Below, in pieces: positions 1-64,000 of a stretch of 64,000 nucleotides of DNA (position 1 is its first letter; every line of letters starts with the position of its first letter). Under the pieces are notes generated by a model. That model worked only from the letters and a program-made list of their open reading frames with translations. It searched no databases and was not told the DNA's origin. Source of the DNA: Candidatus Omnitrophota bacterium (lineage in GTDB: Bacteria; Omnitrophota; Gorgyraeia; S143-82); the NCBI GenBank assembly GCA_015494465.1, contig WGBD01000001.1, forward strand, positions 180,477 to 244,476. Direction: 5' to 3'. A program made the translations under genes and the position numbers.

Positions 1-63
1 TAAAAAGGCCAAAAAGATCCTCTTTTTAACCCTCATCTCTCCCCCCTTCAAATGTAGACATCA

Positions 64-141
64 TGGTAGCCCCAAGGGGATTCGAACCCCTGTTTCATGG
101 CTGAGAACCATGCGTCCTAGGCCGGGCTAGACGATGGGGCC
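64..141 (-). tRNA. tRNA-Glu (anticodon CUC), CCA encoded
   Basis: The reverse complement reads GGCCCCATCGTCTAG...CATGG-TTCTCAG-CCATG...AGGGGTTCGAATCCCCTTGGGGCTACCA. It has a 7-bp acceptor stem, a 5-bp anticodon stem with a 7-nt loop carrying CTC, a GTTCGAATC T-loop, and close similarity to bacterial tRNA-Glu. Confidence 0.7.
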
Positions 142-195
142 ACATACGCACTCACGATTTTAACAAAAAAGCGCTATCCAGTCAACGCTATCGGT

Positions 196-1059
196 TCACT
201 TGCCCAACTTCTCTAAGGCAGACCAACCTCGTTCTCCCCCTTCACCACTCTCTATCAGGCCCTCTTCTCCCTTCTGCGTCCCAGAGGGTTGGGACGGAGC
301 AGGGGCAGTCTTCACGACGAACAAGCTATCCGGCAAATCGGGATTGATCGTTACATCCACCACCTCGGTATCTGCGACTTTTTCACCATCCAGATACATC
401 TCCATTCTTCTAGGAAAGCGAACCCCTGGAGCTCCCTGAACTGCTTTAAAACCACTCCTAACCAAGACGATCTTATTCCCCCCTACCTCCTGCTCCAGCT
501 TCAGCCAATCTAGGGTCTCTTTGTCGAGATAGAGCTTAACATCATTGTCCATAGCCAACACATAACAGGGACGGCCATTCACCGTTTCTTCTCCCACCAG
601 TTTTAGTCTACCCTTAAGATTGCTCAGCCAATCCACATCCCCGACTGGATTCATCTTATTGAGCCCTACCTTGTCCACCGGTATCCGCTGAGTTTGGCCC
701 TGAGATATGACCCACAGATCCTTGCCGTCGAATATGCTAATCGACTTCAAGTACTCCGCTGGGATGTCCTTGGGGGCCTTGACTGGTTGGGACTCACTCC
801 TTAGTTTGTTCCCCTTCTGATAGACCACATTCTCTATCTCCACTTCTTGGTCCCCAAACGCCCCCTTGGTCCTGGCCACGATCTTTAGCGTCTGCACCTT
901 GGCCTTGAACGCCTTCCCCTTCTCGTCTAGGCGGGAGACGATGTCGTCCAAGGTCCCAGCCCACAAAGCCACCTGAAACGAGATCACGCCCAGGACTAAC
1001 AAGCCTGCTTTGACTATCCTAGCCACTTCTAACCTCCTTTCAGACGAGCCGAAGCGCAA
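196..1059 (-). CDS. secreted or periplasmic protein with an N-terminal anchor, possibly LolA-like outer-membrane lipoprotein-sorting fold (function uncertain)
   Basis: 287-aa ORF with an N-terminal hydrophobic segment (LLVLGVISFQVALWAG). Composition and length are consistent with LolA/RseB-like proteins, but I recognise no diagnostic motif. Confidence 0.35.
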   Translation of the reverse strand: MRFGSSERRLEVARIVKAGLLVLGVISFQVALWAGTLDDIVSRLDEKGKAFKAKVQTLKIVARTKGAFGDQEVEIENVVYQKGNKLRSESQPVKAPKDIPAEYLKSISIFDGKDLWVISQGQTQRIPVDKVGLNKMNPVGDVDWLSNLKGRLKLVGEETVNGRPCYVLAMDNDVKLYLDKETLDWLKLEQEVGGNKIVLVRSGFKAVQGAPGVRFPRRMEMYLDGEKVADTEVVDVTINPDLPDSLFVVKTAPAPSQPSGTQKGEEGLIESGEGGERGWSALEKLGK

Positions 1060-1339
1060 GTTCCCGTATCACCCCTACCAAAAACTGCTGTAGGAAGCTC
1101 AAGACCAAGAACGCCACCACCGGAGAAAAATCTAACATTCCCACCTGCAGAGGCAGTTTCCTAAAGGGAGCCAAGATGGGTTCGGTGATGGCGTATATGG
1201 CCTGGATAACGGAATTGTAATAGTAATCTATCTGGAGCCAGGAGAGGATAATCCTGATCACTAAAAGGATGTACAGAATACCAAAGACCATGTCTATAAG
1301 ACTGGCCAAGGCAAAAAGAAAGTGCTTTATGATAAACAT
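1040..1339 (-). CDS. yggT: YggT family membrane protein
   Basis: 99-aa protein with two hydrophobic segments typical of YggT/Ycf19, and it lies next to proC, a common synteny. Confidence 0.55.
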   Translation of the reverse strand: MFIIKHFLFALASLIDMVFGILYILLVIRIILSWLQIDYYYNSVIQAIYAITEPILAPFRKLPLQVGMLDFSPVVAFLVLSFLQQFLVGVIRELALRLV

Positions 1340-1342
1340 ACT

Positions 1343-2131
1343 CTACCTCGCAAGCTCCTTTGCCCTGATCCTTGCCCTTTCAAACGCACCCTTTAGTATA
1401 TCACCTACCCCTTTCTCTGTCATATACTTAATCGCTGCCTCGGTGGTCCCTCCGGGCGAGGTGACCATCCGCCTCAGCTCCTCACACTTGCCGGAAAACT
1501 TTTCCAACAAGAGCCCAGCGCCATAGGCGGTCCTGCGGGCAAGCCTTTCGGCCACCTCCTCAGAGAGGCCAGCCCCTATGCCGAAATCCCGCAGTTGCTC
1601 GGTCAGGAAAAAGTAGTAGGCAGGTCCGCTTCCGCTGATCGCCGTGACTACATCTAAGTCCTCCTCTTTCTCTAGGCGCAGGACTTCCCCCAGCCCCTTT
1701 AATATCTCTAAGGCGACCTCCAGATGGGGTATCCCCTCCTCGTAAACTACGCCGGTTATCCCCGCGGATATCAGACCCGGTGTGTTCGGCATCGCCCTTA
1801 TCACATGCTCGACGCCCATAACCTTCTTAAGATAGCCCCGCGTAATCCCTGCACACACCGACAAAACGCTGACCTCTTCTCCTATCTTATCCCGAATCTG
1901 CTCCGCAACCCCGGAGACATCCTGAGGCTTTACCGCCAGTATTAACAGGCCATCCTCTAACTCCGGAACCGTCTGCCTGCACTCCACATCAGGATACATA
2001 CCGCTTGCCCTCTCCAGCTGTTCTGCCCGTTTGTCCACCACCACGATCCGATCCACATCCCTGCACCTCACCGCGGACTTCAAAAGGGCCATCCCCATGT
2101 TCCCGCAACCGAGCAAAACGACCTCTGCCAC
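1343..2131 (-). CDS. proC: pyrroline-5-carboxylate reductase
   Basis: N-terminal Rossmann motif LLGCGNMGMAL, the conserved SPGGTT motif near the C-terminus, and a length of 262 aa. Confidence 0.85.
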   Translation of the reverse strand: MAEVVLLGCGNMGMALLKSAVRCRDVDRIVVVDKRAEQLERASGMYPDVECRQTVPELEDGLLILAVKPQDVSGVAEQIRDKIGEEVSVLSVCAGITRGYLKKVMGVEHVIRAMPNTPGLISAGITGVVYEEGIPHLEVALEILKGLGEVLRLEKEEDLDVVTAISGSGPAYYFFLTEQLRDFGIGAGLSEEVAERLARRTAYGAGLLLEKFSGKCEELRRMVTSPGGTTEAAIKYMTEKGVGDILKGAFERARIRAKELAR

Positions 2132-2132
2132 T

Positions 2133-2684
2133 TCAACCCTCCAGGTTTACCAACGCCCCAACCCGTTTACTCTTCAGGTTCGTGTTCTCCCAAGTATGGG
2201 GTACGATAACCACCTCAAACCAGCGCTTCACTTTATCAACATCCTGCACGGTTAGGCTTATCCCGTCCACGCCAACGGATCCTTTCGCCTCCACACCTAT
2301 CTTCCCCTTCACCACACCTATCTTCAACCTATACTCCCCTGCCCTCCTGCGAATAGCACCTATCCTGCCAACCGCACTTACATGGCCGGACATAATGTGT
2401 CCACCGACCCTGTCCCCCACCCGCATGGCCGGTTCCAGGTTTACCACCTCTCCCACCCGCCAACGGGAGACAGTGGTATCGGAGAGCGTCGTAGGAGAGG
2501 CCCAAAACCGCAACTGTCCCCTCTCCCTGCCCTCCACGGTAAGGCAGACCCCGTTAACCGCCACGCTGTCCCCAACGGAGACCTCTCCTTCGGGAAAGGG
2601 ATCCTTAATCCACAACTCCTTTCCCCCTCGCCTCCCGACGATCCGGCTAACGGTAGAGGTATGTCTTATCAATCCGGTGAACAT
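2133..2684 (-). CDS. ribE: riboflavin synthase alpha subunit
   Basis: N-terminal MFTGLI, and GVCLTV and GGHIMSGHV motifs matching riboflavin synthase lumazine-binding repeats. Confidence 0.7.
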   Translation of the reverse strand: MFTGLIRHTSTVSRIVGRRGGKELWIKDPFPEGEVSVGDSVAVNGVCLTVEGRERGQLRFWASPTTLSDTTVSRWRVGEVVNLEPAMRVGDRVGGHIMSGHVSAVGRIGAIRRRAGEYRLKIGVVKGKIGVEAKGSVGVDGISLTVQDVDKVKRWFEVVIVPHTWENTNLKSKRVGALVNLEG

Positions 2685-2689
2685 AATCC

Positions 2690-3823
2690 CTAACCCAAAT
2701 CTCCCTCAATCCAGAGGTCTTCCCCAAGGTCTTCCACTCGCACATCCCTCAAGAAGACCCTTCCCTCCAACCCGAGATCCAGATCCAACCAACCCATGCC
2801 TCTGCCCAGCAAGCTCTTGGAGGTGCACAGGACCAACCTGTCCACCAATCCCTCCCCAAAGAAGGCAGAGACCACCCCTGCCCCCGCCTCGACCAGGACC
2901 CGGGCTATCCCTTGGGAAAACAGGACCCCCATCACCGCCTCGAGGTCAACCCTGCCATCCCGAACGGGAACCGGAAAGACCCGGAAGTATTCCCTGACCC
3001 TTTTCGCAAGATACGCCTTAAACCGAGCGATCTTCCTTGAGGATACATCTTCCCCCACGAACACCCAAAGCGGGGTCCTCTCCGAGACCGTATTCATCAA
3101 TCGTGCCTCAGGGGAGATGCGAAACTGGGTGTCCAAGACCACCCGAACCAACCGCTGAGAGGTCCTCCCCCAACGGAGCGTGAGTTGAGGGTCGTCCCGC
3201 TCAACCGTGCCGATACCGGTAAGCACTGCATCCACTCGTGCCCTGAGGTCCCTGTGGACCCTGCGTCTGGTCCTCTCCGAGGTAATCCACTTCGACCTGC
3301 CTCTTCGGTCCCCGATCTTTCCGTCCAAGGTCTGGGCAACCTTGACTACCACAAACGGCCTGCGCTCCTCCATTAAGAGCCTGAAAGGGCGATAGAACCT
3401 GTCTATCTCCCGGCGAAGTTCTGAGGAGGCAATCCTCTCAACCCGAATCCCCTTCTTCCTCAACCTCAAAGACCTGCGGTAATTGACCGGATTGGGATCC
3501 CAACTGCCAACGACCACCCTCGATATCCCGAATTCCTCTATCGCCAAGGTGCAGGGCGGGGTATTGCCCCAACTATCGCAGGGCTCGAGGGTAACGAACA
3601 ACTCACTGCCCCGAATCCCCTCGGGCCCAACCGTTTTCCTGGCCTTATTTATCGCCACCAACTCCGCGTGTAGACTGCCCACCCCCCGGTGAAATCCTCT
3701 GCCGATGACCTTACCGTCTTTCACCAACACCGCCCCCACGGAAGGATTCATACCCGTCTTACCGTCGTACCGGCGGGCTAAATCCAAGGCCTCGAGCATG
3801 TAGACATCATCTGAACCGGACAT
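2690..3823 (-). CDS. ribD: bifunctional riboflavin biosynthesis deaminase/reductase RibD
   Basis: CMP/dCMP-type deaminase zinc motifs (HAE..., PCxxC: LHAELVAIN, LEPCDSWG) followed by a reductase domain. The ORF track extends the N-terminus to 4084, but that extension overlaps the upstream gene and does not look like protein. The likely start is the ATG at 3823 (MSGSDDVYMLEAL) or the one at 3799. Confidence 0.75.
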   Translation of the reverse strand: MSGSDDVYMLEALDLARRYDGKTGMNPSVGAVLVKDGKVIGRGFHRGVGSLHAELVAINKARKTVGPEGIRGSELFVTLEPCDSWGNTPPCTLAIEEFGISRVVVGSWDPNPVNYRRSLRLRKKGIRVERIASSELRREIDRFYRPFRLLMEERRPFVVVKVAQTLDGKIGDRRGRSKWITSERTRRRVHRDLRARVDAVLTGIGTVERDDPQLTLRWGRTSQRLVRVVLDTQFRISPEARLMNTVSERTPLWVFVGEDVSSRKIARFKAYLAKRVREYFRVFPVPVRDGRVDLEAVMGVLFSQGIARVLVEAGAGVVSAFFGEGLVDRLVLCTSKSLLGRGMGWLDLDLGLEGRVFLRDVRVEDLGEDLWIEGDLG

Positions 3824-4634
3824 CCGCGAAGACTCGTTCGAAGAGGTCCTGAGGCATACCCACCTTGCCCAGAAAGTCCTGCTTCTTGGCAGATCCGTGG
3901 AAGTCGGAACCACCGGTAGGGAACAGGCCCTTCTCCTTGCACAAGACGAGCAACTCCTCCACGAACCTCTCTCCGTGCTCCGGATAGAAGACCTCCACCC
4001 CCCAGAAGGCAAAACTATCCAATATCCTCCCCACCAACCGCGAAGGAACGAATATCGGATGGGCCAAAACCGGAAGACCGCCACTTGCAGTTATCACCTC
4101 TATGGCCTCACTGACATCCATCCGCAGGGTAGGCACATAATAAGGGCAGTGATAACCGATAAGGTCCTTATAGGCCCGCTCCAGACTGGGGACATATCCC
4201 TTCTCCAGCAACACCGCAGCCAGGTGCGGTCTGCCTACCACCCCGTGATGGGCCTTGGCAAAGACCTCCTCGCAAGAGACCGAAAACCCGTCCCGGTTAA
4301 GGCGGGAGACCATCTCCTGCATGCGCCTCTGACGCCTCATCTGCTGACGACTCAATACCTGTCCTAAATCCGAAGACTCCGCATCTACAAAGTACCCGAG
4401 GATGTGCACCTCCACCCCGTCGTACTCACAACTGAACTCCACCCCCGGCACGAAGGACAATCCGTAATACTCACAGGCCCGTTCAGCCCTCTCTAATCCA
4501 GCCACCGTGTCGTGATCGGTAAGGGCCACGGCGGACAGCCCCCTCAACTTGGCAAGGGATACCAACCCTTCCGGGGAGTGGGTCCCATCGGAAAACAGGG
4601 AATGCATGTGCAGGTCAGCAAAGACTAACTCCAT
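3807..4634 (-). CDS. PHP-domain phosphoesterase, TrpH/YciV (RNase AM)-like
   Basis: N-terminal DLHMHSLFSDG and the following TDHDT motifs are typical of TrpH-type PHP phosphoesterases. It sits next to trpS. Confidence 0.7.
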   Translation of the reverse strand: MELVFADLHMHSLFSDGTHSPEGLVSLAKLRGLSAVALTDHDTVAGLERAERACEYYGLSFVPGVEFSCEYDGVEVHILGYFVDAESSDLGQVLSRQQMRRQRRMQEMVSRLNRDGFSVSCEEVFAKAHHGVVGRPHLAAVLLEKGYVPSLERAYKDLIGYHCPYYVPTLRMDVSEAIEVITASGGLPVLAHPIFVPSRLVGRILDSFAFWGVEVFYPEHGERFVEELLVLCKEKGLFPTGGSDFHGSAKKQDFLGKVGMPQDLFERVFADVRFR

Positions 4635-5608
4635 ATCTTCTGCCTTATCTTGGACCAGACCCTGCGGGCCACCGCTCCAGCCCGCTCCTTCCCCTGCCTA
4701 AGGATGTCCATCACCAGATCCCTCTTGGCCAGCAGTTCCTGGCGCCTGGAACGAATAGGCTCCAGTCGGGCATTGATGTTTCCCGCAAGGTGGCGCTTGC
4801 ACTCAACGCAACCTATCTTACCCGCCCGACAATCCCTCTCTATCTCCGCTACATCCCCTTCCGAGAAGACCCTGTGATAGGTAAACACCGAGCAGACCTC
4901 CGGATGGCCGGGATCGGTCTTCCTAATGCGGGCAGGGTCGGTTATCATCCGGGAGACCTTTTTAGTAACCTCATCCGCAGGCTCTCCCAAAGAGATGAAG
5001 TTGCCATAACTCTTGCTCATCTTCCTGCCGTCCAGTCCGGGCAGGCGGGGTATCTTGGTCAAAAGGGGTTGGGGCTCAGGCAGATCCAATCCAAAGTAAT
5101 AATTTGCCCTGCGCACTATCTCTCTGGCCAACTCCAGATGGGGCAACTGATCCTCCCCCACAGGCACCAGTTCCGCCTCGTATATGAGGATGTCCGCTGC
5201 CTGCAGGACGGGATAGCCTATAAAGGCGTGGGTCTGCAACTGCCGGGTACTAAGATTCTGCAACTGCTCTTTGTAGGTAGGGCACCGCTCAAGCCAGCCC
5301 AACGGCGTCAGGATGGAGAACAACATGTAGAGGTCCAGGTGCTCCTGCACATCCGACTGCAAGAACACCACTGCCTTATCCGGATCGATCCCGCAGGCCA
5401 GCCAATCCACCACATTGTCCACTATGTATTCGCTCAAAGACTGGTGCCGCTCGTACTCGCTCATCAGGGCATGCCAGTCCGCAACCATAAAAAAGCAGGA
5501 ATACTCCTCCTGCAGGGCAATCCAGTTGGACAAGGCCCCCACGAGGTGCCCGAGATGAAGGGGCCCGGTAGGCCTCATCCCGCTCAAGACGACTTTCTTC
5601 TCAGCCAT
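4625..5608 (-). CDS. trpS: tryptophan--tRNA ligase
   Basis: HIGH-type motif (TGPLHLGHLVG) and KMSKS present. 327 aa, class I aaRS. Confidence 0.9.
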   Translation of the reverse strand: MAEKKVVLSGMRPTGPLHLGHLVGALSNWIALQEEYSCFFMVADWHALMSEYERHQSLSEYIVDNVVDWLACGIDPDKAVVFLQSDVQEHLDLYMLFSILTPLGWLERCPTYKEQLQNLSTRQLQTHAFIGYPVLQAADILIYEAELVPVGEDQLPHLELAREIVRRANYYFGLDLPEPQPLLTKIPRLPGLDGRKMSKSYGNFISLGEPADEVTKKVSRMITDPARIRKTDPGHPEVCSVFTYHRVFSEGDVAEIERDCRAGKIGCVECKRHLAGNINARLEPIRSRRQELLAKRDLVMDILRQGKERAGAVARRVWSKIRQKIWS

Positions 5609-6045
5609 ATCTCTTCCAGTTCCGCGTTTATCTCCTCTATATCCTCCGAAGACAGCTCCTTATCGCTTATCTCCTCTTCCTCGTCCTCCTCCTGCCAGGA
5701 GAGGAACTCCCCCACTGACAGGGACTTTATCCCCGCCTTGTGGGCGTAGAACCTGACCTCCCTGTCGTCGCTGACCACGAACCCGGCCGAGGGCCTGTAC
5801 CTCTCCAGAAACTCCTTTATCTTGACGTCTGCGGTCTTCTCCTCCGAAAAGACCACCTCAAACATAGGGAACTCAAAGGCGATGTCAGGATTCCGGGCAC
5901 CGTCAAAGAAGACCACTATGCGGTTCTTATTGGAGAACGAGATAGGATGGCGAAGGAGATATCTAAGGAATCCCCTTCGCAGGTCACCCCAACCCCGGGA
6001 TCGCAACTTCCCGAGGATGTTGTAGGCATCCAAAACGAATAACAT
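5584..6045 (-). CDS. NYN/PIN-like domain protein (YacP-like), acidic C-terminal tail
   Basis: 153 aa. The N-terminal MLFVLDAYNILG...VVFFDG pattern is typical of YacP/NYN nuclease-like proteins, and the C-terminus is an acidic tail. Confidence 0.5.
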   Translation of the reverse strand: MLFVLDAYNILGKLRSRGWGDLRRGFLRYLLRHPISFSNKNRIVVFFDGARNPDIAFEFPMFEVVFSEEKTADVKIKEFLERYRPSAGFVVSDDREVRFYAHKAGIKSLSVGEFLSWQEEDEEEEISDKELSSEDIEEINAELEEIWLRRKSS

Positions 6046-6137
6046 AGTAATTCATACCACAGCCCGCCCACATCTTCAATCACAAAAGCACCTCTTTTCC
6101 CGAAATTCTCCCGCTTGCCGTAATCATTGTTTACCCC

Positions 6138-6167
6138 AAACAAAAAAGGCCTCGCGAAAGCGAGGCC
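6138..6167 (-). terminator. intrinsic (rho-independent) terminator downstream of pckG
   Basis: On the minus strand, a GGCCTCGC-TTTC-GCGAGGCC perfect 8-bp GC-rich hairpin is followed immediately by TTTTTTGTTT, 28 nt after the pckG stop. Confidence 0.65.
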
Positions 6168-6194
6168 GTCGACGAGGGAATCTACCCTTCCGAC

Positions 6195-8096
6195 TCACTT
6201 ACAGCAATTCGGAGCGAACTTCTCCATCAGCACGAACGGAGAGACCACCTCCCCCTGACAGGAGAGCATCTTCTCCAGAATCGCCTTCTGTCGGCGGAAG
6301 ACCTCCAAGGCGACCTCCGGGGTCTTGGCGGAGGGATCGGAGTATATCTCCAGCATCCGGTTTATCTTATCCAGATTGTTCTTCACCCGCAGGGAGAACT
6401 GGGCCTCGTAATCTTTCTTGGTGTACTCCTTGCCCAATACCTCGGCAAAGAGGACCTTGAGGTCCTCGTAGTAGGGGAAGTAGCCAATAGGGGTGGCAAA
6501 GGCAGAGAAGTATCCCTTGACCCTGCCTGCCATCCACTTCAACCAGACCCGCTTGTCGTGCATCCCGGTGAGGAACTTACCGTTCTCGTCGCGCTGAAAG
6601 TAATTGACCCCGAAGATGATGGGCACCTTTTTCAGCCCTTCCACAAACTTGATGTGATTCTCCACATACCGGCCTATAGGGATAGAAAGGAAGTCCAGAT
6701 TGGCCATCGGGTTGAACTTCCTCACCCCCACCGCCCCGAGGGTGGCAGCGGTGGTCTCAGACTCCAACGCAGCACCTATGGTCACCACCCCGTGCACCCA
6801 GTCAAAGCTCTGGAATACCGGCACCCAGGTGTCCGAATCCCTTCCGCCGTATATGACCGCGCTCACCTCAACTCCCTCTCTGGCCTCAAGGGCCCGGCAG
6901 TCGCAGTTTTCAAGAGAAGACAGCCTTATCGTGTACCTGGCATTGGGGTGGGCGTAGGGAATCTCCTTGCCGTCTTCGTCCTTTTTCCCCTTGTACCACT
7001 CACCGGAGAAGTTCTCCCCTCTCTTCGGAATCTCCCTTCCGTCTCCCTGCCAATAGGGGATACCGTCCACCACCAACACATTGGAGAAAATCACCTCACC
7101 CGGACTGGTGAGGACCTTCCAGATAAGGGGATCGTCCTTGGGGTTGACATCCCTTATTATCCCAAATATGCCTCTCTCCACATTAACCGCCCTAACTCTG
7201 CCATTTAGTCTGCGCAGGTAGGAGATGTCGTCACCTACGATGTTCTCCCCCTCCACCATACAGGTAGAGGTCTTCCCGCAGGCTGAGGGGAACGCACCGG
7301 TGAAGTATACCTTATCCCCCTCCCGGGTGTGTACTCCCATAAGGAACATGTGCTCCGCCAACCAGCCCTCGCGGTCTGCCCTGCGTATGGCCAGACGGAG
7401 GGCCAGTTTCTTTAAACCGACGGTGTTGCCGGCGTACTGGGTGTTCACGCTGTAGACGATCTCATCCTTCAAATCTATGTAGATCCTCCGCCTGTCTACA
7501 TTCTTGCTGTTATTCCGCTCGTCCAATTCCCCTGCCGAGTGGACGAACCTAAAGAACCCCTCCGGACGGGCCTTTTTAAAGGCCTCGTAGGCAGGCCGGT
7601 AGAGTATGTCCTCGGAATGGGCCACATAGGCGGAATCGGTCAACTGCACCGCATAAAGAGAGAACGGCGAATCCACCGGCCCCAGTCCCATAAACAGGAC
7701 ATAGGCCTCCTTGCCCTTCATCGCCCCCTTCAAAAGATCCTTTACCTCTGCAAGACCTTGCTTTCTGTCTATCGTGTTCAAGGAGACACCCAAGTCCTCG
7801 CCCTCCTCCACCAAAAATCGGGTGTTCTCCTTATCCCTTGCCTGATCCTTTATGCCGTCAAAGTGCACGGTATGGCCTTCTATCTTAAGGGGCTTCTCCT
7901 CACCCAATTCTATAGCCCGCCTGCGTATGTACTCTATGGTCTCGGGATCGTCGGTCCTGACGAAGACCGAATCCGGCTGGCATAGAGAGACATACTCCTC
8001 TAAGAAAGTCAAGACATCCTCCCGCCCCAAGTTCTCCAACGCCTTGCGGGACCTTTCATCGCACAGTCTAAACAGGTTTTCGTATCTCTCTACCAT
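6195..8096 (-). CDS. pckG: phosphoenolpyruvate carboxykinase (GTP)
   Basis: 633 aa with the kinase-1a P-loop FPSACGKTS and overall GTP-PEPCK architecture. A perfect AAGGAGG SD lies 7 nt upstream of the ATG. Confidence 0.9.
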   Translation of the reverse strand: MVERYENLFRLCDERSRKALENLGREDVLTFLEEYVSLCQPDSVFVRTDDPETIEYIRRRAIELGEEKPLKIEGHTVHFDGIKDQARDKENTRFLVEEGEDLGVSLNTIDRKQGLAEVKDLLKGAMKGKEAYVLFMGLGPVDSPFSLYAVQLTDSAYVAHSEDILYRPAYEAFKKARPEGFFRFVHSAGELDERNNSKNVDRRRIYIDLKDEIVYSVNTQYAGNTVGLKKLALRLAIRRADREGWLAEHMFLMGVHTREGDKVYFTGAFPSACGKTSTCMVEGENIVGDDISYLRRLNGRVRAVNVERGIFGIIRDVNPKDDPLIWKVLTSPGEVIFSNVLVVDGIPYWQGDGREIPKRGENFSGEWYKGKKDEDGKEIPYAHPNARYTIRLSSLENCDCRALEAREGVEVSAVIYGGRDSDTWVPVFQSFDWVHGVVTIGAALESETTAATLGAVGVRKFNPMANLDFLSIPIGRYVENHIKFVEGLKKVPIIFGVNYFQRDENGKFLTGMHDKRVWLKWMAGRVKGYFSAFATPIGYFPYYEDLKVLFAEVLGKEYTKKDYEAQFSLRVKNNLDKINRMLEIYSDPSAKTPEVALEVFRRQKAILEKMLSCQGEVVSPFVLMEKFAPNCCK

Positions 8097-8233
8097 ACAC
8101 CAACCTCCTTTGGCCTGACGTCCTTACGCCGTGTGCCGGGAATCAGAGGGTAAAACGAACCCGTTGTCCCTTGCACCGCATTTTTGAAGGGACTGGCGGT
8201 ATTTTATTATAGGAAAAGGGAATTGTAAAGGCG
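8097..8233 (-). promoter_or_regulatory. pckG 5' region: Shine-Dalgarno AAGGAGG (8103-8110) and candidate sigma70-like -10 TATAAT (8206-8211) on the minus strand
   Basis: The minus strand reads ...TTTACAattcccttttccTATAATaaaatacc... upstream of the RBS. The -35/-10 spacing is non-ideal, so the promoter call is weak. Confidence 0.3.
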
Positions 8234-11200
8234 TTAGACCGCAGTCTCAAATGCCCGGCGAACCTCCACCGGCGGGGCCTTATGCCACAGACGGAACCAC
8301 AACCCACGCCACCTCTGATTTATCACTATCAGGCCATCGCGCAGGCGCCTCCACAGCCTGTACACCCCGTACATAAACGGATTCCTCTCCCATATCTCTC
8401 TGGTAAGCCACCAACGCCACTCCTCTGCCATCTCGAACAAACTTATCCCGAACATACTCAAGGACTTTACCTCCTCCGGCCACTTCCGGGAGGCGATGTC
8501 CATCAACTCCTTTATCCGGTACACCTCCATACCCGGTATTATCTTGGCCACCACCCGGCCCACATAGTAGGAGATGCTCTTGCGGTAGACCTGAGATATT
8601 AGACTGCTCATGTAATCGAACATGGAGAAGAACAACTCCTCTTTGCTGGCAGTCGGCCTCAACTGCCTCTCTATCCCGAAGTGCAGGCCTGCCCTCAGCA
8701 TTATCCTGCTCGCCCGGCCGTTCTCCAACAGGACCGGGTGTATATAGAGGATGCCCTTATCCGCATCCATTAGCATAGGCCTCTCCGCCATCCGTATCTC
8801 CCTGTAGCGCAACAGGGCGGTCAGTATCTCATCCTCGCTATAACCCTCTCTCACCAACGCGTCCACGACATCCTTCAATGCCCTCCTCATGTGGAGGCTA
8901 TCCCTCACCCCTTCTATCCTGATGGAGTCTATCGCATCGGTGATCCTTGCCCTTGGAGAGAACAGGCCCAGTAGTTCTTCTTTGAAGGAGGACTCGTCCT
9001 CCCTCATTGCAGAGGCATCCAGGACCAACACCCCGTTATCCAGAAGTTGCACCGCCTTTGCCCCCTCCGGCCTGTCCTCTACCCAGATCAGAACGTAATC
9101 CGCTCTCACCCCCGCCTGCCTGAGCCAGAACCTCACCTTCGCCTCCATATGGGCCATCTCCATCCTGCGCAAGAGCCCAGCCTTGCGCACATCCACCAAG
9201 ACCTTCGCACCCGGCCGGACCTCCCTCACCGAGACCTCAAACCTTAAGCCCGCATCCTTACGCTTCAGGGGTGCCACATCTATACCCATTCTCGTTCCGC
9301 GGAACCAGTTCCTCACCCTTGCCTTCAACCTCATCCACACACCCGCATCCGACGGCCCGGGCACCTGCCTAACCCGGCCCCTGCTCCTCACCCCCTGCAG
9401 GGCCAGGCGCACGGGCACGATCACATAGGTAAGTCCAATCCAAACGGTGTATACCGCCATCAAGGGTATCGCCATAATCACCGCCAACGGACCCCTATCA
9501 AACAGGGCCCAGAACCGGGAGGGCCTCAAGCCCGGCATACCGTACTTCTGCTCGAGTTCGTCCTCAACCTTGACCAAGGCATTCAGGACATCGCGTATCT
9601 CCTTCTCGCTTATCTCCACTTCATCCAGATCCGGGACCTCATCCTTGTAGGCCTCCAGTTTGCCATATAAGGTCATTTCCAAATTATGCAAGGGGACTTT
9701 CCGCTTTTTTTCTTTGTTGAGTATATACTTCTCATTTACAAACGCCCAGTACACACCCGCAATCTTGGGGTTCCTCTCCAAGATACCCGCAACCCTGTCT
9801 ATAATCTCGTCCTTCACCGACTCTATCATCCCGTTCTTGGCATACAGGGTAACATAAGCAATCAGTATCTCGGAGATGGTGGTGGAAAGTGCCCGGGCCC
9901 TGTCCTCCCACTTCTCCTGTGCCTTCTTCGTCTCTTTCTTCTCTTCTTTGCCTTTCTCGTTTACCGACGAACCACCTGCACCCGCTTCACCTTTGACCTT
10001 CTCTTTCTTTTCCTCTTCTTTCTTCCCTTTTTCTTCCTCTAAGTCCGGTAACTTCGGCCACCTCGCCAACATCGCAAACAACGGTCCGGCGGAGATCCTG
10101 CGGTAGATCGCATAGGGATTCACCGGGGCCTTCTTCCCGACCTCGTAGTTGTACAGTTTGTAAGGATCGAGGAGGAAGACCCTGCGCATAGTATCTCCCA
10201 GCATCAGGCGGGTAATCACTCCTTCAACCGCATCCGCAACGCCGTACCAGTAGATACGGCCAAGTTGCTTTATCCTAAACAACATTCTGTATCGACTCTC
10301 GCCATTCGCCATCAACACTCCGGCCACCCATCCCAGACCTGCCCCCAGTATGGCAAACGGCCAGAGAGAAAGGACTCCCAAAACCCCCGAACCCACGATG
10401 GCAGATCCAATCAACGACTTTATTCCCATAACCACACCGGGGAGCAATACCGCCCCTGCCACCGCCCCGGCAATCGCAACGACCCTGCCCCCCTTGCCCA
10501 GCAACTCCCACAGGTTCTTCGTCGGCCGTTTATCCGCCGGATTCATAAGGGCAGGACCAAGTGCACCCGCTATCGGCATAAAGAAGGTCACACCCCAGAG
10601 CACCATCTTGAGCGGAGATGCCCCTGCGAACAGGAAGGTCAACAGGGATATCAGGGCGTACTGCTTTATCGTGCGGTAGGCTATGCCGTATATCCGCTTC
10701 TCCGGTGCGTAGGCAAGTTGGGCACCCTTTCCGGGCGTAGTGATAAACCGGGCGTACATCTTCATACCCACCTGCCCCACGCTCTCCTCGTACATAAACA
10801 GCCAGTGCACATAGGCCCAGTACAGGCGGGCGGGTATCTCCTTGAGCATGTCTTTTATGCCCCTTTTCCAGCCCTTTCCGAGGATACGGACATGGTAGAG
10901 GAGGAGGTTGATGTTTATCGCCTGAGAGAGGAGCAGTCCCGATATCCACAGGGCAAGCGGAGTAGCGGTAAACGGATTCCAGTCCAGTATCAGGAAGGCC
11001 AGAAGCGCCCAGCGGATGTACCGGGTGATAAGGACCTTCTTGGTGTAGAAGCCAAGACCGTCCAGCCAGTAATTGTTCAGTATGTAGGCCCAGGAACTGG
11101 ACGGTGCGAGCATCATGTTGATGCTGTATCTGCTATAGGCACTCTCCGGGGCATCCTGCGACCACTTATAGACCGGAGTTGCCGCGTCCACATACTGATA

Positions 11201-14200
11201 GGGCCAGGCCTTCTCTATAATCATAGACGGATTCTGACTCACATAATAACCCACCGGATACCTGTCTCCTCCGGTGAAGGACTGGAAGGCAATCACCGTC
11301 ATAAGGTCTTCTGCCACATAAGAGGTCGTGGCGCCTTCGGACCAGCGCATAGGGGTGGTACGGATGAAGAACTTACCGTAGGCACCCATACCGCCTATCT
11401 CGTACTTGCCGATGTGGGAGGCATAGAAACCTTCTTCACCAACCGGCAGAACCTTACCGATGATGCCAAATCCTTTGCTCATATGGTGGCGTATCTTGGG
11501 TATCGTCGCGGAGGCGTAGGAGTCAAAGCGATAGTTCATCAACTCCCCAACCTCTGCGAACTGGTTCTCCGGCCTGAAGGCGTGGTCCGCATCCACTGCC
11601 AAGATGGCCCGGGAGGTACTAAGCGGGACCACCGCTGCGAACTGATTCCACTTGGCCCCGTGGAACTGTTCGTTACTGCTCATAATGAAGGGCATAGAAT
11701 CGGTGGCAATCACCTCGTAGAGGAACCGCTTAAGGCCATGCGTCGCTATACCTCCATTTTCACCAATCACCTTACCGGGCACCCTGGCATCCTCTATGGC
11801 CCCCTGCCCCTTCTCCCAGAGATCCCGCACCCTCTCCGAGGTCTCCATCGCGCCGTAGAAAAACCTCTTGTAGGTATCTACATCCTTTTCTAAGTCGAAA
11901 ATCTCCTCATTCTGAGCCACATTCATGTGCGGCTGGAGCAGACGGGACACCACCCGTATGCGGGAGGAAAGGTACAGGTCTCGCACTTCCCTCTCACTGA
12001 GTTTAGGTAGATCCTCTTTCAACCTCTCCGAGGCCCAGTCGTAAAGGAGCTTCCCTTCTTCGTCAGGGGTATACCCCTTCTTGAAGGCATAGGATATGAC
12101 GGTTTCGGGCAGTACCGCCTTGTAGTTGACCATCTCCTCCAGTCTATCCCTCACCGACTCCTTGTTGAGTATCAGGGTAGCGGTGTAGACCCGATTCAAT
12201 GCCCACCGGGCGGTGGAGGTGGTGTTCACCGCTGCCTGAAGCCTGCGGTTGGCCCATACGGTCAACAGGTTCAACGCCTTCTCCACCCCCTCGGTCTTTG
12301 CCTTTTCTCCGAATAGTTTTTCAAGCCAGGTGTGCACATCGGGAATGTCTTCAGGCCTGTCCGCATAGGCAAGGAGATCGTCCAACATCTTCTCCAAATA
12401 AGTCCACTCCGGACCTTTCTCCCTCATAGAGCGGGCATAGTCCTTCAGGGCAACAAACTCCTCCCGCTTCTCCGGCACGGACAGGAGCAGGCCAATGCGA
12501 GAGACCATATGGTCCTCATTCTCATTCTTTGCGAATAGTTCGTTTACGGTGAAGAAGGGCAGTTCACTATATCCGTTGTGCACGATTATCTGATTGTCAA
12601 ACTCGCTTGCGCTTCTATAAAGCGTCAACCCGCCCCTGCGCAGGAGTTGATTGGCAAAGTCCCTGAATCTGGACTTGATGGCCCCGTTCTTCAACAGAGC
12701 ATCCAGCAGGCGCTCCAGTTCCGCCCGGTCTACCGCACCAAACCTGTCCACATCTATCTCACCGTCTTCTCCTCGAGTTATCCCCATGGCCCTCTCCAGT
12801 TGCCTCACTACCTCCGGCGAGATGAGCATCTCTCCCTCTTCCGTCGAGCTCATCGCCTCCAGCACCAAGGCGAACTTGACGCGATTCTCCTCTCCCAAGG
12901 TAAGCCTCGTATTCACATACCCGACCCTCTCGTCGGTCAAGAGGTCTACGAGAGCCCTGCGAATCTCCTTGGGATTATCGCCCACCGCGTAGAGGGCCAT
13001 CTCGTTCATCGTCCTGAGGCCCAGAGACCCCATGGTCAGATAACTCTGGCTAAACGGCGTGAGCACCACCATGGTAAAGAAGGCAAGGACATAGGCACCC
13101 ACCGCCAGGGCGTACCTGACTGGATCCGGGATTTCTATCACCGTAGAGGGGATTACAGGAGCGTGGAAGGTGTGCAAGACCACCGCCCCCGCCAGTGCCA
13201 ACAGGGCAAGACCCAAGATGGTCTGGGCCAAGATGAGAGACCTACCGGTCAACCTCCGTTTGACCTGCGTATCGTAAAGCGCAACTGAAACCACCGCTAT
13301 CGCACCTGCCAGAGGCAGACCGACCAGAGACCGCAGGTCCACACCCGCAGGCACACCCACATTTACCACATCCCAGTCGAAGTAAGAGCCTATCAAGAGG
13401 GCCAGTCCCAGAGAGGAGAGCATTATCGCCAGATGGGCGATCCGCCTCATCCTCTCCTTATAGGTAAGGTTGTTTACTGCCCCTTGAGAGAATATCCTGC
13501 CCATGTTCTTCCAGACGAAGCCCAACTCCTTGAACTTGTACTCCCAGATGTTGAACCTCCTGCCGGTAAGGATTACATCCCCCGCGTCTATCAGGGCCTT
13601 GTAGAAGCGGAACATCGCACGGTCCAGTTCCGCAGGGGAGACCTCCTTGCCCTCGGCTATGGCCACGAGGGTGTCCTGCAGGGCCTTAGCGGACTCCCGC
13701 ACCTGCGCGCTATTGCCCTTATAGAGGCCACGGTTGACCTGATTCAGGTACCTGAACACGATGTTCAGGACCTCCTCGGTCATCACCCTGCCCTTGCCCC
13801 TTATAAGCGTGGCTGCGTCCCTCTGGGTCTCGTGGGCAGAGATGTTGCTGGCCATTACCTTAATCAAGACCGAGCGGAGATTGCTTATCTGAGGAATCAG
13901 AGCGTTAACCGCAGAGACGATGTCCTCATCGTATATCCTCTTGGAGACGATGTTCTCCCACAGCCACTCCTCAAACCTGCCCTGAGAGGTGAGGGAGTAT
14001 ATCCCCCGAGAGATAAGGGCATTCATACCCAGCCAGTACCTCACCCCGTGCAGGGCACCGTAGGAGAACCGGCCGTACTCAAAGTCCACCGGATAGGGAT
14101 TCATGTCGTCGGTGTAGTCGAAGATGAAGAGGTCCTCTTTGGCCAGTTCTTCTTCGCCGGGGAAGTCCACGACCTCCACCTTAAGCCGTGGCCTTCCGTT

Positions 14201-17200
14201 AATCTCGGTAAGGCCGTCGAGGAAGCGGTTGAACATAGAGGCCCGCATGTTCACATAGTACTGATTGAGATACGGATCCTTCTTCCAGCCCTCTGCGGAG
14301 AAGAACTCGTCCATCCGATCTGCCAACTCTTGCTTATAGGCATCCGAGGCGAGGATGTATCCAAGGGCGATGGACAACAACCTCCTCCTGCCCACCTCCT
14401 CGTCCATACCCAAGGCCTGCAGGCGCTTGGCAGAATCGCGCAGGTCCTCTTCCATCTTCCTGCGCTCCTCATCGCTTAAACGGCCTGCAAACCTCTTCAG
14501 GAAGCCACCAAGATTCTCCCTGCCCGAGGAGATCCAATCAATAATCCCGTCTAGATCGGAAACTCCTCTAAAGGAATCCCAGGCCACCGCAGGGAGAGAG
14601 AAGTTGCCTATCCGGACCAACTCCCGTGAGGCCCTCATCAAGGCCTTCTTTGCCTTGGGATACTTACTCAGATCCGCACCGGAGAGGGAGGCAAGTATGA
14701 GCGCAAGGGTAAGGGCCTGCAGATCCTCCCTGCCTTCCAGTTTATCCCTCAACTCCTGCCAGGAGACATCCTCACCCAATCCCAGTCTATTGCGCACCTC
14801 ATTGACGAAGCCTCCGCCTCTCAGGAAAGCGACCTTCTCGTCATCGCGGTCCACCTGATAGCGGGTCTTGAACATTGCCTCCACGAACTCCAGAGAATTG
14901 CGGAAGCCAAGCGCCCTCTGTCTGGCCATCATAACCAATGCGGTCTCTTCCTTGCTCAATCCCAGTTCCTGAACCTGGCGCCAGGTCATAGAGTTGAGGT
15001 TGAGTCGGAACTGGGAATACATCTTACGCAATTGCTTCCTGCTCAGCCAGTAGACCACCGGCACCCCGAACACCGCCACCAGCATAGGCAGGACGAACAG
15101 GAGCCCGCCTATCCAGAGGTACCAGAAGGCAAAGAGACCAACAGCAGTCGGCAATATCACCCTATAGGCCTCAGAAGGAGAGAGCTGTTTGGTCAACAGC
15201 CCTACAATCGCCCCCAGCCAGTTGCGGTTCCCCTGCCAATCCCGGGCAGTGCCTTCTTTCGGTTTTGCCTTTATCGGTTTTTCCAGATCCGGAGTCCTGT
15301 ACTCATCTTTATGCCTTATTACCTGTTCCACCGCGGAGGCAAAGTAAGGAGAAAGCTCCTCAGCCAGATGGGAAACCGCCTCGGTATCCGCAACCAATTC
15401 ACCTTCCTTGAGCACCTTTTCGAGGATTCCCTCGGGTGTCCCTACGGGGAAGATGCCGAACAGGATCTTACCGAGGAAGGAGTTGCGGAAGTAATCCCAG
15501 AGGTGAACGAAGGTTGGCACTCCCTCTGCGGTGCTCATGTCTCGAGTGAGCTGGGTAGTAGAGTAGATGAGCACCCCGTTCCTGAGCAAGATGTATTTCC
15601 GGCCGAGATCCTTGGTGCTCTTCTGGTACTTGTGGGTAGGGATAACCTCTATCGCGGTGTAGTCGTTGCCCTCTTCGTCCTGCCAGACATACCTCTTGAC
15701 ATGGAACTGCTCAAACCACTTACCTCTATTCGCATCGTACAGGTATTCCGCCAAGGCGTTCCCGTTCTTGTCCACGAAGGAGACATAATAGAGATCCCTA
15801 TCACCGTAGTACCTGCGGATGTAGATCCTGGTCCCCATGGGCAGATGGGTATCACCCGGATTGCGAACTTCCAGGATAAAGGTCTCGGCAAACTCGGCCC
15901 GGTTCTTCTCAAACCCTATTAGGACGAAGGAGACATTACCGATCTTGACCAACCTCCTGGCACCACCCTGAGCAACCCTGTGGAGGATTTCTGCCTTATC
16001 GCCTAGGATCTGTCGCACCTGCTCTACTTCGGATGTGATCTGACCTATCCTGTAAAGCGATCCCTGTAGGATACGGCGGGGTACGATCTTGCCGTTTTCC
16101 CTATCCACTTCCACGGACAACTTGCCAACAGGATTGCTCAAACCGATGTCGTAAGTGCCCATCAACAGGACATCTACCCAGCGACGAGGCTTATACACCT
16201 TCCAGTTACCGTTGACCTCTCGTTCAGCAACAAGATCTCTAACCACCACATTCACCATCTTAGCCAATACTTGTCTTGCCCCTTCTCCCTGTAGATGCCC
16301 CAGATCGACCTGTTTCAGGAAGAAGTGCAAGGCCTTATCGTCCAGAAGGTCCAGATACGCCCTTTCGTTCATCTCGGTCCAGACCTTATAGATCTTGTGA
16401 TTGACGAGATCGATCTCGTAGCCCATCACCGGGAACTTGTCCAACCACTTTCCGTAAAGGGTTATCGACAGGATCTCGCCCTTTTCGTTAATCTCCAACC
16501 TGCCTACCTCTCTCGCTGCCGGATCGCCTGCCTTCACGAGAGATACGATTACCTTGCCGTTAGAGACCACCCTCGTCCGACCCAAGCTAAGATCCGTACC
16601 TCGCAACCTGGCGAACAGCTCTAACATCTCTTTGGAGACCGTAGGATCTATCCCCCGTATATTCTGGAGTATGTGCTTTATAAGTGAATCCCCACTCATC
16701 TCTCCAAAGGACTCCAATTCCGCAATAGTGCTCTCTTTCCCGGGACCTCTCAGTACCCACTTTCCTTTACAAATAGTACCTCCTATCGGAGGCTGAACTG
16801 CCACACCGGTAGCCGGAATCGGGAAGGCCTTTTCTTTACGACTCTCCGACATGATCTTCATCAACTGACCAAACGGATTGTTGGAGGCACGATAGTCCTG
16901 GATTACCATGCTCTTGTCAAAGTAGATCACCTGAGCAGTCACGAAGACATCGCCGTCTTTTTTGGAGACATCCGCCTGCACGATCTTACCTACATTGATC
17001 CAGTTCCCCTCCGTCAGCTGATACCTCTCCATAACCACCGGCTCGCTCAACAGGAACTGGCGAGGCAGGAGCATCACCGGCGGAACGAGTCCTTTCTCAT
17101 CCACCACGAACTCCACCAACTCCTGTCCCAAGGCATTATCCTCGGGCACATAAACCTTTATGTGATCCATACCAGAAATAGGATTGCGCCTGATGGTGAA

Positions 17201-20200
17201 CGCCAGATAGGCGTTTGGCAGGACTTTTCTCTCTTGCAGGAGATCCCTCAGTTTCGCCTTCACATTTTCCGGCAGACCTTTAATTTCATCCAGACCTTTG
17301 GCCTGCACCTCTATGTATTCCTCACCTTGAGCGTAGACGAAGTAGTGTTTGCCCTTTTCCTTCAAAAGAATCCCACTCCTCCAGGCGCGGACATCCTTTT
17401 TCAGGGAAGAGGTAATCTTGCTTATCAATTCAGGAGACAACCTCTCTTTCAACTCATCCCAATCCCCCTCTATCACTGCATAGGCAACCTTTGTCTTCCT
17501 GTCCACCACCCTCTTTATCGTGTAGACCTTACCGGCAATGGTGACCTCCCCGGTTACCTCTTCGTTCTGACCTCTGATGTCCGCAAGTTCCCCGAGCGGG
17601 GTCCTTTCCAGTATCACCTGTCTTTCAGGGGTCAGCCCGCCTTTCTCGGGATAGACCTTCCGGATCCACCATTCCTGATCGTACTTCTTATCCACGAGTT
17701 TCACCCTCACCGGAACGCCCGCAGGACCGACCTTCTCTTCTCTCGTCTTGACTCCAGTACGGGTCTTGCCATCCTTGGTCCGATATCTTACATATTTCTC
17801 AAATCTGACCCACACCTCTTTCTTCTTTGCATCGTATCTCGACCGGGCCCGCTCCAAGATCTCCTGCCGAGCACCGTCCCACTTGCCAGAGAGCATCCTC
17901 GGAAGGAGATCCCTGATGTCCTTGGGTAAGTAATCCACCAGTATGGCTTCTCTCATCCGGACCCTGTTGCCCGCAATCTTGCCCTCGTATATAACCCTAG
18001 TCCAGACCAGACCGTAAGAGGTACTGCCCTTTTCGTCCACATAGCGGGTAGGTACCGCCCTCGCGATGAGGTCGCCGTAGGCATCAGATATCTGGTAGGA
18101 TTTGCCCTCGCGATAAGACCAGACCTCTGCAACCTTCCAAACTTTACCGTCTATCTTCACCCACTTCTCCTCTATTCTCTTCAGCAACTCTCCGTGTTTA
18201 TCCTTCACCTCCCGGACTACTGTACCGTCTTCGCGGATCTCCTTTACCTGCTCAACTGTGTTGGCGTTCATCTTCAAGACCGGATCGGCGCTCAACTCCT
18301 TCCTGTCCCAGACCCAGGTCTCTTCATACCAGGCGGTATCCTCTCCTTTGACTTTCCCAACGGCCATACCGCCCTTTTCTATGTGGATGTCGTATATCTC
18401 CTTTGCCACCTTGCCATCCGGCCTGTAGAATATGACCCGCTTGGGCAGATCGGAGAGACCGCCGTACAGGGTCTTAATCACACCACCATTGGCGAGCTTG
18501 CGCTCTATGTCCCTGCCGAAGATGTCCAACTTCACCGTCTCTCTGGCTATCTCGCTCCTATCCGGGGTAAACTTAATCACCTTAAAGGACGCGTTACCGT
18601 CCTTATCTACCAAGGCCCTCTCCCACAACTCCGCAAGGTAGAGCCTGGAATCGCGTCCTTTATAGACCGCAGACCTCTTTAGCCTGCCCTGCCGGTCAAA
18701 CTCGTTCTCTATTATCTGGTGATTCTCAGCAAACCTGTCGCCCCGTTTCTCCACCATAACCGGCTGGAGGAACCAACCGTAAAAGACCTTCTTCTTCTCT
18801 CCGGTCCTCAGGTCAAGGACCTCGTGGATCTCGGTTATCTCGGAGAGATCCACTACCTCTTTATTGGGATCCCTCAATATCTGATGTATCCTGATGTGAT
18901 AAAGGTGTCTGGCCTTGCCGGTATAAATCAGTCTGCGTATCTCATCCCAAGACCTGCCCCTCACATCCCGGGAGAACTCGTATACCTCCGCCGAATCCTT
19001 GACGAGGAAGTCGCGTTCGTCCGAATACTTCTTCCAGTTGTATATGGTAACCTTTCCGTTGGCGCTTATCTGGGCCAGCAGGTGCCCATCCTTTATAACC
19101 AGTTTCTCCACCAATCCGGTATCCGGATTGACCCAATCCACCTCCACCGGCTTGTCTCCGCTGGGGAAGTGGACGGTTATGACCTCTTTCTCACCGTCGC
19201 CGTCCAGATCTATGGGTATGTTCACGAAGTCCTTTCTAAAGGCCTTTATCCTTTCCACATCAGGGAGGTGATTTATCTTGTTAAAGATTGCCCTCACCTC
19301 TTTCTCGTCGACTACTACCTCTTTGACCTCACCGTTCTCTTTGCCCACAGATATGGCTATCTTGCCCTGCTTCAGGGCACCTTCCACCTTGCGGGCAAAT
19401 TCACCCTGCAGTTTGAGGCGCTTGACCTGCTTGGCCACCTCGTCCGTGGAGACGATAATCGTAAACCTCTTCACGCTCCCATCCTTATAGGGGAGGTAAA
19501 ACTTGGAGAAGTACATATCCACATCAAAGACCTCTTTGAGCCGGGAGACATCTACGCCCTCCTCCTCAAGGGTCCTTATCGCCTCTATCCCCTGCAGGAG
19601 GATCTTCCTGTCCGGGCCTTTAGCCCCTTTCAGGGCCTCCTTCATCTCCTGCACCCTGAAGTGGTACCGCTTGTACACATCCCAGAATCTGACTATCTGG
19701 GCAGCGCTGGTCTGGAGCCTCCTCGCGGTCCTCTGGGCGTCCTTTCCGGGCCGGATGTCAACGATCTCTTTGGTGTGTCCTTTCTCATCCAACTCCTCTA
19801 TAATCACACCGCCCTGCCTCTGATTTACCACCCGGAAGTACTTGAGCATGTTCTGATACTTCTGGCGGGATATCTCGAGGGACTTCCTCACCCCCTTGGA
19901 GGTGAACATCGCCATACCTTTGACCTCTATCTCCGCATCGGGCTGGCCCAATCTTCCTTTCTTCACCTCCACATAGGCGTACACCGGAACGGACGAGCCC
20001 TTGTTTTCCCCGCTCATCTTACCGGAAGGACTCATGTATCCCAATAAGACCCATCCACCCTTGGCGGGATCAAACTCTGCCAGCCTGGACTCAAACTCCT
20101 CAAGGCTCATCTTCTCTTTCACATCCCGGCCTTTGACTAAAAGGACATCCGTATCCTCGTACCCTTTTTTCTGGTTAGTAAGTATCTCTACGAGGTCTTT

Positions 20201-23200
20201 GGTGGCCTTTATGCGGAACGGCAGGGTTATGTCCACACCCCAGAGGTAGATGTGCAGGGCGTCCTTAAGACTGTCCTTCCACCAGAACAGGAGCTTGAAG
20301 AGCGGATTGCGATCCCTTACCTCTTCAAGGGTATTGGTCTTGTCGACGAATTCCCTCAACTGATGGAGGATGTACCTGACATCGATCGTTACGCCAATCG
20401 GCAAGCGATTGAGCTTCTTTGCCTTTTCGCGTCCATAAGGCCCTTTAGACTTCTCCACCTTATACTTAGGAGCGTGATCGTAGGACAGATACTCGCGATC
20501 TATGAACTTATATACGATGTTGTGGAGTTTGATCTCCCAAGGCAGACCGAACCAATAGTTGTGGAATACCTCCTTTGCACCCCTGTCCCAATCCTTCTCC
20601 GTCAACTCTGCCAGCGAAGACAGGATCCCGGTGAAGGTCAATATGTCTCTGTCCAGTTTCTCCGTCGCATCCCCCTGACCCAAGGCCTTTACGAAGTCCT
20701 TATCCTCGTCCACATTCCTGATGGCGCTCATAAACAGACGATACAACTCCTGATAATCTGCTTCGTTGAGATCCTGCCCGTACTTGGACTTAAGCCACTT
20801 ATAGGCCTTCAGGACCTCTCCCCTTACTGCGGTAGAAGTGGGATCGAGTTTCCTGCCGGCGTTCTCTTTCCGCACCTTCTCTACCGCCATCACCCAGAGG
20901 AGGTAATCGTTCAGTTTCTGTCTGAAGGCCTGCTCGTAGTCGTGCCTGCCAACATACCTATCCAGTATCCCGAACAGTATGGCCGCCAACTTAAACCCGG
21001 CACCTATCTGGGGAGAGACGAACGCACTACCAAGGGTGGCAAAGAACCAAGCAGTACCGGCTCTCACCTGACCCTCCAGATGGCTTACCATAGACGCCTG
21101 GGATATGGCACTGAGTATACTCCGGGCAAACTCCTGCTTTGCGGACCAGACCGTACCAAAGAGCATCGGCATCCTGCGCGCGTCCTTTTCGCCTTTCACC
21201 ACGATCCTGAACTGCAGCGATCCAGATGCCTTACTCTTTATCTCCTCCCAAGTTACCTCTTCCAACTCGTCGCTCGTGCCCTTGACCCTATAGGCCTTGA
21301 CCTCGTACTCCTTATCTCCAACCTTTACCAGCACCTGCTTCCTGCCGTCGGGGAGGATTACCTCCTTCAACTCACCCTTGGATATCAAGGCTTTCACGCC
21401 CGTGGGGATACCGGTGACCGGATCCACATCCATTACCACTGCGACTATCGGACCGGTCTGACGGGCGGAGGCCTTGGCCTGGAGCATCTGCCTGACCCGT
21501 TTCAACTCTCTCAATATCTGGGCATTGGGATCGTCTCCGCCTTCACCACCGGATCTACCAGAGGAAAGGCCTTTGATGTAATCGTCCAGCACCTTGAGGG
21601 CCCTTTCCACATCGCCCTCGGCCAATGCCCTGTCAAGGGCATTTGCTACCTCCCTGCTGACGAGGTACTGCTCCTGCACCGCCTTGTCCTTCTCCCAGGC
21701 GTGATATCCGAAGAAGAACCTGTACTCCTCACCGGACTTTGCCTTGACCTCTAGCATCACCGGGACATTCTTGCCCTCCCTGTGGATGGCGTCCAGATCC
21801 GCAGGGGTGAGTATCTGACCATTAATCGCATTTTTAACTATTACCTCACCGCCCTCCTCCTTTATCTTCTTGACCCACTTCTTGAAGGCGATGGGATTGG
21901 TAAAGACCTTCTTTATGCTATATTCCGGACCCTCTACTTGGAGGGCGTAGGTTTCCTTATTCAGCATCTTCCTCTGGATCTTCTTCCAGTTGAGCGCCTT
22001 GCGGAACTCGGTCTCAAGGGCATTGAGCACCTTCTCGGGAACGGGCTTTTTTGCCTCTATGGTAGCCTGTTCTATCTTCTGCTGTACCTTCACCGGATTG
22101 GTGATCTTCGGCGTCTTAACCTTTACCGGAGCGGGTCCCTTCTTTATCTCCTTCGGCCTTTCGCCTGCCTTGACCGGGCTGGCAACACTGCCCATCAGCC
22201 AGTTCAAGGCCCTACCCAAGGTCCGCTCGAGGAAAGATGGCTCCGAAGTCGCCTTCCCTGCCTCCTTGGCCAGTCTATCCCTCTCGTTTACCCCGCCAAC
22301 CAACCCCGCAACGGAGGATCCCAGTCCCGGCAGGACCACCGAACTGGCCACCATCACCCCACTGCGGACCAGATTCAACATCGTCGTCTCGATGGGGGCA
22401 ACCAGCCAGGAGATGTGCAGGTGATGGGCGGTGGAAAGGACCATGTGTATCTCCAGCGGCAACAGCATAAGTGGAACCATCCCCGGCAGGGCATAACGCA
22501 GTGTGGTCGAGGAGAATAAGCCTCTGCCAAATGTGGCAAGGTAGGAAACCGTCCTCTCGGGCAGGGAGAGCCTTACCTCTTTAACATCCAGACCCAACTC
22601 GTTAACCAGAGACCTCCACTCCACCTCCGGCCAGAAGAACTGCAGAGACCTTGCGAGACCAACCAACCTCTCATCCTCAAGGTCCTGCTCCTCCCTCAAC
22701 TTCCTAAGGAGTTCCCTGACCGCAGTGGTGTCGTCCACCCTCACCGGAGGGGCGTTGTTCTGATATCCGACGGCCCTCAACAGCTCATCCAACTTGCGCT
22801 GGGCGGATCGTATCCTCCGGACCTTCACCATCGACGGTGCGGTGAACAGGGCAGAGAGGCTGAAGGTGTTGGCCAGATAGGGCGCAATCGCTACCTTGTG
22901 CCCGAAGAGGGATACGACCCCTGTGCTGAGGAACGGCGCCAGCGCAAAGAGATTGGCTACCCCAAGCGTCGCCAGGGAGGAGAGGACGAACAGCGTGCCC
23001 CTTCTCTTAAGGAAGTCCAGAGTCCCGCCAAGCGTTACATTCCTCTCGAATGCAGATCTCGTCTTACCAACGATGCCGAAATTGCCTCTTTCCTCCTCAG
23101 GCAGGGACAGGAACGCAGACACTACCCGGTTCACCTCTTCCTCAGGCAACACTCTGTAGTCCCTGAACTGGGCAACCAGCCACCGCTTGCGGAAACTCTG

Positions 23201-26200
23201 ACCGAAGAAGGAATCCAAGAGGTGTATCATCGTCCTCGGCACGAACATCACCCCGTCAACCATGCGCCTGGCGGTGCTCCACCCCAGTTTGTCCGCCACC
23301 CAAGCGTACACCGCCAGTTTCTTGGGCAGACCGGTAATCCCCAGCCTTGCATACCAGTTCGCAATCGTTCTCCTCAACTCGTGGACAGAGAGATTGCTCA
23401 ACCGGGCCTCGTCCAACCCCATAAATCGCTGAGCAAACTCCTTAAGAGCCACCTCGTCCATCTCCCAGACGAAGCCGGCCGACCGCACGGATGAGTAGGC
23501 CGACAGGAGGTATTCTTCTTTTCTCCTCTCCAACTCCCTGCGGAGAGAGGAGACCTCAGCCTCGGACAATCTTTTGATGGTCTCTTCCTTAAGGCCAAAC
23601 TCTTTTACGAGTCGCTCCCGATCTCCAGATATGCCCTCCAACCGGTTGCTCTCGTCCGGAACGAGTTCTACCCTGCCCAGACTGTCCACCGCCACCTTAA
23701 GGGCCTCGTTCCCGGCATAGCCGGTCATCTTCTCGTTGGAAAGAGAGGCCGCCGTCCTCCTCAAGCCCAGCCATCCCTGAATGAACTGGGAATACCCGAC
23801 GAACAGGGCAGGTATCCCAATGCCCCAATAGGCCCACAGAGAGGCATGGGCGGTAGCGAGCATCCCTCCTGCGTATATAGCACCCAGTCCCGCTCCGGCC
23901 TTGAAGGCAGAACCCGCCAAAGACCTCCAATCGGTCTTTCTAATCGCCTCTTTCCAATTCGCCTCTCTCAACTGACTCAACAGGGCCCTTAACTCCCTGC
24001 CTATGCCCAAAACTGCTCCACCGGCTGCCCCTGCCAGAGCGGCAGCGACGGCGGCAGGCATACCTACCGAGGGCAGGAAAGACATCCCCGCAAGGACCGG
24101 CACAGCGGTCGTAAGGGAGAGGCGGGAATTCGCCAGATCACTCATTATCGCTCCCGGCCCCTTGGTTACCGCCTTCCAACCCGCATAGGTACCGAACATC
24201 GCCAATAGACCCGCGCCACCGGAGGTAACGGTCAACACAGTAAGCGGCAGGAGATAGCCCTTGCGCCCCAACACCCTGGACTGGACGGACAGACCCTTGT
24301 GGTAGAGACGGGCTAACCTGCCCTCCTTACGGTATCTGTCCACCAGATCCTTAAACTGTTTATTAGCCCGTTCACCCGCACCCAACAACGAGCTAAGATC
24401 CTCATTCCCGCCGTTTACCAACGCCGATAGAACCTTCCCGACCAAGTCTGTATTCTCCACCCCGTTATTCACCACCGCCCGAGCCACGGCATCTATCGCC
24501 GAGGAGACCGGATCAACCTGGGCGAACTTCGCCATCCACCTGTTTTCCAACATAGTCGCAAACGGATTGGCCGGGGCAGAGGCCTCGGCAAGCGCCCGCT
24601 TTAATCCCCTGAGTTGACCCTCGTCGGGCAGATAACGGGCAAGGATGTCAAACTTGTCTCTCAGAGACACATCGGAATCCGCGAGTTTCATCGCATCCCG
24701 CACGGTAATATTGTCCTCAATCGCCTTTGCTCTATCCCCAAGGGCGGTTTCCAGACCGCTTAGCACCGAACGGACCGCCTCGGCCTTCCCTCCGGCGAGC
24801 ATAGCGGTAGCCATCTCCCGCGCCAGTTTTCCATCTTCCAAGGAATTCAGCCCAAGGGCCGTTAATCCCTTGCTTTCTATCTCACTCCACCTGATTCCCC
24901 TCTTCGGAACGCCCCTGTTGAGTACCGACCAGCCGAGGACCGGCAGTGAGGACACACCCGCAATCACCTTTGCGATACCGGATGCCCCTGCCACTGCTAT
25001 GGCGCCTCCCGTAGCAAGGGCGATAGACGGATTCAACAGAAGGAGACCCAGACCGACCACCCCTGCCAAGGCAGTGCCGGTGGCGACCTTGGGCATAGGT
25101 CCAACCGGGGCAGAGAAGGAGAAGGACGGAATCATCCTATCCCGAAGCCTTAATCCCAGTTGCCCCTTGAGAGCCCCGATATTATCGAGAACCTTCCCGT
25201 TATCTATCTCCGGCAGGGCAAGTTCCCGCTCCACCGCCAATGGAGTGCTCAAAATAGCCTTTAGCGAGGAGGACGCTACAGACCCAAGATAACCCCCAAG
25301 GGCACCTATCTTGCCCGACCATCCAAGGGAGGGATTCCTCCACTCCCTCAGGAACTCCATCTTTGCCCTCTGGTGGGCAAGGTTCACCGACGCCACCTTA
25401 CTTGCCCCGACCCGCTTGGGGGTGGACAGCCTCACCGATAGGTTATTCAGGAACTCCTCAAGGCCCATGTCCTTTGCCCTGAAGGCCTCTTTCCTGATAA
25501 AGTCCTCGTCGGTTATGCCCAACCTATTCCGCATAAGCTCGCTATACCCTACCACCCTCAGGGCCTGCTCGTAGGAGAGGTTGGGATTTACGAATACATG
25601 GGTAAGGGCATCTCTGATTTCGCCGGTCTTATCTCCTACCTTTTCACTGATGTTTTTGATGCCCGCAAGGGCCTGGGCCGGGCTGGTGAATTTTTCATTC
25701 AAGGTCTCCACTTCATCTTTACGGGTATTCAGTTTTTTCCCTATCTCCGAAAGGGCCTCAACCACCTGTTTCTGGGTATCCCCATTGAAAGACCCTTTTG
25801 AAATATTCTCTATGGCCTGATTGAGGATTTGATTCTTGTCCTCGGCAAGCACATTGGAGACCACAGGATTGGCCAAAAGGCTGTTCAGTTGAACAGAGAT
25901 CTGCTGGAGTTGTTCGTTACTGACTTGATTAGGATTGAGTTGGGATATCTGAGCGGTTATCTGGTTTACACTCTGCAATGCGGAGGATATTTGGTTAGGC
26001 AACTTGTTCAACGCCCCATTCAACAGATTCGCCACCGCCGGAGGTGCGCGCAGGGTGGTAGGGGACATCCCCGCAAACGACCTCGCTAATTGATATTCGA
26101 GATTCCTCCTTACCTCAACCGGCATATCCTTTGCCAGGGCATTTACGACCACCTTCGCGGTATCGTAGGCGGTCCTGCCGTGTCCAGGGGCCTTCTCCAC

Positions 26201-29200
26201 CATCAACGCAGAGATAGCCCCCTCGTTCCACTGAGGGGTAAACTCAGGCTGACTAGACGGTGCGGTCTGTACCTCGACTCTGGCCTCCTTCTTCATCTCC
26301 CGCTCCAAATGGGACTGGGAAACCGCACTTGAACCTCCATTAAGCACATCCTTACCCCAAAGCCTCTCTACGATCTTGCCTATCTCCTGCCCCTTAGCCT
26401 CTCCCCTAAGATAGGCATCCAGTTCACCGTACCTGAAGGCCTCCTTTAGATCCTTTGCCACACCCTTGCCTACTTCCCTCTCCACCCTGTCTATCATCCT
26501 GTCCATCTGGGTCCTTACGGCCTCAAGGGATTCCCGCACCAATTCCTCTGGTGTCAATATCTTTTCTCTGGACAAGAGTTGTTCAAAAGGATTGTCCTTG
26601 GGATTCAGTATCTCCTCCGTTTCGATTCTTTTAAGCCTCTCGTAGACCTCGGGCCTGCCCAAGACCCCATTCTTCGCCCCCGAGACGAACATCTTCCACG
26701 GGGTGGTGAAGAGGTTCGCCCGCATCACATCGGTGAGGATCCTCCGAGTGGCCTTGGCGGATTCCACCGCCTGCATCCCAGCCAGATAAAGGGCAAGTAC
26801 CTTGGACTTCTCCTTACCCTCCCCTTCAAGATACTTATCCAACTCTTCTTCCTTAAGGTTGCCATCCTTGTCCAGGATATCCGAGCGGATCTTCTTCCAC
26901 ATCTCCTTGTAAGACACATTTGAGGCCTTGACCCTTGCTTTGGCCTCTGTCCTCGTCTTCATTACCCTCATATCCACCTGATCTATCAGATCAAGGGTGC
27001 GGGACACGTCTTTGGAACGGAAGAGGTTTTCTTTGAGGAAGTTCTTCACCAGACTATCCGCAACATATATGTAGGCATTACCACTGCTTCCGCCCTCCTT
27101 TCTATTTATCCTTCCCAACACCTGCTCTGCCAATGCCTTGCTCTGGGAAGGAGAGACTATGTCAATGAGGTCCACCCTTGCCTTATCACCTGCGGTTATA
27201 CCTCTGGCTCCCAGTTCACTGACGAGTATCACCTCAGGGGCCCCCGCACCTTTCTCCCCGAGATTCCTTGCTACACTCTCCAACTCCTCCGGCTTATCCG
27301 TATAATCCTCGGCATTTATCCCCTTTTCCCTTAACCTCTTCAATATCTCTTGCCTCATCCCGGTATCCTCTACCACCACATAGTAGGCATCCACCTTTTC
27401 TTTACCCTTGAGGTTGAGCCCGCTTACTATACCGTTCACCACATTATTGATGAATTTATCCTTTTTCTCCTCCTTGAACACATCCCAAAATACCCCGGTC
27501 TGCTTCCCGCTGGTCATCACTACCTTTTCGCCATCAAGGACTAGGGTTATAGGCCTTCCGATGGTCTTCACCCTCTTGCCGGTTATACCCTCAACCAATG
27601 GTTCTATGTCCCTGAGTGTACCGGAGAGGAAGACCACATCACCAAGCCGTGCCACATTCAGCAGTTCTCCCACACTGGTGGAGGTCACCGTGATCCCTCC
27701 CGCCCGGGTATTCTCAAGGGCAGCCTTATAGTCAAATCCTCTTTCTTTGAGCAGCGTAGAAACATGCTTTACCTGCTCTGCTCCTACCCTCACCTCTTCT
27801 GGTTTAAACTCGCCCTTGCTTATCAAACCGGACAGAAAGGCCTTTGCCCCCACATACTGCACATTCTTGCTTATCTGCTCGGGACGGAATTGCCCCTCGC
27901 TATAGGGGACAAAGCGCTTTTCCTTGCCATACCAAGACACCATCCTATCAAAGACCAACTTGCCACCGCCGACCTTAACGCCTTCTATCTCCGCCAGCAC
28001 GGTAACTAGGGAGTTCACTCCAGCCACCGATACACCCTTGCCGACCAACTTATCTCCCCTGCGCTCCAATCTGAAGTCCTTCAGGACCTGAGGGTTTGCC
28101 CCCTCTTTTATCTCGAACATCCCGGTCTGCTGGTTGTAGTTAAAGTTCTCGTTGAGGAACTCCTCAAATCCCTTACCCTCGTACCTCCCAAGTGCCCGTT
28201 TCACCCCTTCCCAGGCAGGCTGTATCTCCTTTTCAACCACATCCGCTATGGGAGCCCCGCCATCCCCTATTATGGCGTCCACCGGGGTCCTCAAAATGGC
28301 CTCCTCATCTATGATGACCCTCGCCCTATCGCCTATCTCCCTCCGCTTTGCTATAAAGGCGGTATACTCTCCCGCCTCGTAGAGTTTATTCATGGCCTGC
28401 TGGAAGGCACTGTACTCCCCAACCACTACCCTTCGCTCATTCGTGTTCGTGAGGACCTCCCTGATCTCTTTTGCATCCATCTTCGTGGGATCTATTACCT
28501 TTATGTTCTCCTTCCCTCTATAGTCTCTAATCAGATTCTCGTTGGAGGTCATGACATACATCTTATTACCGGTGAGTTTTAAGGCCTCTTGTATTACCTT
28601 GTTATCGACGAAGTTCTTCACCAGGGCCGAATTGGCAAGGTACAACTCAGTAAAGCCTTCCTTGGCGTAGTTATGGCTAATCGCCATCATCTCGCTGGCG
28701 TAGGTCTTTCCACCTCCCACAGGGGCCTCTATGTTCCAGAACTTCGCGCCCAAGATACCTTTAAGTTCTTGAACTGCCTTCGGTTTAAAGCCCTTATTCT
28801 CAACCTTCCTGAACGCCTCCTTCGTGGCCCAAGATGCCAAGACCGCACCTCCAATGTGCCGGCTGAGGGACTCAACCTCCTCTTTACTCAACTTCATATC
28901 GGGAGCAAACTCTTTCAGGATAACCTTTACGGCGTGCCTGACCTCCTTACCATCAACTTTCACTCCTGTTTCGCCCTCCTGAACCATCTGCTCGCCGAGT
29001 CCCTTATCTATCTTTGCAACGAGGGCGTCGAATTTCTGCTCAAACAAGGCGAACTTCTCCTTGGGAAGGATACCCCTCGCCGACTCTACCATAGTGGACC
29101 TTTTGACTGCCTCCGTATACACCGAACGGAACTCTTTGGCGCCCATCCTAAACAGGTCCTTATTACCACCCATACCCTCTGAGGCCTTCATCATGCTCCT

Positions 29201-32200
29201 AAGCACCTCCGCCGAGGGAGAACCCATCCCCGCAAGGGCATCCACCGCCTCCTGCACACCTACCGATCCTGCTCTATGGGCAGAGGTCTTTCCAAGGAGA
29301 TCTCCAACTTTTGCCTCAGCGGGGAACAGATTCTTGACCGTTTCCCCGAGATCACCGCTCGCCTCCAGAACCGCACCTTTTTCTACGGCCTTCCGCGCAA
29401 CCCTTTCGCTCGCCTCGTCCACAGCCTGGCGCAACAGGTCGCGGGCAGGAGTGGAGGTTATCCTTATCGATCCCTTCAAGGCCTCTTGGAAGACAGGATG
29501 CTGGAGGAGACTGGTCCTTACCAAACGATAATTCTCATTGACCCGAGCGGCTTTCATCCTGCTGATCTCATACGGGGACTCGAAGGACTTAATGGCAATA
29601 GCGGCATCTACTATTTCCTCCCTAACCTTACCGTAAGTCTCGGGAGAGAGGCTTAACTGAGATTTGTCTCCGAATAAGGTGCCGGTCAACTTCTTGGCGA
29701 TACTGACCACATCGTTCACCTCTTTTCCGGAGATGCGGGCCTGAATCGCCTTTTCTATCTCACTTTCCATCTTGGTACGATCCACCTGCGGTTTCTCTAC
29801 CCCATTCGCAGTATCCTTAGAGATCAATGTCCCAAGTCTTCCCCCAACCGCATTTTCAATATCTGCCCTTAACCGCTCCCTGGAAAGCCCGTTCCTTTCA
29901 CCGATCCCCTCAGCAAACTTCCTCAGAGAGGAGACATAGGCGTCAATGGTTATCCTGCCTTCCGCAAATTCCTTTCCATAGCCTTTTAGAAGGGCATCCA
30001 CGGATTGAGCCACCCGTCCTTCTCTCGCCATGTTCAAAGTGGATATCTCAAAGGCCATCTCGGGGCTGAGTCCCATCTGCCTCAGTCCCCGGAAACTCCT
30101 GCCCTCCTGCGCAAGGACCTCCATAGCCTTCCTCTGGTTAAGGCTATTGACGAGGGCATCCTGATGCATCCTCTTCTCACCGGTCAGCACCTTCACTGCC
30201 TCGCCTCCGCTCATCTCCTGCACCGGCAGACGATAGGATCCTTCTTTCAACATAGACCGCACAGCCCCTGCAGAAATGGAGTTCGCCCTCCCCAAAGGCA
30301 TCTCGTGGATACCCAACACCTTACTGCCCGGAATACGAGGCGCAAGGGCCACCTCACCGCTCCGCTTGGTCTCTATACGGTAGAAGAGGTTCGTCACCTC
30401 CCGTGCAACCGGATGGACCCGGCGGGACTTCACTTCGGAGGTAGAAACTTTCCCGGTTAGCACCTTATTCACATCCCTTTCTAAGCCCTGTAGATTCTCC
30501 GCCACATGTCCCACGGAAGACTGAACAACAGTCCTACCCACCAACGCAGTAGAGAGGGCCTTCCCTCCGAAGGTCGCCCCTACCCCCATCATTGCTGCTT
30601 CACTAGTCATTGCCATACCGAATTCCTTGGGAAGGCTCTTCCACGCACCAAATCCCTCCCTGGCTCCTCTCAAGGCACCTCTAAGGCCAAATTGCCCTTC
30701 GACGGCCTCCCCCCTCCAGCCTTTTACCGCTCCTTCACCCGCACGCAGGATCCGCCCCGTCCCCACATGGGCAACACTGGCCCCCAACAGCGTCCCGGCA
30801 AAACCGGTGAGGTTCTCGTAAACCCCACGACGCTGATCAATACTTTTCAGATTGCCCGCCAAGGCCTGTCCGACCAGAGCCCTGTTGTGCCACATCCAAC
30901 CCAGTTGACGGCTCGCCTCAGCGTAGAACGGCCGTATCACAAACCATGTGTTTGCCAGATCAAAGGCAAGAGAGGAAGAAAAACTCGCCCCCCGCGTCAG
31001 CCTGCTGAATCCACCAAAGAGGAGGCCAAAGGCCCCCATAGTAAGCGAAGTCTCGGCTCCTTTGTATAGCAAACCATACAGGAGATACCTCCTATTCCCG
31101 GTCTGCTCGTATCTTTTCAAGAGATACTCCTGCTTCGTCTTAACGCCTGCTTTATTGAGGTCCTCTCGTCCGATCCAGAATACGGCCCTATCCATCGCCC
31201 TGCTCACCCCGGCAGAAACAAGTCCCATCGCCCGGCCTCCCAATGACTGCCCGTTTCCTGCAGGAACGAAGAAAGAAGCAGTTGCCACGGTCCTGATTAA
31301 AGACGCAGAACTAACCCCGGCACCTGTCGGGACCAAGGCCCTGCCCCCACCGAGGGCAATACGCTCGCCTACGCCAGATCCCAAACCGGAGAGTCTCCCG
31401 GAGACCCTCGCCCCGATACCGGTGATCCTGCCCCTCAGTTCTCCCCCGAGCCGTCCTCCCCATTCCACAACTCTACCTGCTACCCTGCCCACCAATCTTC
31501 CTTCCAGACCGCTACCAACGCTCTCCCAGATCCTAACGGGTACCCCACGAATCCCCTTAATCTTGCCCATCACCCTACCCGCACCAATTACCCTAGACCC
31601 TGCGCGGCCCAATGTCCCCTTGGCCACCTCAACCACCCTGCCGGCCCTAACGGCCCCCACGACTGGGGCGAGGGCAGCACCGGCCAATACTTCCACGGCA
31701 GCCGAATGGGCTAAGATAGGAGCAATCGCATGTAGATACCCTATTGACTTGCCTATCTTCTGCGCAGCCCCATACTTCTCATCTACTACCTTGGATACTT
31801 TCTCCGGCGACAGGCCCGTCAGTATTGGCACGAGACTCTTAAACTCACCTACATAGCCACGACTCATTAGATCTAACTCACGGTTCAGAGTTCGTTCGGA
31901 TCGCTTGGCAGACTCCTTATGCCCAAACATCCGCTCCAAAATGATCCCTATTTTCGCCGGGATCTTGACTAAGAATGAAACAGGTGCCAGCGATTGCCGA
32001 ACGCCTGTCGAAAATGTATCCCCTATGTAAGCGTCCCTCCAATCCTTTAACAACTGCGGATTCTCCTTGAACGCCTTGCCTAACTTCTTTCTCAGGGCAG
32101 CGAAACTCTCCCAGGTGTGCTGGGTGACGAATTTCTTATAAGCCTCGCTAAGGTCCTGCCTGTTCCTCAGCGGATTAGTAACCCAGAGGTGGCGTAGTTC

Positions 32201-35200
32201 CGGTGACTGTGCGACTTTGTGTGCATAATAGTCTGAAGACACCTGAAAGAGTACAGACGGCCGGATGTATTCAGCGGTCAAACCCTGCTTTTTAAGCCCC
32301 TCAAGGGAATTAGACCAACTGTAATTTTTGAAATACTGCCTGAATGCAGTATCCTGCAAACTCCTGTTTACGAATGAAATCGTGGTCTCTTGAGGGCGCA
32401 GAGCCTTCAGAGCGACTGCACTCTTGCCCATAAAGAGGCCCTTTTCCTCATACCTGACCAGCCCTTTCTTCTCGTCAAGGTTGGGGATAAATGCACGCCA
32501 CTCTTTCCCGCTGAGGTCTTGTAAGGCCTTTACGGTGAGCATGCGATCGTCACCGGCCAGATAAACCCCGTTTTTGCCAGCACTCGTGTCGATGTGTACA
32601 CCGTAAACCATTTTTGCTATACTCACCAGCCCGCGACGATCCCTCACCTTATCGCCCCAAGTCCAACCCCGAACGATGTTCACACCTTTGATATCACCAC
32701 TTGGGCCCCGCACAATCGCCGTCGGGAATATAGGCCGGGTCTTTCCGTCGGAGAAGTAGAAGTAATCCTTGGCCATTGCCAGATTGCCTGCAAATCTCCC
32801 GGTGGCATTGGCGACCGTACCCAGTCCGGTGAGAGACCACTCGACCCCCTTTGCACGGACTATATCGCCTTCTTTGTACACCCTTGCCCCGGCCCGGGTA
32901 GCCTCAACGGGACCCTTGGGTTTGGGAGAAGAAGGAACCGCTATCACATTCACCAAGACAGGCAAGTCCCCCTTTATGTTCACGGCACCCGCATTGACCT
33001 GAACCTTTTGCGTCACCAATTCCTGCCTACCATGCGCTACCTTGATGTTCAGGTCCCCCCTTATCCCCGTCCCCCCTCCGGTCAGCGCTACGATGTCTGC
33101 CTTCTTCGAAGAAAGTGAGAGGGTACCTATCCCGATACCCAATTCATTGAGTGCCTTCATTTCCTTATCGGTTAATGTTTCCCCCTTATAGGCCTTTATG
33201 ATAGCGTCCTTCACCTCCCGGGAAATCTTTAGAGCATTCAACTTTTCAGCGAGATCTTCAACTCCCTTGGCAGTCTCAAAAATACCCTTGATCTGATTAT
33301 TTGTCACCTCCCTTGCCAGCAATACCTGCTTCTGAGAGGCGAGGTTGTACATATTGGCAACAGTGGTTCCACCCGTGAGATTTACGCCTCCAAAACCGGT
33401 TACCCTATCGTATGTAGCGCCTCTGTTGATGTTCTGCAAAACCTCAATGTTCTGCACGGGAGTCTTCGCACTTCGGCCGGTATTAAAGGTCCCCACGAGG
33501 AGGTAATTGGCGTTCTCGACATCGCCGGTAAACCTCAACTTGACCGCGTTGCTCTGGTAGGCACTGAGGGTGCCATACATGTTGGTCATAAAGATGGTAA
33601 GCCTCTGATCCGTGGCAAGAAGACCTGCTCCCTCTTTTCTAACCTTTACTTCAATTGTACTGATACCTCCGCTGGACCCCGAACCGGGGGAGGAGCCGGG
33701 TCCTGCCGACAAGAAGGGCACGAACCAGTTCTCTCCCTCTACCTTCCAGGCGTTGTGGGCTCTATCATAACTGAGATTACTCTGTCTCCAATTGCTCACC
33801 CCATCTACCTTAAAGGCTACCTTAAGACCCTTTCCACCCGCTAAAGTAAGATTTCCACCCCGTAGTTTGTACTTTGCCTCTTCAAACTTAAGTCGGCCCT
33901 CCTTAATCCGCCGGACATTGGCAGCCTCCTTTACATTCCCGACATCCGGAGTCTGGACCTTGACCCAACCGCGTTTACCCTCAAACGGGATCTGGATCCA
34001 CACCACCTGTCCCTCATTAACCCCCGAAAACTTTACTTCACCATTAGGATTAAAGGTCGCGGTCATTTTGTTAGTGAAGGCCACCTGATTTACGACATTG
34101 GGAGCGCCGTTCTTCCCGGTGCCATAGGTAATTGGCATTCGATCCGCGGTTTCTCCATGGATGGTGATATTTGTCAACACCCGACGATCAACGAAGTCGC
34201 CGGTTACCTCCGCCGATCCCTTACCGATGCGCACGGAAGAGAAGGTGTTATTTAGTAAGATCTTAGAGGGAGGTTTGAAGTTCAATTCAGCGACGAGCTC
34301 ACTAGCCCTGCCAACAAAATCTGCCTCCGTCTTTGGGATGTCTATCTTTTTCGGTCTTCCTGCATTACCAGAGTCGGGGTTTCCTCCACTAATCCGCATA
34401 GCGTGCACGGGGAGGGTGAGTCGGTTTTTGCCATTTATAAAAGCCCGTCCAGATTTATCTACAGACATCTTGGCCTGCTGGTTTTTATAATTATTGTACG
34501 AGACAGTGACATCGAGAGGTTTCGTAGCGTTTATCCTGCGATTTATTCCCTGATCAGGCGTGACATCCCAGGTAAACGAAACACCATGCCCAAAATCAAC
34601 TTTCACCTTATGGGTTTCCCCTGTTTTTTCATCTCTCAAAACCGTGTCCAAGTGAGTGACATTATTCTGCGTAATCAATGCCCCGTGCTTGAGCACGCCT
34701 TTGTAGGAGGAGATGGCACCGGCCTCGTTAAAGTAGAAGTCCCATGCCCCTCCTTGCTCAGGACGGGCATCCATATCCACCTTATCTGCCAACAAACCGC
34801 CCAAGTAGGTCTCCTTGATAGGCCCCTGCCCTCTTACGACCAGATTCCTTGGTATGATGTCGTAGGTAGAACTCTGCGGGTTGGCAAGGGCGTTCGAGAG
34901 AGAAACCAAGAGATATCTATCTTTTGCCGGTGAATCGGGGTTTGAAGATATGACTTCCTTCACCCACTTTATATCCATAAAGCCATGGCCTTCTGGAATA
35001 GGTTGATCCTGTGGTGGCTGACCCCGAGGTGGCGCCCTATCTGGCAAGAGTCTGGTTCCCCAAACCCTGGAATAAGTCGCACTTACCCTCTTTGCCCACC
35101 AAGCACCTGCGTCTATTAAGGATTGACTAGTCCTCACCACATCCAAACCGTACACTCCTGCGCGCTCGTTGCCTTTGCTATCGTAAACCGGGATCGTAGC

Positions 35201-38200
35201 GACCATTCGCTCGGAAATATTGCCCCGATCCCAAGCAAATCTTATATTCATAGGATCAACACGGCCCTGTGGCAGATTCTTATTCCCCTGCTCTGCAAAG
35301 TCCCTCCCTATGGTCTTGTTCCCAAAAGATATAGTCGAAGAAAGCACACGGGTTGGAGTAAATGTAACGTTCATCTGAGTGATAGGCCCGCCCTGCATCT
35401 CATCGGTTATGTCGGCCTGGACATTCCAACTACCGGCGCCATAGTAGTAACGCCCATCCTTTATTCGCATTACACTGGTCTTTGCTAAGTCCTCCGGGCG
35501 CACATGCTTCACGACTCGGTGAGAGACCCTGTCCTCTCTCAGGTAGTTATCCACAGCCACAAATCCCCGGGTCTCGGGATTGGTGTATTTACCAAACTTC
35601 ACTATCAGATTTTTATTCATTGAGGCATCAAAGAGATCACCGGATCCAGAAATGCTTGTAGAACCACCGAATCCCGGAAGGGATTGGGCAATACCCTCAA
35701 ACTTTACCTTTGCTTTATCCATATAACCGAGGTTATAAGGGTTCACATCATCCCCAAGAGATGTTATAAAGTCGAACTGGAAAGGAGGCATTTCGCCTTT
35801 TGTATTACTACCGGAAGTCTGTGAAGCACCCGCACCCGTCTCTGATACAGTCTGCTGAGGCGCAGCCAATGCCACAAGAAATTTATCATCTTTACTTCTA
35901 AGCACTTTATCTTCTGGACTCAAGACCATAGACCTAGTTTCGCCTGTCTGGATGGAGTAATCCCGCCATAGGAAAGCGTCTAACGGATTATCTTCTAAAG
36001 TAGAAAATGTCTTCTCTGGGCCAAACAATAGATTTAAGGTCCATTCTTCACCTGGATAGTATGCAGTTAATTCCCCTCGAACCTCTTTCGAAGATCCTTC
36101 AAGCTTATCCATATGATAACTCAGTTTGAAACCTTCACCCCTCATAACCGTATTTACATCAAATGTAGCAGATACAGGTTTTTCAAATTGCGCCTCCGCT
36201 TCGTATCCGATGCCATTTTCCACCCTGTACCTATCAAAAGCAATGTGGCTAATTCTGGCTGCCGTGCCTGGGGCGAGTTCTAACTTATTGTCCAATACTG
36301 CCGTCCAGAACTTCTGTTTGCTTATAGGCTCTACCCACCCTGTCTTCTCAGACAGAGCAAATCCCCGCCGGATGCCGTTTATCTCAATCTCACCGGCCTT
36401 TTTACCCCAAAGCATAGTATTCCGGAAGTCAAACGCCATCCCTTCCTCTGCAAAGGGATTCACCCTCATCCCCGCCCTCAATGACGCAAAGACCTCCTTC
36501 GCTCTCACTCCCTCGTCGGCCTTCAACCTCGCCTTCCCAACATTTTCGGGTAACTCCGCAGTAAGGGCGACGACATCTCTGGACAGTTGAGTCGTCCGCA
36601 CGGATGCAAGTGCCTGTGGGGTGGGTTGTCTTTGAGGTGAGGGTGTATTCGTGGATCTGACTGTTTTATCCCAAGAAAAATGAAATATGCTTCCTTCGTC
36701 CATCCAGTATTCATCCGATTCTTTCCGATGGATAACTCCGGTGGTATACACCCATTCCCTCCCTATCTGGTGAACACCCTTCGGGAGACCCGTGCCCTTT
36801 TCAATGAGATCGTTTCTACCCCAACTGAACACCGGCACTTTTCCCTCAGGGCTTAAATAGTAAAACCTCCCACCAACTATCCCGTCGCTTAATAACATAC
36901 CCATCTCACCGGGCAAATTCCCCTTAGCAAACCTCTCCTCTAATCTCCCCAAATACGCCTTACCGGTCTCCTCCTTACGCAGGATGTTATCCAGTTGTCC
37001 AAGGTCCGTCCCCCCCGCTTCCAAGCGGCGGAAGGCCCCTAAGACCCGACCTACATTGAGCTGTCCGGAAGAGGAAAGGTAGGTTGGAACTCGATAGGAA
37101 AAGAACTTCGCATGAGTGGCTATGCCAACGGTGATGTCCTCCTCCATCCGCTCATCATAGGTGTACCTATTCTCAAAAGTGCCTACGGGGGTGTAGGTGG
37201 CCAGATCGTATAATTGACTATTATTGGCATATTCACCAGCGCGATTTACATAACCCAAGAAAGTGGTGCTATTATCCATCCAGCGGGAAAACAATCCCGC
37301 AAACGGCCCCGAACCTTTTCTTATTTTCATACCCAAAACATCTCCGAACTTGATCCCTTTCCCTTCGGATCCATATACACCATTCAATCCCACGAAGACC
37401 GGTCTTTTATCACTGAGATGAAGGGCATAAAGACCGGAGGAGAGAAATATCTTATCCATTATATTCGTAGAGACCGCGTGGGCGCCCTGAGAGACCATCC
37501 TGCCCCAGACCTCACCTGGAGTAGGGAGTAGATGATAACGCCAATCGCTGACGCCGTGCTCCTTCAACTTATCCGCTATCCCGGACATCTGGACTATCCC
37601 GGCGGCATTTGCCAATCTCATTGCATATCCACTCGAGGCTGCCTGATAAGAGGAGAAATCCCCGTAATTGCCAAGCTCCGGCGGACGCCAAGTGGCCAAG
37701 ACTCCCTTCAGTTGACGCATCGAACCCGAAAAGGCCTCTTTCCAGGTTGGCCTGCGGAGGGTCATCTTTCCGTCAGGTCCAACGACCGGATGGGTGGTAG
37801 CCTTGGCCCACAAAGCGCTGGCCCCAACCAGCGCCAAGGTGGTAACCTGTGAACTGGCATAGGGGCTTAGACCTAGTTTATCCTCCGCAAGGTCCTCCAG
37901 CTTGCCAACTGCCAAGTCCGCAATTCCACCTCTGACCCCCGATATCAACACATCCTTCCAAAACTCACTCGAAGCCAAGGACGAACCTGAATAGCCTTCA
38001 CCCGTGGAGGCAATGCCTCTTCCTACCGCAGAGCTTATGGAAGTGCTGACCAATCCCCTCAGGAAGTTGTCTTTTACCCACCCCTTCTTCTCCGCGAGGC
38101 CAGTAACTGCCAATCCCACGCCCTCCGAACCCCATTGAGAGAGGTTAGTTCTAGAAAAAGCATCTTTAATCCCCCGTCCAAAGCCTCCCTTAGTCAAGGG

Positions 38201-39601
38201 CGCGAGTTTGGATTCCAGATCCGAGCCTTTTATCCAAGCAGGCGCTGCATTCTCTCCATCCGGGGTAAGGCTATAGGCAAGGCCGTTCATCAGCGCAGTG
38301 CTGGCTATCTTACCACCTAAACCTGAGATACTCGCCCGCAGATAAGGCTTGGAACTGATGTGCTTGGCGATGAGGTTGTCCACACCTACCACTGATGCTC
38401 CAACTATTCCTCCTTGCAGGGCACCAACCAAAGCCGCCTTGGCCACCGAATGCCCCACCCAATCCACGGTCTTGGACCCCAGGTTCCCGATAATAGTCTT
38501 CTCTACCACCATACGCTTAAAGGCCTCTTCTGTCAGGTGCTGCTGGATGGCTGTCCGTTTCAGGTCGTACATCTGAAGCCCTCCCAGGGTGGCCTGCTGG
38601 GCTACAAAACCGCTCAACTGACCCACCCACACCGGAGCCTTAAGAACCCCAGTGGTAATGTTGGAAGCGATGTTTCCTACATTGGCTGCCGTCAAAGCGG
38701 TGGTAAAGCTCGTCCCCGTGAGAGCGGAACTAACCCCCGCACTTACCAAAGACATGCCCACACTCAGGGCCACATCGCCAAGGCTCATCCCCGGAAGCAT
38801 ATCATCGATGTCCACTGCATCTTCGGGCCCTTCCCTTCTGAACCCACCCCGCAAAGCGAGTGCCTCTTCCAACCGCAGTACTTGATAGCCACCACGCACT
38901 CTATTAAGATCCCTCCTTGGAACCAGCACCACACCAGAGAAGTGCTCCGAGAAGTCTTTCAAGGGCGAGATAAACATCTCGCCATTGCTCACATATGCCA
39001 TTACCTTCCCAACCGACAGGACCTCAACATAGTGCCCGCCAAAGCTATCCAGGAGGGCGATAAAGCGCAGGCCTGTGAGGGCCAACAAATCCTTCACCCT
39101 TATAGGCACCAGCGGAAGGTGGTGATACGCAGAAAGCAGAGCCAAGGCGTAGACGGAGACCTGTTTGAAGTTCCCAGTCCCACCGGCCTCAATGAGATCC
39201 ACCATCCTAGAATAGAGGCCAAAGCCCTTTTTAGGCGAGACACCGTTGTCCAACAGGAATTGGTAAAGGACCTCCTCACCACAGTTGGCGAGGTAATCCC
39301 AGACCTTGTGCGGGTGTTTGCTTACGCCCCAGGCCAACAAGGCCTTCCTCAGCCACTTATCGTCCTTTGCATATCCCCACCTTACCGCAAGATCGTAGGC
39401 AAGGGAAGGGGGCAGCTTTTCTCCCAAGACCTGCAAGGCGGTACTCTGCACCTGTGAGGCCAAGGTCCCTAACCGGATGTGGCGGGCGAGGAAATTAGGA
39501 TCGTAACCGTATGCCCAAGAGATATTTTCAAATATGAATAAAATGCTTGTAAAAATCGCCAAAAATTGGGCAAAAATTTTTCTGCCCTTCATAGGCAACA
39601 C
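8234..39601 (-). CDS. giant multi-domain membrane-associated protein (10,455 aa). Its domains are a C39/papain-like peptidase, a SecA-like DEAD motor ATPase, YD/RHS-like repeats, low-complexity tracts and multiple TM clusters
   Basis: A single uninterrupted reading frame of 31,368 nt. It starts at a GTG at 39601, or at the ATG at 39592 preceded by AAGGGG, and lies 34 nt downstream of the tadC-like gene. The internal motifs listed in the findings are read directly from the translation. Confidence 0.85.
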   Translation of the reverse strand: MLPMKGRKIFAQFLAIFTSILFIFENISWAYGYDPNFLARHIRLGTLASQVQSTALQVLGEKLPPSLAYDLAVRWGYAKDDKWLRKALLAWGVSKHPHKVWDYLANCGEEVLYQFLLDNGVSPKKGFGLYSRMVDLIEAGGTGNFKQVSVYALALLSAYHHLPLVPIRVKDLLALTGLRFIALLDSFGGHYVEVLSVGKVMAYVSNGEMFISPLKDFSEHFSGVVLVPRRDLNRVRGGYQVLRLEEALALRGGFRREGPEDAVDIDDMLPGMSLGDVALSVGMSLVSAGVSSALTGTSFTTALTAANVGNIASNITTGVLKAPVWVGQLSGFVAQQATLGGLQMYDLKRTAIQQHLTEEAFKRMVVEKTIIGNLGSKTVDWVGHSVAKAALVGALQGGIVGASVVGVDNLIAKHISSKPYLRASISGLGGKIASTALMNGLAYSLTPDGENAAPAWIKGSDLESKLAPLTKGGFGRGIKDAFSRTNLSQWGSEGVGLAVTGLAEKKGWVKDNFLRGLVSTSISSAVGRGIASTGEGYSGSSLASSEFWKDVLISGVRGGIADLAVGKLEDLAEDKLGLSPYASSQVTTLALVGASALWAKATTHPVVGPDGKMTLRRPTWKEAFSGSMRQLKGVLATWRPPELGNYGDFSSYQAASSGYAMRLANAAGIVQMSGIADKLKEHGVSDWRYHLLPTPGEVWGRMVSQGAHAVSTNIMDKIFLSSGLYALHLSDKRPVFVGLNGVYGSEGKGIKFGDVLGMKIRKGSGPFAGLFSRWMDNSTTFLGYVNRAGEYANNSQLYDLATYTPVGTFENRYTYDERMEEDITVGIATHAKFFSYRVPTYLSSSGQLNVGRVLGAFRRLEAGGTDLGQLDNILRKEETGKAYLGRLEERFAKGNLPGEMGMLLSDGIVGGRFYYLSPEGKVPVFSWGRNDLIEKGTGLPKGVHQIGREWVYTTGVIHRKESDEYWMDEGSIFHFSWDKTVRSTNTPSPQRQPTPQALASVRTTQLSRDVVALTAELPENVGKARLKADEGVRAKEVFASLRAGMRVNPFAEEGMAFDFRNTMLWGKKAGEIEINGIRRGFALSEKTGWVEPISKQKFWTAVLDNKLELAPGTAARISHIAFDRYRVENGIGYEAEAQFEKPVSATFDVNTVMRGEGFKLSYHMDKLEGSSKEVRGELTAYYPGEEWTLNLLFGPEKTFSTLEDNPLDAFLWRDYSIQTGETRSMVLSPEDKVLRSKDDKFLVALAAPQQTVSETGAGASQTSGSNTKGEMPPFQFDFITSLGDDVNPYNLGYMDKAKVKFEGIAQSLPGFGGSTSISGSGDLFDASMNKNLIVKFGKYTNPETRGFVAVDNYLREDRVSHRVVKHVRPEDLAKTSVMRIKDGRYYYGAGSWNVQADITDEMQGGPITQMNVTFTPTRVLSSTISFGNKTIGRDFAEQGNKNLPQGRVDPMNIRFAWDRGNISERMVATIPVYDSKGNERAGVYGLDVVRTSQSLIDAGAWWAKRVSATYSRVWGTRLLPDRAPPRGQPPQDQPIPEGHGFMDIKWVKEVISSNPDSPAKDRYLLVSLSNALANPQSSTYDIIPRNLVVRGQGPIKETYLGGLLADKVDMDARPEQGGAWDFYFNEAGAISSYKGVLKHGALITQNNVTHLDTVLRDEKTGETHKVKVDFGHGVSFTWDVTPDQGINRRINATKPLDVTVSYNNYKNQQAKMSVDKSGRAFINGKNRLTLPVHAMRISGGNPDSGNAGRPKKIDIPKTEADFVGRASELVAELNFKPPSKILLNNTFSSVRIGKGSAEVTGDFVDRRVLTNITIHGETADRMPITYGTGKNGAPNVVNQVAFTNKMTATFNPNGEVKFSGVNEGQVVWIQIPFEGKRGWVKVQTPDVGNVKEAANVRRIKEGRLKFEEAKYKLRGGNLTLAGGKGLKVAFKVDGVSNWRQSNLSYDRAHNAWKVEGENWFVPFLSAGPGSSPGSGSSGGISTIEVKVRKEGAGLLATDQRLTIFMTNMYGTLSAYQSNAVKLRFTGDVENANYLLVGTFNTGRSAKTPVQNIEVLQNINRGATYDRVTGFGGVNLTGGTTVANMYNLASQKQVLLAREVTNNQIKGIFETAKGVEDLAEKLNALKISREVKDAIIKAYKGETLTDKEMKALNELGIGIGTLSLSSKKADIVALTGGGTGIRGDLNIKVAHGRQELVTQKVQVNAGAVNIKGDLPVLVNVIAVPSSPKPKGPVEATRAGARVYKEGDIVRAKGVEWSLTGLGTVANATGRFAGNLAMAKDYFYFSDGKTRPIFPTAIVRGPSGDIKGVNIVRGWTWGDKVRDRRGLVSIAKMVYGVHIDTSAGKNGVYLAGDDRMLTVKALQDLSGKEWRAFIPNLDEKKGLVRYEEKGLFMGKSAVALKALRPQETTISFVNRSLQDTAFRQYFKNYSWSNSLEGLKKQGLTAEYIRPSVLFQVSSDYYAHKVAQSPELRHLWVTNPLRNRQDLSEAYKKFVTQHTWESFAALRKKLGKAFKENPQLLKDWRDAYIGDTFSTGVRQSLAPVSFLVKIPAKIGIILERMFGHKESAKRSERTLNRELDLMSRGYVGEFKSLVPILTGLSPEKVSKVVDEKYGAAQKIGKSIGYLHAIAPILAHSAAVEVLAGAALAPVVGAVRAGRVVEVAKGTLGRAGSRVIGAGRVMGKIKGIRGVPVRIWESVGSGLEGRLVGRVAGRVVEWGGRLGGELRGRITGIGARVSGRLSGLGSGVGERIALGGGRALVPTGAGVSSASLIRTVATASFFVPAGNGQSLGGRAMGLVSAGVSRAMDRAVFWIGREDLNKAGVKTKQEYLLKRYEQTGNRRYLLYGLLYKGAETSLTMGAFGLLFGGFSRLTRGASFSSSLAFDLANTWFVIRPFYAEASRQLGWMWHNRALVGQALAGNLKSIDQRRGVYENLTGFAGTLLGASVAHVGTGRILRAGEGAVKGWRGEAVEGQFGLRGALRGAREGFGAWKSLPKEFGMAMTSEAAMMGVGATFGGKALSTALVGRTVVQSSVGHVAENLQGLERDVNKVLTGKVSTSEVKSRRVHPVAREVTNLFYRIETKRSGEVALAPRIPGSKVLGIHEMPLGRANSISAGAVRSMLKEGSYRLPVQEMSGGEAVKVLTGEKRMHQDALVNSLNQRKAMEVLAQEGRSFRGLRQMGLSPEMAFEISTLNMAREGRVAQSVDALLKGYGKEFAEGRITIDAYVSSLRKFAEGIGERNGLSRERLRADIENAVGGRLGTLISKDTANGVEKPQVDRTKMESEIEKAIQARISGKEVNDVVSIAKKLTGTLFGDKSQLSLSPETYGKVREEIVDAAIAIKSFESPYEISRMKAARVNENYRLVRTSLLQHPVFQEALKGSIRITSTPARDLLRQAVDEASERVARKAVEKGAVLEASGDLGETVKNLFPAEAKVGDLLGKTSAHRAGSVGVQEAVDALAGMGSPSAEVLRSMMKASEGMGGNKDLFRMGAKEFRSVYTEAVKRSTMVESARGILPKEKFALFEQKFDALVAKIDKGLGEQMVQEGETGVKVDGKEVRHAVKVILKEFAPDMKLSKEEVESLSRHIGGAVLASWATKEAFRKVENKGFKPKAVQELKGILGAKFWNIEAPVGGGKTYASEMMAISHNYAKEGFTELYLANSALVKNFVDNKVIQEALKLTGNKMYVMTSNENLIRDYRGKENIKVIDPTKMDAKEIREVLTNTNERRVVVGEYSAFQQAMNKLYEAGEYTAFIAKRREIGDRARVIIDEEAILRTPVDAIIGDGGAPIADVVEKEIQPAWEGVKRALGRYEGKGFEEFLNENFNYNQQTGMFEIKEGANPQVLKDFRLERRGDKLVGKGVSVAGVNSLVTVLAEIEGVKVGGGKLVFDRMVSWYGKEKRFVPYSEGQFRPEQISKNVQYVGAKAFLSGLISKGEFKPEEVRVGAEQVKHVSTLLKERGFDYKAALENTRAGGITVTSTSVGELLNVARLGDVVFLSGTLRDIEPLVEGITGKRVKTIGRPITLVLDGEKVVMTSGKQTGVFWDVFKEEKKDKFINNVVNGIVSGLNLKGKEKVDAYYVVVEDTGMRQEILKRLREKGINAEDYTDKPEELESVARNLGEKGAGAPEVILVSELGARGITAGDKARVDLIDIVSPSQSKALAEQVLGRINRKEGGSSGNAYIYVADSLVKNFLKENLFRSKDVSRTLDLIDQVDMRVMKTRTEAKARVKASNVSYKEMWKKIRSDILDKDGNLKEEELDKYLEGEGKEKSKVLALYLAGMQAVESAKATRRILTDVMRANLFTTPWKMFVSGAKNGVLGRPEVYERLKRIETEEILNPKDNPFEQLLSREKILTPEELVRESLEAVRTQMDRMIDRVEREVGKGVAKDLKEAFRYGELDAYLRGEAKGQEIGKIVERLWGKDVLNGGSSAVSQSHLEREMKKEARVEVQTAPSSQPEFTPQWNEGAISALMVEKAPGHGRTAYDTAKVVVNALAKDMPVEVRRNLEYQLARSFAGMSPTTLRAPPAVANLLNGALNKLPNQISSALQSVNQITAQISQLNPNQVSNEQLQQISVQLNSLLANPVVSNVLAEDKNQILNQAIENISKGSFNGDTQKQVVEALSEIGKKLNTRKDEVETLNEKFTSPAQALAGIKNISEKVGDKTGEIRDALTHVFVNPNLSYEQALRVVGYSELMRNRLGITDEDFIRKEAFRAKDMGLEEFLNNLSVRLSTPKRVGASKVASVNLAHQRAKMEFLREWRNPSLGWSGKIGALGGYLGSVASSSLKAILSTPLAVERELALPEIDNGKVLDNIGALKGQLGLRLRDRMIPSFSFSAPVGPMPKVATGTALAGVVGLGLLLLNPSIALATGGAIAVAGASGIAKVIAGVSSLPVLGWSVLNRGVPKRGIRWSEIESKGLTALGLNSLEDGKLAREMATAMLAGGKAEAVRSVLSGLETALGDRAKAIEDNITVRDAMKLADSDVSLRDKFDILARYLPDEGQLRGLKRALAEASAPANPFATMLENRWMAKFAQVDPVSSAIDAVARAVVNNGVENTDLVGKVLSALVNGGNEDLSSLLGAGERANKQFKDLVDRYRKEGRLARLYHKGLSVQSRVLGRKGYLLPLTVLTVTSGGAGLLAMFGTYAGWKAVTKGPGAIMSDLANSRLSLTTAVPVLAGMSFLPSVGMPAAVAAALAGAAGGAVLGIGRELRALLSQLREANWKEAIRKTDWRSLAGSAFKAGAGLGAIYAGGMLATAHASLWAYWGIGIPALFVGYSQFIQGWLGLRRTAASLSNEKMTGYAGNEALKVAVDSLGRVELVPDESNRLEGISGDRERLVKEFGLKEETIKRLSEAEVSSLRRELERRKEEYLLSAYSSVRSAGFVWEMDEVALKEFAQRFMGLDEARLSNLSVHELRRTIANWYARLGITGLPKKLAVYAWVADKLGWSTARRMVDGVMFVPRTMIHLLDSFFGQSFRKRWLVAQFRDYRVLPEEEVNRVVSAFLSLPEEERGNFGIVGKTRSAFERNVTLGGTLDFLKRRGTLFVLSSLATLGVANLFALAPFLSTGVVSLFGHKVAIAPYLANTFSLSALFTAPSMVKVRRIRSAQRKLDELLRAVGYQNNAPPVRVDDTTAVRELLRKLREEQDLEDERLVGLARSLQFFWPEVEWRSLVNELGLDVKEVRLSLPERTVSYLATFGRGLFSSTTLRYALPGMVPLMLLPLEIHMVLSTAHHLHISWLVAPIETTMLNLVRSGVMVASSVVLPGLGSSVAGLVGGVNERDRLAKEAGKATSEPSFLERTLGRALNWLMGSVASPVKAGERPKEIKKGPAPVKVKTPKITNPVKVQQKIEQATIEAKKPVPEKVLNALETEFRKALNWKKIQRKMLNKETYALQVEGPEYSIKKVFTNPIAFKKWVKKIKEEGGEVIVKNAINGQILTPADLDAIHREGKNVPVMLEVKAKSGEEYRFFFGYHAWEKDKAVQEQYLVSREVANALDRALAEGDVERALKVLDDYIKGLSSGRSGGEGGDDPNAQILRELKRVRQMLQAKASARQTGPIVAVVMDVDPVTGIPTGVKALISKGELKEVILPDGRKQVLVKVGDKEYEVKAYRVKGTSDELEEVTWEEIKSKASGSLQFRIVVKGEKDARRMPMLFGTVWSAKQEFARSILSAISQASMVSHLEGQVRAGTAWFFATLGSAFVSPQIGAGFKLAAILFGILDRYVGRHDYEQAFRQKLNDYLLWVMAVEKVRKENAGRKLDPTSTAVRGEVLKAYKWLKSKYGQDLNEADYQELYRLFMSAIRNVDEDKDFVKALGQGDATEKLDRDILTFTGILSSLAELTEKDWDRGAKEVFHNYWFGLPWEIKLHNIVYKFIDREYLSYDHAPKYKVEKSKGPYGREKAKKLNRLPIGVTIDVRYILHQLREFVDKTNTLEEVRDRNPLFKLLFWWKDSLKDALHIYLWGVDITLPFRIKATKDLVEILTNQKKGYEDTDVLLVKGRDVKEKMSLEEFESRLAEFDPAKGGWVLLGYMSPSGKMSGENKGSSVPVYAYVEVKKGRLGQPDAEIEVKGMAMFTSKGVRKSLEISRQKYQNMLKYFRVVNQRQGGVIIEELDEKGHTKEIVDIRPGKDAQRTARRLQTSAAQIVRFWDVYKRYHFRVQEMKEALKGAKGPDRKILLQGIEAIRTLEEEGVDVSRLKEVFDVDMYFSKFYLPYKDGSVKRFTIIVSTDEVAKQVKRLKLQGEFARKVEGALKQGKIAISVGKENGEVKEVVVDEKEVRAIFNKINHLPDVERIKAFRKDFVNIPIDLDGDGEKEVITVHFPSGDKPVEVDWVNPDTGLVEKLVIKDGHLLAQISANGKVTIYNWKKYSDERDFLVKDSAEVYEFSRDVRGRSWDEIRRLIYTGKARHLYHIRIHQILRDPNKEVVDLSEITEIHEVLDLRTGEKKKVFYGWFLQPVMVEKRGDRFAENHQIIENEFDRQGRLKRSAVYKGRDSRLYLAELWERALVDKDGNASFKVIKFTPDRSEIARETVKLDIFGRDIERKLANGGVIKTLYGGLSDLPKRVIFYRPDGKVAKEIYDIHIEKGGMAVGKVKGEDTAWYEETWVWDRKELSADPVLKMNANTVEQVKEIREDGTVVREVKDKHGELLKRIEEKWVKIDGKVWKVAEVWSYREGKSYQISDAYGDLIARAVPTRYVDEKGSTSYGLVWTRVIYEGKIAGNRVRMREAILVDYLPKDIRDLLPRMLSGKWDGARQEILERARSRYDAKKKEVWVRFEKYVRYRTKDGKTRTGVKTREEKVGPAGVPVRVKLVDKKYDQEWWIRKVYPEKGGLTPERQVILERTPLGELADIRGQNEEVTGEVTIAGKVYTIKRVVDRKTKVAYAVIEGDWDELKERLSPELISKITSSLKKDVRAWRSGILLKEKGKHYFVYAQGEEYIEVQAKGLDEIKGLPENVKAKLRDLLQERKVLPNAYLAFTIRRNPISGMDHIKVYVPEDNALGQELVEFVVDEKGLVPPVMLLPRQFLLSEPVVMERYQLTEGNWINVGKIVQADVSKKDGDVFVTAQVIYFDKSMVIQDYRASNNPFGQLMKIMSESRKEKAFPIPATGVAVQPPIGGTICKGKWVLRGPGKESTIAELESFGEMSGDSLIKHILQNIRGIDPTVSKEMLELFARLRGTDLSLGRTRVVSNGKVIVSLVKAGDPAAREVGRLEINEKGEILSITLYGKWLDKFPVMGYEIDLVNHKIYKVWTEMNERAYLDLLDDKALHFFLKQVDLGHLQGEGARQVLAKMVNVVVRDLVAEREVNGNWKVYKPRRWVDVLLMGTYDIGLSNPVGKLSVEVDRENGKIVPRRILQGSLYRIGQITSEVEQVRQILGDKAEILHRVAQGGARRLVKIGNVSFVLIGFEKNRAEFAETFILEVRNPGDTHLPMGTRIYIRRYYGDRDLYYVSFVDKNGNALAEYLYDANRGKWFEQFHVKRYVWQDEEGNDYTAIEVIPTHKYQKSTKDLGRKYILLRNGVLIYSTTQLTRDMSTAEGVPTFVHLWDYFRNSFLGKILFGIFPVGTPEGILEKVLKEGELVADTEAVSHLAEELSPYFASAVEQVIRHKDEYRTPDLEKPIKAKPKEGTARDWQGNRNWLGAIVGLLTKQLSPSEAYRVILPTAVGLFAFWYLWIGGLLFVLPMLVAVFGVPVVYWLSRKQLRKMYSQFRLNLNSMTWRQVQELGLSKEETALVMMARQRALGFRNSLEFVEAMFKTRYQVDRDDEKVAFLRGGGFVNEVRNRLGLGEDVSWQELRDKLEGREDLQALTLALILASLSGADLSKYPKAKKALMRASRELVRIGNFSLPAVAWDSFRGVSDLDGIIDWISSGRENLGGFLKRFAGRLSDEERRKMEEDLRDSAKRLQALGMDEEVGRRRLLSIALGYILASDAYKQELADRMDEFFSAEGWKKDPYLNQYYVNMRASMFNRFLDGLTEINGRPRLKVEVVDFPGEEELAKEDLFIFDYTDDMNPYPVDFEYGRFSYGALHGVRYWLGMNALISRGIYSLTSQGRFEEWLWENIVSKRIYDEDIVSAVNALIPQISNLRSVLIKVMASNISAHETQRDAATLIRGKGRVMTEEVLNIVFRYLNQVNRGLYKGNSAQVRESAKALQDTLVAIAEGKEVSPAELDRAMFRFYKALIDAGDVILTGRRFNIWEYKFKELGFVWKNMGRIFSQGAVNNLTYKERMRRIAHLAIMLSSLGLALLIGSYFDWDVVNVGVPAGVDLRSLVGLPLAGAIAVVSVALYDTQVKRRLTGRSLILAQTILGLALLALAGAVVLHTFHAPVIPSTVIEIPDPVRYALAVGAYVLAFFTMVVLTPFSQSYLTMGSLGLRTMNEMALYAVGDNPKEIRRALVDLLTDERVGYVNTRLTLGEENRVKFALVLEAMSSTEEGEMLISPEVVRQLERAMGITRGEDGEIDVDRFGAVDRAELERLLDALLKNGAIKSRFRDFANQLLRRGGLTLYRSASEFDNQIIVHNGYSELPFFTVNELFAKNENEDHMVSRIGLLLSVPEKREEFVALKDYARSMREKGPEWTYLEKMLDDLLAYADRPEDIPDVHTWLEKLFGEKAKTEGVEKALNLLTVWANRRLQAAVNTTSTARWALNRVYTATLILNKESVRDRLEEMVNYKAVLPETVISYAFKKGYTPDEEGKLLYDWASERLKEDLPKLSEREVRDLYLSSRIRVVSRLLQPHMNVAQNEEIFDLEKDVDTYKRFFYGAMETSERVRDLWEKGQGAIEDARVPGKVIGENGGIATHGLKRFLYEVIATDSMPFIMSSNEQFHGAKWNQFAAVVPLSTSRAILAVDADHAFRPENQFAEVGELMNYRFDSYASATIPKIRHHMSKGFGIIGKVLPVGEEGFYASHIGKYEIGGMGAYGKFFIRTTPMRWSEGATTSYVAEDLMTVIAFQSFTGGDRYPVGYYVSQNPSMIIEKAWPYQYVDAATPVYKWSQDAPESAYSRYSINMMLAPSSSWAYILNNYWLDGLGFYTKKVLITRYIRWALLAFLILDWNPFTATPLALWISGLLLSQAININLLLYHVRILGKGWKRGIKDMLKEIPARLYWAYVHWLFMYEESVGQVGMKMYARFITTPGKGAQLAYAPEKRIYGIAYRTIKQYALISLLTFLFAGASPLKMVLWGVTFFMPIAGALGPALMNPADKRPTKNLWELLGKGGRVVAIAGAVAGAVLLPGVVMGIKSLIGSAIVGSGVLGVLSLWPFAILGAGLGWVAGVLMANGESRYRMLFRIKQLGRIYWYGVADAVEGVITRLMLGDTMRRVFLLDPYKLYNYEVGKKAPVNPYAIYRRISAGPLFAMLARWPKLPDLEEEKGKKEEEKKEKVKGEAGAGGSSVNEKGKEEKKETKKAQEKWEDRARALSTTISEILIAYVTLYAKNGMIESVKDEIIDRVAGILERNPKIAGVYWAFVNEKYILNKEKKRKVPLHNLEMTLYGKLEAYKDEVPDLDEVEISEKEIRDVLNALVKVEDELEQKYGMPGLRPSRFWALFDRGPLAVIMAIPLMAVYTVWIGLTYVIVPVRLALQGVRSRGRVRQVPGPSDAGVWMRLKARVRNWFRGTRMGIDVAPLKRKDAGLRFEVSVREVRPGAKVLVDVRKAGLLRRMEMAHMEAKVRFWLRQAGVRADYVLIWVEDRPEGAKAVQLLDNGVLVLDASAMREDESSFKEELLGLFSPRARITDAIDSIRIEGVRDSLHMRRALKDVVDALVREGYSEDEILTALLRYREIRMAERPMLMDADKGILYIHPVLLENGRASRIMLRAGLHFGIERQLRPTASKEELFFSMFDYMSSLISQVYRKSISYYVGRVVAKIIPGMEVYRIKELMDIASRKWPEEVKSLSMFGISLFEMAEEWRWWLTREIWERNPFMYGVYRLWRRLRDGLIVINQRWRGLWFRLWHKAPPVEVRRAFETAV

Positions 39602-39635
39602 CCCTTACACATCCACGATCATAACCTATTGCTAA

Positions 39636-40538
39636 TCAACGGAATCCGCCGAACACATCTCCTTTCATAAACTTTAAAATAACCGGTCCTGCTACCACTA
39701 TAAGTATAACAGGAAGGATAAAGAAAAGCAAAGGGAAAAGCATCTTGATAGGGGCGGTCATCGCCGCCTCCTCCGCCTTCATTATCCTATACACGCGCAT
39801 CTCGTTTGCCTGTATGCGCAGGATCTCCCCTATAGGGGTCCCCATCTTATCTCCCTGGATCAGGGCCCGAACGAATGACGACACCTCAGGCATATCCACC
39901 CGCCAGGCCATGTGCCTAAGTGCCTCGGCACGGGATCTTCCCATCTGGATCTGGCGCCAGACATGTGAGAGCTCCTCAGTAACCGCACAGGGTTTGTAGT
40001 CCCTAACCACCCGTTTCACCGCCAACATAAAGTCCATACCCGCTTCCACGCACAGTTTTAGCAGATCTATCACATTGGGAAGCTCTCTGGATATCTCTTT
40101 TCTTCTCTTGGCAATCCTATTGTTAAGCCAAATGTCCGGTAATATAAACCCTATGAACACCAATAGGATAGCGAGATCTGGCGAAGGGAGGTTGCCGATC
40201 AGGAGATAATACAATACGGGCACCAATAACAAAGAGAGCTCTTTGATCGCCATGAACTCGTTGACGGTAAGCGGAACATTAGCGGTAATAAGTTTACGGT
40301 TTATTTTTCTCTTAAGGTTGCCTAAAGGAAGAAGATCGTTTAGATTGGCTATTGGTCGCAGTAGTAATAAAAGTGCCTTCCAGTGTCCCCTAAGGCTGGC
40401 CAGTGAGCGTATGGCCTCCTCTTCGGACCACTCTTCGAAACGATGTCTTATTTTAGTATCTACCTTTCTGGAATAGAGATAACTGTACATCATCGCTGTC
40501 ACGAATAAAAAAATAGAGAGAACTACTAAAACTATCAT
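39636..40538 (-). CDS. tadC: Tad pilus assembly inner-membrane protein TadC-like (T2SS F-domain family)
   Basis: 300 aa with an N-terminal TM, a cytoplasmic T2SSF-type helical domain, and C-terminal TM helices (LFPLLFFILPVILIVVAGPVIL). It is paired with a TadB-like gene. Confidence 0.7.
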   Translation of the reverse strand: MIVLVVLSIFLFVTAMMYSYLYSRKVDTKIRHRFEEWSEEEAIRSLASLRGHWKALLLLLRPIANLNDLLPLGNLKRKINRKLITANVPLTVNEFMAIKELSLLLVPVLYYLLIGNLPSPDLAILLVFIGFILPDIWLNNRIAKRRKEISRELPNVIDLLKLCVEAGMDFMLAVKRVVRDYKPCAVTEELSHVWRQIQMGRSRAEALRHMAWRVDMPEVSSFVRALIQGDKMGTPIGEILRIQANEMRVYRIMKAEEAAMTAPIKMLFPLLFFILPVILIVVAGPVILKFMKGDVFGGFR

Positions 40539-40542
40539 ATTG

Positions 40543-41397
40543 TTAGACCTCCACCTTCCCCATGACCCTCATCGTAATCAATCCCAGTATCTGAGATACA
40601 ACCGCATATACCAAAAGCAATTGCCCAGTAGGATCTTTAAAGAATATGTCGAAGTGATGTGGATCTTGGTGGATGACGAACATCACAAAGAAAATCGGCA
40701 TAGCGCTTATAATCATCCCCTGCCAGCGCGCCTGAGCAGTCAAGACCTCTACCTTTCTCTGAAGCATCTTCTTTTCTCTGATCATCTGGGCCAAATTGGA
40801 AAAGATCTCCGTCACATTTCCCCCCGTATCCCTTGCTACGAGGACCGAGATAACCACGATGTCTACATCGTCGTTCCGTATGCGTGCCCTAAGCCGATTT
40901 AGCGCCTCTTCTAAAGGGATCCCCATCCTGAGTTGTTGGAGGATCAAGGCAAACTCTTCCCGGGTTGGGGACGGCATCTCTTCTACGACGACCTCAAAGG
41001 CCTGCCGTAAAGTTAGTCCTGCCTTTAAAGCTGACGACAATAGGGCCAAGGTATCCACGAGTTGATCAACAAACTGTTTTCTCCTTCGCTCTTCAAGGGC
41101 CCTTACCACGAACACAGGCAGGAGGGCCCCAACCGCTGCTCCTAGCAAAGCAAACAAGGGATTTGCAAAGAGAAAAAACACTATTATCCCGCCTCCGACC
41201 ATCGACAACACATATAGCATATTCAGGGTCTTTCGTTGTACGGGAAGGAGCATGCCCTCAAGAAGAGCCTCGGTCTGACGAATTTGGGCCTCCCGAACCC
41301 TAGAGTATCTATGCGCCACCCCCGGAACTAACAGCAGAGTAAGTGAGGCCACTGACCCGGCTATCAAAATGAGGATAACAATAAGAAAAGGATCCAT
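40543..41397 (-). CDS. tadB: Tad pilus assembly inner-membrane protein TadB-like (T2SS F-domain family)
   Basis: 284 aa with T2SSF-domain signatures (ALKAGLTLRQAFEVV...; ARDTGGNVTEIFSNLAQMIREK) and an N-TM, helical domain, C-TM topology. Confidence 0.7.
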   Translation of the reverse strand: MDPFLIVILILIAGSVASLTLLLVPGVAHRYSRVREAQIRQTEALLEGMLLPVQRKTLNMLYVLSMVGGGIIVFFLFANPLFALLGAAVGALLPVFVVRALEERRRKQFVDQLVDTLALLSSALKAGLTLRQAFEVVVEEMPSPTREEFALILQQLRMGIPLEEALNRLRARIRNDDVDIVVISVLVARDTGGNVTEIFSNLAQMIREKKMLQRKVEVLTAQARWQGMIISAMPIFFVMFVIHQDPHHFDIFFKDPTGQLLLVYAVVSQILGLITMRVMGKVEV

Positions 41398-41416
41398 CTC
41401 CCCCCTCCCCCCGGCG

Positions 41417-41659
41417 TTAATTATTGTTTATCCGAAGAACTCCTTTGGTAGGACCTCCACCTCCGGAAATATCATCCGCGCTAACTTCGCCAAAGACCGA
41501 GACCACCGCAGATCGATTGCGACCCAATAATATAGATTTAAACAAATTGGCCATGACTACGATACCCATTATTACCGCAACACTTAGTACCATGTATTCT
41601 ATAAAACTAAAACCTCTACGGTCGTTATCGTGCAACGATCTACTCTGCATCCTTACCAT
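41417..41659 (-). CDS. Flp/pseudopilin-like small protein with class III signal peptide (G/FSFIEY)
   Basis: The ORF track extends it to 41779, overlapping the upstream gene. The internal ATG at 41659 gives MVRMQSRSLHDNDRRG|FSFIEYMVLSVAVIMGIVVMANLF, a G-X4-EY prepilin motif followed by a hydrophobic helix. Confidence 0.5.
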   Translation of the reverse strand: MVRMQSRSLHDNDRRGFSFIEYMVLSVAVIMGIVVMANLFKSILLGRNRSAVVSVFGEVSADDISGGGGPTKGVLRINNN

Positions 41660-41670
41660 AAACGCCGTCC

Positions 41671-43344
41671 TTAATTGCCTTGGATCCACCAATTGTTCGT
41701 AGTTGGACCTCTGTGCTTTTTTGCGTAATATCGAGCCCGGGTAGTAAAGCAATAGCCATTCCTGCAAGCCCTTACCCATACCACTTGCTTACAACGCTTC
41801 ACCTTTATCTTAACCTTGGTAAGTTTCTTCTTGACCTTTATCTTAGGCATCTTGAAACTCACTCTCACCTCAAGAGAGTGACGCCTCCCTAACTTATCCC
41901 TCCAAGAATATCTAAAATCATTACCCCCGACAGCATAACTTCCCTCACCAAATGCTTTCATAAGGAGGTCCCTATACTTATTTTCTATCTGGTTTATCCT
42001 GTCCATAAACCTATCCATAGAGCTGGAAAAGGCCATCAGACTAGCGATCAAACGCTCCTTGAGTTTGGTATACTGCCACTCAGTCATATATACATCTTCT
42101 CCCTTGCTGGTTCTCTCGTATATATCTCTAAGCATCTCTAAATAATTACTCCCATGTACGAACTTCTCTGCGTGGCTTCCTACCATTAAAGGACTTACCG
42201 TTGAATTAGAGACCACCTTTACGCGCCCATACCTGCGGATTTCCTTCCAACCACTCCCCGGTCCAAACGAACGAACTCGCTGAATACTATATGTACCTTT
42301 TAGATCACTATTTCTTATCGTGTCGACAGCGATATTAACGAAGCGCTTCATCCGCTCAAAATCCCGCGAGAACTGACCATCCTCGTCCTGCTCCTCAGGA
42401 TCCCAGTCTTTAATAACCTGCAGAGCCTGGACTGGGTCTACCTCTTTTTTAGCTAGGGCCCACATCAACCCCGCTAGGCTCATCTCTGGATTGGTTCCTG
42501 CCCCGCCATATAGTACCGCACGAAGGTAATCAAAGCTCGAGAGACTAAGAACGGGGTTGACTTCATCTTCGTCCGGCTCTATTGCTTCCGTATAATAAGC
42601 AGGCTGATCCATGTTAGTCCCTGCCAGCTTATCCCACAAGCTTAAGGCCTCAAGGAGATCTTCTATCCACCCTCCTTTACCAGGTGAACCAGCATACCCA
42701 GGCAAGCCGGAGTAATAATAGTAAGCCTTTATGATCTCTTTTCTCATTGATCCCAGAACGCCGTCTAATCCGCCATTATTATTACTCCCTGCGGATCCAT
42801 TTATAGCTGCCTCCAGGGCTTCGCTCAGTTGGGGAATAACTTCTGGATCAGCCAAGAGCTGTGCCACATAAGAGATAGTACTCCAACGAAGAACATCCCT
42901 CACGTTGGATAATCGTTTAAAGGCAGCCCTGAGCCTTTTGACAGCCGCATTCGTAACGACCTCATCCGCTACGAATGTAGCCAAACCTGTTGTTGAAATG
43001 GCTAAGGCCCAATTAAGACCTACTATGCCGAACCCCCCTAAGAAGCCACCTAATATAGACAGCCCTAGGCCTACAATAGCACCCCACCTCCTCTTTTTCT
43101 TCTTACACTTACACTTCAGATACTTACAAGCCAAGTAATGGGCATAACTGCCCACTATTGATCCCAAATACATCGCCCCTGCATCGGCGGCTATTTTGGC
43201 CTTGGTCTGGAAGTATTTTTTCTGGGCATAGAATATCCCTACAGAACCGAGAAAGAACATAACCGCCATAACTAACAGCAGTACAGCCGCTATCTGCCCA
43301 GTCTTCTTCTTCAAGCCATAGGGCATTATGTCACTTATCCTCAT
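41671..43344 (-). CDS. TadG-like pilus-associated protein with N-terminal pseudopilin-type anchor and Cys/Lys-rich segments
   Basis: 557 aa. The N-terminus KKKTGQIAAVLLLVMAVMFFLGSV resembles the TadE/TadG N-terminal domain. It also has unusual CKYLKCKCKKKKRRW and C-terminal KRCKQVVWVRACRNGYCF cysteine clusters. Confidence 0.45.
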   Translation of the reverse strand: MRISDIMPYGLKKKTGQIAAVLLLVMAVMFFLGSVGIFYAQKKYFQTKAKIAADAGAMYLGSIVGSYAHYLACKYLKCKCKKKKRRWGAIVGLGLSILGGFLGGFGIVGLNWALAISTTGLATFVADEVVTNAAVKRLRAAFKRLSNVRDVLRWSTISYVAQLLADPEVIPQLSEALEAAINGSAGSNNNGGLDGVLGSMRKEIIKAYYYYSGLPGYAGSPGKGGWIEDLLEALSLWDKLAGTNMDQPAYYTEAIEPDEDEVNPVLSLSSFDYLRAVLYGGAGTNPEMSLAGLMWALAKKEVDPVQALQVIKDWDPEEQDEDGQFSRDFERMKRFVNIAVDTIRNSDLKGTYSIQRVRSFGPGSGWKEIRRYGRVKVVSNSTVSPLMVGSHAEKFVHGSNYLEMLRDIYERTSKGEDVYMTEWQYTKLKERLIASLMAFSSSMDRFMDRINQIENKYRDLLMKAFGEGSYAVGGNDFRYSWRDKLGRRHSLEVRVSFKMPKIKVKKKLTKVKIKVKRCKQVVWVRACRNGYCFTTRARYYAKKHRGPTTNNWWIQGN

Positions 43345-43583
43345 CTCCGATCCTTCCTAAACTCATAAAAGGAAGAGCCCTTATAAGGCAAAGAAATCCT
43401 CGGCAAGCTACTCCCAGGAATCCGGCGATAAAAGATTAACCTGTACGCCCGAAAGCGCTTGTTCATATCAAACGACACCCAACTTATAAAAGAAACCATA
43501 GCGCTTACGAAAAGCGCCAATACTGCAACCGCTATTATGGTATCCAATAACACCTGTCCTTCGTTACCACGAGAAACTCTCAT
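43341..43583 (-). CDS. TadE-like minor pilin / pseudopilin (short)
   Basis: The internal start gives MRVSRGNEGQVLLDTIIAVAVLALFVSAMVSF, a class III-like signal plus hydrophobic helix. The longer track ORF (to 43631) overlaps the upstream gene by 68 nt. Confidence 0.45.
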   Translation of the reverse strand: MRVSRGNEGQVLLDTIIAVAVLALFVSAMVSFISWVSFDMNKRFRAYRLIFYRRIPGSSLPRISLPYKGSSFYEFRKDRR

Positions 43584-44532
43584 CTCCACTACTCCACTCG
43601 TAGCTTTTTGTGCCAGTCCTACTCTCCACATCCCTGTGAATCGTGTAGGGCCCTGTAATCCTCAGCCTCCCGTGGTCACCGTTCACTACAATCTCTGCAG
43701 AGCGTTTATCTCTTTCCACATAATTGTTCCTAAACAGACCCGATAAAGAGTCAAGATCACCCCGCCAGCTCTCGTGCTCAAGATAGTTTATGAGAGAAGA
43801 AATCTCCCCTGGCACATAAGAACCATAGGCAGAATAGAGGACATCCTTCAACTTTTGGAGTTGGTGCTGCCTTTCCCCTGGCGAAAGATTTGCAAAGCTC
43901 CTTTGCACTCCATCCCACTGCTCTAGCCAGTGCCTCACCCTCTGATATACATAACTATCTGCCCCAAAGTCATCCTCTATTCTTTCCAATATCTTCCCTT
44001 CGCGATTCGCTATCTCCTCGTCCGGGGACACGCTTAAAACCAAAAACTGCCCTTCTCTTCCCCGGAGATCGCTCGGCAGCAGTCCTGCTATATTGGGAGG
44101 AGGTAAACCTACTAATTGCCGAGATACATTTTTGCCATCCATGATTATCTTTACTAATGTGGCAGGTTGATCGGGATCGTCGTCGTGCTCCTTCCAGAAC
44201 ATATTCCATGACCAGATAGCACTTGCGGTATCTCTAATTTCACGATAAGCGGGGAAGAAAATATTCAACAGAGATGGGACCCTTCTGTGCTCTATAGCGA
44301 TTTGCATTACTGGTGCCCCTGTGGTCCCCGCGCTAGCGGCAAACTTAACGGTCTCCACAAAATTCCTAATCATCAAATCCTGACGATATACCAAAACAAG
44401 GACATACGAGACGAAAACCGAAGCGATCATCAGTATTATAGTGCCCCAGATAGACAGCTCTACTAAGGCCTGCCCCCCACACGGCTTTGTTCCTCGTACG
44501 GCTGGATCATATCGATGCCTCATATGTCTCAC
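43564..44532 (-). CDS. TadE/TadF-like pseudopilin with large C-terminal domain
   Basis: 322 aa. ...KPCGG|QALVELSIWGTIILMIASVFV matches the TadE N-terminal consensus (G-x-A-x-VE + TM helix). Confidence 0.5.
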   Translation of the reverse strand: MRHMRHRYDPAVRGTKPCGGQALVELSIWGTIILMIASVFVSYVLVLVYRQDLMIRNFVETVKFAASAGTTGAPVMQIAIEHRRVPSLLNIFFPAYREIRDTASAIWSWNMFWKEHDDDPDQPATLVKIIMDGKNVSRQLVGLPPPNIAGLLPSDLRGREGQFLVLSVSPDEEIANREGKILERIEDDFGADSYVYQRVRHWLEQWDGVQRSFANLSPGERQHQLQKLKDVLYSAYGSYVPGEISSLINYLEHESWRGDLDSLSGLFRNNYVERDKRSAEIVVNGDHGRLRITGPYTIHRDVESRTGTKSYEWSSGDESFSW

Positions 44533-44875
44533 TCACCGTCTCCTTCACTTCTTCATTAGCACTTACATGTTCGAGAAGGTCAGAGCTAGCAGCTCCTTCG
44601 TTAACGGGAACAAAATTATGGTATGTAACGACATTCCTGGAGATAGTGCGCTTATATTGAACAGTTCCATCCTTTCCGAAGGGCTTATGTCCCAAACTGG
44701 AGATGAGGCTGTATATCCTGCCTGCAGAAGAGCGTTTCAGGTAAGGCATCATCAACATCACTGCTGCGGTTATCACCATTATAAGCACGGTAATCTCTAC
44801 CGCCGTCTGTCCTCCGCTGTCTCTTTCACATAGACTCTCTAATCGTATTGGATGTCGAAGAGGTAGTCTCAACAT
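44507..44875 (-). CDS. flp: Flp-family pilin paralog (long leader; start uncertain)
   Basis: ...RDSGG|QTAVEITVLIMVITAAVMLM: G/XXXXE motif followed by a hydrophobic helix. The 5' end overlaps the upstream pilin by 50 nt, so the true start may be internal or non-ATG. Confidence 0.5.
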   Translation of the reverse strand: MLRLPLRHPIRLESLCERDSGGQTAVEITVLIMVITAAVMLMMPYLKRSSAGRIYSLISSLGHKPFGKDGTVQYKRTISRNVVTYHNFVPVNEGAASSDLLEHVSANEEVKETVSETYEASI

Positions 44876-45146
44876 ATCTTGCGTGCCCTTCAGATATCTG
44901 GAACTTGCTTACGGTGGTTTGTTTCACTCCGGAAACGGTATTCTCGTTTATCGTGACCCCAATCTCTGCTTCGTCTATCGACTCAACTCGTTGAGTTTTC
45001 AATCCAACTGCCACGAACAGGTCCCTTATCTTTGCTTGTACACCGCGACGATAATAGGTCTGCATAGCAAATATCGCTCCCACAATCGCCAATACCAGGA
45101 CCGCGTACTCAGCTATGCTCTGTCCCGACTTTTCCCCTGCCCGCAT
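44826..45146 (-). CDS. flp: Flp-family pilin paralog (106 aa)
   Basis: MRAGEKSG|QSIAEYAVLVLAIVGAIFAM: a canonical class III signal with E+5, Y+6. Confidence 0.65.
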   Translation of the reverse strand: MRAGEKSGQSIAEYAVLVLAIVGAIFAMQTYYRRGVQAKIRDLFVAVGLKTQRVESIDEAEIGVTINENTVSGVKQTTVSKFQISEGHARYVETTSSTSNTIRESM

Positions 45147-45151
45147 TTATC

Positions 45152-45328
45152 CTATTCTCCTACCCTAATATCGGCGGTTTTGGAGATATCCCTAATCACA
45201 GCTGAAAACTTACCCCGAGCAGAATATAAAACCAAAATAAGGGCTGCGCAGACCGCCCCAACAAAGAGGGCATACTCAACTACTGCTTGCCCAGGAGATC
45301 GCCTACGCCATCTCTTACCAATTCGCAC
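45152..45328 (-). CDS. flp: Flp-family pilin paralog (about 58 aa, probable GTG start)
   Basis: The track ORF 45152..45427 overlaps the upstream gene by 113 nt. An in-frame GTG at 45328 gives (M)RIGKRWRRRSPG|QAVVEYALFVGAVCAALILV, matching the family leader pattern. Confidence 0.45.
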   Translation of the reverse strand: MRIGKRWRRRSPGQAVVEYALFVGAVCAALILVLYSARGKFSAVIRDISKTADIRVGE

Positions 45329-45662
45329 CTTCGGTAATAGATTGTAAGTTGTCAACTTTGACCCCATTGTACCACTCCGTCTGATTGCTCTCGAAAGTAG
45401 TATAGTCTGTACGCTTCTCACCCCCACTGTAGGTCGTCTGGGTGGTTACAGACTCAGTATCAAATTCCTTGTGATATACAACCTGACTCTGACTTGCATC
45501 AGAGTAATCCCACAACTTACCTCCGCCTATCTTCTCGGCAGATTCCCGAGACTTTCCTTGAATAGCCCGCTTAAGATACCCCTGCATGAGGAAGATTGCC
45601 ACTGCGACTATCATGAATAGCACCACGACCTCTATAGTGGATTGCCCTTTTCTCATGGCCAT
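45315..45662 (-). CDS. flp: Flp-family pilin paralog (115 aa)
   Basis: MAMRKG|QSTIEVVVLFMIVAVAIFLM. Confidence 0.6.
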   Translation of the reverse strand: MAMRKGQSTIEVVVLFMIVAVAIFLMQGYLKRAIQGKSRESAEKIGGGKLWDYSDASQSQVVYHKEFDTESVTTQTTYSGGEKRTDYTTFESNQTEWYNGVKVDNLQSITEGANW

Positions 45663-45691
45663 ACCTCCCTTTTCAGGTTATCCTGATCAGA

Positions 45692-46057
45692 TCAATAATT
45701 CCCGAGGGCATCGTCCCCTTCTTGGACTTCATAACTACCCGATTCGTATTCCACATGTGAAAACTGGTTGCTAAGGGCATTTATGTTCTTATCCAAAACT
45801 ACTTGGGAGTTCTGCACTACCTGTTGGTTTATGTTCTTCGTTTCGTAATAAGGCACATACTGAAACTTATCGCCTGCCCCCATACCCAAGGCATTTCGCA
45901 TCATATGTACCATACTATCTTTTTGCCTGGCCTGCAGTGCCCTCTTCACATATAACTGCATAGCCACCGCTGCACCGATGATTATGGCAAACAAGGTAGC
46001 GTATTCCGCTACGCTCTGCCCTCTTTTACTGGACAAGTTCATGAAAGCCATGGCCAA
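45692..46057 (-). CDS. flp: Flp-family pilin paralog (121 aa)
   Basis: ...SSKRG|QSVAEYATLFAIIIGAAVAM. Confidence 0.65.
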   Translation of the reverse strand: MAMAFMNLSSKRGQSVAEYATLFAIIIGAAVAMQLYVKRALQARQKDSMVHMMRNALGMGAGDKFQYVPYYETKNINQQVVQNSQVVLDKNINALSNQFSHVEYESGSYEVQEGDDALGNY

Positions 46058-46073
46058 CCTCCTCTTTAAGAAT

Positions 46074-46240
46074 TAGTTATTACTGCTAGGCGGACTAGTA
46101 TCCACCATTTTACTGAATAAAGCCATCCTGCCATTCACCGCCCGCATAGCGAACTGATACATCACCGTAAAGGCGGCGGCTACTATGAGGAATAAGACCA
46201 CATATTCTGCCATGCTTTGACCTATCTTCCCCACTCTCAT
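46074..46240 (-). CDS. flp: Flp-family pilin paralog (55 aa, not in ORF track)
   Basis: Hand translation: MRVGKIG|QSMAEYVVLFLIVAAAFTVMYQFAMRAVNGRMALFSKMVDTSPPSSNN. Its ATG overlaps the TGA of the upstream gene (ATGA). Confidence 0.6.
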
Positions 46241-46380
46241 GGGCACTTGCTCCCTTTGGTCAAGTCCGCGTGCACGCAGGAATCCATCTTAACAAAGAAC
46301 GAGGTTATTGCCCCAACCGCTGCTGCCACGAAGAGACTCATTATTATTGCGTATTCTAACAAGCTTTGCCCCTTAGACAT
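46237..46380 (-). CDS. flp: Flp-family pilin paralog (47 aa, not in ORF track)
   Basis: Hand translation: MSKG|QSLLEYAIIMSLFVAAAVGAITSFFVKMDSCVHADLTKGSKCP. It starts 2 nt after the stop of the upstream pilin. Confidence 0.6.
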   Translation of the reverse strand: MSKGQSLLEYAIIMSLFVAAAVGAITSFFVKMDSCVHADLTKGSKCP

Positions 46381-46382
46381 AT

Positions 46383-46721
46383 TCATTGAAACAACTTCTC
46401 TTTGTTCAATACATCGAACTCTTTATCCTCGACTCGATTTTCTACATAATAATCGTACGTCTTTGTCTCCACACCTCCCTTGCTCATAGTGATGCTATAT
46501 TCTGCCTTCACATTCTGCACCACATTGAATTTTGTCACATGGTCCGGGCTAAATTGCTCACCCACACTATCTCCGCTTTCTTTTAATCGAGCCATTATAG
46601 CCCTTCTAACAAAGCGGTTCATGGTAAGCACAGCAGCAGCAACAATCATAATAAGCACCACTATCTCTATGGCAGATTGTCCCTTCCTTCTCAATGCTTT
46701 TTTTGAAGCCCTTCCAACCAT
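46383..46721 (-). CDS. flp: Flp-family pilin paralog (112 aa)
   Basis: MVGRASKKALRRKG|QSAIEIVVLIMIVAAAVLTM. Confidence 0.6.
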   Translation of the reverse strand: MVGRASKKALRRKGQSAIEIVVLIMIVAAAVLTMNRFVRRAIMARLKESGDSVGEQFSPDHVTKFNVVQNVKAEYSITMSKGGVETKTYDYYVENRVEDKEFDVLNKEKLFQ

Positions 46722-46747
46722 AGCTTCCTCCCCCTATCCTATTAAAC

Positions 46748-47122
46748 TTACAAAGTTTCGTTCCATCCCCAATCGCTTATATCGGTATTCCCTGCAACCC
46801 CAAGGGTGTTTTCATAACCACTGGTGATTTCCGTAACACTCTGGGTATGTGAAGCGGTCTTTCCTTCCCCGACGATGTTAACCCAACCACTCTGATTGCT
46901 CTTAGTAGTAAGTTGGGACTCTGTATAATACGGCTCGAACTGGACCGTTCCATCCAAGGTCCCATTTCCTGTGTTCACAAGGTGATTTAATACCACAAAG
47001 CGAATAGCCCCTTGCTGGCCCCTCTTTATGAAGATATTCATAGTAGTCACCGCAGCTACCACTAGGAGTATCAAGACTGCGTATTCCGCAGTGCTTTGTC
47101 CCTTTTTATCACTCAACTTCAT
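46748..47122 (-). CDS. flp: Flp-family pilin paralog (124 aa)
   Basis: MKLSDKKG|QSTAEYAVLILLVVAAVTTM. Confidence 0.65.
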   Translation of the reverse strand: MKLSDKKGQSTAEYAVLILLVVAAVTTMNIFIKRGQQGAIRFVVLNHLVNTGNGTLDGTVQFEPYYTESQLTTKSNQSGWVNIVGEGKTASHTQSVTEITSGYENTLGVAGNTDISDWGWNETL

Positions 47123-47161
47123 GGCCTCCCCTCCTTAAACTCTCCACACTCTCAAACTCCC

Positions 47162-47332
47162 TTAATTCACCTGTATCTTCCCTATAGCCTTCGTCATGTT
47201 TTCGGTTAATCCGTTGTAACTGCTTTTGACTTTTGTCTCCAACTGGGCCTTCACTATTAATATAGCTGCGATGATGCCCGCCAAGATCAAGAGGTACTCC
47301 ACTATACTCTGTCCCCTTCTGCTCCTTTTCAT
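47162..47332 (-). CDS. flp: Flp-family pilin (56 aa, first gene of array, not in ORF track)
   Basis: Hand translation: MKRSRRG|QSIVEYLLILAGIIAAILIVKAQLETKVKSSYNGLTENMTKAIGKIQVN. Canonical Flp size and motif. Confidence 0.65.
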   Translation of the reverse strand: MKRSRRGQSIVEYLLILAGIIAAILIVKAQLETKVKSSYNGLTENMTKAIGKIQVN

Positions 47333-47546
47333 GTCCCTCCTCCTCTCGTTTTGGGTCCCATCTTACTATTGCCCAATGGGTTTTGGCCCTAATTTGAATC
47401 GATTAATTAATATTTTCAAATTTCCAAATTTTAACCGCGCAGAGAAAGAGCAAGCCTAAGCCTCTCAACTGCTTATTTCAAGTATAGACGCCATCCCTTG
47501 AGAAGTCAAATTCGCCAGCGCCCCTAAACCTAAACACAACTTTAGT
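47333..47546 (-). promoter_or_regulatory. AT-rich intergenic region upstream of the pilin array (candidate promoter/operator)
   Basis: 214 nt between the hldD stop and the first flp gene. The minus strand reads ...GGTTAAAATTTGGAAATTTGAAAATATTAATTAATCGATTCAAATT..., with AAATTTG direct repeats and an ATTAATTAAT palindrome. Confidence 0.3.
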
Positions 47547-48545
47547 CTACCAGGATCGCCTCTCCCTGTCAATCACATCGTCTCCCAAGTACCGCCCTGG
47601 AATGAGGTAATTCTGTAAGTAATCCTTCACCGCCCCCCCTAAGGGAGTAATCTTTTCTAAAGAAAATCCTGCTTTCGCGAGTTTTCCCATCTCCGCACAG
47701 GTGTAGTTTTGATATTGACCTTTTAGGTCCTCCGGCATATCCACGAATTCTATCACCGGCTCCTTCCCTAGGGCGGAGAAGATCGCCTCTATGAGCTCTA
47801 ACCAGGTGTGCGGTCTTCCTGTGCCTACATTAAATATCCCCGAGGCTCCTTCTTCCGCTAGGAACCAGGTCATGGCCACCGCGTCCTTAACGTATATAAA
47901 ATCCCGCATCTGCCCACCGTCAGGGTAGCGGGGATCGGTCGACTTAAATAGGCGCACCTTTCCAGTAGCCCTTATCTGATCGTAGGCCTTGGCCACCATC
48001 GAACGCATGTCACCCTTGTGATATTCATTCGGGCCAAAGACATTGAAGTACTTTAAAACGGTTATCTTGTCCAACATCCCCGTGCGCCAGGCCCAGAGGT
48101 CGAAGAGGTGTTTGGAAAAGGCATAGCCGTTAAGCGGGCGCAACCGGGGGAGAAACCCATGATCGTCGATGAACCCACTCTCCCCCAAGCCATAGGTGGC
48201 TGCGGAAGAGGCGTGGACGAACCTTATTCCCCGTCTTAAGCACTCTTCACACAACTCCCGGGCAAAGCGATAGTTGTTCTCCAAGAGGTACTCAAAATCC
48301 GTCTCCCGGGTATCACTGCAGGCCCCCAAATTTATTACCAAATCAACCCTGTCGTCCTCCTTCAAGAAATCAAAGACTTCTCCTGGCGGGATCACATCCC
48401 TAAAAACGAGGCCACGGAGGTTCTTCCACTTCTCTGGCCTGCGGTGAAAGCTGTCAACGACGACTATCTCGTCTATCCCCTTGAGGTTCAAGTACCACAC
48501 AAGGGCACTACCTATGAACCCTGCTCCACCAGTGATTACTAGCAT
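47547..48545 (-). CDS. hldD: ADP-L-glycero-D-manno-heptose-6-epimerase
   Basis: MLVITGGAGFIGSALV NAD-binding motif, HASSAATYG, YAFSK catalytic region, and YFNVFGP..HKG all closely parallel E. coli HldD/RfaD. Confidence 0.85.
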   Translation of the reverse strand: MLVITGGAGFIGSALVWYLNLKGIDEIVVVDSFHRRPEKWKNLRGLVFRDVIPPGEVFDFLKEDDRVDLVINLGACSDTRETDFEYLLENNYRFARELCEECLRRGIRFVHASSAATYGLGESGFIDDHGFLPRLRPLNGYAFSKHLFDLWAWRTGMLDKITVLKYFNVFGPNEYHKGDMRSMVAKAYDQIRATGKVRLFKSTDPRYPDGGQMRDFIYVKDAVAMTWFLAEEGASGIFNVGTGRPHTWLELIEAIFSALGKEPVIEFVDMPEDLKGQYQNYTCAEMGKLAKAGFSLEKITPLGGAVKDYLQNYLIPGRYLGDDVIDRERRSW

Positions 48546-48628
48546 CTCCTCCTCCCGCTAACCTTTTGTTAAGGTAAAAACACAGTGATATAATAACAGA
48601 CCACATCCAAAAAGGGAAGGAGTAGGCG

Positions 48629-50005
48629 ATGAAAAGGCGTAAGACACGAGCGAAAACCAAAATCCAGCTATCAAAGCGCAAGATCCGTCAAATGCTCATA
48701 ATTACCGCAATACTTATCGTCCCTCCCTTCATCCTCTGGGGGGTCAGTTCGGTGATAAGAAGCAATCGCAACTACTTCGTAGGCAAGATCGGATCGTGGC
48801 GTATTACCCGTCCACTATGGCGACGGGCCTTGATGCACACCCGGATAGACTACTTACTGAAGACGGGTATTCGAGAGCTTCCGCCTCAAGTCCTTGAGGA
48901 ATTCGCCTGGAATCGGCTCATACAACTTTACGCAAGCAAAAAGCAAAGGATAAAGGTAAGCGACGAGGAGCTGGCCAAATACATACAAAACTTACCCCTT
49001 TTTAAGGACGAAGACGGAAACTTCTCTTTGCAGGCCTACAGGCGGTTTCTAAACGCCATAGGCATCCCAGAAAAGGAATTCGAGGAGACCTTACGCGAGG
49101 ACCTCCTCCTAGAGAAACTCAAACAAAAGGTCTCTGTCAAGGCAACGGTAAGCGAAACTGAAATACAAGACGCATGGACTCGCTCCCAAGAAAAGTTTAA
49201 GTTAAGTTACTATCCGATTAAGTACGAGAAATTTTTGCCTCAGATCTCCATAAGCGAGGAAGAGATACGAGACTACTATTCAAAACACAAAGAGGAGCTG
49301 GTCATTCCCAAAAGGGTATGGCTATCCTTCGTGATAATACCCAAAGATAAAGCCATACCCCATCCTCTGCCCAAGTCTCTGGATGCCTTAGCAAAAGCTA
49401 TAGGAACCGAAGTAAAGAAGATTGGTCCTATTTCCAAAGAAGAAATCGTCCCGGAGATAGGCCTAGAGGAGGACTTCTACTCCTATGCCTTCAACCTCCC
49501 CGAGGGACAACGGAGTCCTTTGTTCACACTTTCTAACGGAAACAGGTGCCTCCTCCAGGTGGATCGCGTTGAAGAGAAGCACATCGGCCGACTGGACGAG
49601 GTCAAAGACCAGATCGTAGAGGCCCTAAAACTCGCAAAGGCAAAGGAACTGGCAAAAAAGGAGGCGAAAAAGCTCCTGCAAAGAGCAGAGGAGTTGAAGT
49701 GGCAGTCCATACAGGAGATCTCCGCGGAGGTCCCGTATTTACCTGAACTGGGCAAGACAGAGACGGTCGTAAAGGTGGTAAAAGAGGCCCTGAAAAAGGG
49801 GAACAAAGTTGCGATCCTACCCAAGGAACGGGCCCTCTACCTCATAAAGATCGAAAGATTTACCCCTGCACCAAAGGAAATACCAGAAGAGGAAAAAGAA
49901 AGGCTCAGACGCGAACTGCTGAAGCGCAAGCAGGCAGAACTTTACCGTCAATTCATACTGGACTTCATCGGCACCACACCCATGCAGAGACAACGCCCAA
50001 AATGA
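48629..50005 (+). CDS. membrane-anchored periplasmic chaperone, PpiD/SurA-like (putative)
   Basis: 458 aa with an N-terminal TM (MLIITAILIVPPFILWGV), followed by a SurA-N-like helical region and a possible parvulin-like segment. The assignment is by architecture only. Confidence 0.4.
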   Translation: MKRRKTRAKTKIQLSKRKIRQMLIITAILIVPPFILWGVSSVIRSNRNYFVGKIGSWRITRPLWRRALMHTRIDYLLKTGIRELPPQVLEEFAWNRLIQLYASKKQRIKVSDEELAKYIQNLPLFKDEDGNFSLQAYRRFLNAIGIPEKEFEETLREDLLLEKLKQKVSVKATVSETEIQDAWTRSQEKFKLSYYPIKYEKFLPQISISEEEIRDYYSKHKEELVIPKRVWLSFVIIPKDKAIPHPLPKSLDALAKAIGTEVKKIGPISKEEIVPEIGLEEDFYSYAFNLPEGQRSPLFTLSNGNRCLLQVDRVEEKHIGRLDEVKDQIVEALKLAKAKELAKKEAKKLLQRAEELKWQSIQEISAEVPYLPELGKTETVVKVVKEALKKGNKVAILPKERALYLIKIERFTPAPKEIPEEEKERLRRELLKRKQAELYRQFILDFIGTTPMQRQRPK

Positions 50006-50014
50006 CGGGCCTCA

Positions 50015-51085
50015 TCACCTGCTCATTATCTGGGTGAGGCTAAAAAGCGGGAGGAACATCGCAATTACGATAAAGCCCACCACCACTCCCATAAAGACTA
50101 TGAGAAACGGCTCCAGAAGTGAGGTAAGAGAAGACACCATCAATTCCATCTCCTCCTCGAAGATTTCCGCTACCTGGGAGAGCATCGGAGCCAACTTCCC
50201 GGTTTCCTCCCCAAGACTGATCATCTCCACCACCAACGGCGGGAAAAATCTCACCTGCGTACGAAGATAAGAACTTATCTCATCCCCTTCTTCCACGATA
50301 AATATCAACCGCTGTAGCAATGCCCTATAGACCTCGTTTTCTATGGTCCCCCTGGTTACGCTGATCGCCTCTACGATGGGAACACCGCTGGCCAGAAGCG
50401 TACTAAGGGTCTGGGCAATCCTTCCCACATAGAACCTCTTAAACAACCCTCCTATACCCGGTAATAACAAGATAAATTCATCCATCTTGTAGCGCACCCT
50501 AGGGAACCTTCGCAAGAAGGAAATCAGCCCGAAGACCCCTACGATAAACAGAGCACCGATCCACCAACTCTCGCGTACGAATTGAGAGGCCCCTAATAAC
50601 AGTCGCGTTGGCAAAGGGAGGGCCTCTCCGTATTCGCGAAACATCTTCATGAAAGAAGGCACGACGAATCCCATTATTATCAAAAGGATGACCAAGGCAA
50701 CCAATAGGACGAATACAGGATAGGCCAAGGCAGATATTATCTTCTTTTTGGTGCGATGCTGGTTCTCCAGAAAAGAGGCCAATCGCAAAAATATCTCGTC
50801 CAGAGATCCACTGGCCTCAGCCACCTTTACCATGTTTACATAGTAGACCGGAAAGATGGAAGGATACCTAGCAAGGGCATCCGAGAGCTTGTCACCCTGT
50901 TCGACCTGTACCGCTAGAGAGGCCACGATCCCGGCAAAGGCGCGATTCGTCAGCTGAGAGGAAAGGGTGTGAAGGGCCCGTACCAGTGGGATGCCTGCCC
51001 TCAACATCACCGCCAGCTGGCGGGTAAAATAAATAAGTTGCCCAGCGGGTATCCTGCTGGGCAACTTTAGGAATCGCAGATCCAT
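50015..51085 (-). CDS. pilC: type IV pilus / T2SS platform protein PilC/GspF family
   Basis: 356 aa with two T2SSF-like repeats (AGIPLVRALHTL...; SGVPIVEAISVT...) and three TM segments. Confidence 0.7.
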   Translation of the reverse strand: MDLRFLKLPSRIPAGQLIYFTRQLAVMLRAGIPLVRALHTLSSQLTNRAFAGIVASLAVQVEQGDKLSDALARYPSIFPVYYVNMVKVAEASGSLDEIFLRLASFLENQHRTKKKIISALAYPVFVLLVALVILLIIMGFVVPSFMKMFREYGEALPLPTRLLLGASQFVRESWWIGALFIVGVFGLISFLRRFPRVRYKMDEFILLLPGIGGLFKRFYVGRIAQTLSTLLASGVPIVEAISVTRGTIENEVYRALLQRLIFIVEEGDEISSYLRTQVRFFPPLVVEMISLGEETGKLAPMLSQVAEIFEEEMELMVSSLTSLLEPFLIVFMGVVVGFIVIAMFLPLFSLTQIMSR

Positions 51086-51099
51086 GTCTAAGGGGCGAA

Positions 51100-52365
51100 C
51101 TATCGCACCCTATCTCCAGGCTTTATCTCCTCACTACCGTACAGCTTGATGATGTCTGCTGCACACACGTTGTCCTTTAGCATTCGTACTCTTACCCGCG
51201 CTATCTGTTTATCCCCCCGCAAGACATCGAACTCCATACCCTCTACTACCCCGTCCTTCTTGCCCAGATCTATCACCACGAAGTTGTGCGCCTCGTTAAC
51301 GCTCAGGATCTTGCCCTCCAGCTTCAACCCCGTATTCACCACCTTCTCCTCAGCCACGGCCGATCCCGACTTGGCTGAACCCACTACTATCGGAGGCAGG
51401 TCTACGACCTGGCTCTTAGCCAACGACTTGGAGGAAGTAGCCTGCATGTCCTTCATCTTCTCCGCCAAGGTCAAGATCTGATCTATGCTCTCGCGCACCG
51501 CGGTATCCATGTCCTCAAGATACCGCTTTAGCAGTTCCTTTTCCTCCTCTGTCTTCGATAGCCTTTTCTCTAGGTAAGTCTCCGACTTGGTGAGCTTTAT
51601 CACCTTATCCTTTATCAGACGGTTCTCTTGCTCCATCTTGTCCAATATCTCCTTCATGGCTCTACGATTCTCTTTCTCTTTTACGAAGTCGCGGGAGAGG
51701 ATGGCCAACATCCTACGGGCATAGTTCAACTGACGCTCAAGCTCCTTGTTTTTCAACTCGGTCTGGGCAAGCTTTATCTCTAGCTCTAACTTCTTTTGTA
51801 AGGCCTCTTTCCTCTCGACCTCTTTCTTGCGAAGCTGATTCTCCAATTCCTCGACCTTGGCCTCGAGCTCTGCCTTTTTCTGAACCACATCTGCCCAGAA
51901 TGGGTCAGCCTCTAGACCCGAAGGGCTAACCTCAGAAGACACCTTACGCTTAGGCCTGCTCTTCAGATCCTCCAGCTCCTCTTTCAGATCCGCCAGCTCC
52001 TCGACCTTCTTCTCGTACTTCTCTCGCAAGTCCTCTAGATCCTCTTGGAGAGCGGTCTTCTCTTTAGCCAGGGAATTGTACTTCTCCTCCAGGTCCTTTT
52101 TCTCCAACTTGAGGGACATTATCTGCCTCTTGTAGCTCTGGATGTCCTTCTTTACCTTCTGGAGTTCCTCACTGATCTTTTTCTTCTCTTGTTCCACTGC
52201 CTGTTTCTGACGGGCGAGTTCGGATATCTTGGCCTCGTATTGGCGACGCTGGGAAAGGAGTCGGGCATGCTCGTTCCGATAATCCATGTAGAACTTGATG
52301 CTGATGCCACCTAGCGCTAGGACTAGCAAAAGGAAAAGAACTATTACTAACTTGACTCTTTCCAT
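51100..52365 (-). CDS. membrane-anchored long coiled-coil protein with small C-terminal beta-rich domain
   Basis: N-terminal TM, about 300 aa of heptad-rich K/E/L sequence, and a C-terminal of about 70 aa (FVVIDLGKKDGVVEGMEFDVLR...IKPGDRV) that is OB/SH3-like. Confidence 0.45.
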   Translation of the reverse strand: MERVKLVIVLFLLLVLALGGISIKFYMDYRNEHARLLSQRRQYEAKISELARQKQAVEQEKKKISEELQKVKKDIQSYKRQIMSLKLEKKDLEEKYNSLAKEKTALQEDLEDLREKYEKKVEELADLKEELEDLKSRPKRKVSSEVSPSGLEADPFWADVVQKKAELEAKVEELENQLRKKEVERKEALQKKLELEIKLAQTELKNKELERQLNYARRMLAILSRDFVKEKENRRAMKEILDKMEQENRLIKDKVIKLTKSETYLEKRLSKTEEEKELLKRYLEDMDTAVRESIDQILTLAEKMKDMQATSSKSLAKSQVVDLPPIVVGSAKSGSAVAEEKVVNTGLKLEGKILSVNEAHNFVVIDLGKKDGVVEGMEFDVLRGDKQIARVRVRMLKDNVCAADIIKLYGSEEIKPGDRVR

Positions 52366-52455
52366 TTACGCCCCCCTTTTCCCTCTCCTTTTAACGGCGG
52401 AACCTAAAACTGCCCTCCCTTTACCTCGGTTTGCGCCTCTATTATAACTTAAAGA

Positions 52456-53676
52456 TCACAGTTGGGCAAAGACATTTCTCATAACGAGGCTAGCAGCCCC
52501 TAAGGCGACCGCATTTTCCCCTAACCGCGAAGGCATTATCCTAGCCACTGAGGCCATCTCGTGAAAGGCCCAGGAATCCACCACCTCTCGCACGGTATCT
52601 ATTAGCTCACTCCCTAGCCTCTCTATCCCCCCTCCGACGACTACCACCTGAGGATTGAGCAAGTTCACCAACAAAGCGCACTTCAGGCCTAGACACCTGG
52701 CCTTCTCTCTTACCACATCTCTCACCAAGGGATCCCCTTGCTTCATGGCCTCCACGACGAGATCGAAGGTAATCTTATCCTTGTTCCCCTCGCAGAGAGT
52801 CATCAGGGGGGTAATGTCCTCCCGCTTTATCTGGAGCCTTTTCTTCAACTCCCTCACTATACCCATGTCCGAATCAGGACGCCCCAGAAAACAGGAATCC
52901 TTGGCCACTGCACTTTGTTCGGGGTTGTAAAGCGTAAGTTCTCCTGCGCATCCACTGCTTCCCCTGTATAGGTCGCCTCCTAGTATCATCCCACAGCCCA
53001 CACCGGAAAACAGGTATATCAGATTCTCTACCGAGGAGTCCATGTAGAACCAATACTCACCAAAGGCAGCTACGGTGGCGTCGTTCTCGACCAGCGTGGG
53101 CAGGTTGAACTCCCTCTCTATGTACTCCTTCAAAGGCACGTATATCGAGACATACTCGTACTCGTCTTCGGAGATCCTCTCGGGCCACTTTATAGCCCCG
53201 CTCTGCCTATCCACTATCCCACCTATCCCTATCCCAATCCCCTTTATCTTGGACTTATCTCCCTCGAACTTCTCCAATACCTCCCTGACCAGGTCCTTTA
53301 TGGTGGCAACGATGTCCCTTATCTGCATCTTATCAGGAGTGCGTTTGGCCTGAGAGAGGATCTGACCGTCTATGTTGGTCAGGACCGCAGTGAGGTTATT
53401 CATGTTGACCCCAACCCCTATCACATAGCTGGCATCGGGATTCAGGTCCAACAGCACCGGGCGCCTACCACCCTGGGAGATGTCCAGCTCCTTCTCCACC
53501 ACGAAGTCGTTCTCTAGAAAGTGGTTGATGTAGTTGGTCACGGTAACCACATTTAAACCGACCATGTTGGAGATCTCGGCCTTGGTGAGTGGACCGGCCT
53601 TGCGCAGTGTCTCCAAGATGGCCACATTACGCCTGGCGCGTTCGTTAAAGCGAGTTACCTCTTTTAGAGAATCCAT
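52456..53676 (-). CDS. ROK-family transcriptional regulator (NagC/Mlc-like)
   Basis: N-terminal HTH (ILETLRKAGPLTKAEISNMVGLNVVTVTNYINHF) plus a ROK sugar-kinase-like domain with glycine-rich motifs. Confidence 0.7.
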   Translation of the reverse strand: MDSLKEVTRFNERARRNVAILETLRKAGPLTKAEISNMVGLNVVTVTNYINHFLENDFVVEKELDISQGGRRPVLLDLNPDASYVIGVGVNMNNLTAVLTNIDGQILSQAKRTPDKMQIRDIVATIKDLVREVLEKFEGDKSKIKGIGIGIGGIVDRQSGAIKWPERISEDEYEYVSIYVPLKEYIEREFNLPTLVENDATVAAFGEYWFYMDSSVENLIYLFSGVGCGMILGGDLYRGSSGCAGELTLYNPEQSAVAKDSCFLGRPDSDMGIVRELKKRLQIKREDITPLMTLCEGNKDKITFDLVVEAMKQGDPLVRDVVREKARCLGLKCALLVNLLNPQVVVVGGGIERLGSELIDTVREVVDSWAFHEMASVARIMPSRLGENAVALGAASLVMRNVFAQL

Positions 53677-53769
53677 ACCACCGCTCCTTGATTAACCTAT
53701 CTCGTCCCCCATTTACGCACCTTTATTTTACAACAAAACCGAATATATGTTAAAAAGTTTTTGACCAAA

Positions 53770-56355
53770 TTAAAAATCTTTCTCGTAGACCAATCTAAAG
53801 AGGTGCTGAGTATCCACTGCGGAGAGGTGCCAATAAGTAGGATCCAGATAATTGGCATATTCTCCCCACATAAATCTCAGGTGCTGATCCTCCCTTATCT
53901 CCCAGGACAGGCCCAAGAAGAAGTTGTGGTGATCGTCGTAATCCAGTCGGCGAGTCTGGTTATACTCGTAGAGATCGTACATCCTACTGTAGACATAGCT
54001 GAACCACAATTGGAGAGAGGGGGTAAGGTCGTATACGAGATCCAGGCCTAAGTGATTCACATTGTCGTCTATCCCAGTGGCGAACTTGTTCTCGTTCCTA
54101 GTAAAACTACCCCTCACCTCTAGCCACTCTACGGGCCTCCAGGAAAGTTTTACCCGGAAGATGTCGTAATAATCGTAGGGGGGAAGGCCAAAGATATCTT
54201 GGTCGTAGAGAAACGGCACCATGGCATCCCACAGTATCCCATCCCTGCTCACATCCGTGACATAGGTGTCGTAGAAGAGAAGCCGAGGGAAGTCCATGGG
54301 ATCGTTAGTCCTCTCCCAGATCCCCTCTAGGTTCAACTTTTCATCTCCCACTCGTATACCACCCGAGAAGTGACCTATAGAAGGATCCTCTCCTTCGGAG
54401 ATGGAGTTATTCTGAAGACATTCCACCTGTCCGCTGTAGTAATCGCTGAGCGCATACACATTATCCGCCAATAGAAGGGGATCCTTACCCGCCTTGGTAT
54501 CTGGCAAGAACTTATACCAAAACAATCCCCTCACCGCTATCCAATCCTTCGGTCTGCAACCGAGCTCAGCCCGAACGAGGGTCTCAACTTCATCCCCAGA
54601 ATCCGTATCGACCTTGCGCAGGTAGAAGTCGTAATCCCAACGAGGGAAAAGTCCTTTCGAATAGATCCCAAAGACCCTACGCCCCCGCTCCATACCGTCC
54701 CCATAGGCCAGGTAATAGTCGGCGGTAATCTCTTCGGGGAGGGGATCGAAGTAGAGATGTTTGGTGCGCTCTTCCTCTTTACGGGTATAGCGATAGTTAG
54801 AGAGCCCGGGGTTAAAGGTGTCGTCCATGTAGGCCCCGTAGGCACCGACCACCTGCCGTTTAGGTATCGGCCACCACTCAAATCCTCCTGCGTAGGCGTA
54901 TCCGTGGAAGCTATTCAGGAAGCCGTTCGCCTCACTTATCCTCGTCCAACTGTAACCTATCTCTCCCTTCAAACTAACCCCCTCGTAGCAAGGGAGGAGC
55001 AGATCTACCGCAATGGTATCGTTCTTTGCCTCTAGGTGCTCGTCTGCGTCGAATCCACGCTTCCCGGTGTAGGTAAGGCCCACGAATCCCCCCGGGAAGG
55101 AATCCAGATCCAGCTTCCACCTGCTTGCCATCTCCCCGCTGTTGAGATCGGTCCAGTCGTCCCACAGGGTCATAGGGAAGGCGAGCACCGTCTCCGACTC
55201 CCAAAAGTCCCCGTATAAGGCGAGCCTGGCCCCTCTCAGATAGGTCAATCTATTCCAATCGCTATCCCTCACATAGGCGGATATGTTCCGGACCCACTTG
55301 CCACCTTTAAGGGGATTCCCCGAGCGTGCAAACACCCTGCTGGGATCGTAGGTATCTATCCATGGGCTCTCCTCCCACGGCCTCTTGTTGTTGGAGAGCC
55401 TCAAAGGATCGTCAGAAGTCAAGGCCTGAGATTGATCGCTTATCGGGAAGAGCTTGAATTCATAGAAGTCGTTCGCCCAGGCCACCCAAAGGTCTCTTAT
55501 CAGGTTCCAGCGAGTGTGTACCTTTTCTCCACCTATAGGCTCAAAGTAGGTGTACCAATCGTACAGGCCCTCCGGGGTATAAGGGGATAGCCTACCGTGG
55601 TTGACCTTTATCTCGTCGAAGTTCAAGACATTTCCGTACTTCGTCCGGAAGATCTCGTTCATCGTCCTTCCCGTTGCGTAGATGTACTTAAGCCTCACAT
55701 CCGCTTCGTCTCCCCCTGCAGTGGCCTCCACATGCACATCTACATCACCCACATAGGACCAAGGATCCAAGACGAACTTGGTGTAGAATTCCGGGCCCTT
55801 CCCGGTACTATGCAGTTCCAATTGCAGTCGATCGTAGACCTTCGGATCGAAGGTGTTCTCCCTCTCATCACCCCAAAGATAGCGCCAGGACTTCTCGTAA
55901 GGGACCGACTCCTTGTCTGGATTGGCGTACTTCCAAAGCAGGTCTCCATCCGATTCCATCGCCACCGCCATTCTTACCCTACCCTTTACCTCCAACCAAG
56001 GGCCCTTCGTCTTGCCTTCCTTGGGACACGCCTTAACCAAATTTTCTTTATCCCCTTCCCGATCCAAAAGGGCCTGGGCCATTGCCAACTCCCTTTGCTG
56101 GTCAGGACAAAGTCGTCCCTGGGCCGACAACAGGTTTCCATAACTGACCAGCTCTTCGTTCCAACATCCTCGCTTAGCCAGAAGTGAAAACTCCACCTGG
56201 GCCCTCTTCCAGTCCTTATTTGCTATTGCCCGTCTTAAACCATCTATTTGGCAGGCATCGGGTCCGGAGGCCATTAGGCCGAAAGGAGAGGACAGAGACA
56301 CCAGAAAAGAGATAAATGCGAACACACGAACACGGAAAGCAATCGCCCCCCGCAT
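53770..56355 (-). CDS. large outer-membrane beta-barrel protein (putative)
   Basis: 861 aa with an N-terminal signal peptide, aromatic-rich alternating beta-strand-like sequence, and a C-terminal ...VYEKDF ending in Phe, as in OMP beta-barrels. Confidence 0.4.
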   Translation of the reverse strand: MRGAIAFRVRVFAFISFLVSLSSPFGLMASGPDACQIDGLRRAIANKDWKRAQVEFSLLAKRGCWNEELVSYGNLLSAQGRLCPDQQRELAMAQALLDREGDKENLVKACPKEGKTKGPWLEVKGRVRMAVAMESDGDLLWKYANPDKESVPYEKSWRYLWGDERENTFDPKVYDRLQLELHSTGKGPEFYTKFVLDPWSYVGDVDVHVEATAGGDEADVRLKYIYATGRTMNEIFRTKYGNVLNFDEIKVNHGRLSPYTPEGLYDWYTYFEPIGGEKVHTRWNLIRDLWVAWANDFYEFKLFPISDQSQALTSDDPLRLSNNKRPWEESPWIDTYDPSRVFARSGNPLKGGKWVRNISAYVRDSDWNRLTYLRGARLALYGDFWESETVLAFPMTLWDDWTDLNSGEMASRWKLDLDSFPGGFVGLTYTGKRGFDADEHLEAKNDTIAVDLLLPCYEGVSLKGEIGYSWTRISEANGFLNSFHGYAYAGGFEWWPIPKRQVVGAYGAYMDDTFNPGLSNYRYTRKEEERTKHLYFDPLPEEITADYYLAYGDGMERGRRVFGIYSKGLFPRWDYDFYLRKVDTDSGDEVETLVRAELGCRPKDWIAVRGLFWYKFLPDTKAGKDPLLLADNVYALSDYYSGQVECLQNNSISEGEDPSIGHFSGGIRVGDEKLNLEGIWERTNDPMDFPRLLFYDTYVTDVSRDGILWDAMVPFLYDQDIFGLPPYDYYDIFRVKLSWRPVEWLEVRGSFTRNENKFATGIDDNVNHLGLDLVYDLTPSLQLWFSYVYSRMYDLYEYNQTRRLDYDDHHNFFLGLSWEIREDQHLRFMWGEYANYLDPTYWHLSAVDTQHLFRLVYEKDF

Positions 56356-56404
56356 AAAACTCGAATACCCCCCTTTTATAGCCCCAGAGATCTACAGCGA
56401 ACGA

Positions 56405-57691
56405 TCAATCGACCAGACTACCCAGCTCCTTTTCTTTCTCTGCCATAGTGGGCGAGGTCCACAGCGTCTTCAACACATAAAAGCTCTTCCTCGGCTTGCG
56501 TATGTTCCAACCGTGCCGGGGATCCTTCTTCCTAGAGATTGCGATTAATCCCCACCACTCTTCGTTCATGTTCAGGTTGTGATCACAGGCGATGTCGTGA
56601 TAATATCCACCGCAGGACCAATCTCCCTTCTTGTCGTGTCGCCACCAGCTCTTTGGGTCGAACACATTGCTCTTCCACCACTCGTCCGTCCACTCAAAGA
56701 CTATCCCCCCCACGACATTTCCTCTGCCCGTACCCACCGCAAGGTTCCTCTCTATCTCTTTCCACAAGGCGGCTATGTACTCCGCTTGGATGTCCTCGTT
56801 CTCTTGCATGTGCAGGGCATCGAACGCGTCTGCTCCAAACTCCATCACGAAAAATGGCTTCCGGGGACAATACCTGGCCACATCTCTCCACACATGCCCA
56901 AAGCTCTTGCCAGTAAACAGGTTTAGTCCCAAGATGTCTATGTGCTTGCAGATCCTACCCGCCACCTCCAATCCTCGCGTACCACCGTTACCCATGGCCA
57001 CCAACCTGTCGGGATCTATCCGCTTTATCTCCTTGGCCAGGGAGTCTACGAAGGAGTAATATATCTCCGCCTGCCGTTCCCTCCGACGAGCAGGGTCCCT
57101 GATCTCCAAAAGTTCCTTAGTAATCCAGGGATTCACATTCTCGGGGCCAAAAGAATAATTATTCTCGTTGCCCAACACCCACATGATGATGCCAGGCTCG
57201 TTTTTCAAGGCCTTGACCATCCGCAGGACATCCCGGCGGACCTTCCGGCGGAACTTTGGGTCCCCGTAATTGGGGTTGTCCCAAAACCCCAGCCAGTGCC
57301 CCATTATGGTGTAGATCCCGTACTCTTTATAGAGCTTGTGGATAAACCTCTTGGTGGCCTTTATGTCCTTGCTAGGCTGGTAGAATCGGACCACATTTGC
57401 TCCCAATTCCTTCAATAGAGGGCCATCAACATCCAATATGGAGGGATGGGCAAAGATGTCGAACTGCCAGTTCTTCCCAATCGGTATAGGCTGATAGACC
57501 ACCCCCCGGATGATAAACGGTTTACCGTACACATACAAAACGCACCCTTTGGAGGTATGTTTTATCTCGGAGATAGCCGAATTACCGACTAGCCCAAGGG
57601 GAAATAGGAATAAAAATAACACGAGGGCCCTAACCAGGGCCCTCGCTCCGTTCAAACGCGAACTATCGGATAACCTATTATTCACCCTCAT
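56405..57691 (-). CDS. clan GH-A glycoside hydrolase (GH2/GH5-like TIM-barrel catalytic domain)
   Basis: Signal peptide. Acid/base-type motif IIMWVLGNENNY (cf. GH2 WSxxNE) and nucleophile-type VMEFGAD. Confidence 0.5.
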   Translation of the reverse strand: MRVNNRLSDSSRLNGARALVRALVLFLFLFPLGLVGNSAISEIKHTSKGCVLYVYGKPFIIRGVVYQPIPIGKNWQFDIFAHPSILDVDGPLLKELGANVVRFYQPSKDIKATKRFIHKLYKEYGIYTIMGHWLGFWDNPNYGDPKFRRKVRRDVLRMVKALKNEPGIIMWVLGNENNYSFGPENVNPWITKELLEIRDPARRRERQAEIYYSFVDSLAKEIKRIDPDRLVAMGNGGTRGLEVAGRICKHIDILGLNLFTGKSFGHVWRDVARYCPRKPFFVMEFGADAFDALHMQENEDIQAEYIAALWKEIERNLAVGTGRGNVVGGIVFEWTDEWWKSNVFDPKSWWRHDKKGDWSCGGYYHDIACDHNLNMNEEWWGLIAISRKKDPRHGWNIRKPRKSFYVLKTLWTSPTMAEKEKELGSLVD

Positions 57692-58841
57692 AGATTATGT
57701 CGTCTAGATAAAAGGTGCAACCGTTGGGATTCACATCCATGTTGGTCACCCAGCAGAAACCACCTATGATGTAGGACATGTCCTTTCCGGAGAGGTCTAT
57801 AGTGTACTTCTTCCATTCCTTGGTCAAGACTATGGGACCTATTTCAGCGCTGTCGGAATCGGAATACTTGTCCTGGATACCTCCAACCTTGAACGCCTCT
57901 ATCCTCTCTCCGCCTTTTTCTCCTCTGGCCCAGAAGGTGAGTTTCTTGGCCTTGCTCAGGTCGTAACCTGCGTCTATCTTTCCCCAGTTGTTGGCCGGCT
58001 CGAGCCAATACACCCCAGCCCAACGGGCACCCCTGGAACCCTGAGCAGTGTAGGTGAACTTTATACAGGTGTCCCCACTGTGAGGATCCTCCTCACAGGC
58101 ATCGTCCATCTTTATGTCGCTATAATCCCCCATGAACCCAGAAGGTACGAAGTGATTCTTTAAGGATCTCTTGTCGATGTAGACCGCAAACGGCATAGGC
58201 TCCGGACCTTTGACCTCCGCCTTGAGAGTGGGATCGTATTCGTAACGGATGTCGTCAAGGTAGAAGGTCGCACCGTCGGGATTTTGACCTGCCTGCAGTA
58301 CGAAGGCAAATCCACCGCTGATGTAGGACAGATCCTTGCCAGCCAGGTTTATCTCGTACCTCTGCCACTCGTCGCTAAGCTGGATAGGACCGATGGATAC
58401 CTCGGTGGAATCCGGGTAGAGCCCCTTGATCCCCCCTACCATAAACTTGGCTACTATCTCGTCCCCGTATTCACCTTTTGCCCAGAAGGTCAACTTGTTC
58501 ATCGAAGAGAGATCGTAACCTCCTAGCTTGGTCCCCCAGTTGTTGGGTGGGTTCTGCCAATATACGCCAGCCCATCCCTGCCCTTGGGACTTGTCAGCGG
58601 TGTAGACTACCTGGATGCAGGTCTTCCCAGAATGGACATCCTCGGTGTAGGCATCGTTGATCCGGATGTCTCCGTAATCGCCCATGTAACCAGACGGCAC
58701 ATAATGGTTGCTAGGATCACCCTTATCCGTATAGACATTAAAGACCTTGCCTTCAGGAATCTTTATCCCCTGGGGCTTCTCAGCGTAAACCACACCACCC
58801 AACCCAAGGCACAGCACCGCAAACGCCAGCAATCTCCGCAT
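57678..58841 (-). CDS. secreted protein with tandemly duplicated carbohydrate-binding-like domain
   Basis: Signal peptide, then two ~170-aa internal repeats sharing NH(Y/F)VPSG(Y/F)MGDY.DI...D...ED.HSG.TCI...YTA...G..WAGVYW..P.NNWG...GYDLS...KLTFWA.GE.G. Confidence 0.5.
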   Translation of the reverse strand: MRRLLAFAVLCLGLGGVVYAEKPQGIKIPEGKVFNVYTDKGDPSNHYVPSGYMGDYGDIRINDAYTEDVHSGKTCIQVVYTADKSQGQGWAGVYWQNPPNNWGTKLGGYDLSSMNKLTFWAKGEYGDEIVAKFMVGGIKGLYPDSTEVSIGPIQLSDEWQRYEINLAGKDLSYISGGFAFVLQAGQNPDGATFYLDDIRYEYDPTLKAEVKGPEPMPFAVYIDKRSLKNHFVPSGFMGDYSDIKMDDACEEDPHSGDTCIKFTYTAQGSRGARWAGVYWLEPANNWGKIDAGYDLSKAKKLTFWARGEKGGERIEAFKVGGIQDKYSDSDSAEIGPIVLTKEWKKYTIDLSGKDMSYIIGGFCWVTNMDVNPNGCTFYLDDIIYEGE

Positions 58842-58944
58842 ATCAGCACCTCCTCTTTCTTCCCGTCACTCTACCGACTTCCTAATTTAACATTCTATCC
58901 CAATCTCCTCTGAAAGTCAAAAATGGATTTAAACTTTTTTAAAA

Positions 58945-60852
58945 CTAGTCCTGCCAGGCCCGTCGGAGGAAGAAGAAGACCTTTCGGATCTCTCTCTTAA
59001 ACGGGCTGTCCTTCCCGTCTCCCTGACCGAATAATCCCAACCATTCTTCGTACATGTATCCGTCGATGAAGGGTCCTGCCCATCGGGATTCGGTATTGTG
59101 CACGAACGGCTCGTAGGCCTTCCACCACTCGTCGAGGTACTCAAAGGCAAACCCTCCGATGGCATTTCCCGCGCCATCCCAACCCGCGGAATTGAATAGG
59201 ATGTCCTCCCAACAACCAAGGTAGTACAGGGCCTGCTGTTCCTCTATCTCCTCTCTAGGCATCCCCTTTGCGTAGGCAGGACAACCGTATTCGGTAATCA
59301 TGATGGCCTTGTCCGGAGCAAAGTACCTCGCGGTGTCCCACACATCACCAAATCCACTATTGCCCCGATAGCTATTGAGCCCGTATATGTCCACATCCGG
59401 ACAGTACTTTGCAAACTTATCAAAGAAGAGCATGTCACCGTTGCAGATGGCCACCGGGCGGGAGGGATCCAGCTTCTTTATCATCTTGGCCACCTCGTTG
59501 ACGAACCGATAATAGGCCTCTGGGTTCTCCTTGGCGTTGTTGGCCACGCCGTAATTGTTCTCGTTGCCCAACAACCAAAAGAGCACGAACTCCTCGTCCT
59601 TGAACTCCTCCACCATACTCCTAACGCTATCCATCATGTTCTTGCGGTGTTTCGGATTGGTATAGTCCGTCCCCTCCGCCCAGCTGGCCCCACTACCGAT
59701 GGTATACATCCCAAGGAAGTCTCCCATAACCACCCGGATGCCAAATCGCTTGTACAGATCCCTCAACAAGACCTTGTTCACCTTGCCAGGATGGTGATAC
59801 ACCCTAATGGTATTGACTCCCATTGCCTTCATTATGGAGAAATCACCTACCGATCCCTCGTCTGGGTCCCTCTTGTCGTTGCCATTCCAGTCTATCCAGG
59901 CATCGTAAGGTCCATCTATGAGCCCGTTGTTGTCGTAATCGTAATACATCCAATTCTTGAGCGTCCCCTCGTCCGGGCTCTGTCCCACCTTGGTAGGCGC
60001 ATAGGTGATTCCCTTGATGATGTACGGCTTTCCGTTTACCAACAACTGCCAGTGCCCGTTCTCGTACTGGACCAGCTCGCAGTTCTTCCCTCCCTTTCTC
60101 TTCACCACCCTCTTGCCCCGCAGGTCTACCCGCTTGGGGAAGACCTCCTCTTCCTCCTCTACCCTAACGATCCGACCGGGAGTTACGATAGCCTTATCGT
60201 TAAGGATGTCGTTGTCCATGCCGTTTTCTATGATTATGCTAGCCCCCTCCAGCTTCATCCTTAGGCCGGGATACCTGCGGAGTAGAAACTTGATCCTATA
60301 CAATGAAGCGGGACCCACATACCAAGGGGTATGCCAATAGGTCCAGCCGTAGGTAGCGGGAAAGTGGACCACTATGGCGTAATAGGCCTTGACCGCGTGT
60401 TTCAGGAGACCGGCCCGCTCCAGGATCTGGGCTATGTAGAACTGCCTCACCCCTGGGGATTCAGGTGCACTGCACCACTTGAAGAAGTTGGCCAGGGGAT
60501 CCGGCCCGTAAAGGAAGTTCCAGTGGGAGCCTCGCAACAATCCTTTCTCCCGATATTCCTTGTACTTTGGATCCCAACGGAAACTGGTCGTGTTCGGGTA
60601 GATGCCCTCACCGACCGCCTTAGCAAGGCCCTCTTGATCCTCTATAACATACCTGTACTTATCCGTCCCCACATTCTCAAAGTAACCGTACTTTTCGTAA
60701 TCGACGATGTCCTCGGATCCGTAATCGTAAAGGCTGAACTTAGGGGTGGGCAGGGGCATGGTATAAGGCAGGAATCCTTTCCTCTTCGCACATCCATTGA
60801 GGAGGAAGAGAGAGAGGAACCCCAAAAATACCAACAGGGCCTTACTTCTCAC
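58945..60852 (-). CDS. clan GH-A glycoside hydrolase lipoprotein (GH2/GH5-like), paralogous to 56405..57691
   Basis: Lipoprotein signal (LLNGC). Motifs LFWLLGNENNYG (acid/base) and IMITEYGCPAY (nucleophile, cf. GUS ITEYG). Confidence 0.5.
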   Translation of the reverse strand: MRSKALLVFLGFLSLFLLNGCAKRKGFLPYTMPLPTPKFSLYDYGSEDIVDYEKYGYFENVGTDKYRYVIEDQEGLAKAVGEGIYPNTTSFRWDPKYKEYREKGLLRGSHWNFLYGPDPLANFFKWCSAPESPGVRQFYIAQILERAGLLKHAVKAYYAIVVHFPATYGWTYWHTPWYVGPASLYRIKFLLRRYPGLRMKLEGASIIIENGMDNDILNDKAIVTPGRIVRVEEEEEVFPKRVDLRGKRVVKRKGGKNCELVQYENGHWQLLVNGKPYIIKGITYAPTKVGQSPDEGTLKNWMYYDYDNNGLIDGPYDAWIDWNGNDKRDPDEGSVGDFSIMKAMGVNTIRVYHHPGKVNKVLLRDLYKRFGIRVVMGDFLGMYTIGSGASWAEGTDYTNPKHRKNMMDSVRSMVEEFKDEEFVLFWLLGNENNYGVANNAKENPEAYYRFVNEVAKMIKKLDPSRPVAICNGDMLFFDKFAKYCPDVDIYGLNSYRGNSGFGDVWDTARYFAPDKAIMITEYGCPAYAKGMPREEIEEQQALYYLGCWEDILFNSAGWDGAGNAIGGFAFEYLDEWWKAYEPFVHNTESRWAGPFIDGYMYEEWLGLFGQGDGKDSPFKREIRKVFFFLRRAWQD

Positions 60853-61420
60853 AGCTCTGCTCCAGTTTTTCTATCTTGCCCTTGGCCTCTTCTGCGACCT
60901 TCCAATACCAACCTCTAGGATCCCAGTTCTGGGCCAGAGGGAACTCCTTGATCGCCCTGCGGTAGTACTCTATGGCCTTCTGGCAATCGCCCTTTTTCTC
61001 GTAGGCCTCTGCGACGATGTAAAGAGCAGCCCCACAGGCATTTAGTTCGGGATAGTCCTTTTCCTTCCCCGTCTGAGGGAACTTTCCCCCCAGAGACCTC
61101 TGCTCCTCCTGGGCCTTGGCGTAGAACCTGGTCAGGATGGTATTGCTTATCTCTATAGCGGTATCCAAGGCCCCAGCCCCCAGGGCGGACCAGGCCTCGT
61201 TGACCAGCTTATCCGCAGGCAGGCTCTGGAGGGCCTCTTGAGCGATCTCGTACTTTGCCTCCCTCTTGACCTCGTCTTGATGGATCAACTCTTTAGGATC
61301 GAACTGCGGGGCCCCTTTACCCGCAGGGGGAATCTCGATGCGGGCAAACATGTCTTCCTTCCCCCTGCATCCAGAGAGCAAAACGACCCCTAATATGAGG
61401 AACACCCCGAGATAGCGCAT
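60842..61420 (-). CDS. TPR-like lipoprotein
   Basis: Lipobox LLSGC, and helical repeats with an AEAYEKKGDCQKAIEYYRRAIK TPR-like consensus. Confidence 0.45.
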   Translation of the reverse strand: MRYLGVFLILGVVLLSGCRGKEDMFARIEIPPAGKGAPQFDPKELIHQDEVKREAKYEIAQEALQSLPADKLVNEAWSALGAGALDTAIEISNTILTRFYAKAQEEQRSLGGKFPQTGKEKDYPELNACGAALYIVAEAYEKKGDCQKAIEYYRRAIKEFPLAQNWDPRGWYWKVAEEAKGKIEKLEQSCEK

Positions 61421-61422
61421 GT

Positions 61423-62277
61423 TTAGATCCCGGTTAAGGCACCCTCGGTTACCCCTTTGATTATATGCCTTTGCATGAGAATGTAAACCAAAATAACTGG
61501 GATTACGGTGATGGTGGTTGCTGCCATGAGGAGGGCATAATCCGCTGAGTGGGGGCCCCTAAACACCATCAAGCCTCTCATCAACGGCATCTTCGCCTTG
61601 TCCTGGAGGATCAACATAGCCAACAGATATTCGTTCCACACATTCAAGGTGTTAAAGATTATCACCACCGCTAAGGCCGGTCTGGCCAGAGGCAGGGCCA
61701 CATGCCACCATATCCCCAGACGGGAACAGCCGTCTATCCTCGCAGCGTCCTCCAGATCGCGCGGAAGCTTATCGAAAAAGGTCTTTAAGAGGAATATGCC
61801 AAAGGGAAGTCCTGCATTTATCAAAGGCAGTATGTATCCCAGCCGAGTATTTATAAGCCCGAGCTTGTCTATCAGGACATACAAGGCGATAAAGGCCCCA
61901 GGGACCGGTATCATCATGCTGGCTATCAGGAGGGTGTAGAAAAACCTCCGGTAGGGGAACTCCAACCTGGCAAAGGCATAGGCAGCAAGGGATGAAAAAA
62001 GGACCACGAAAAACACTACTACTACGGTATAGAACACACTATTAAAGAAATACATCCCAAAATGGCCTTTGGTCCAAGCGATGTAAAAATTCTCCCAGTG
62101 GGGATGAGGAGGGATCGCACCCAGACCTATAAACGCGGTCTCGTCCGTCTTCAAGCCGGTTATAAACATCCACCACAAGGGATAAAGACAGAGTATGGCA
62201 ACGAAGGTAAGCACGAAATAGGTGAAGGTATAATCCAAAAAGCGCTGGGCCCTGTAATACAGGCTCGTCCAGGTCAT
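61423..62277 (-). CDS. carbohydrate ABC transporter permease (MalG-like)
   Basis: Six TM segments and the EAA loop DLEDAARIDGCSRLGIWWHVALPLARPAL. Confidence 0.8.
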   Translation of the reverse strand: MTWTSLYYRAQRFLDYTFTYFVLTFVAILCLYPLWWMFITGLKTDETAFIGLGAIPPHPHWENFYIAWTKGHFGMYFFNSVFYTVVVVFFVVLFSSLAAYAFARLEFPYRRFFYTLLIASMMIPVPGAFIALYVLIDKLGLINTRLGYILPLINAGLPFGIFLLKTFFDKLPRDLEDAARIDGCSRLGIWWHVALPLARPALAVVIIFNTLNVWNEYLLAMLILQDKAKMPLMRGLMVFRGPHSADYALLMAATTITVIPVILVYILMQRHIIKGVTEGALTGI

Positions 62278-62289
62278 AGTTGTGCCCTT

Positions 62290-63261
62290 TTAATCCTGCC
62301 TCAACTTCCGAGAAACCATAAACAAAACCCTCGCCGACAACAACAGGATAATACCAAAGACTACACCTTCCGCCGCTGCATAACCGAACCTGCGTCGGCC
62401 CATCCACGACAGTATCTGGGTTACCGGTACCTCTGTGTGTCCGGTTGGCCCCCCGTTGGTAGTGGCTGCGATAATGTCGTATATCTGCATCGTCCCCAGA
62501 ATGGTCAATATGGCGACCAACACAAAGACCGGTATCATCATGGGTACGGTGATGTAGATAAACCTCTGCCAGGCATTTGCCCCGTCCACCTTCGCCGCCT
62601 CGTAAATCTGCTGAGGAATGTTCTGCAAGCCTGCCAGCAAGATAACGAACCCCCATCCGAAGCCCTTCCACATGTGAACGAAGGCAACCGCGTTAAGAGC
62701 GGTCTTGGGATCACCCAACCACGGACGCGTCCAGGATTCCAAACCCAACTTTACCAGTATCGTATTCAGCACTCCATCGGGATAACTGTAGATCAGACTC
62801 CACACCAGACCTATCACTATCCCAGAAAGGACCGGTGGTATGTAGAAGATTACCCTGTACACATGCCCACCCCTTATGTCCCTAGCGCACATCAGGGCGA
62901 GAATAAGAGCCACTCCGTTTTGGAGGGTAAGCGCTAGAAAGGTGATCCATCCCGCGTGAAGCATGGAGATCCACCACATCTTATCCGAGGTGAAAATCTC
63001 CCAGAAATTGCGAAACCCTACGAAGGTCATAGGCAGGCCCTTTAAGCCTTCCCACTCCATCAGGGAAAGTTGGAATACCTTGTAGAAGGGATAGACCCCA
63101 AAGACCAAAAAAAGCAACAACGCAGGCAGAATGAACAGGAAGTTCCAAAGAGATGACATAGAGACCTTTTCCCTATAGACGAAAGGTAAAGGGAGGAAGA
63201 TAGCCAACCTCCCAACTTTGAGTATGGCCTGTTTCTTAAAGCCTATCCCGGGAATCCACAT
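62290..63261 (-). CDS. carbohydrate ABC transporter permease (MalF-like)
   Basis: EAA loop YEAAKVDGANAWQRFIYITVPMMIP and multiple TM helices. Confidence 0.8.
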   Translation of the reverse strand: MWIPGIGFKKQAILKVGRLAIFLPLPFVYREKVSMSSLWNFLFILPALLLFLVFGVYPFYKVFQLSLMEWEGLKGLPMTFVGFRNFWEIFTSDKMWWISMLHAGWITFLALTLQNGVALILALMCARDIRGGHVYRVIFYIPPVLSGIVIGLVWSLIYSYPDGVLNTILVKLGLESWTRPWLGDPKTALNAVAFVHMWKGFGWGFVILLAGLQNIPQQIYEAAKVDGANAWQRFIYITVPMMIPVFVLVAILTILGTMQIYDIIAATTNGGPTGHTEVPVTQILSWMGRRRFGYAAAEGVVFGIILLLSARVLFMVSRKLRQD

Positions 63262-64000
63262 TATCTTCTAGCGCGTTTCTTCAGTTGCTTGTCCTTTACC
63301 CTCTGCACTTCCTCCGCAACATCTTTAGGGGTCTTTTCTCCAACGATTATGCCCTGAATCCCCCGACAGAAGGTATCCACGACCAAGGGGTCCTCTTGAA
63401 CGGGAAAGTTCCTAGGGTGATACATAAAGTTCATGGCCTTCAAAAATCCCCTCACCTCAGGTGCAAGGAACTCCTCACAGCCCTTTACTGCCGGCAAGGA
63501 ATTAGCGTCTCTGACGAACCTTACTTGCTGGTCCTTCTCCGTAAGCCACTTCAGGAACTCTATCGCCTTTTCCGCTCGGGGGGACTTACCGTTAACCACG
63601 AAGAAGGTTCCTGCTCCTCCCCAGACGCCCACAGGATTGGCGTCTGAGATCTTGGGAGGCAACATCGTCCCGAAATGGAGATTGCTATTCATGTGCTTGT
63701 AGACATTTACGCACCAAGAGCCGTTGAAGGCAAAAGCGGTCTTGCCTCTAGCAAAGTCCCTTTCCGCTTCCTTGTTGGACTTGATGACTATCCCAGGTAT
63801 AAACACACCTGCCTTGCGCATCTTATCGAAGACCTCGAAGACCCTGACCCAATCCGGATCGGTGTACTTTACCTCACCCCGGTAGGTAGCGATCATCTTT
63901 TCCTCACCCATGATATTCCAGGCGAAGTTAGACGCCATACACTCCACGAGCCACAACTCCCCAAAACCCGTAACCAGGCCATCTACTCCAACCTTTTCCT
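63261..64000 (-). CDS. sugar ABC transporter substrate-binding protein (5'-truncated by window end)
   Basis: The frame is open to the window edge. The C-terminal region is typical of family 1 extracellular solute-binding proteins. The ATG at 63956 in the ORF track is probably internal. Confidence 0.55.
   Translation of the reverse strand, partial: EKVGVDGLVTGFGELWLVECMASNFAWNIMGEEKMIATYRGEVKYTDPDWVRVFEVFDKMRKAGVFIPGIVIKSNKEAERDFARGKTAFAFNGSWCVNVYKHMNSNLHFGTMLPPKISDANPVGVWGGAGTFFVVNGKSPRAEKAIEFLKWLTEKDQQVRFVRDANSLPAVKGCEEFLAPEVRGFLKAMNFMYHPRNFPVQEDPLVVDTFCRGIQGIIVGEKTPKDVAEEVQRVKDKQLKKRARR

Follow-up and report, generated by a model that had tools for sequence, protein, structure and literature searches.

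A pair of very small Flp/Tad-like pilin genes with an ATGA overlap in a pilin array next to a giant Omnitrophota gene

Tad-like pili are built mainly of Flp-type pilins, small proteins of 45-60 aa that an ORF cut-off of 60 aa hides. The stretch of Omnitrophota DNA analysed here (64 kb, below called the window) contains two such short frames, ORF1 and ORF2. The original prediction described them as unannotated, Flp-like mini-pilin genes, tightly coupled in translation through an ATGA stop/start overlap. The locus raises three questions: whether these frames are genes, whether their overlap serves to couple translation, and what kind of subunit they encode.

Two short frames and their conservation

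Both frames were observed on the minus strand when the ORFs were re-listed with a minimum length of 25 aa. Since both are shorter than the default cut-off of 60 aa, they were absent from the first-stage ORF track, and it is only with respect to this track that they are unannotated: the public gene calls of NCBI, ENA and Logan contain both exact proteins, of 49 aa and 55 aa.

46237..46386, minus strand: ORF1, 49-aa prepilin with leader MNMSKG and a mature part of 43 aa starting QSLLEY, with a C-terminal C-x10-C
46073..46240, minus strand: ORF2, 55-aa prepilin with leader MRVGKIG and a mature part of 48 aa starting QSMAEY

A pair of short pilin genes lies between the orthologs of the neighbouring array genes p3 and p6 in six lineages (the window; the L002 group, L002-L006; the L007 group, L007-L010; L013; L017; L018), and the whole array is syntenic gene by gene. 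Overall, the ORF1 and ORF2 orthologs are 42-66 aa long. Those of ORF1 have 90% and 78% identity (73% when the full length is counted), with another in L017; those of ORF2 have 96% and 73%. A profile search with ORF2 yielded six 50%-identity clusters at E<=1e-10, every member being 42-63 aa long, and also reached a wider family of 51-75 aa with the same leader.

The translated ORF1, MNMSKGQSLLEYAIIMSLFVAAAVGAITSFFVKMDSCVHADLTKGSKCP, was obtained both from the minus-strand reading and from the six-frame ORF list (minimum 25 aa). Its frame agrees with the original prediction, which placed the start at the internal ATG 46380 (46237..46380, 47 aa). This codon does lie 2 nt past the TGA of the upstream pilin gene (46383-46385). 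However, it is replaced by TTG in the L002 group and by the non-start codon AAC in L007, whereas the ATG at 46386 is kept in all relatives compared. Therefore, translation most likely begins at 46386 and yields 49 aa, as judged from this codon conservation. The translated ORF2 is MRVGKIGQSMAEYVVLFLIVAAAFTVMYQFAMRAVNGRMALFSKMVDTSPPSSNN; its ATG at 46240 and length of 55 aa are as predicted, and its stop ends at 46073, one base beyond the predicted 46074. A GTG start of ORF2 at 46246 (57 aa) was considered and rejected, the codon being CTG in L007.

Re-inspection of the G/XXXXEY motif (here and below the slash in such leader motifs follows the last leader residue) found G/QSxxEY with a hydrophobic stretch in both products. 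It reads SKG/QSLLEY followed by AIIMSLFVAAAVGAIT in ORF1, and KIG/QSMAEY followed by VVLFLIVAAAFTVMY in ORF2. At the homologous loci, both the frames and this motif are retained. AF2 models both as a single long helix, over residues 9-44 in ORF1 (pLDDT 71) and residues 3-46 in ORF2 (pLDDT 75).

Both ORFs are under purifying selection, and in the proposed frames only. Comparison of the window with L002 gives pN/pS of 0.13 in ORF1, with 12 of 17 differences in third positions, and 0.04 in ORF2, with 21 of 24; comparison with L007 gives 0.26 and 0.22, respectively. The ratios in the other two reading frames are 0.9-2.0. Selection extends to the C-terminal tails. In ORF1, the motif KMD(S/N)C..A(D/E)LT.GS.C is kept in four lineages; the ORF2 tail, closed by MVDTSP, is among the regions under purifying selection.

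These observations bear on two alternative explanations. Short frames with no curated family match at threshold could be chance ORFs in non-coding or RNA-coding sequence. However, third-position bias and low pN/pS are confined to the ORF1 and ORF2 frames, the leader motif is specific to the array, no Rfam family was matched in 43000-48000, and independent gene callers predict both genes. The selection signal in the proposed frames already effectively refutes this explanation, whose probability is negligible. The second possibility is that mutation truncated longer pilin genes and that the ORFs are their decaying N-terminal remnants, hence pseudogenes. In its favour, the paralogs nearby have 106-124 aa and share their N-terminal module with both short ORFs. 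We consider such decay extremely improbable, as the lengths are stable over the six lineages (47-54 aa for ORF1, 52-66 aa for ORF2) and the tails are also constrained. ORF1 and ORF2 are genuine conserved small pilin genes; the prediction is correct but ordinary, the genes having been called publicly already.

In other searches, alignment with TadC found no relative in the genome contigs, and alignment with ORF2 found no match in the metagenome contigs. Two matches to degenerate patterns were discarded: the only match of QSMAEYVVLF in the genome contigs is in L011, an unrelated member of Eubacteriales, and the only match of AAFxxMYxFAxxxVNG in the metagenome contigs, in L015, is a chance one inside a fumarase-like gene. 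In the literature, no paper was found under the accession and run numbers of the related assemblies.

The pilin array and its neighbours

The region is best explained as one minus-strand operon, from about 47332 to 41417, with 12 recognisable class III leaders. ORF1 and ORF2 are its genes 4 and 5, and it is followed by TadB/TadC-like genes and an ORF of 10,455 aa. The components of the locus are as follows.

47481..47509, minus strand: sigma-70-like promoter match TTGACT-17-TATACT upstream of p1, a consensus match only
47162..47332, minus strand: p1, first gene of the array, a 56-aa pilin (the third one below 60 aa), with a strong Shine-Dalgarno box GGAGGAGGG
46748..47122, minus strand: p2, 124-aa pilin-like, KKG/QSTAEY
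46383..46721, minus strand: p3, 112-aa pilin-like, RKG/QSAIEI, directly upstream of ORF1
45692..46051, minus strand: p6, 119-aa pilin-like, KRG/QSVAEY, directly downstream of ORF2
43564..45662, minus strand: p7-p11, five genes with class III leaders (115, about 71, 106, about 122 and about 322 aa)
41417..43631, minus strand: p12-p14 (96 aa, 557 aa and about 80-120 aa), with pseudopilin-like N-termini (p14: RRG/FSFIEY)
39636..41397, minus strand: two single-domain T2SSF platform genes (PF00482, 1e-19 and 2e-14), TadB-like at 40543-41397 and TadC-like at 39636-40538
8234..39601, minus strand: giant ORF of 10,455 aa, adjoining the pilus genes on their downstream side
48629-50005, strand not given: Rotamase_2 PPIase

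A regular expression combining the leader motif with a hydrophobic tract, applied to six frames of the 64 kb, produced 12 true matches, all on the minus strand at 41614-47314. Two further matches, at 53905 (plus strand) and at 8845 inside the giant ORF, lie outside the array and have no pilin-like tract: one has seven polar or charged residues among the next 16, and the other has the acidic QAQEE in place of QSxxE. Several of the genes p7-p11 overlap, and some of their starts are uncertain. ORF2 and p6 are separated by a spacer of 21 nt containing the Shine-Dalgarno box AGAGGAGG. By position only, p12-p14 are TadE/F/G-like; they have no Pfam match. Homologs of the platform genes, about 50% identical, bear the names 'tight adherence protein C' and 'Candidatus Omnitrophica T2SS F family', the nearest named ones being from Candidatus Omnitrophica; these names and the architecture of the locus both point to Omnitrophota as the most likely host.

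The site at 47481..47509 is a candidate operon promoter; promoter-like sites are not enriched over shuffled sequences, and no convincing terminators were found inside the array. The giant ORF is similarly placed in L002, L007, L012, L013, L016 and L018. No Pfam family was found in it at 1e-5 over 10,000 of its 10,455 residues. The machinery encoded in the window, a part of a 781,960-bp contig, is incomplete, as neither a prepilin peptidase, nor a TadA/CpaF-type ATPase, nor a secretin was found among the ORFs scanned (those before 56405).

The array genes differ in their conservation. Between the window and L002, pN is 0.02-0.06 for p1, ORF1, ORF2 and TadB/C, and 0.20-0.28 for p2, p3, p6, p7, p8 and p10; relative to L007, the ranking turns round for p2, p3, p6 and p7. 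This comparison shows that the smallest pilins match the assembly platform in conservation, whereas the larger pilins vary. Because divergence is thus incongruent across the array genes, it might be speculated that a heteropolymeric Tad-like filament has p1 and the conserved mini-pilin pair as its constant core, and that the larger pilins are surface modules which lineages exchange by recombination, a cassette-like variation that would be coupled to the giant protein and serve attachment to different prey or hosts. We regard this as unlikely; a recombination test by synonymous divergence is limited here, since pS is near saturation (0.6-0.9) in most genes.

Gene overlaps and the question of coupling

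The junctions of ORF1 with its neighbours contain the following features.

46237..46240, minus strand: ATGA stop/start overlap of ORF1 (TGA 46237-46239) and ORF2 (ATG 46238-46240)
46250..46256, minus strand: AAGGGAG, Shine-Dalgarno-like site of ORF2, 9 nt upstream of its ATG and within the ORF1 coding sequence (T-K-G-S)
46383..46386, minus strand: ATGA stop/start overlap of p3 and ORF1

The ORF1/ORF2 overlap is present as originally claimed. The second one follows from the ORF1 start at 46386, which makes ORF1 overlap with the upstream 112-aa pilin gene p3. The window shares the 4-nt overlap of ORF1 and ORF2 with the L002 group, the L007 group and L017, so that four of the six lineages have it. 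L018 has a different ORF1/ORF2 overlap, and L013 has instead a spacer of 27 nt with its own Shine-Dalgarno box. At the p3/ORF1 junction, the relatives have a 1-nt overlap of the type TAATG or TGATG, with GTGA in L018 and a gap of 7 nt in L017. The Shine-Dalgarno box of ORF2 is conserved, being AAGGGGAG in L002, AAAGGAAG in L007 and CAAGGGAG in L017. That of ORF1, AAAGAGAAG, is a weak one. RNA structure at both junctions is no stronger than in shuffled sequence (z about 0), and no occluded start was found there.

Overlaps of the ATGA type, 4 nt long, are the most frequent class in co-directional prokaryotic gene pairs, and pairs coupled through ATGA or TGATG are known in bacterial operons, e.g. 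the trp operon of E. coli. ORF1 and ORF2 resemble these textbook pairs in that they are co-directional, would encode subunits of one complex, and have a 4-nt overlap that is kept in relatives. They differ in that the downstream gene has its own Shine-Dalgarno box and no occluding RNA structure. In other words, the same-strand overlap expected of a coupled pair is conserved, whereas the lack of an independent ribosome-binding site, or a sequestered start, is not observed.

The "tight translational coupling" may reasonably be read from the conserved 4-nt overlaps, but it is a plausible mechanism rather than a demonstrated one: against it speak the separate Shine-Dalgarno box of ORF2, the spacer in L013 and the lack of RNA structure occluding the starts. 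The other possibility is that the overlaps reflect genome compaction only, both genes initiating independently and the ATGA junctions having no regulatory role. The commonness of such overlaps and the good placement and conservation of AAGGGAG agree with this, as do the separated genes of L013 and the unoccluded starts. On the other hand, the 4-nt overlap survives in four lineages despite near-saturated synonymous sites (pS 0.66-0.81), and ORF1, with only a weak Shine-Dalgarno-like site, overlaps the stop codon of p3. On balance, compaction is a serious candidate, although its chances seem to be somewhat below even.

Subunit role and relation to known systems

ORF1 and ORF2 very probably encode very small filament subunits of the Flp/Tad kind (type IVc, related to archaeal Epd), as genes 4 and 5 of the pilin operon that precedes the giant ORF. 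We infer the following scheme. The array genes would be cotranscribed as one polycistronic mRNA, starting at a promoter that precedes p1. A ribosome ending p3 or ORF1 would sit on the next start codon in ATGA, and these overlaps, together with the Shine-Dalgarno box of ORF2, would keep the output of adjacent subunits linked. The prepilins would enter the inner membrane, where a prepilin peptidase of A24 type, whose gene would lie outside the window, may cut after the Gly of (K or R)-G/Q-S-x-x-E-Y. The resulting nearly all-helical subunits of 43 and 48 residues would be polymerised on the TadB/C platform. Any link of this filament with the giant protein is likewise conjectural.

Alternatively, the two products could be substrates of the prepilin peptidase that are not building blocks of a filament, but small membrane-anchored or secreted accessories, such as priming or minor pseudopilins of a machine handling the giant protein. 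Indeed, the locus holds at least 12 different leader-bearing genes, any of which might encode the major subunit; p1 comes first in the array and has the strongest Shine-Dalgarno box and the best Flp scores; and a locus of this type is termed 'secretion system'-like in the literature. However, the length and helix-only build of ORF1 and ORF2 fit mature Tad pilins (41/45 residues), and their conservation, equal to that of TadB/C while the larger pilins vary, is as expected for core structural subunits. An accessory role is therefore quite improbable, and we prefer the filament subunit assignment.

The locus type is already described for giant genes of Omnitrophota. In the loci described by West-Roberts et al. 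(bioRxiv 10.1101/2023.11.21.568195), GspF/Tad-type genes, a Rotamase_2 PPIase and numerous small genes with a class III signal lie before the giant ORF. The window agrees in its giant ORF, GspF/Tad genes, PPIase and class-III-signal genes, and differs by lacking the listed gspD, gspE and rcpC. Related sources on this locus type are 10.64898/2026.06.07.730766 and Seymour et al. (PMC10066038). None of the three, in the available texts, treats the small genes one by one or describes their order, overlaps or conservation. No new kind of system is revealed, and the practical lesson is small: a 60-aa cut-off conceals three pilin genes, p1, ORF1 and ORF2, of a single operon. The outcome is a gene-by-gene map of the pilin array before an Omnitrophota-type giant gene. 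It is a useful start for identifying the building subunit of the filament by which these uncultured ultra-small bacteria are believed to attach to prey or hosts.

As regards known families, the term "Flp-like" denotes a resemblance: neither ORF reaches a Pfam or NCBIfam cut-off. Among all array proteins, only sub-threshold matches to Class_IIIsignal and Flp were obtained, and thus no formal family membership can be assigned. For Flp_Fap (PF04964, gathering threshold 32.2 bits), ORF1 and ORF2 have no match at E<=1. The best scores in the array for Flp1_like and Flp_Fap, still below the cut-off, belong to p1 (16.8 bits for PF04964), and 3 of 17 related small pilins match PF04964 at E<=0.1. For Class_IIIsignal (PF04021), ORF1 has 15.1 bits (E=0.023) against a cut-off of 23.7, and 7 of the 17 match at E<=0.1, the best at 0.0029. 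ORF1 also has 15.2 bits against the cut-off of 65 in TIGR04205; ORF2 matches nothing in Pfam or NCBIfam. There is no N_methyl (PF07963) match in either, position +1 being Gln rather than Phe or Met, and only one of the 17 relatives matches it weakly (E=0.004). Glu and Tyr of the leader motif are invariant across these 17 small pilins from four loci. A profile of the 17 compared with PDB has as its best match 8u2b, 'Flp family type IVb pilin' (E=6e-4, 22.8 bits), a weak one dominated by the hydrophobic helix, followed by 8u1k, PilA (E=0.03); profile positions 11-51 are aligned with chain residues 4-44 of 45.

Similarity to Flp/Tad (type IVc) pilins, such as Caulobacter crescentus PilA (8u1k), 8u2b/8ucr and PF04964, is seen in several respects. 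Firstly, the prepilins are very short, 49 aa (43 mature) in ORF1 and 55 aa (48 mature) in ORF2. Secondly, both have a leader ending in Gly, followed by XXXXEY and a hydrophobic tract some 20 residues long, and the mature proteins, of about 45 residues, are almost all helix. Finally, the pilin genes are arranged in tandem in an operon with TadB/TadC-type platform genes. However, here Gln occupies +1 without exception and Ser +2 almost without exception, and several orthologs have Ala for Gly at -1. There are at least 12 leader-bearing genes instead of one to three flp genes, and no adjacent tadV, tadA, tadZ or rcpA among the ORFs scanned. ORF1 differs additionally by its conserved C-terminal Cys-x10-Cys, to our knowledge unusual among Flp pilins.

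The archaeal class III signal or Epd-type pilins (PF04021, TIGR04205) share with the array the leader (K or R)-G/Q, Gln at +1, Glu at +5 and the tolerance of Gly or Ala at -1, and the class III signal family is the sole Pfam/NCBIfam family touched by ORF1. An origin from archaeal Epd-like pili has been proposed for the Tad systems. The differences are the host, bacterial as judged from the homologs named after Omnitrophica, and the platform split into TadB and TadC, as in bacterial Tad.

Starts and reality of the ORF1 and ORF2 genes

ORF1 and ORF2, two short Flp-like pilin genes on the minus strand, are genuine genes with a leader motif, an operon context and a conserved overlap. They are the fourth and fifth members of an operon-like minus-strand array. 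Their coordinates (window positions) were obtained by reading the reverse complement of 45800-47200 and by six-frame ORF listing with a minimum of 25 aa.

ORF1: 46237..46386, minus strand, 49 aa, MNMSKGQSLLEYAIIMSLFVAAAVGAITSFFVKMDSCVHADLTKGSKCP
ORF2: ATG at 46240, stop ending at 46073, minus strand, 55 aa, MRVGKIGQSMAEYVVLFLIVAAAFTVMYQFAMRAVNGRMALFSKMVDTSPPSSNN

On re-inspection both proteins have the predicted G/XXXXEY motif (the slash marks the predicted cleavage point): a short basic leader with a final Gly is followed by QSxxEY and a hydrophobic tract. ORF1 had been predicted to encode 47 aa from the ATG at 46380. The frame is correct. However, the start is most likely at 46386, since the ATG there is kept in all relatives, whereas the codon equivalent to 46380 is TTG in the group of close relatives L002-L006 and AAC in the more divergent L007. 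The resulting six-residue leaders (MNMSKG, MKLLRG, MRNLKG) are conserved. The predicted distance of 2 nt from the TGA of the upstream 112-aa pilin (46383-46385) is right for the internal ATG at 46380. With the start at 46386 the window contains a second ATGA overlap, between ORF1 and this pilin, p3; in the relatives this junction is a 1-nt overlap, TAATG or TGATG. The predicted ATGA shared by the ORF1 TGA and the ORF2 ATG is present at 46237-46240. ORF2 has the expected 55 aa, but its end had been placed at 46074, one base short. Its ATG is conserved in the relatives; the upstream GTG at 46246, listed as the start in the ORF output, reads CTG in L007 and was rejected.

Both genes are missing from the first-stage ORF track because of the 60-aa default of the ORF lister, as originally supposed. 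They are unannotated in that track only: gene calls from NCBI, ENA and Logan assemblies (781,960-bp contig) have already put identical 49-aa and 55-aa proteins into public protein data, and on the identical Logan contig the two are called one after the other with a 4-nt overlap. A pattern combining the leader motif with a hydrophobic tract, applied to six frames of the 64-kb window, gave 12 genuine instances, all on the minus strand within 41614-47314. The only two matches off the array (53905, plus strand, and 8845, within a giant ORF) have no pilin-like tract. Thus the leader pattern is far from chance.

Both genes are under purifying selection. Nei-Gojobori counts in the proposed frames gave pN/pS of 0.13 for ORF1 and 0.04 for ORF2 against L002, with 12 of 17 and 21 of 24 differences in third positions. 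Against L007 the ratios were 0.26 and 0.22, with 28 of 49 and 24 of 39. The remaining two frames have no third-position bias; their pN/pS is about 0.9-2.0 against L007, and pN exceeds pS against L002 too. An Rfam scan of the region holding both genes gave no family match.

The pilin array and its neighbours

The other array genes are numbered p1-p14 along the minus strand.

47162..47332, minus strand: p1, 56 aa, RRG/QSIVEY, first array gene
Minus strand, before ORF1: p2 (124 aa), p3 (112 aa)
Minus strand, after ORF2: p6 (119 aa), p7 (115 aa), p8 (~71 aa), p9 (106 aa), p10 (~122 aa), p11 (~322 aa)
Minus strand: p12-p14, N-termini pseudopilin-like
Minus strand: TadB-like and TadC-like, two single-domain T2SSF genes (PF00482)
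8234..39601, minus strand: giant ORF, 10,455 aa, directly downstream of the TadB/TadC-like genes
50015..52365, minus strand, upstream of the array: platform gene, PilC/GspF-like with two domains (356 aa), plus 421-aa coiled-coil protein
Upstream of the array: RfaD-like epimerase, SurA_N/Rotamase_2 PPIase

p1, a candidate major pilin, is a third pilin gene below 60 aa and was likewise invisible to the first-stage track. It has the strongest Shine-Dalgarno box of the array (GGAGGAGGG) and the highest Flp1_like/Flp_Fap scores there, though these too stay below threshold. In the TadG position, p13 (557 aa, 41671..43344) has shorter calls in two relatives, 89+323 aa or 276 aa past an uncalled gap of ~700 nt (L004:4313-5876; L007:4701-6248), and may be either a disrupted or a highly variable gene in these two.

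A Pfam scan covering 10,000 residues of the giant ORF found no family at E<=1e-5. Giant ORFs occupy the equivalent position in the related loci L012 (16,032 aa), L013 (cut off, at least 5,886 aa) and L016 (cut off, at least 4,275 aa). Outside 56405-63956, the scan of window ORFs found no ATPase, A24 prepilin peptidase or secretin; the Tad-like locus, like the PilC/GspF-like gene, is without a partner ATPase among these ORFs. The interval 56405..63956 (minus strand) contains, judging by eye, a putative secreted glycoside-hydrolase-like cluster; after it come genes for sugar ABC-transporter permease and binding proteins. Such a cluster would agree with published reports of genes for carbohydrate degradation and import close to the giant genes of Omnitrophota.

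Conservation and mosaic divergence

Both frames are conserved in homologous loci, with gene order kept. It is identical in L002 (GCA_054005615.1) and L003-L006, including GCA_027028205.1, and is also kept in the more divergent L007-L010. Further arrays were retrieved using TadC-like homologs as anchors.

ORF1 and ORF2 equivalents in the anchored loci
L017: TadC identity 66%; ORF1 47 aa, C-terminal KMDNCVHAELTQGSSCL kept; ORF2 58 aa; junction TTATGA, 4-nt overlap
L013: TadC identity 63-64%; ORF1 54 aa; ORF2 63 aa, a clear ortholog (QSLMEYVLLFAIVAAAFAAMYPFAMRAVNGR); junction with 27-nt spacer
L018: TadC identity 55%; ORF1 51 aa, GTGA overlap with p3; ORF2 ~54-66 aa; overlap 17 or 35 nt
L014 (Omnitrophica MAG): TadC identity 49%; array opens with 65, 47 and 55 aa, the first two genes overlapping by 4 nt; no ORF1/ORF2 ortholog assigned

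Thus a pair of short pilin genes lies between the p3 and p6 orthologs in six lineages (the window, the L002 and L007 groups, L013, L017 and L018), and the 4-nt overlap is retained in four of the six. When 1.84 billion representative proteins were searched in full by HMMER, the ORF2 profile matched six clusters (50% identity) at E<=1e-10, with lengths of 42-63 aa throughout, and beyond them a broader set of 51-75 aa with the leader [GA]/QSxxEY. Word-indexed searches with ORF1 and ORF2 returned close relatives only, and scans of genome and metagenome contigs found no relatives. One profile match, P0138 (281 aa), has an ORF2-like leader and helix (MRLSKKG/QSVIEYVVVF...RSINGH) fused to a Cys-rich domain of ~230 residues; hence the same N-terminal module also bears large head domains elsewhere.

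The genes of the array diverge in a mosaic pattern. Against L002, pN is 0.02-0.06 for p1, ORF1, ORF2, TadB and TadC and 0.20-0.28 for p2, p3, p6, p7, p8 and p10. Against L007 the ranking is reversed, with 0.15-0.21 for p1, ORF1, ORF2 and TadB and 0.09-0.11 for p2, p3, p6 and p7. Accordingly, p1, ORF1, ORF2 and TadB/C are nearest to the L002 lineage (90-96% aa), whereas p2, p3, p6 and p7 have 62-67% identity to L002 and 80-84% to the otherwise more distant L007. The mini-pilins thus form a conserved island between variable larger pilins. Sliding-window nucleotide identity (44800..47100, minus strand) shifts sharply near 47000, 46400, 45900 and 45250, and pS against L002 differs about two-fold between adjacent genes (p3 0.87, ORF1 0.37), although it is near saturation elsewhere. 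These sequence comparisons suggest recombinational exchange of the variable parts of the larger pilins, and not just selection.

Expression, family assignment and known systems

Transcription would start from a promoter upstream of p1, where there is a TTGACT-17-TATACT match (47509-47481), though such matches are not enriched. The stop/start overlaps would tie together translation of p3, ORF1 and ORF2. The prepilins would enter the membrane; a peptidase whose gene would lie elsewhere would cut them after Gly, and the 43- and 48-residue helices would polymerise on the TadB/C platform. The overlap behind the tight coupling originally proposed is present, but the coupling itself is no more than plausible: ORF2 has its own conserved Shine-Dalgarno box (AAGGGAG, 9 nt upstream, within ORF1), RNA at the junctions folds as stably as shuffled controls do (z ~0), and the overlap is lost in L013. 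The ORF1 box, AAAGAGAAG, is weak.

The Flp-like assignment agrees with the leader motif, but no curated family cut-off is reached. ORF1 gave only Class_IIIsignal (15.1 bits, cut-off 23.7) and TIGR04205 (15.2 bits, cut-off 65), and ORF2 had no match in Pfam and NCBIfam scans. In a set of 17 small pilins drawn from four loci, the commonest weak matches were Class_IIIsignal (7), Flp1_like (4) and Flp_Fap (3). In the PDB, the profile of these 17 best matches two Tad pilins, 8u2b (E=6e-4; 'Flp family type IVb pilin') and 8u1k (E=0.03; PilA). The alignment takes in positions 4-44 of mature chains that are 45 residues long; the match is weak and dominated by the hydrophobic helix. AF2 predicts one long helix for each protein (ORF2, residues 3-46, pLDDT 75; ORF1, residues 9-44, pLDDT 71). 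Thus 'Flp-like' is a fair description of the look of both proteins, and probably of their mode of working, whereas both fall outside formal PF04964 membership.

The ORF1 C-terminus (46237..46281, minus strand) contains KMD(S/N)C-x2-A(D/E)LT-x-GS-x-C, with two Cys ten residues apart. The motif is kept in the window, L002, L007 and L017 and absent in L013 and L018. It may form a C-terminal disulfide loop, which is unusual among Flp-type pilins. The AF2 model has low confidence in this region.

Of the TadC homologs that have names, the nearest carry the annotation Candidatus Omnitrophica T2SS-F protein or, from JGI, 'tight adherence protein C'. West-Roberts et al. (bioRxiv 10.1101/2023.11.21.568195) report exactly such an organisation at the giant genes of Omnitrophota, and both Seymour et al. 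(PMC10066038) and a 2026 preprint (10.64898/2026.06.07.730766) place Tad and pilus cassettes beside giant ORFs. The locus type and its small class III-signal genes are therefore already known; ORF1 and ORF2 are new, uncharacterised Flp/Tad-type mini-pilins within an architecture already described for Omnitrophota.

All of the aligned small pilins have Gln at +1, and nearly all have Ser at +2. At -1 many orthologs and paralogs have Ala, not Gly (KA/QS, RA/QS, IA/QS; e.g. L007:1770-1928, L014:4707-4850, L018:3501-3822). The invariant Gln, and Ala for Gly in several orthologs, are leanings shared with archaeal Epd and class III proteins, and this leader grammar resembles that of archaeal class III signals more than that of classical bacterial prepilins.
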